Counted from the first letter of the stretch, positions 1-20,000 are shown. The stretch: DNA of 20,000 nucleotides from an uncultured virus (IMG/VR IMGVR_UViG_3300024258_000017) (IMGVR_UViG_3300024258_000017); one strand, 5' to 3'. The notes: generated from the sequence alone by a model not told the origin. Numbers and translations are program-made.

Positions 1-597
1 TTTGATTATTTCAGACTACCTTCGCCGGGTGTTCCGGCTTCTCTCACAACAACCCCCGGCAAGAATCAAATGTTATTGACGTGGGAGCAGGATGAATCAT
101 ATAAGACTGAGGTTTATTCCAGTACGGATGGAGTAAATTATACTTGGCTTGCAACTGTTGGGCGGGGAGAAAGCAGGTATGTTCATACTGGGTTAGTAAC
201 TTACGGAAAGTATTACTACAAACTGAAACACATGAATGATACTGGGGCTGTATCAGCCTTGACCTCTCAGGCAACGGGAACTGTGCTTCAACAAATAATA
301 CCACGGACTGTAACAGTCGATACAAAGATTACATTGACAGATGAAGGTACAAGGATATTTGTTAATAGTGGTGTCGCAGAAACAATAACTATGCCAGAAA
401 ATACTACTGAAAATCTCCCAGTAGGATTTAGTTGTGAAGTTGTAATGATGGGGGCGGGTGACGTTGACTTTGCAGTAGAGGGTTCTGATAATTTAAATTC
501 AGTTGGTGGCTTTACGACGATCAATGCTCAGTATCAGATGGTTGAGGTATATAAACAGGCATCAGGTGAATGGTGGTTGTTCGGAGATTTAAAATAA
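1..597 (+). CDS. Partial (5'-truncated) virion/tail-fibre-like protein: fibronectin type III-like repeat plus C-terminal beta domain
   Basis: The frame is open from base 1 (FDYFRLPSPGVPASLTTTPGKNQMLLTW...), so the track's start at 70 is probably internal. FN3 pattern: P..L...LTW...Y.VY.S.DG...Y.H.GL....YYYKL. The C-terminus (TITMP..LPVGFSCEV..GAGDV..AQY...WWLFGDL) resembles phage tail-fibre ends. Confidence 0.7.
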   Translation, partial: FDYFRLPSPGVPASLTTTPGKNQMLLTWEQDESYKTEVYSSTDGVNYTWLATVGRGESRYVHTGLVTYGKYYYKLKHMNDTGAVSALTSQATGTVLQQIIPRTVTVDTKITLTDEGTRIFVNSGVAETITMPENTTENLPVGFSCEVVMMGAGDVDFAVEGSDNLNSVGGFTTINAQYQMVEVYKQASGEWWLFGDLK

Positions 598-939
598 AAC
601 GACGTGAGAAAATAAACTATCTCCAACACACTTTCCTGTTTTCCAATACTTCGCTCTGAGTTTCCCTTTTTGACTCCCCGTAAATTCATTTAACCAAGCA
701 ACACGGTCCTTGTCTTCTCCCTTTGCAATCCTACCGAAGTTGGTTTTCTTAAACACTGGATACCAAGCGTCCCATGCCACGACATGCACCTGTTTCGGGG
801 TTACTTTTTCAACCTTCCAAGTCCTTCCAAAGTTAGTAATTGTTTCACCCTTCGTATAAATAAAGTCACCTTTTTTTACATTCGGGTCTATTGGTGCCAG
901 AATAAGTCTGGTCGAATCCACGTTCATTAAGTTTTCCAT
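589..939 (-). CDS. Hypothetical protein, possible SH3/KOW-like barrel
   Basis: 116 aa, AGGAG RBS, TAATG coupling with the upstream gene. VKKGDFI...WKVEKVTPKQVHV pattern; the fold call is tentative. Confidence 0.7.
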   Translation of the reverse strand: MENLMNVDSTRLILAPIDPNVKKGDFIYTKGETITNFGRTWKVEKVTPKQVHVVAWDAWYPVFKKTNFGRIAKGEDKDRVAWLNEFTGSQKGKLRAKYWKTGKCVGDSLFSHVVLF

Positions 940-1238
940 TAATCAACTCCTTTTATAAATTCATCATCACGACTTACGTTCTTCTCCATCCAATCCCAAT
1001 CAATATAGCTTTCCAACTGTTCTATATTGTCATAAACGGCAGAGCGTTTCACATTTTTTTTATTAATATAATGTTCAGTCCAATAAATTCTAACCCACCC
1101 GAGTTTTGAATTGTGTTCATACTTCTCTATGATTATTTGCTCTCGTTTATTCTCGTCAACCGGCTTAAAGGTAATTATATTCCTTTGTGTACTCAGGGTC
1201 TTCAGTCGTTTCTCACGGGTATCGTATCTTAATTCCAT
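939..1238 (-). CDS. Hypothetical protein
   Basis: 99 aa, AAGGA RBS, tiles with its neighbours. Confidence 0.7.
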   Translation of the reverse strand: MELRYDTREKRLKTLSTQRNIITFKPVDENKREQIIIEKYEHNSKLGWVRIYWTEHYINKKNVKRSAVYDNIEQLESYIDWDWMEKNVSRDDEFIKGVD

Positions 1239-1251
1239 CTGGTCCTTTTAA

Positions 1252-1569
1252 TTAAAATTGATTAATATAGTGTACATGATAGTCTATTAGAATCCTATCA
1301 GGCTTACGAGGATCGCCACAGACAGCACGAATTAAGTATTTCGACACTTCACAGCACTGATCGGTGTTGGTTCCCCATTCAAAGGTGTATTCAAGCCCTT
1401 CAGTATAATAAATCCAGTCTTCACGGTCATCATAGTAATCTGTGTCATCGGGGATACCATACAGGTCTTCGACGTTCTCCATGTCTGAGTAACAATCGCA
1501 GTCAGATGTTGATAGGCAGGATGCAAAGATCAGGGCTATTATTAAAATTGTGTGTTTTATTTTATTCAT
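1252..1569 (-). CDS. Putative Cys-rich acidic lipoprotein
   Basis: Basic N-terminus, hydrophobic stretch and lipobox-like FASC (MNKIKHTILIIALIFASC); the mature part is acidic with CDC and CC motifs. Confidence 0.65.
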   Translation of the reverse strand: MNKIKHTILIIALIFASCLSTSDCDCYSDMENVEDLYGIPDDTDYYDDREDWIYYTEGLEYTFEWGTNTDQCCEVSKYLIRAVCGDPRKPDRILIDYHVHYINQF

Positions 1570-1783
1570 TTCTTGGTGCCTTCCCAGACTTAATAATATC
1601 TGTTAATTCGTCTAATGCTTTTTCAACTTCATCAATGGTATAGTTCATTGCGTCTCGATTAGAAAATTTATGAAAAATTATGGCATCCCTAACTTTTTGT
1701 TTAGCATGTTCATGATCCTTTGCATATAATTCGACCACCAGTTTTCTCTTAAATATCTCGAAGTAAACGGCATATAATATCAT
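1562..1783 (-). CDS. Hypothetical protein
   Basis: 73 aa, ATGA overlap with the upstream gene and GGAG RBS. Confidence 0.7.
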   Translation of the reverse strand: MILYAVYFEIFKRKLVVELYAKDHEHAKQKVRDAIIFHKFSNRDAMNYTIDEVEKALDELTDIIKSGKAPRNE

Positions 1784-2529
1784 TTGCGTTCTCCAATCAG
1801 TAGTTGACCGCCACTGTCTATAATCTTTTTAATTGACTTTGGATCGACGTGATCCTTAATTGCCTCATTCATGTGACAAATATTCTTTAAAAGGTTTACA
1901 AAAAATAATGCTGTCTCTTCCGTTGCTTCTATCTGCATTGCGTTGTGGTCAAAATTGTATTTATCACTTCTTGCCGGTCCCATCCCACACATAGCGTTTA
2001 ACCAATCTATGTTGGTATTCTTTCCACTATCTGTTATTGTTTCATACTCTTTTACTATCTTTCCACTTCTGAATTTATAATCACGTTCCATTAATACCAC
2101 CAAACATATCTGAATTCCCCAAGGATAATATTCATTGGTACTTCTTTTCTTGGTTCCTCCACACCAACCACCTTTGTCTGAATCAGAATCCCACGAACCA
2201 TTGGGAAGGAACTCACCGCTTTTATTTTTCCAGTAATCACAAGAGGTATCAATGAGATACCTTATGATAAGATTTTCACTGATTATTTCTCTACTGGTAT
2301 ATTCTGACATAACATCGTTGACTTTATCCGTCAACCCTTTTATGGTATTACTACTGAAGTATCCATAATTCTTTGCCCTATTTGTCATAAGGTTTATTCC
2401 AGTAGCTATTATAGCTTTTGCTAAATATTTATCTATTGTCGTGGTGAATTCACCTTCTGAGGTTACATTGATTGTATAACTATACAACTTTCCATAGACC
2501 TTGTGTGAAATAGTGGTTACTCTTGGCAT
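1780..2529 (-). CDS. Hypothetical protein
   Basis: 249 aa ORF with AAGGA RBS; no motif recognised. Confidence 0.8.
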   Translation of the reverse strand: MPRVTTISHKVYGKLYSYTINVTSEGEFTTTIDKYLAKAIIATGINLMTNRAKNYGYFSSNTIKGLTDKVNDVMSEYTSREIISENLIIRYLIDTSCDYWKNKSGEFLPNGSWDSDSDKGGWCGGTKKRSTNEYYPWGIQICLVVLMERDYKFRSGKIVKEYETITDSGKNTNIDWLNAMCGMGPARSDKYNFDHNAMQIEATEETALFFVNLLKNICHMNEAIKDHVDPKSIKKIIDSGGQLLIGERK

Positions 2530-2541
2530 TGTTTATCCTTT

Positions 2542-3003
2542 TTAAAACATTGTGGACGTGACAATCTCTTCAGCACGTTCTTCGCTGATACCAATTTTCT
2601 CATTCATCTCTTTGCATATCATTAGTGCAGACTCATAAGACCCGTGTGGGTAGACTGTCTCTTGGGTTACAAGATAACCGCTAACATTTTCTGTCGCAAT
2701 TAAAATGCAGAATATCGTATCTTCTTTATCCCCATCACAGCCACGTTGTAAGTTTTCCAATACAAAATAAGCCTGTTCATTATTATCCACTCCGATCATA
2801 GATGGTACTGAATCCATGGCTGTTACAATTGCAAGAAGTTCTAATTCCACACGGTTGATTGAGACTTTATCCAGTTTCCCTATATCGTCATAGTCTTCTT
2901 GCCAATTAATTTGACAGTCTGATAGTGACGAACTCAGCATTCCCCTTGCGATTAAACTGGCATGGTGGAATGTTATTGTGGATTTCTTTTTTTCGTCTGT
3001 CAT
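2542..3003 (-). CDS. Hypothetical acidic protein
   Basis: 153 aa, AAGGA RBS. Confidence 0.75.
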   Translation of the reverse strand: MTDEKKKSTITFHHASLIARGMLSSSLSDCQINWQEDYDDIGKLDKVSINRVELELLAIVTAMDSVPSMIGVDNNEQAYFVLENLQRGCDGDKEDTIFCILIATENVSGYLVTQETVYPHGSYESALMICKEMNEKIGISEERAEEIVTSTMF

Positions 3004-3011
3004 GATGTTCC

Positions 3012-3746
3012 TTATATGTTAATTACAATTATTGAACTTGAAACCATCGTCCCTGAAGTCTGAAAGGCTCCGCTCTTAGTCTGATAGACTGTTGCGTCCA
3101 TGTCTTTCAGGAAGTCACGGAATTTCGTTTCCTTCCTGTTCTTTGAAAATGACCAGTGCAATGAAGCTATTGAAACCAATCGTCCACCCGGGCGGAGTCG
3201 TTCACACATGCGTAATATGTGATCGATGTCCTGATTTTTGGCGAAAGGTGGATTGGCAATAACCCTATCGTAATAAAAATTAATTGGGTCTTTCATAAAG
3301 TTCCTGCCGACTAACTGTATGTTTTTTAGTTTATTGAGGGCTACAATATTGACATCCATGAGTTCAGCAACGTGAACAACCACATCCTTATTGACCCGAT
3401 GGATAGCATCTACAATGGCACCACGACCGGCAGATGGTTCCAGTATGTGCATGTCAGGCTCTATCTCTGCCAGATTCACGATATGATCAGCAAGTTTAGG
3501 GGGAGTTTCAAAGAACTGAAACTCTTTTTTCAAATCTACTTTCTCCCCTGCTTGCAGTTTAGTCAAGTAGGGTGTTGGGTCTTCAGAAAAAACAAAACCC
3601 TGAGTTCTGCCACCCTTCCATTTGCCACCGATAATTTTCATGGCTTTTTTCACTTTTAAATAGATATCCCTATCCAATTGAATCGCCGGAAGATTTATGA
3701 TCATCCCTGAAACGGAAAGGTTATTGATTGCTTCTTGATAGTTCAA
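3012..3746 (-). CDS. SAM-dependent amino-methyltransferase, probably a DNA N6-adenine methyltransferase (orphan)
   Basis: FQFFETP (motif X), ILEPSAGRG (motif I, SAM binding) and IANPPF (motif IV, catalytic) in gamma-class order. TTG start after AGGAGT. Confidence 0.88.
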   Translation of the reverse strand: MNYQEAINNLSVSGMIINLPAIQLDRDIYLKVKKAMKIIGGKWKGGRTQGFVFSEDPTPYLTKLQAGEKVDLKKEFQFFETPPKLADHIVNLAEIEPDMHILEPSAGRGAIVDAIHRVNKDVVVHVAELMDVNIVALNKLKNIQLVGRNFMKDPINFYYDRVIANPPFAKNQDIDHILRMCERLRPGGRLVSIASLHWSFSKNRKETKFRDFLKDMDATVYQTKSGAFQTSGTMVSSSIIVINI

Positions 3747-3757
3747 ATGCGTTACTC

Positions 3758-4309
3758 CTAATTAATGTCGTTTTTTGATATGTACTTTCCAATATCCCTG
3801 TCGGTATTGTTCTTAACGGTATCCCTGATCATCATGTGCAGGGTTTCATCATCGATCCCCGTCTCTGTCAGATCAATCACTGACAGATCAGCACCCTCTA
3901 ACAAGGCTTGGAATCTCTCTTCATATCCATCCTTCCATAGATTCTTAGTAATAACAAATACACCATAATCTGTTCTCACAGTATCAAGCCCCTCCGTTAT
4001 TGGCGTTGGGTCTTCACCAAGGATGTTCTTAACTTTATTCATAGACCTCCGACCAGCAGAAACAGAGTTTCCTATGACAATAATCAGAGCCATAAAGTTC
4101 TCGTCCTCGTCCTTGCCCGATGTAATTTTCCCACAATGAACACAGGTATAAACAACCTGTACCTCTCCAACTCTTTCCCCGTTGGTTTCAAAATTCACGG
4201 CATCTTTTTTGAATTTACTGATAGTCGTCTCAATAAATAACTGCCCTCTACAGGGAACACAGATTAAACAGCTTTCATCGTAATCAAAAGTCGATTTCTC
4301 TTTTGTCAT
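3758..4309 (-). CDS. Hypothetical protein with N-terminal Zn ribbon
   Basis: CVPC ... CVHCG pairs; 183 aa. Confidence 0.7.
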   Translation of the reverse strand: MTKEKSTFDYDESCLICVPCRGQLFIETTISKFKKDAVNFETNGERVGEVQVVYTCVHCGKITSGKDEDENFMALIIVIGNSVSAGRRSMNKVKNILGEDPTPITEGLDTVRTDYGVFVITKNLWKDGYEERFQALLEGADLSVIDLTETGIDDETLHMMIRDTVKNNTDRDIGKYISKNDIN

Positions 4310-4796
4310 CTTGTTTCTTTTCCTTATATATATTTTTAAAATTAATGTCTAATAAATTTGGTTCCCATACTACGGGTAGTTTTGATTCCTGTTTTACAAA
4401 GCGCACGTTCTTTGCACCTTTCGGCAGAAACAATGGTCGCATCAGAAAGTAACTATCGTTTAAAGTAATTTCATCCTTTTTTACTCGGATGATATTGCAC
4501 CCTTCCAATGTCCTGACTGCATCATGCCACTGCCATTCACGACCGCCTATGTCCCTACACATCTGTTCACGATGATAGTTTATCACTGAGAATCTTCTTT
4601 TCTCAGAAGCCAACTTTGGGATGTAATTCAATGCCTTGGCAGATAACTCACCTACTTTAATCAGTAACCTCAGATCAAACTTATCCATTGATAATAAATG
4701 AACGGCGACATCTTCATGCAGGAATATAGGGAACTGAGAATAGTGTTCCCTCCTATTCTTGTACCCTAATTCAAGCGCCCTGTCTTTTTTGCTCAT
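4284..4796 (-). CDS. Winged-helix DNA-binding protein, RepL-like
   Basis: REQMCRDIG...WHDAVRTLEGCNIIRVKKDEITLNDSYF resembles the helix-turn-helix, wing and N-x-x-YF pattern of RepL-type proteins. ATGA-coupled to the recombinase. Confidence 0.5.
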   Translation of the reverse strand: MSKKDRALELGYKNRREHYSQFPIFLHEDVAVHLLSMDKFDLRLLIKVGELSAKALNYIPKLASEKRRFSVINYHREQMCRDIGGREWQWHDAVRTLEGCNIIRVKKDEITLNDSYFLMRPLFLPKGAKNVRFVKQESKLPVVWEPNLLDINFKNIYKEKKQDDKREIDF

Positions 4797-5875
4797 AGTT
4801 GAATTCCGTTTTGATGGAAGACAGTCAGCATATTCTCATGTGACGGGTGATAATAATGTTTCTGGATTGTTGTAGTCTCACACCCTGCGATCTGAGACAG
4901 TTGTTCCATGGAGAACATATTGTGTCCGCTCTCCAATTTGAGTTCACATAATTTTGTAATGAAGTAATGTCTGAATCTATGGGGTGACAGGTCTTCGACG
5001 TTCGCCCCTATCGCCCATCTCTCAACTGTTTTACCAATTGTCCGTTCATTCATAGCCAGACTGGTATCAACTCTATCGGTCCTCTTGATAGTTGGAAACA
5101 GGTATCCGGCTGTATCCCCGCCTGATCGCCCACTGTAAGGGCTATAATGATGAACGAATTCATCGATATATCTTTTTATAATCAGCAATGTATTTTTACT
5201 GGTCGGTACCATTCTCCAACCATCTTTATTCTGTGATGTCTTCATCCCGTAGATATTAATATAACCTTTTTCGAAATAGACATTTGAAACTTTCAATGAA
5301 ATAACTTCATTCACCCTGACCCCAAGGTTCACCAACACCTCAAGAAGAGCCATGTCCCTTGACTTTATTATGATTTCCAGTGGTGTGACCGCCTTCCTCT
5401 TGGCAAGGTAGTCTCTGATTGAATCAACCTTCTCCCTGTTCAGTGGAGTCTTTGACTTCAGTTTCTTTTCTGTATTTGATTTTCGAATGTAAACAAATGC
5501 CCAGTTAGGATCAAATTCTGTGATGCCTTCATAGTTTGCCCACCGGAAAAAATCAGCAATAGCAGACTTGTATAGATTCCGAGTAGTCTTTTTCATGTGC
5601 TTATTAAATAAGCTACTGAAAAAATCTAACAGACTCTTTTGATCTGCATGTAATAATATATCACCTTTTATTTCATCCCATTGAGATTCAAATTTATTCC
5701 TGACTTTTCTATTCATAAAAAGCCATCCATTAAATGTCAGGACATATCTATAATATTGTTTGATTGTATTTTGTGCCAAGTTCCGTTCTTGGAGTTCGAG
5801 ATGTGATTTATAATCCTTGACACAGTTGGGAATAAATACCCTTCCCTTTCTTTTGTCTGTCAAAATCATTTTCAT
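4793..5875 (-). CDS. Tyrosine recombinase/integrase (XerC/D-like)
   Basis: N-terminal core-binding domain (LAQNTIKQY...AIADFFRW), RDMALLEVL..GVRVNEV (catalytic R), YGMK (K), SPHRFRH (HxxR) and a C-terminal Tyr (KHYYH). Start moved to the ATG at 5875, which forms an ATGA overlap with the upstream stop. Confidence 0.92.
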   Translation of the reverse strand: MKMILTDKRKGRVFIPNCVKDYKSHLELQERNLAQNTIKQYYRYVLTFNGWLFMNRKVRNKFESQWDEIKGDILLHADQKSLLDFFSSLFNKHMKKTTRNLYKSAIADFFRWANYEGITEFDPNWAFVYIRKSNTEKKLKSKTPLNREKVDSIRDYLAKRKAVTPLEIIIKSRDMALLEVLVNLGVRVNEVISLKVSNVYFEKGYINIYGMKTSQNKDGWRMVPTSKNTLLIIKRYIDEFVHHYSPYSGRSGGDTAGYLFPTIKRTDRVDTSLAMNERTIGKTVERWAIGANVEDLSPHRFRHYFITKLCELKLESGHNMFSMEQLSQIAGCETTTIQKHYYHPSHENMLTVFHQNGIQL

Positions 5876-6426
5876 TCTACCTTCCAATCATTTCTTTCTG
5901 CCATGGCGACCATCTTATCCCAGTCCTCGCCTAATTCACCCGTTACCCTGTCGAAAATTTCTCGGTCAGTCTTTTTTATGTGCATGAAGTAAGCCCAGAC
6001 TCTTTCCCAGTTAGGTTCTACTGATATTGTTTTCACCCTGTTTTCCCTGTTGTAATAATTACATAGTGCTTCAAAGGCTGTTGCACCCGTCTCAATTATT
6101 TGTTTTCCAGAATTGGGTGAGGCTACCCATTTTTGTTCAAAGTCTATAAACAGGTCTATCCCATTTGCAATGGCATACCTTAGAAATTCACTCTCATGAA
6201 TCAGCCAGCTTTTACATAATTCATCAGTTCTCTTTTTACTTGCGCCGAGATTCTTTGCCTCGATTAAAAACTCAAGTGTTGCTATCCGGTCATGCAGATC
6301 AAGACACCACCATTTTACAACGAAGTCACTCTCAAAATAAATTTCAGGTGTGTCAGCATCGACGACAGCAGGATTCTTATGGATTAAATTGCCACCTGTA
6401 TGCAGATAATAATAACACTTTAACAT
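5872..6426 (-). CDS. Hypothetical protein
   Basis: 184 aa, TAATG-coupled to the upstream gene. Confidence 0.75.
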   Translation of the reverse strand: MLKCYYYLHTGGNLIHKNPAVVDADTPEIYFESDFVVKWWCLDLHDRIATLEFLIEAKNLGASKKRTDELCKSWLIHESEFLRYAIANGIDLFIDFEQKWVASPNSGKQIIETGATAFEALCNYYNRENRVKTISVEPNWERVWAYFMHIKKTDREIFDRVTGELGEDWDKMVAMAERNDWKVE

Positions 6427-6761
6427 TACATACCCACCTTTTCCGGTACAGCAGTAAGCCCAAAAGAATTTTCAGCCTTATTGATATAGACATCAATCGT
6501 TTCTTGTGTCGTCCACTCTTCATATATCCCATCATCATTATTGTAATCAATTGGGTTACACCATTCCAACCTACTGCCCTGTTTAAAAACCTTATGATAA
6601 GACCCGTCGGTGTATTTATCTACTTTCAAACTTTCATACCAATCCATTAATTCCTGTTTATCATAGGCAACCGCTACCATATTTAATTTTTCATAATTAG
6701 CAGGAATTGGATTTAGATATAATTTAAAAACTAATACCTGTGTTATCGTTCTTGTCTGCAT
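6426..6761 (-). CDS. Hypothetical protein
   Basis: 111 aa, GGAGG RBS, TAATG coupling. Confidence 0.75.
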   Translation of the reverse strand: MQTRTITQVLVFKLYLNPIPANYEKLNMVAVAYDKQELMDWYESLKVDKYTDGSYHKVFKQGSRLEWCNPIDYNNDDGIYEEWTTQETIDVYINKAENSFGLTAVPEKVGM

Positions 6762-7018
6762 TACATGCCTCCTGCACCCGCATTCAGAGCCGATACATTT
6801 GATTCAGTTGTATATACACATGTCCAAATTGATTGATTAGAGTACCCTGTCAGAAGGAAAGTATATTTTAGTTCCCAGTCTGCATCATGCAAAGTCATGG
6901 TTGTCACCCCAATTAAAAAATCATTATCATCCCTGTCGCAAGACTTCATTTGAAGTTCTTCGAGAACACTTTGTTCTCCAATCTGATTGAATGTATAGTC
7001 TTTATTTTTAATAAACAT
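6761..7018 (-). CDS. Hypothetical acidic protein
   Basis: 85 aa, AAGGAG RBS. Confidence 0.75.
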   Translation of the reverse strand: MFIKNKDYTFNQIGEQSVLEELQMKSCDRDDNDFLIGVTTMTLHDADWELKYTFLLTGYSNQSIWTCVYTTESNVSALNAGAGGM

Positions 7019-7030
7019 TTGTTCTCCTTT

Positions 7031-7077
7031 TCATCCCACCCCGCAGATTGTAGCAGGATGGGATGACGCTTTTTTTT
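7031..7077. terminator. GC-rich stem-loop with adjacent T/A tract
   Basis: Arms at 7031-7044 and 7053-7066. As minus-strand RNA (UCAUCCCAUCCUGC/GCGGGGUGGGAUGA) it forms 14 bp with 2 G-U pairs. A T8 tract at 7070-7077 follows it on the + strand. Confidence 0.6.
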
Positions 7078-7128
7078 CTTTGAAATAACACACAAATTAA
7101 GGTGTTGAATATCTTGGGTGTGGCTTAG

Positions 7129-7326
7129 TTAATCTGGTTTCATCGTTCGGACGATGACAGCCCTCCGCCTTGGCAGTTTTCTTGCGCTGATCAGCTTCGA
7201 CCCAAGTGTAATTTTTGTGATATTTGTGTCATGAGGGGGTCGCCTCCAAGAGATGAACATGCTATTATAACGATAATAATAGCATCTGTAAATGGTATAG
7301 GCACGATCACGATATAAACCAATCAT
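7129..7326 (-). CDS. Possible small basic ORF (uncertain; region may instead be structured RNA)
   Basis: The ATG at 7326 overlaps the upstream TGA (ATGA), but the 65-aa product is atypically Arg-rich and the region holds several inverted repeats. Confidence 0.3.
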   Translation of the reverse strand: MIGLYRDRAYTIYRCYYYRYNSMFISWRRPPHDTNITKITLGSKLISARKLPRRRAVIVRTMKPD

Positions 7327-8057
7327 ATAATTATTGCCCACCATCCACGCAGAGGGTCTTTATATGGTTTGTTCGGTATAGGAATATGCAATTCTCCGCT
7401 ACAAAACCCTGCCTCGATTAATTTTTCAATATGTTCAATGCTTACTTCATCAATTTCCCCGTTGAATTTATCTTCAGAAAATTTATCAAACACATTGTAT
7501 CCAATTTCGTGTTGTAATATTTCAGTACGGTGTTCAAATAATTTTTCTTCTGTTGTCTCTGGCTCGGAGATATTTTTTACTGGTACTTCTAAAACGAATC
7601 TTCTGTTCCAAGCCTGTATTGCTTCACTCTCTTTAGAAAATACTGCCACTGACCCAAGTCTCATAATGCAAAAACTTGTAACACAATCAACTGAATAATC
7701 AGGATCATTAGTAACCTTGATGTGTCTCTCTTCGACTATACCTTCACCTCCGCAGAACGGGCATGGTTTTATTCCGGTCTTTTTACTTTTGGGTAATGGT
7801 AGTTTATCAAGATCGCTTTGTAACACTGATATTTTATCCGTGTAATCTTTTCTCAAAAGAGTAGGGTTGTTTCCCTTGTTCCACCTTTTAATAATTTCAT
7901 TGTCGGTAATATCCCAATTACAATTTTTTATTTCGACCTTATGACCACAGGAACATTCCCCCCACGAAACATTGAAAGTACTGTACCCACAATTATAAAT
8001 CTTAATGTCCTTGTTACCGCATTTGATACATGGTTTTATTTTAATCCGTTTTGCCAT
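7323..8057 (-). CDS. Lar (restriction alleviation)-family protein with two tandem Zn-binding domains plus an acidic C-terminal domain
   Basis: KPCIKCG...CSCG...IIKRWNK followed by KPCPFCGG...CVTSFC...EAIQAWNRR (Lar signature). Start moved to the ATG at 8057 (TAATG overlap, GAGGT RBS). Confidence 0.75.
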   Translation of the reverse strand: MAKRIKIKPCIKCGNKDIKIYNCGYSTFNVSWGECSCGHKVEIKNCNWDITDNEIIKRWNKGNNPTLLRKDYTDKISVLQSDLDKLPLPKSKKTGIKPCPFCGGEGIVEERHIKVTNDPDYSVDCVTSFCIMRLGSVAVFSKESEAIQAWNRRFVLEVPVKNISEPETTEEKLFEHRTEILQHEIGYNVFDKFSEDKFNGEIDEVSIEHIEKLIEAGFCSGELHIPIPNKPYKDPLRGWWAIII

Positions 8058-8629
8058 TATAAAGACCTCTTGCAATCTCGTAGCCGTTCGAATATTTCTC
8101 CACCTGTTTTAGACCCTGTTGGAAAATATTGATAACCACGATTATTTGGAAGTTCCTTTATCTTCCCGATTAATTTTTTGTCTAAATATACCTTGAGATA
8201 AAAGATTTCTTTAAAGGTAACGCCTTTAGATAATGTTTCTCTCATTTTAACCTCCCAGTTAAACTTAAATAATTGTGATAAATCTTCTCTGACTTTAGGG
8301 TGAAGGGTTACTCGACCCTGAGATGTACAACCAACAGGTATAAAATATCCATCCTGTATCATCGTTGTCAACCGTTCAATAATCTTTTCAAGTGGTTGAA
8401 CTTCCAAATATTTTATGATGTTTTTGTATTGGTGTTTGAAGTCATGGAATTGAGCTGACATATTATCGTGCTTTATTACTTGGCTTATGCTCATAACAAA
8501 ACAGTTCGGTGCATCTTTTACCCGTTCAATGTTCGGATTATCAGGCAGTGATTCTATCCTTGTTGTGATGTATCGTTTAATATATTCAACCTGTTCAGAG
8601 ATACCGTCTATCTTTGAAATTAAATCCAT
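8057..8629 (-). CDS. Hypothetical protein, probable two-gene fusion with an internal start at 8245
   Basis: 190 aa with GGAGG upstream; an internal in-frame GGGAGGTTAAAATG lies at 8256-8243. Confidence 0.7.
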   Translation of the reverse strand: MDLISKIDGISEQVEYIKRYITTRIESLPDNPNIERVKDAPNCFVMSISQVIKHDNMSAQFHDFKHQYKNIIKYLEVQPLEKIIERLTTMIQDGYFIPVGCTSQGRVTLHPKVREDLSQLFKFNWEVKMRETLSKGVTFKEIFYLKVYLDKKLIGKIKELPNNRGYQYFPTGSKTGGEIFERLRDCKRSL

Positions 8630-8637
8630 GGTTTTTA

Positions 8638-8937
8638 TTATCCTCCCACTAATTTATTTGAAGGTGATGTAACTCCACCCTCAATAGATTGCATCGGTTC
8701 ACCGCACTCAGAAAATTCTCCATCACATTCATCAACCTTCTCACCGGAACCACAGGCACAAAGATCAGTACCCCAATTATTGACGCAGTAATTACAACTA
8801 CCATATTCAGAGACTATATCATTTTCATCTTCGTGTCCGTATGTGCTTATGAAGTCATCTTCTGGCATACTGAAATCACCACTATCTAAATGTACTGTCA
8901 TTGCACCGCATTGGCACGTTGAATATTCTACCCTCAT
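8638..8937 (-). CDS. Acidic Cys-rich metal-binding protein (SEC-C-like motif)
   Basis: CQC, CNYC and CACGSG......C......C motifs; ATGA coupling; GAGGA RBS. Confidence 0.7.
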   Translation of the reverse strand: MRVEYSTCQCGAMTVHLDSGDFSMPEDDFISTYGHEDENDIVSEYGSCNYCVNNWGTDLCACGSGEKVDECDGEFSECGEPMQSIEGGVTSPSNKLVGG

Positions 8938-9203
8938 GATTTATCCTCTACTTTTAATGATCTCATTACACCATTACATACTATCTTGCCCTGCCATCTC
9001 ATTCTTGACAAAGCCCTGATAACCTCGGCGGGTTTATAGTCCCTGTTCTCACAGATACCCATAACTAAATTGTGAAAATGTAATTCTCTGTCAACTGACA
9101 ACGCTTCAACAATCAGTGGGATAATTTCTTGAGTCACAGTCTCTTGATTAGCGAGTTCAATTTTTGCTCTTTCTTCTTTACTGTTAAACATGTTTACCCG
9201 CAT
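8934..9203 (-). CDS. Hypothetical protein, possible winged helix
   Basis: 89 aa (the true start may be 9191). PAEVIRALSRMRWQGKIV resembles a wHTH recognition helix and wing; tentative. Confidence 0.6.
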   Translation of the reverse strand: MRVNMFNSKEERAKIELANQETVTQEIIPLIVEALSVDRELHFHNLVMGICENRDYKPAEVIRALSRMRWQGKIVCNGVMRSLKVEDKS

Positions 9204-9528
9204 ACAAGTCAGTTAATATTTTCCCTGCATTTCTTGGAGTAAAATGCAAGTCCCGTTCTAATGGTAGTTCGGCAGACATATTCCCGAATGAAACATTGAT
9301 CTTGGTCTGTTCAATATCAAACTTTGATACAGACCCAACATCAACATCACTACCTCTGGCAATACACCAGATATAATCAAGGTTGTTAGGGTCTTGATTA
9401 ATCAGATACCAAGTTTCTCTCCCATAAGGATTAAATATTTTGGTAATGACATCCTGATTATCGAAGTCACTACCGAGTAGGAATTGTTTTTGAAGTAGTT
9501 CCTGATCTTTCTTTGTGAATAATTTCAC
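9184..9528 (-). CDS. DUF2958-like protein
   Basis: KIFNPYG..TWYL...DP....G.VS..DIE....LPLERDLHF matches the pattern I recall for DUF2958. GTG start after AGGAG. Confidence 0.7.
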   Translation of the reverse strand: MKLFTKKDQELLQKQFLLGSDFDNQDVITKIFNPYGRETWYLINQDPNNLDYIWCIARGSDVDVGSVSKFDIEQTKINVSFGNMSAELPLERDLHFTPRNAGKILTDLYAGKHV

Positions 9529-9530
9529 CG

Positions 9531-9734
9531 TTATCTCCTGCGATTAATTATCTGATTGAGTACATAAGTTGAATCTGTTACCAATATTCTTTTCTCACCC
9601 GAGCAATCCATATTATAGACCTTCCGATGATAGAATCTATTATCATAAACCTTTGTGATCCGGCATTCGTTATGAGTATCCAGTTTGATATCCCATGGAA
9701 GGATAAGAAATATTATGAGTAGTTTAATCTTCAT
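9531..9734 (-). CDS. Small secreted or membrane-anchored protein
   Basis: Likely start MKIKLLIIFLILPW at 9734, followed by a two-Cys domain. Confidence 0.5.
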   Translation of the reverse strand: MKIKLLIIFLILPWDIKLDTHNECRITKVYDNRFYHRKVYNMDCSGEKRILVTDSTYVLNQIINRRR

Positions 9735-9861
9735 CAGAAATACTACTGTCTGACTTGACATCGACCCTCGACAGGCTTCTTAATCCCTTGCCTATCCTAA
9801 ATAAACCAATCGCCAGAAATACTGCCATACATGTGAGACATGTTATTATTAGTATTGTCAT
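9724..9861 (-). CDS. Small single-TM protein (45 aa; not in ORF track)
   Basis: GGAG-N6-ATG; manual translation MTILIITCLTCMAVFLAIGLFRIGKGLRSLSRVDVKSDSSISDED. It fills the gap between neighbouring genes. Confidence 0.6.
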   Translation of the reverse strand: MTILIITCLTCMAVFLAIGLFRIGKGLRSLSRVDVKSDSSISDED

Positions 9862-9874
9862 TGTGTTCTCCGTT

Positions 9875-10480
9875 TTAATCTATTGGAATTTTGCTACCCT
9901 TACCATATATCGTTGGGAGTTCATCGAGTTCATAATTTTCCGTTGTCCCTAATTCTGCAATCACAGGGAGCAATGCTAATTCAAATTCATTATTATCATT
10001 TAGCGTCTTGATTGAATTTATAAAACTGTCAACTTCTTCCTGATTATAATAACAAACTTCTAATCGAATTTCTGTTACCAACTTGGGTTCTTCTTTACTC
10101 CTGTAATTTTTCGACCACCCCTCTGTTCTGGCTTTTTCTATTTGTTCAACGGGTGTCATGTTTGACCACTCCCTGAGAAAATCCAGTATTGCCTTATAGA
10201 GATCATCTTGAGATCGTATATCACCATCAGGAGAATGATACTTTGATAACATAGATATGGTATCACTGAATGATAATTTAAATAGCCCCGCTATTTTCAT
10301 AACTAATACCATTCGTTCACCGTCGCCATTGGCAATAGAAGACGCATGGTTTTTAAAATTACTGGCATTTACAAAACCTTTAAGTGGTGTACCCGGATAC
10401 TGAAAGGCAAAGATTATTTTATAATCATCGAATAGTTTTTCTCTTTCCAATAGTTGTTCTTTAGCTGTTTTGTTATCCAT
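9875..10480 (-). CDS. Hypothetical protein
   Basis: Start moved to MDNKTAK (10480), 1 nt after the upstream stop, with a GGAG RBS. Confidence 0.75.
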   Translation of the reverse strand: MDNKTAKEQLLEREKLFDDYKIIFAFQYPGTPLKGFVNASNFKNHASSIANGDGERMVLVMKIAGLFKLSFSDTISMLSKYHSPDGDIRSQDDLYKAILDFLREWSNMTPVEQIEKARTEGWSKNYRSKEEPKLVTEIRLEVCYYNQEEVDSFINSIKTLNDNNEFELALLPVIAELGTTENYELDELPTIYGKGSKIPID

Positions 10481-10481
10481 A

Positions 10482-10967
10482 TTATTTTTCTCTCCATTCT
10501 GATCTTTCGTTTTCTGTGAAATATTCATGTAGCTTGTTCATGGCAAGATTAAGCCTACCTAATATTTCTTCAGGTGTATGAGTCCTACCGCCTTCAGGAT
10601 AATGTTCTAAGTCATATCGTACTTCATCAATATCAGTCCATGCTTCCATGAGTTCATCTTTTGTGATGCTGTTTTTAGAATTCTCTTCAAGTTCTATTAT
10701 TCTTATCTTCAACTTGTCAATCTCTTCAAGTTTTGCACCATTAGCCATTGATCGTATGACCATCCAAAAGGCTTCCTTCGGGCTAATCCCAAGTTTCCCG
10801 TTCACTTCATCACAAAGTTCCTGTGCTACATCCTTATCCTTTCCCCAGTCATAATCAAGTTTATAGAATCCTGATTCACCTTCCTTTACGATACACACGA
10901 TAAACTTATCGTCATCAGTTTTTACCGTGTCCTGTATAAAATATGCCATCTTAGTTATTTTATCCAT
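10482..10967 (-). CDS. Hypothetical acidic protein with coiled coil
   Basis: Start moved to MDKITK (10967), a TAATG overlap. Confidence 0.75.
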   Translation of the reverse strand: MDKITKMAYFIQDTVKTDDDKFIVCIVKEGESGFYKLDYDWGKDKDVAQELCDEVNGKLGISPKEAFWMVIRSMANGAKLEEIDKLKIRIIELEENSKNSITKDELMEAWTDIDEVRYDLEHYPEGGRTHTPEEILGRLNLAMNKLHEYFTENERSEWREK

Positions 10968-11200
10968 TAATAATCCCATCCAAAAAATTCATACTTTACT
11001 CCGTAATGCTCTAATATAAGAGCCTTTAAATAATCTGCGTTCTCTTGAGAGTCAGGGTCATCGATCTGACACCATTCATTATCCAACAGGGATTCCATTA
11101 ATCCCCCGTCCTCCAACATTGGACAGCCGTATAATATTTCCTCGTCGAAGAGGTAATATGTTCCGGTTTTTTCATCAGCAATAATTTTGTGTACTGTCAT
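10967..11200 (-). CDS. Small highly acidic protein
   Basis: GGAGATTAAAATG gives start MTVHKI at 11200; D/E-rich. Confidence 0.75.
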   Translation of the reverse strand: MTVHKIIADEKTGTYYLFDEEILYGCPMLEDGGLMESLLDNEWCQIDDPDSQENADYLKALILEHYGVKYEFFGWDY

Positions 11201-11273
11201 TTTAATCTCCAATTAATTTAAAATTGTGTTCAGTCTATTATATATTTTTGCAAACTTTGTTCTTTGTTCATAA

Positions 11274-11474
11274 TTATAATGTCCTCTCAGATAAAATAAG
11301 TCCACTATGACTTACTACGATTGATTTTGTCCAACCGTTTTCACTTGGGGCTAATCCTCCGCCGTTTGCCTGAAATTCAAGCCCATCACAAATATTATTA
11401 GCAATTTCTTTTTGATTGTTGGCTGAATCAACGTCTTCCGAAAATTTGATTGATACCACAAAGGTTAATTCCAT
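11274..11474 (-). CDS. Hypothetical protein
   Basis: 66 aa, TAATG-coupled to the end of the AAA module. Confidence 0.7.
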   Translation of the reverse strand: MELTFVVSIKFSEDVDSANNQKEIANNICDGLEFQANGGGLAPSENGWTKSIVVSHSGLILSERTL

Positions 11475-11725
11475 TAGTTCATCCGATCCTGCAAATATTT
11501 TACCTCGAAGTTCAACGCTTCTGGTCTGGTCTTAAAACCTTCCGGCGGGCTTATTACCTCGCCTGTACTCGCAAGTTTGACGCTCCAAGTCTGAGTATCG
11601 TTATCGAATTCTACATTAGATGCTCTGGATACCTTCATCTTACCAAGCTGAGACAGATCAATTAAATCTGTGTACAGTGAATGAACATTACCGTTCGTGT
11701 CAATCATTAATTTAGTTCCTGACAT
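11474..11725 (-). CDS. Conserved-looking 83-aa protein of the DUF2997/DUF1257 neighbourhood
   Basis: GGAG-N9-ATG at 11725. The pattern IDxxGxVxxLYxDxIDLxxLG...RASxVE....W....F..RxEALxxEV.YL resembles small proteins I recall next to DUF2997 genes. Confidence 0.7.
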   Translation of the reverse strand: MSGTKLMIDTNGNVHSLYTDLIDLSQLGKMKVSRASNVEFDNDTQTWSVKLASTGEVISPPEGFKTRPEALNFEVKYLQDRMN

Positions 11726-11897
11726 TGATAGTTCTCCCTGATTTTTTGTAGTATTCAGATTTCTTTTTGACGTTGCCGGATTTTCCGAGCGCACGTTCAA
11801 GTTCAGCCGTTGCATCCTTGCATGATTTACCAGTGAATCCCGACGTTTCGATATTTGTTTTACCGTCGGTTTCGATAGTGATTTTAATTGTTTTCAT
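11712..11897 (-). CDS. DUF2997-family protein
   Basis: IKITIETDG...ETSGFTGKSCKDATAELERALG......SEYY signature; ATGA coupling. Confidence 0.88.
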   Translation of the reverse strand: MKTIKITIETDGKTNIETSGFTGKSCKDATAELERALGKSGNVKKKSEYYKKSGRTINVRN

Positions 11898-12265
11898 CTG
11901 ACCCCCAGAATTAATTCGACCTTACCGTTCTGCAAATTTCTACGTTGTACACGATAACCCTTCTTACGAGCCATCCTCATAGCTACATGGGTAGCATAGT
12001 TCTGTTTTAACAGATCAGCGTTTTGCCCTACACATCTGGCAACGTGTCCATCATACCAATCAGCTTGCAGTTTGTAACCGTTCTCAGATTTCTCAACAGT
12101 CATATCATATTTGCCTGAGAGTTTGATCACAATGTCAGCCTGTTTTGATCCGTAGTAATATCTGGCAGTGGTATTGCGTACCAGTTCAAAACCCATTTCT
12201 TTACAGGCATCTTCCAACGCCTGTAAATCTTTTATCTCAAGTTCAACATCTGTAAAATGTGACAT
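11894..12265 (-). CDS. DUF1257 (Ycf35-like) protein
   Basis: MSHFT.V...IKD..AL..A..EMG...ADWY....LKQNYA.....ARKKGY signature. Confidence 0.88.
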   Translation of the reverse strand: MSHFTDVELEIKDLQALEDACKEMGFELVRNTTARYYYGSKQADIVIKLSGKYDMTVEKSENGYKLQADWYDGHVARCVGQNADLLKQNYATHVAMRMARKKGYRVQRRNLQNGKVELILGVR

Positions 12266-12278
12266 AATTTATTTACCC

Positions 12279-13277
12279 TTAATCCATTTTGATTTTACGT
12301 TTCCAGTTACCTGTAACAGTGGAAACATCTGAAATATCAGCGCATGATTTCATGACGTTGTTCAATGTGCGCTTCAGTTTGCCCGTTGCTTTCTTGTTAT
12401 CTTTGTAAGTGATAACCCCTTTTAAACATGTCTTCCTGAGCGTGGCGAGTTGTTCACCAATGTCAGAATCACCCATGAAATTTAACATCTCAAATTTGTC
12501 AACGAATTTCCTGAGAGTGTTCAGGTTTTTTTCTGTTACAACTTCGCCCTTCTTGATTTTGTCAGTCACGAATGAACACGTCTTCACTGTTTCATCCCTC
12601 AGAGTCCCAACAACGTCACCTAAGAAGGTTTCAATCTCTCTTCGAGCGGTTGCCTGATATTCTCTGGACATTTTTTCGTTCAGTTCAGTTCGCTTGGCAA
12701 AAAATTGATTCGATCTCTTTTTGAAATTTGGTAGGTTCACCTCAAAAAATCTCCACTGTAAAGAGAATTTCAATTTCACAATTTGAGGATCAGGATATAG
12801 AGTCTCAATTTTTTTCGTGAATAATTCAGTGAATTCTTTTGGGGTTCTGGTTCTTTTTGCTCCGGTTCTCTTGTAGATGGCGGGCATACTTTTCTTGAAT
12901 TGAAACATCATGACCTTACGCATTTTGGGATACCCACGAATGAATGAATTGACTGTATCCGTGTACTCTTTTTGAAGTTCTGTTAATCCTTCGATCAATA
13001 CAGGTACAACGCTATCAGGTACAAACTTGGCATTCCCTATCGGGAAGGGGAAACTGTGCTGATCCACCAACGCCCTTGCACGGGATTCAATACGCCTGAA
13101 TGATTTCCTGTCATCAGATGGGATCAAATTCTTACGACCCAAAGTAATGAGTTCTGTTGAAATATCTTTTTGAGTAAATCCCAAATCGTCATGATTCAGT
13201 TTTACCTGACCAGTCCAAAACCTGATATTTAAATCTATCAGAATTCCTGACTTCATTATTTTTTCAATATGGTTCAA
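12279..13277 (-). CDS. DUF3150-like protein
   Basis: LNIRFWTGQVKL...LITLGRKNLI.....F..IESRAR..V.....PF.....FVP, then a helical C-terminus. TTG start after GAGGGT. Confidence 0.75.
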   Translation of the reverse strand: MNHIEKIMKSGILIDLNIRFWTGQVKLNHDDLGFTQKDISTELITLGRKNLIPSDDRKSFRRIESRARALVDQHSFPFPIGNAKFVPDSVVPVLIEGLTELQKEYTDTVNSFIRGYPKMRKVMMFQFKKSMPAIYKRTGAKRTRTPKEFTELFTKKIETLYPDPQIVKLKFSLQWRFFEVNLPNFKKRSNQFFAKRTELNEKMSREYQATARREIETFLGDVVGTLRDETVKTCSFVTDKIKKGEVVTEKNLNTLRKFVDKFEMLNFMGDSDIGEQLATLRKTCLKGVITYKDNKKATGKLKRTLNNVMKSCADISDVSTVTGNWKRKIKMD

Positions 13278-13312
13278 AGTGTTACCCTCAATTTACCCGT
13301 TGTTTTATTTGG

Positions 13313-13346
13313 CGGGGAGAGTGGCGGGTAAAATCCACCCTCCCCG
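13313..13346 (-). promoter_or_regulatory. Intergenic GC-rich RNA hairpin without U tract
   Basis: Minus strand CGGGGAGGGUGG-10 nt loop-CCACUCUCCCCG gives 12 bp with one G-U pair; it is followed by CCAAAUAAAA, not poly-U. Confidence 0.65.
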
Positions 13347-13362
13347 TTTGGTGACAACACAA

Positions 13363-14856
13363 TCAAATTGATATTTTCCGACGGCTTTTTATGTCGGAAA
13401 TTATTGTCGATGCGTTCCGTGCATGTATCTGCACCCATTCCCGCATTTTATCTAATTTTTGTTTCATCGATTTGCTCAGGGGTGTCATTTCTTTTATTGC
13501 TCCCATGATGTCAACCGTATTCAGTTCAGAATTATTTGAAAAGGCTTTGAACATGCCTGATATAATACAATTTTCAATCTCAGCACCGGAATATTCGTGT
13601 GTATGTTCAACCAGTATAGGCAGATCAAAGTTTTTTACGTCACGTTTATTTTTAGTGATATGAATTTTGAAAATTTCAAGACGTTCATGTTCATTGGGTA
13701 AATCCACAGCGAAAATCTGATCAAATCGTCCCGCCCTTAATAGTTCTGGCGGTAATTTTGTAATGTCATTCGCCGTTGCCACAATAAAAACGGGCTTGGT
13801 TCGTTCGTTCATCCATGTTATCAGTGTACCAAATACCCGAGACGTTACGCCCCCGTCGGTCTGACCCGAAGAGTTTATACCGGATAATCCTTTCTCAAGT
13901 TCATCAATCCACAGCACCGACGGACTCATTGACTCCGCCAAATCCAACGCCGTTCTCATGTTCTGTTCTGATTGACCCTGCAATGACCCAAATAATTTTC
14001 CCATGTCAAATTTCAGTAGTGGTAACTCCCAAGAATTTGCCACAGCTTTCGCCGTCAGGGATTTTCCACATCCGGGGACTCCCACAATCAAAATTCCTTT
14101 TGGTGATGGCAATCCAAATTCTTTTGCTTCGGTACTGAATGCAGTCTTACGCTGTGCAAGCCACATTTTCAGCACGTCCAGACCTCCAACGCTGTTCATG
14201 TTCTCTATGCACTGATAATATTCCAGTAGTCCCGATTTCTTAATGTTCTGTGCTTTCTCACGTTGAATAATCTCAGGACAAAAGTATTTCTTTTCTACAA
14301 GTGACAGAGCAAAGGCATTTTCAGCGTCAAATTCAGTCATACCGACGGCTGAATCACAAAGGTGATCAAAGCTACTGTTAATAAATTCAATTCCATTATC
14401 CTCAGCCATTCCGCTCAGGATATTTCCGAGTGACGTTCTATCTGGATACTCAAAATCAACGACCGTGATGTCCTTTTGCAGTTCTATTGGGATGTCCATC
14501 TGGGCGGACACAAAGATTATATATCGTGATGTCGCTTTGCAGAAATGCACCAAGTCTAAAATTGATTGAACGATCATAGGATCATCCATGTAATAATGAA
14601 AGTTGTGTATTACTAAAATTGTGTTCTCAGGAATACTTGAGATTGAGTTCAGGCAGGCAAGAGGATCAGATTCACCCTCTCCGGTTTTAGTTCCGTTCAG
14701 TTCCCAGCCTCTTGTTACCGTCCAACATGCAAAATTCAGCTTTTCAAGTTCAGAGATTCCACGAACTTGCTGTGAAATTCGATGAAGTTCATTTGTATTT
14801 ACGTTCATTACGGGATACCCCGCACGAATGTAATTTGTGATGTCAGTTTTAAACAT
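13363..14856 (-). CDS. Ycf46-type AAA+ ATPase (degenerate N-terminal AAA domain plus intact C-terminal domain)
   Basis: VGGLDVLKMWL, PKGILIVGVPGCGKS (Walker A), VLWIDELEK (Walker B), ATAN (sensor 1) and PPELLRAGRFD (SRH/Arg finger). The N-terminus has IRAGYP and LVIHNFH, as in the Ycf46 family. Confidence 0.93.
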   Translation of the reverse strand: MFKTDITNYIRAGYPVMNVNTNELHRISQQVRGISELEKLNFACWTVTRGWELNGTKTGEGESDPLACLNSISSIPENTILVIHNFHYYMDDPMIVQSILDLVHFCKATSRYIIFVSAQMDIPIELQKDITVVDFEYPDRTSLGNILSGMAEDNGIEFINSSFDHLCDSAVGMTEFDAENAFALSLVEKKYFCPEIIQREKAQNIKKSGLLEYYQCIENMNSVGGLDVLKMWLAQRKTAFSTEAKEFGLPSPKGILIVGVPGCGKSLTAKAVANSWELPLLKFDMGKLFGSLQGQSEQNMRTALDLAESMSPSVLWIDELEKGLSGINSSGQTDGGVTSRVFGTLITWMNERTKPVFIVATANDITKLPPELLRAGRFDQIFAVDLPNEHERLEIFKIHITKNKRDVKNFDLPILVEHTHEYSGAEIENCIISGMFKAFSNNSELNTVDIMGAIKEMTPLSKSMKQKLDKMREWVQIHARNASTIISDIKSRRKISI

Positions 14857-14870
14857 TTTACCCCTTTGTG

Positions 14871-15959
14871 TTAATCGTGAAGTCTTACAGGCATTAACAA
14901 AATAGTTGTATCCGTTCCAACCGGAAAAAATAATGTTGCTTGTAAAGAGTTACCGTATCTCATGATGAATTTTCCCGAGATATTTTTCAGTACGCTCAAG
15001 AGATACCACTTATTATATCCGATTGGTTCAGCGTTCCGGCATAGTGGCATTTTCTCACGTTCCATTTTAAATTCTTGGTGAATATTATTCGTTACCACTT
15101 TCCCCGTCATTCCAGATTTACCGACGGTTACAATCTGTGCATCGTTTTCGCTCAGGGTTCCAAGATTAAAATGTTCAAGATATTTCAGATTAAAATCCTT
15201 TATGTCAAACCTTTTTGACTTGGAATGTTTTGGAATGACGTTCTCATATTCAGGATACCTCATTTCATTCGTTCTGCAAATATATTTGAAGCCAGTTCCT
15301 GATATGATCACACGGTTCTCAATCCGGTTCCCTTCATCGACAAGCTGATTAATTGATACGGTATAATCCAATTTAAGTAGCTTCAATTTTGCCATGAATT
15401 TAACCGCATCGTTCGGGATTAATGCACGTTCACACTTTTTGTTTTTGGTATTGTGCTTAAATGCAGTTGTAATTAATTTGTGTCCGTCGGTAGCGCATAT
15501 CTCTGTTTTGCGCCCCGCTCTGACGTTCACACCGAGTAATTGAGATTTCATTTCATCAGTGGAGGTGAAAGGAAGAGAATCGATAATTCCCTGATTAATT
15601 TCGTCGTTCAGTTCAAAAGCTAATTTCATTTTTTGATCATGTGGATAATTGGGAAGTTCATTTTTATCTGCAATACAGCCAATTGATAATGGAATTCCGT
15701 TTATAGTAGGTAAAAAATCCTTACCCTTGAAATTGATTTCGTTCATGGGTTTTATCAGTGGTGTTTTTGGAATTGCGAATCCAAAAAATGATCCGTTCGT
15801 GGCTGAGTCAGGTTCTACCTGTAAATACCCCTCCAAATTAGTAGCAATGAATTTTCCTTTGTGGAAATACGCTTGCCCCAATACTGGCAGAGTTGATTTC
15901 TTGGGTATTACCAAGTTCAGCAATGCTAATTTTTGTTTTGAAAGTGTGGTCTTGTTCAT
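14871..15959 (-). CDS. dnaN: Divergent DNA polymerase III beta sliding clamp homolog
   Basis: Clamp motifs in the expected order: IPKKSTLPVL, ATNLE, ATDGHKL, YPEYENVIP, IGYNKWYLLSVL and terminal LLMPVR; 362 aa. Confidence 0.88.
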   Translation of the reverse strand: MNKTTLSKQKLALLNLVIPKKSTLPVLGQAYFHKGKFIATNLEGYLQVEPDSATNGSFFGFAIPKTPLIKPMNEINFKGKDFLPTINGIPLSIGCIADKNELPNYPHDQKMKLAFELNDEINQGIIDSLPFTSTDEMKSQLLGVNVRAGRKTEICATDGHKLITTAFKHNTKNKKCERALIPNDAVKFMAKLKLLKLDYTVSINQLVDEGNRIENRVIISGTGFKYICRTNEMRYPEYENVIPKHSKSKRFDIKDFNLKYLEHFNLGTLSENDAQIVTVGKSGMTGKVVTNNIHQEFKMEREKMPLCRNAEPIGYNKWYLLSVLKNISGKFIMRYGNSLQATLFFPVGTDTTILLMPVRLHD

Positions 15960-15969
15960 TTCACCCCTT

Positions 15970-16289
15970 TTATTTTGTGTTCACGTTCTAAAATTAATTC
16001 CAGATTCCGAATTCAGGATGTTCATCCTCGATCATTTCTCTGGCTGTATCAAGAGCGTAAACATGTGCGCTTTTGAAGTCATATTCGTTCAATAAATTTT
16101 CGATTTCATCCAGACCGTTCATAAATATTGTTGAGTCTGATAAATCACTTGAGGACATCCCGCAAGTTCGATTTAAATATTTATCAATAAGTTGTTTTGC
16201 CAAGACTCTTGAGTCATGAGAATCGACGTAGGCGACCTTTTGTTCATGTGTTGACATTATTACCCCATTATTTTGTGTTCACGTTCTAA
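15970..16289. repeat. Exact 22-bp direct repeat, two copies (15970-15991 and 16268-16289)
   Basis: TTATTTTGTGTTCACGTTCTAA in both intergenic gaps, each next to ACCCC (the minus-strand GGGGT RBS). Confidence 0.9.
15994..16257 (-). CDS. Small acidic hypothetical protein
   Basis: 87 aa, GGGGT RBS, bracketed by the 22-bp repeat. Confidence 0.75.
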   Translation of the reverse strand: MSTHEQKVAYVDSHDSRVLAKQLIDKYLNRTCGMSSSDLSDSTIFMNGLDEIENLLNEYDFKSAHVYALDTAREMIEDEHPEFGIWN

Positions 16290-16741
16290 TTAGGCATTAT
16301 CCCAGTATCAGCCATGCTTTTATAATTTTCGCCTGTGACTAATATGTGATCATGTACGGAAACATCAATTGTTTTTAACGCCCGTGCAATTTTTTCGGTA
16401 ATCATTTGGTCATCTCTGGAAAAAGTCAAATTCCCGCTCGGGTGATTGTGTCCGAGGATGACCGCAGAAGCACTATGTTCAATGACTTTTTTCACAACTT
16501 CCCGAGGACATACAAAAGCGTTTGAAATGCTACCCTTGAAAAGAGTCTCGGTCTTGATCACTTTATTTTGACTACTCAGGAAAACAACAATAAAATGTTC
16601 TCTTGAGGTGTTTTTAATTAACGTTCTCAAATGATCAGCACCGTTTACAGATGATAATATTGTATCACCAGTTTTGAGATAAAATCTCTTTGAATATTCA
16701 CGACGCAAAACAGCATCGGAAATTTGATTGATTGTGTTCAT
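16286..16741 (-). CDS. radC: Short RadC-family JAB/MPN metalloprotein
   Basis: REHFIVVFL..QN.VI, PREV, ILGHNHPSG...S.DD (E...HxH...S..D metal site) and DHIL; lacks the N-terminal HhH region. Confidence 0.92.
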   Translation of the reverse strand: MNTINQISDAVLRREYSKRFYLKTGDTILSSVNGADHLRTLIKNTSREHFIVVFLSSQNKVIKTETLFKGSISNAFVCPREVVKKVIEHSASAVILGHNHPSGNLTFSRDDQMITEKIARALKTIDVSVHDHILVTGENYKSMADTGIMPN

Positions 16742-16775
16742 GTTGGTTTACCCGTTTAAATAATATTTTTGTGCG

Positions 16776-16829
16776 AAAAAAAATCCCCGCCCCCGATAAA
16801 AACATGCAAATAAAATTATGAGGGCAGGG
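16776..16829 (-). terminator. Intrinsic terminator-like hairpin upstream of radC
   Basis: Minus strand CCCUGCCCUC...GGGGGCGGGG (10 bp, 2 G-U, 25-nt partly paired loop), followed by A and U8. Confidence 0.6.
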
Positions 16830-16868
16830 TGATATGATGATCTATTTTCGCATTTTTCTCCACTTTTG

Positions 16869-17105
16869 TTATCGGTTTAGTCCACTTATTAAATTTTCAG
16901 CCGTTCCATAACAGTTCTCATATTCAAATAATCTCAGAAATAATTTTGTAGCCAGTTCTTTGTTACAGGCAAGATCAGGATCACACCGCCACCGCCTGTT
17001 TTTTCGGTAGGCAATCAGGTAGTTCTCCGGCATTTGCCGAATTGTATCTGAATAAGGTGCATGAATCAATTTGGTTTTCATAATATACACTAATAGATCA
17101 TTCAT
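16869..17105 (-). CDS. Hypothetical protein
   Basis: 78 aa, GAGG RBS, ATGA overlap with the ORF at 17102-17281. Confidence 0.65.
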   Translation of the reverse strand: MNDLLVYIMKTKLIHAPYSDTIRQMPENYLIAYRKNRRWRCDPDLACNKELATKLFLRLFEYENCYGTAENLISGLNR

Positions 17106-17281
17106 AATATTGCCTCTATATATTCAATTATATCTTCAGCTATTTCTTTCCAATCTTCAATATTAGTAAGATAAAAATAGCTTGAATCAAGCCCTTCTGC
17201 CTTCATATTTGCATCTTCAAAATCATCACAATCCCCAAGATCATGAATTAATCCATCATGTCCAAGTGCTAAATATTTCAT
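17102..17281 (-). CDS. Small acidic protein, paralog B (59 aa; not in ORF track)
   Basis: GGAGGTGAAATG; MKYLALGHDGLIHDLGDCDDFEDANMKAEGLDSSYFYLTNIEDWKEIAEDIIEYIEAIL. Confidence 0.85.
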   Translation of the reverse strand: MKYLALGHDGLIHDLGDCDDFEDANMKAEGLDSSYFYLTNIEDWKEIAEDIIEYIEAIL

Positions 17282-17358
17282 TTCACCTCCTCCTCATATA
17301 TTTTATAAAGTATTATACCCACCAATATACCCAACACTAATAAGCCTATTTCATACAT
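17278..17358 (-). CDS. 26-aa single-TM micropeptide (not in ORF track)
   Basis: GGAG-N8-ATG; MYEIGLLVLGILVGIILYKIYEEEVK; its stop overlaps the next ATG. Confidence 0.6.
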   Translation of the reverse strand: MYEIGLLVLGILVGIILYKIYEEEVK

Positions 17359-17497
17359 TGCTATTCTCCATTATATCTAATATAAGGGCATATATACCTA
17401 AACATATAACCCAGTTCCCATATTCAAACGTGTATCCTGTCCAGGCTGACAGCGATTTAATAAAAAATACACCTATAAATAATATAATAACTCTCAT
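17351..17497 (-). CDS. 48-aa two-TM protein (not in ORF track)
   Basis: AAGGAG RBS, ATGA overlap; MRVIILFIGVFFIKSLSAWTGYTFEYGNWVICLGIYALILDIMENSNV. Confidence 0.65.
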   Translation of the reverse strand: MRVIILFIGVFFIKSLSAWTGYTFEYGNWVICLGIYALILDIMENSNV

Positions 17498-17664
17498 TTT
17501 TTCTCCTTTATTATTGCTATTGCTATTTCAGTCCATTCTTCAATAGACGCAAGATAAAAATAATCTAAACCACAATCCTCGGCAATTTCGTCTGCTGCTT
17601 CAATATCTCCACAATCACCAAGATTATGTATAGTGCCTTTGTCTGTTAATGCTAAATATTTCAT
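17494..17664 (-). CDS. Small acidic protein, paralog A (56 aa; not in ORF track)
   Basis: TAATG-coupled; MKYLALTDKGTIHNLGDCGDIEAADEIAEDCGLDYFYLASIEEWTEIAIAIIKEKK. Confidence 0.85.
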   Translation of the reverse strand: MKYLALTDKGTIHNLGDCGDIEAADEIAEDCGLDYFYLASIEEWTEIAIAIIKEKK

Positions 17665-17852
17665 TATAATGTCACCCTATACGCTAATTTTTCGGTAATA
17701 ACACCATCTTTACAAAGACTATCAACATAATCTATAAAATAGTATCTTATAGTACCGTTATATTGGTTTTGTCTCCATGTCTTTCTATAGTGTTCTTTAA
17801 ATTCAGGATATGCTTCCCAAAAAGCCTTTCTAACTTCTGTTATTGTTTTCAT
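17664..17852 (-). CDS. Small hypothetical phage protein
   Basis: 62 aa, GGAG RBS, coupled on both sides. Confidence 0.75.
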   Translation of the reverse strand: MKTITEVRKAFWEAYPEFKEHYRKTWRQNQYNGTIRYYFIDYVDSLCKDGVITEKLAYRVTL

Positions 17853-18217
17853 TATTTACTCCATTTTATAATAAAACTTCTTGTTTCGTAACTTCTGCTG
17901 CTATGGCTGTACTTCCCACTATCTATAAATCGTATTTCATTAGTGTGAAATTCAACTTGGTATAAATAGCCTAAAGGAAAAGGAATATTCTTATTAATCA
18001 TGTCATATTCAGAATCGGTCAGTACAGACGATAAATAGTTTAATCTATACTTATGGTTGCAAAACTTCCTTTCCTGCCTTAAAAGTACCTTATAGAGCCT
18101 CCTATCCACTATTTCCAGGAATTTAGACTCCTTTATTTGCCTTTCTTTTGGTAAATGGTGTTTATACAGTGCTGGCTGCATGTTTATAGTTCGATATTCA
18201 TTTTCATTTGGTAACAT
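17852..18217 (-). CDS. Hypothetical basic protein
   Basis: 121 aa, AAGGA RBS. Confidence 0.7.
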   Translation of the reverse strand: MLPNENEYRTINMQPALYKHHLPKERQIKESKFLEIVDRRLYKVLLRQERKFCNHKYRLNYLSSVLTDSEYDMINKNIPFPLGYLYQVEFHTNEIRFIDSGKYSHSSRSYETRSFIIKWSK

Positions 18218-18527
18218 TTTTTATCCTTTTATTTATTATTTGAAATATTTTCTTTTCAATTTTACTAAATTTTTCAATTATAATATAATCATTATCAACT
18301 AAAAATTCGTGGGCTTTAATTTCTTTTCCGTTTTTTATTAATAATTCAAATGGATCATTATACTCTATTATCATTTCTTTTATATAAATATTCCCAGTAA
18401 AATTGAGTCTATAATATCTGTATTCTTTCGGTAAATTATGATATAAAGTTATAACATCCTGTATAGTTTTACCAATTATTCTATCGGTTTTATCTATCCA
18501 TCCTAATTTATAGTATTTTAAAATCAT
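18204..18527 (-). CDS. Hypothetical protein
   Basis: 107 aa, AGGAG RBS. Confidence 0.7.
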   Translation of the reverse strand: MILKYYKLGWIDKTDRIIGKTIQDVITLYHNLPKEYRYYRLNFTGNIYIKEMIIEYNDPFELLIKNGKEIKAHEFLVDNDYIIIEKFSKIEKKIFQIINKRIKNVTK

Positions 18528-18534
18528 ATAACTC

Positions 18535-18819
18535 CTAATTTGGAATAAAGCCAGGTATTAAGTGAAATATAGCACCTGATATAAGTAACAAGAATATAAT
18601 AACACTTATTATAATATTAATGCCCGATATTGTATCGTTTAATAGTTGTGATTTATCCTTACCATTTATAAATAAATACCTATTATCGTTTAAAGATTTT
18701 CCAAAATGTATTGTTTTTACGGTTTCCATATCTAATTTTGGAGTACATCCATATTCAGAGTTCAGATCCTCACTATACTTCTCATTTATAAGTATAATCA
18801 TTCGTTTATAAGCTTCCAT
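18535..18819 (-). CDS. Hypothetical protein with C-terminal TM anchor
   Basis: Hydrophobic tail INIIISVIIFLLLISGAIFHLI; exact start uncertain. Confidence 0.6.
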   Translation of the reverse strand: MEAYKRMIILINEKYSEDLNSEYGCTPKLDMETVKTIHFGKSLNDNRYLFINGKDKSQLLNDTISGINIIISVIIFLLLISGAIFHLIPGFIPN

Positions 18820-18986
18820 ATAGCTTTTCTACTATCATTTAACAGCCCTGACAAGTAAAATAACTCCCCATTTATACGGCAGCTTATCCCGTTATCCGTA
18901 TCCCTGGCAATTATCCTAATATCGGATATTTTACAGGTTGGGAAGTCTTTTTGTAATATTTTTTTTATTGTGTCTTTATATTCCAT
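18798..18986 (-). CDS. Hypothetical protein
   Basis: 62 aa, begins at the repeated leader. Confidence 0.7.
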   Translation of the reverse strand: MEYKDTIKKILQKDFPTCKISDIRIIARDTDNGISCRINGELFYLSGLLNDSRKAIWKLINE

Positions 18987-19016
18987 TGTTATTTTCCTTA
19001 TTTTCGGTTGGTAACA

Positions 19017-19178
19017 TTATAACCCCTTTATTATTATTACTTCAATGTTCGGTAAAAAACTATTTATAAATTTATATAAACTTTCACTTCCTATATAATA
19101 ATTATAATTCCAGTTAGATTTATAAGCATTATTTTTTAATCGCCATTTGTAGTTTATTCTGTTTAAATTTTGCTTCAT
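19017..19178 (-). CDS. Small basic N/Y-rich protein (53 aa; not in ORF track)
   Basis: Starts at leader copy 2; MKQNLNRINYKWRLKNNAYKSNWNYNYYIGSESLYKFINSFLPNIEVIIIKGL. Confidence 0.6.
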   Translation of the reverse strand: MKQNLNRINYKWRLKNNAYKSNWNYNYYIGSESLYKFINSFLPNIEVIIIKGL

Positions 19179-19203
19179 TGTTATTTTCCTTATTTTCGGT
19201 AAA

Positions 19204-19434
19204 TTAAAAATTCTTTTTTATAAACATATTTATATGTCTTATAGCTTCTATATAATCCAGTACAAGTGGATCATTTTCCCCAAAATCAGGGATCATTAAG
19301 TTGTTATCGTGAATAAGATCCCCTACTATCTCAGATAAGCACTCAATATCTTTTATTGCTATACTTCTATTATATAAAATAATACTTTCAAATACTCTAA
19401 TTGTTGAATCACTCCAGTATGAAGGATATTCCAT
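19204..19434 (-). CDS. Hypothetical protein
   Basis: 76 aa, AGGAG RBS, TAATG coupling. Confidence 0.7.
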   Translation of the reverse strand: MEYPSYWSDSTIRVFESIILYNRSIAIKDIECLSEIVGDLIHDNNLMIPDFGENDPLVLDYIEAIRHINMFIKKNF

Positions 19435-19595
19435 TATTTTCTCCTATCTCCTATTATAATATTTTCTTCTGATAATATATAATCGTCATATATATTTATT
19501 TCTTTTTTTAGACAAATTTCTTCAGCTTCTGCCAAATTTTTGGCAAATATGACTGAATTAAAGCCAGTCTCAAGATGTATTAAGTTAAATTTCAT
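19434..19595 (-). CDS. Small hypothetical protein (53 aa; not in ORF track)
   Basis: MKFNLIHLETGFNSVIFAKNLAEAEEICLKKEINIYDDYILSEENIIIGDRRK; fills the gap and its stop overlaps the next ATG, but no clear RBS. Confidence 0.6.
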   Translation of the reverse strand: MKFNLIHLETGFNSVIFAKNLAEAEEICLKKEINIYDDYILSEENIIIGDRRK

Positions 19596-19605
19596 TTTAT
19601 TTTAA

Positions 19606-19950
19606 TTAATAAATATAATCGTTTAATATTTTAGCTTGATTTATACTACAAAGCTCTTCAAAATTACTTGGTAGCTCTTCAGTACCTTGAAAGAAAGCAT
19701 CACATAATAATTCAAGTTTTAAATTATAAATTTCCAGTCCATAATAATTTAGACAATCATTATATGTAAATAAATACAAGCTATCACCTTCCCTGAATAG
19801 TTCATAATCATCACTTGTTCCCATACCTACAACTGTTTTAAACTTTTTATATTCCATCGTACATGGTGGGCTATAATATTGGTTTGGTACGCTTTCCCAA
19901 TATTCTATATCTTGTTTGGTTATCGTTATTTTTAAGTTATTTTGTTTCAT
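19606..19950 (-). CDS. Acidic hypothetical protein
   Basis: 114 aa, starts at leader copy 3. Confidence 0.75.
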   Translation of the reverse strand: MKQNNLKITITKQDIEYWESVPNQYYSPPCTMEYKKFKTVVGMGTSDDYELFREGDSLYLFTYNDCLNYYGLEIYNLKLELLCDAFFQGTEELPSNFEELCSINQAKILNDYIY

Positions 19951-20000
19951 TGTTATTTTCCTTATTTTTTCGGTAAATTATAAATTAAAATTAGTTCTCA

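Follow-up and report, generated by a model that had tools for sequence, protein, structure and literature searches.

Five adjacent genes of a marine phage appear to encode one conserved protein-remodeling module whose ATPase and largest partner share a C-terminal address tail, a reading to which we assign a probability of roughly 0.6. The module is most likely the mobile-element form of a Ycf46-type AAA+ module.

Locus layout and recurrence of the gene set

The module spans 11474-14856 of the window (the whole stretch of 20,000 nucleotides that was analyzed) and consists of five co-oriented, closely packed genes, all on the minus strand. The features are as follows.

13363..14856, minus strand: Ycf46-type AAA+ ATPase, 497 aa (PF00004, E 1.5e-29; phrog_8638, E 1.2e-133 over residues 1-484)
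13366..13386, minus strand: C-terminal tail of the ATPase, SRRKISI, from the translation; R-[KR]-hydrophobic-x-hydrophobic type
12279..13277, minus strand: DUF3150 protein, 332 aa, TTG start (PF11348, 76.9 bits, cut-off 24.9)
12282..12302, minus strand: C-terminal tail of the DUF3150 protein, KRKIKMD, from the translation; same motif as the ATPase tail
11894..12265, minus strand: DUF1257 (Ycf35-like) protein, 123 aa (PF06868, 46.6 bits, cut-off 22.2)
11712..11897, minus strand: DUF2997 protein, 61 aa (PF11211, 57.6 bits, cut-off 24.1)
11474..11725, minus strand: fifth protein, 83 aa, unnamed family (phrog_38408, E 6.4e-6; no Pfam match)
14871..15959, minus strand: DnaN-like sliding clamp, 362 aa, context and not core (phrog_947, E 1.7e-20; TIGR00663, E 1e-17, below the TIGR00663 cut-off)

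The coordinates give a gap of 85 nt between the ATPase and DUF3150 genes and one of 13 nt between DUF3150 and DUF1257, followed by an ATGA overlap of 4 nt between DUF1257 and DUF2997 and an overlap of 14 nt between DUF2997 and the fifth gene. An earlier note on this DNA had described five adjacent co-oriented genes with the last three overlapping or coupled, and both statements are confirmed by these positions; its four domain calls (AAA, DUF3150, DUF1257 and DUF2997) were each upheld by Pfam. A spacer of 14 nt separates the end of the DnaN-like gene from the downstream ATPase start, and the two genes are probably co-transcribed; a promoter and terminator scan returned no signal above shuffled controls. 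Partial stretches of the clamp, ATPase, DUF3150 and DUF1257 genes have zero-mismatch counterparts among short contigs of four metatranscriptome runs from seawater, making expression of the module in seawater possible, with DNA carry-over a source that would give the same matches.

Homologues of the fifth protein align from an internal ATG at 11725, downstream of a GGGAGA box, and an identical 83-aa product is present in a public protein library, which together confirm the length first proposed for it. Judged by its profile matches, the family is large and without a Pfam model: the search recovered 4071 cluster representatives at E<=1e-3, of which 1444 reach E<=1e-10, and none of 21 members matched Pfam. 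The family's consensus core, RASHVEP, reads RASNVEF in the window. One possible role for the protein is that of a small accessory subunit.

The viral and cellular locus sets were each drawn as the 80 best matches to the window ATPase, not as a random sample, and filtering for at least 4 kb of flank on both sides and for non-identical ATPases left 53 viral and 49 cellular loci. Partner profiles were seeded with the proteins of the window itself and cross-checked with Pfam on subsets. Among the viral loci, DUF1257 was present in 46, DUF2997 in 43, both in 43, DUF3150 in 24, the fifth family in 19 (absent from 34) and all five genes in 12, whereas the cellular loci carried DUF1257 and DUF2997 together in 23, DUF3150 in none and the 83-aa family in two. 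The ATPase stood alone at 7/53 viral and 21/49 cellular loci, and the nearest viral contig by single-protein search (L004, 39% identity) has zero partners within 5.8 kb. Rhizobium phage RHph_I4 and Aeromonas phage HJ05 share the order AAA, ~210-aa protein, DUF1257, DUF2997, ~120-aa protein, the last belonging to the same family as the window's fifth; the Manganitrophus plasmid CP114559 runs JAB, hypothetical, AAA, DUF1257, DUF2997, DUF3150 and an 84-aa fifth-family protein. Collectively, unrelated phages, a plasmid and cellular genomes show the arrangement far more often than chance would allow, and the survey upholds the proposal that these genes are one conserved set on mobile elements. The further description of a self-contained machine has to be qualified: the second gene is replaceable, the Rhizobium and Aeromonas phages having in its place a non-DUF3150 protein that keeps the same tail.

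The module belongs to a long run of small, leftward-transcribed phage genes, whose other products include a RadC-like JAB protein, DUF2958, a methyltransferase and a Lar-like restriction-alleviation domain. Such surroundings had suggested host takeover or counter-defense, in which a partner-guided unfoldase would dismantle a host defense or housekeeping complex early in infection, and enrichment of the set on phages and plasmids, with DUF3150 confined to the viral loci, is consistent with this. However, the four partners have no PADLOC match and the ATPase matches the related IetA family only, the AAA/DUF1257/DUF2997 core is common in cellular genomes (23/49 loci), and cyanobacterial Ycf46 is treated as a stress-induced, KaiC-interacting host protein in PMC13683863. 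Across loci, the recurrent neighbors serve replication, partition and recombination (ParB-like, RecA/KaiC-like, DnaB, primase, clamp and replication-initiator-like genes) and not anti-defense, and the tail-bearing clients are encoded by the element itself. We consider counter-defense unlikely, and the earlier suggestion is left unsupported.

Predicted architecture of the ATPase and its partners

The closest solved structure to the ATPase by sequence is Cdc48 (E 7e-60), with p97 also among the best; together with the family matches, this upholds its assignment to the classical protein-remodeling AAA clade, and on sequence it is classed as a member of the Cdc48/PAN/FtsH group. Across 41 aligned homologues, Walker A residues G259, G262, G264 and K265, Walker B residues D318 and E319 and Arg finger R377 are invariant, with the second Arg finger R374, sensor 1 N363 and pore-loop F289 each kept in at least 90%, so that the intact Walker A/B, sensor 1 and Arg finger noted from the window are conserved across the family. 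The AF2 monomer model (pLDDT 89.5) superposes on p97/Cdc48 D1-D2 over ~520-550 columns (TMq 0.65-0.69). The chain begins in a D1-like pseudo-ATPase domain, which makes up the N-terminal half and lacks Walker A, and residues ~245-480 form an active-type classical AAA domain and lid; a GxxxxGK[ST] motif occurs within the first 235 aa of 0/41 homologues and in the remaining protein of 41/41. The model indicates a Cdc48-like arrangement in which the D1-like domain is nucleotide-dead and D2 is active, with an aromatic pore loop. The likeness to Cdc48/p97/VAT, at TMq no higher than 0.69, has limits: unlike Cdc48/p97, the window ATPase has no N-terminal double-psi-barrel domain, its family lacks Walker A in the D1-like domain, and the machine, as read here, would need no ubiquitin-type tag.

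IetAS and SgiAT combine an AAA+ ATPase with a subtilisin-like protease and act in plasmid stability and anti-phage defense. The window ATPase shares with them carriage on mobile elements and a related AAA domain (PADLOC IetA, best E 1e-26; NCBIfam IteA, 85.9 bits), and PMC10954446 presents the antitoxin of SGI1 as an AAA+ protein of the SpoVK/Ycf46/Vps4 type. Nonetheless, a toxin-antitoxin or abortive-infection pair of this type, with the AAA+ protein restraining a toxic partner, is very improbable: the IteA score lies far under the 510-bit cut-off, the match is confined to the generic AAA domain (residues 244-474), the partners are different, and domain searches of the window ORFs gave no protease, of the S8 subtilisin-like kind or otherwise.

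The AF2 model of the DUF3150 protein (pLDDT 82.7, pTM 0.75) is largely helical: a small beta sheet at the N-terminus is followed by long helices and, toward the C-terminus, by a four-helix bundle and the disordered tail. Foldseek against the PDB returned nothing at E<=1e-3 for this model, and a wide structure search returned generic helical bundles only (best Z 11.5). Among 31 homologues only three columns are invariant, M1, Y116 and R327, the last being the tail arginine. DUF3150 is also encoded close to an AAA+ ATPase on a Pseudomonas megaplasmid, two genes downstream and among the recombination genes RecT and lambda exonuclease. Unlike the window, however, that set has a MoxR-clade ATPase (344 aa) and a VWA partner, no DUF1257/DUF2997, and a DUF3150 protein without the tail, which speaks for the tail being specific to the Ycf46-type setting.

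DUF1257 and DUF2997 form an obligate pair, translationally coupled here and fused elsewhere: a natural fusion of 193 aa occurs at another locus (L006), and a fused cluster is also present in the Atlas. Ser2 of DUF1257 is found in 55/55 homologues having a residue there, His3 in 46/55 and Tyr90 in 54/56, and G12, G23 and C26 of DUF2997 are invariant in 58/58. Cyanobacterial and plastid Ycf46, Ycf35 and DUF2997 are the same three families as the window trio, and the window ATPase is 37-40% identical to cyanobacterial plasmid and chromosomal homologues over its full length, N-terminal half included. In one cyanobacterial locus (L143), DUF1257 lies 153 nt downstream of an ATPase that ends in ...QRLEF. 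Compared with the cyanobacterial trio, that of the window is phage-borne and accompanied by two extra genes, one for DUF3150 and one of the 83-aa family. The cyanobacterial Ycf46 literature, as represented in the available text of PMC13683863, deals with induction by stress, interaction with KaiC and the use of CO2, and mentions neither a mechanism nor a tail.

The invariant cysteine of DUF2997 and the near-invariant Ser2-His3 of DUF1257 could also point to a redox or iron-sulfur maturation chaperone, in which these two proteins would take charge of a cofactor, with the ATPase loading or activating a radical enzyme. At 34/165 loci (17 viral and 17 cellular), the gene immediately upstream of the ATPase, in the same orientation, encodes an NrdG-like radical-SAM protein (Fer4_12, E 1.4e-37), and a cyanobacterial DUF2997/ycf35(DUF1257)/fed7 ferredoxin gene cluster is listed in a review (PMC4284462). 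The window itself, however, yielded no radical-SAM or ferredoxin gene, a single cysteine per 61-aa protein is a thin basis for a cluster site, and such a role would not account for the tail of the ParB-like and HhH proteins. We view this role as quite improbable.

A C-terminal tail shared by the ATPase and DUF3150

Closer inspection of the two largest proteins reveals that the ATPase and DUF3150 both terminate in R-[KR]-hydrophobic-x-hydrophobic, a pattern found in only these two of the 44 called ORFs of the window. The tail is kept at or near the C-terminus across the ATPase family, archaeal and cyanobacterial homologues included, and in an independent sample of DUF3150 database relatives 35/41 have R-x-hydrophobic within the last 10 residues. 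ATPase and DUF3150 tails from the same locus resemble each other with a similarity of 13.5, as opposed to 10.7 +/- 0.57 for shuffled pairings (0/5000; 32 pairs), and with one representative per lineage the values are 15.7 and 10.9 +/- 1.1 (0/20000; 12 lineages). The same matching of the ATPase with DUF1257 or the fifth protein gave no signal. Tail dialects pair within a locus, as in ...ATLDL with ...SMLEL and ...GRRIDA with ...GRVIDIE; at two loci (L010 and L036) the DUF3150 tail is present and the ATPase tail does not match it.

Other proteins carry the tail as well. The second genes of RHph_I4 and HJ05 end in ...RNRKLKL and ...TRRAVKL, respectively, 8/16 ParB-like proteins near ATPase loci possess it, and HHH_3 (helix-hairpin-helix) proteins, present as 2-3 paralogues per locus, end in ER.IDL next to ATPases ending in GGR.LD[IVF]. 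The background rate of the tail in all other ORFs is 1.5% (41/2690). Among cellular ATPases with a C-terminal extension of at least 8 aa, DUF1257/DUF2997 lie nearby in 28/37 loci, compared with 0/12 for those without one (Fisher p 3e-6, ignoring relatedness), a link that may reflect shared descent instead of contact.

Cofactors of Cdc48/p97/VAT dock through VIM, VBM and SHP motifs, and proteasomal ATPases dock through HbYX tails of their own. The DUF3150 partner appears to carry a comparable docking-type peptide, short, disordered in the model and containing arginine. In the window the ATPase shares the tail with its partner, an arrangement that is not known from p97 and its cofactors. In the AF2 monomer the ATPase tail is disordered, with low pLDDT and no docking in cis.

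Such a peptide might instead bind a sliding clamp, with the ATPase, DUF3150 and other carriers docking on the phage or host beta clamp in a replisome role. The immediately adjacent DnaN-like gene, the DNA proteins among tail carriers of other lineages and a hydrophobic-x-hydrophobic core at the extreme C-terminus, as in clamp ligands, are in keeping with this, and a host clamp would account for the lack of an evident dedicated receptor gene. Published clamp ligands are of the QL[SD]LF type, with a bacterial consensus of Gln and Leu-x-Leu-Phe. SRRKISI and KRKIKMD have neither element, and the similar tails of archaeal members are not PIP-box-like. Furthermore, only 5/164 other loci have a clamp gene within 8 kb of their ATPase, and the tail of cellular ATPases goes with DUF1257/DUF2997 and with no clamp gene. 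Clamp binding is accordingly a doubtful explanation.

The tail might also be a degron for host ClpXP or for the module's own unfoldase pore, setting the lifetime of the ATPase and DUF3150. The ATPase end ...SRRKISI resembles the C-motif-2 ClpX degron of MuA, ...QNRRKKAI, in having a basic pair and then aliphatics at the C-terminus, and the MuA motif is recognized by an AAA+ ring (PMC12723719). The tail is disordered in both the ATPase and DUF3150 models, as degrons are. ClpX nevertheless belongs to a different ATPase family, no protease partner was found among the window ORFs, and the dialects of many module lineages are unlike the MuA or any other ClpX motif, yet are matched within the locus. 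Neither the archaeal and cyanobacterial tails nor co-occurrence with DUF1257/DUF2997 would be expected of a host-protease tag, and we hold the degron reading to be rather unlikely.

Proposed remodeling activity

In the favored reading, that of a remodeling module with an address tail, the ATPase would form a stacked hexamer and pass polypeptides through the pore by threading, with DUF1257-DUF2997 as a fixed cofactor serving as adaptor or regulator. The tail would be the address peptide by which the ATPase, like its clients or adaptors, docks at a single shared site. The first candidates for that site are the D1-like ring and the DUF1257/DUF2997 pair, the latter because tail and pair go together in cellular genomes. 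The picture given in the earlier note, of a remodeling ATPase with small partners and a helical one, is consistent with the DUF1257-DUF2997 fusion, the predicted helical fold of DUF3150 and the shared tail.

Due to the tail carriers being DNA-binding proteins and the module sitting among replication and partition genes, we tentatively speculate that it remodels or strips DNA-bound protein assemblies in phage or plasmid replication. This idea leans on tail carriers of other lineages; the DUF3150 model matches no solved fold clearly.

A literature search found no paper describing the five-gene module. New for this window are the pseudo-D1 and D2 architecture, the co-varying tails, the tails on ParB-like and HhH proteins and the fifth family lacking a Pfam model. 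The end peptide common to the ATPase and DUF3150 offers a direct experimental handle on a widespread, unstudied machine.

Genomic setting and conservation of the module

Nearly all of the window from about 600 to 20000 forms a single leftward block of tightly packed genes, with a tail-protein fragment on the opposite strand at the left window edge, and the module lies inside this block as five co-oriented minus-strand genes.

Features of the module and its surroundings
3012-3746 (-), N6-adenine-type methyltransferase fragment-like protein
4793-5887 (-), tyrosine integrase
7323-8075 (-), 250-aa protein with a Lar-like restriction-alleviation domain
9184-9528 (-), DUF2958 protein
11274-11474 (-), 66-aa ORF
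11474-14856 (-), five-gene module: ATPase, DUF3150, DUF1257, DUF2997 and fifth protein
13363-14856 (-), Ycf46-type AAA+ ATPase, first gene of the module
14871-15959 (-), divergent DnaN-like clamp (phrog_947, E 1.7e-20, below the NCBIfam cut-off), ending 14 nt upstream of the ATPase
16286-16741 (-), RadC-like JAB protein (PF04002, E 8e-38), upstream of the module beyond the clamp gene

The integrase, methyltransferase, Lar-like and DUF2958 genes share the leftward block with the module and back the phage early region that the earlier note had described. Its four domain calls also held, with each protein scoring above the Pfam curated cut-off: the ATPase matches PF00004 at 103.6 bits (cut-off 21.2, E 1.5e-29), the DUF3150 protein PF11348 at 76.9 bits over residues 11-270 (gathering threshold 24.9), the DUF1257 protein PF06868 at 46.6 bits (22.2), and the DUF2997 protein PF11211 at 57.6 bits (24.1). 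DUF1257 and DUF2997 lie directly downstream of the ATPase and DUF3150 genes, as in Ycf46 neighbourhoods, and overlap through ATGA, while a 14-nt overlap joins DUF2997 to the fifth gene. The fifth gene starts at an internal ATG, 11725, behind a GGGAGA box, and 20 homologues align from this same ATG, bearing out the 83-aa length first read from the sequence. This ORF has a weak PHROG match (phrog_38408, E 6.4e-6) and none in Pfam, as is the case for all members of its family checked (0/21 with a Pfam match), and a family profile search across 1.84 billion entries returned 4071 cluster representatives at E<=1e-3, of which 1444 reached E<=1e-10. The 83-aa protein is a member of a large unnamed family.

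With its start on the final base of the stop codon of the fifth gene, the 66-aa ORF may be coupled in translation to the module. It matched no family, and none of the 164 other loci encodes a relative. Over the final 3 kb (17000-20000), G+C drops from about 0.37-0.41 to 0.25-0.31, and the DNA is packed with leftward ORFs of just 53-121 aa, hardly any of which has a family match. A scan of the window gave 18 promoter-like and 6 terminator-like sites, where shuffled sequence gave 19.6 and 4.9, and no tRNA or Rfam family was found in it. Near-identical DNA is present in many seawater metagenome runs. Four metatranscriptome runs, from seawater or marine samples, contain short contigs that match portions of the clamp, ATPase, DUF3150 and DUF1257 genes with zero mismatches, possibly through DNA carry-over. 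Searching phage records with the DNA of this region returned zero matches.

To survey the neighbourhood, loci were fetched for the 80 best viral and 80 best cellular ATPase matches (188/218 and 593/602 candidates confirmed, respectively), partner profiles were grown from the window's own proteins, and same-strand partners were counted within 8 kb. The counts cover loci with at least 4 kb on each side and non-identical ATPases.

Partners near the ATPase (viral loci, n=53; cellular loci, n=49)
DUF1257: viral 46/53; cellular 25/49
DUF2997: viral 43/53; cellular 26/49
DUF1257 and DUF2997: viral 43/53; cellular 23/49
DUF3150: viral 24/53; cellular 0/49
Fifth family: viral 19/53; cellular 2/49
All five genes together: viral 12/53; cellular 0/49
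ATPase alone: viral 7/53; cellular 21/49

The grouping of five genes noticed in the window therefore recurs across genomes, and the counts define a core of ATPase, DUF1257 and DUF2997, with DUF3150 and the fifth family as extras characteristic of mobile elements. The module is a real and well-conserved feature, composed of known families and one unnamed family. The nearest viral contig found by single-protein search (locus L004) carried zero partners. The earlier note had also suggested a counter-defence role; we consider this unlikely, as no family match points to it and cellular genomes often carry the core.

The ATPase has matches in 139 phage records, 22 of which cover 80% or more of its length. 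Of three records inspected, those of Rhizobium phage RHph_I4 and Aeromonas phage HJ05 both carry the order ATPase, ~210-aa protein, DUF1257, DUF2997, ~120-aa protein, followed by replication-initiator-like and DnaB genes, and the cultured Rhizobium phages RHph_I4 and vB_RleS_L338C share the same gene order, making bench work possible. The third record, from a Streptococcus satellite, ends 630 bp past the ATPase and is too short to judge, and tblastn of DUF3150 against phage records gave zero matches. On the Manganitrophus plasmid (CP114559) the order is JAB, a hypothetical gene, ATPase, DUF1257, DUF2997, DUF3150 and an 84-aa fifth-family member; this copy, too, has a JAB gene, placed two genes 5' of its ATPase. 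A second, different ATPase context for DUF3150 was observed on a Pseudomonas plasmid (L166, NZ_CP146204.1, 4862-10054), where a 408-aa DUF3150 protein is flanked by a MoxR-type AAA ATPase and a VWA protein and adjoins RecT and lambda-exonuclease genes.

Recurrent neighbours of the ATPase include ParB-like, RecA/KaiC-like, DnaB, primase, clamp, clamp-loader and initiator-like genes. The RecA/KaiC-like ATPase (~288 aa; RecA E 8.9e-14, KaiC-type E 8e-5) lies just downstream of the ATPase in 16 loci (L009:5777-6643 and 15 others). An NrdG-like radical-SAM gene (~200 aa, Fer4_12 E 1.4e-37, phrog_626; L132:7359-7961 and 33 other loci, e.g. L009, L085 and L121) was found on the ATPase strand in 34/34 cases, 17 viral and 17 cellular, and no NrdD-like partner was seen among the recurrent neighbours. 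The position of this gene, directly 5' of the ATPase in these 34 loci, would fit a redox or radical-enzyme chaperone, as would a DUF2997/ycf35/fed7 cluster listed in a review (PMC4284462); with the radical-SAM/ferredoxin-type gene absent from the window, we regard such a chaperone as very unlikely.

Architecture of the ATPase and its partner proteins

By sequence, the ATPase (497 aa) is a member of the classical AAA clade, and its closest solved-structure relatives are Cdc48 and p97 (E 7e-60). Alignment of 41 homologues (42-56% identity) confirmed the intact Walker A/B, sensor 1 and Arg finger reported earlier and placed them in a single AAA domain: Walker A G259, G262, G264 and K265, Walker B D318 and E319, and R377 are invariant, and sensor 1 N363, Arg finger R374 and the aromatic pore-loop residue F289 occur in 90% or more of the sequences. 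Near relatives carry the JGI label 'SpoVK/Ycf46/Vps4 family', and cyanobacterial matches (Pseudanabaena, Geminocystis and Microcystis plasmids; L143, L157) reach 37-40% identity over 95-96% of the protein.

The AF2 model of the ATPase (pLDDT 89.5) opens with an alpha/beta domain and helical lid spanning the N-terminal ~190-240 residues, and superposes on the D1-D2 domains (the N- and C-terminal ATPase-type domains) of p97/Cdc48 over about 520-550 columns with a TMq of up to 0.69. A GxxxxGK[ST] P-loop was found within the first 235 residues in 0/41 homologues and in the second half in 41/41, which argues for a dead D1-like domain and an active D2 domain; from model and alignment, the protein is predicted to join a nucleotide-dead D1-like domain to an active D2. 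Cdc48, p97 and VAT carry an N-terminal double-psi-barrel domain, whereas the modelled ATPase begins with its alpha/beta D1-like domain at residue 1, and they possess two nucleotide-binding AAA domains, whereas the D1-D2-like fold here has a P-loop in the second only. The ATPase would therefore resemble a Cdc48-type unfoldase in its working but, as modelled, misses two defining features of the Cdc48 family. The NCBIfam PAN, CDC48 and FtsH models all match it far under their cut-offs (TIGR01243 CDC48, 101.6 bits against 802.65).

At E<=1e-30 the ATPase matches 720 records, many of them enterobacterial conjugative plasmids, with 80 at 80% coverage or more; these may be IetA-type or other AAA proteins. 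An IetAS-like toxin-antitoxin (PMC10954446) is highly improbable for the module itself, as NF042959 (IteA) scores 85.9 bits against a cut-off of 510 and no protease domain, including an adjacent subtilisin-like one, occurs among the window's ORFs.

Among the partners, DUF2997 retains invariant G12, G23 and a single Cys26 across 58 homologues, and DUF1257 conserves Ser2 (55/55 sequences), His3 (46/55) and Tyr90 (54/56). A natural DUF1257-DUF2997 fusion of 193 aa, the sole true two-domain ORF, occurs in one surveyed locus (L006), and ESM Atlas entries with DUF1257 consist of DUF1257-type clusters and one fused DUF1257-DUF2997 cluster, with nothing else. The fusion, together with the translational coupling, argues that both proteins act as an obligate small pair. 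Long apparent DUF1257 or DUF2997 fusions in L090, L136, L105, L056 and L067 were rejected, because the ORF calls are over-extended and the domain occupies their C-terminal end. Longer fused DUF2997 forms were also sought, which gave one uninformative 151-aa fragment on a 736-bp contig, and the ESM Atlas held zero DUF2997 matches at 0.9 or above and zero models.

The AF2 model of DUF3150 (pLDDT 82.7) shows a small beta sheet, very long helices and a C-terminal four-helix bundle, with the last eight residues disordered. No convincing solved relative was found: the DUF3150 and DUF1257 sequences matched no solved structure below E 0.05, Foldseek of the DUF3150 model against the PDB gave none at E<=1e-3, and a wide VIA search returned generic four-helix bundles only (residues 196-325, best Z 11.5 against a helical-fold bar of ~13). 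These fold searches used the whole-chain model, and we do not claim a new fold for the N-terminal part.

A C-terminal tail shared by the ATPase and its variable partners

In the window, the C-terminus reads SRRKISI in the ATPase and KRKIKMD in DUF3150, both variants of a C-terminal peptide of the form R-[KR]-hydrophobic-x-hydrophobic, referred to here as the tail. The pattern [RK][RK][ILVM]x[ILVMAF], chosen post hoc, occurs in the last nine residues of only these two among 44 called ORFs, against a background of 0.4% of nine-residue windows. Across the ATPase family the C-terminus reads ...R-[KQR]-[LIVM]-x-hydrophobic, the tail arginine is one of just three invariant columns in DUF3150, and the motif lies in the last ten residues of 35/41 DUF3150 relatives from an independent database sample. 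Lineage-specific versions of the tail, or dialects, are illustrated by the following pairs.

Tail pairs
ATPase ...RAATLDL; DUF3150 ...RASMLEL
ATPase ...GRRIDA; DUF3150 ...GRVIDIE
ATPase ...GGRKLAN; DUF3150 ...GARKLAA
ATPase ...RRRVAPS..; DUF3150 ...RRRVMRMD

The best five-residue score between ATPase and DUF3150 tails of the same locus was 13.5, against 10.7 +/- 0.57 when shuffled (0/5000; 32 pairs). Per lineage it was 15.7 against 10.9 +/- 1.1 (0/20000; 12 lineages), using one hand-picked representative for each and including two non-matching ones. Tails of DUF1257 and the fifth protein showed no same-locus excess over shuffles with the ATPase tail, and DUF2997 showed a small one (44/5000). 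By these scores the ATPase and DUF3150 tails vary in step, as co-evolving elements.

The tail also occurs on other proteins. Second genes other than DUF3150 end ...RNRKLKL in an Aeromonas phage and ...TRRAVKL in a Rhizobium phage, and the tail is carried by 8/16 ParB-like proteins, with the pattern found in 41/2690 of all other ORFs. Gastranaerophilales-type genomes encode two to three paralogous HHH_3 (ComEA-like helix-hairpin-helix) proteins per locus ending ER.IDL, alongside ATPases ending GGR.LD[IVF]; examples ending ER.IDL or GR.IDF are L121:4431-5243, L132:6391-7359, L139:4504-5199 and 6652-7353, and L159:30-791. The DUF3150 protein paired with a MoxR ATPase and VWA protein (L166) has no arginine tail.

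In the L009-L029 lineage (e.g. L019:7039-7968, L011), the gene immediately 5' of the ATPase encodes a ParB-like protein that ends ...KRKKIRVGE or ...KRRIRMGE, and in three phages with this ParB tail (L019, L024 and L026) the ATPase itself has lost its own. A second ATPase dialect, ...NPF[IL]..., was seen in L017, L107, L108, L116, L119, L122, L141 and L146, with the radical-SAM neighbour present in 7/8 of these loci, L146 being the one that does not have it.

The clamp gene adjoining the ATPase in the window raises the idea that the tail is a sliding-clamp-binding peptide. However, a clamp lies near the ATPase in just 5/164 other loci, making this explanation improbable; the same frequency rules out the clamp as a core member of the module. 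The tail could otherwise be a degron, given its resemblance to the MuA C-motif-2 tag ...QNRRKKAI (PMC12723719), but many dialects are unlike that tag and we judge a degron quite unlikely.

As for what might read the tail, there was no sign of docking in cis, the ATPase tail being predicted as disordered in the monomer model. Cellular ATPases were classed as tailed by a C-terminal extension of at least 8 aa beyond the conserved lid, since a stricter motif pattern missed many tails. DUF1257/DUF2997 lie nearby in 28/37 loci with such an extension and in 0/12 where the ATPase stops at the lid (Fisher p 3e-6, uncorrected for relatedness). This link in cellular genomes suggests the DUF1257-DUF2997 pair or the D1-like ring as first candidate readers of the tail.

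Proposed function and significance

We file the module as an AAA+ unfoldase with dedicated cofactors. The ATPase would work as a threading motor in hexameric form, DUF1257-DUF2997 would be its putative fixed cofactor, and the tail, which the variable larger partner also carries, would provide a common address. The nameable tail carriers are DNA-binding (ParB-like and HhH proteins) and the neighbours are of replication or partition type, which favours remodelling of a DNA-bound assembly. We therefore propose, with a probability of roughly 0.3, that the module remodels or removes DNA-bound protein assemblies in the replication or partition of the element. A further and doubtful proposal is that the tail is an encoded address tag read by DUF1257-DUF2997, allowing a Cdc48-like segregase to pull DNA-bound or encircling proteins off DNA that is being replicated, whether of a phage, a plasmid or perhaps a cyanobacterium or plastid. 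Candidate clients would be ParB clamps, HhH proteins and DUF3150, and the sliding clamp encoded nearby may be another.

Ycf46 and Ycf35 have been recognized for decades as conserved in cyanobacteria and red-lineage plastids, and we know of no mechanism for either. Our literature search, which covered few subscription journals, recovered no functional work on DUF3150, DUF1257 or DUF2997, and no description of the module or tail in work on Ycf46/slr0374 and phage AAA+ unfoldases; the ycf46/ycf35 literature consists mostly of plastid genome reports. Within this searched literature, the assembly, tail and function of the module are undescribed. PMC13683863 places Synechococcus Ycf46 in a three-gene, stress-induced operon and refers to studies of a Ycf46-KaiC interaction and of CO2 use. 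The RecA/KaiC-like neighbour found in our survey may be linked to this cyanobacterial interaction.

The Ycf46/Ycf35-type families and the large unnamed 83-aa family are brought together here as one portable set on phages and plasmids, and a co-evolving C-terminal peptide on the ATPase and its variable partners makes this orphan system testable. Should removal of proteins from DNA prove to be what the machine does, this would be a new principle for mobile-element replication and partition. The address-tag proposal, if true, would provide a ubiquitin-free equivalent, in prokaryotes and viruses, of chromatin extraction by p97, and would give a function to the orphan genes ycf46 and ycf35.
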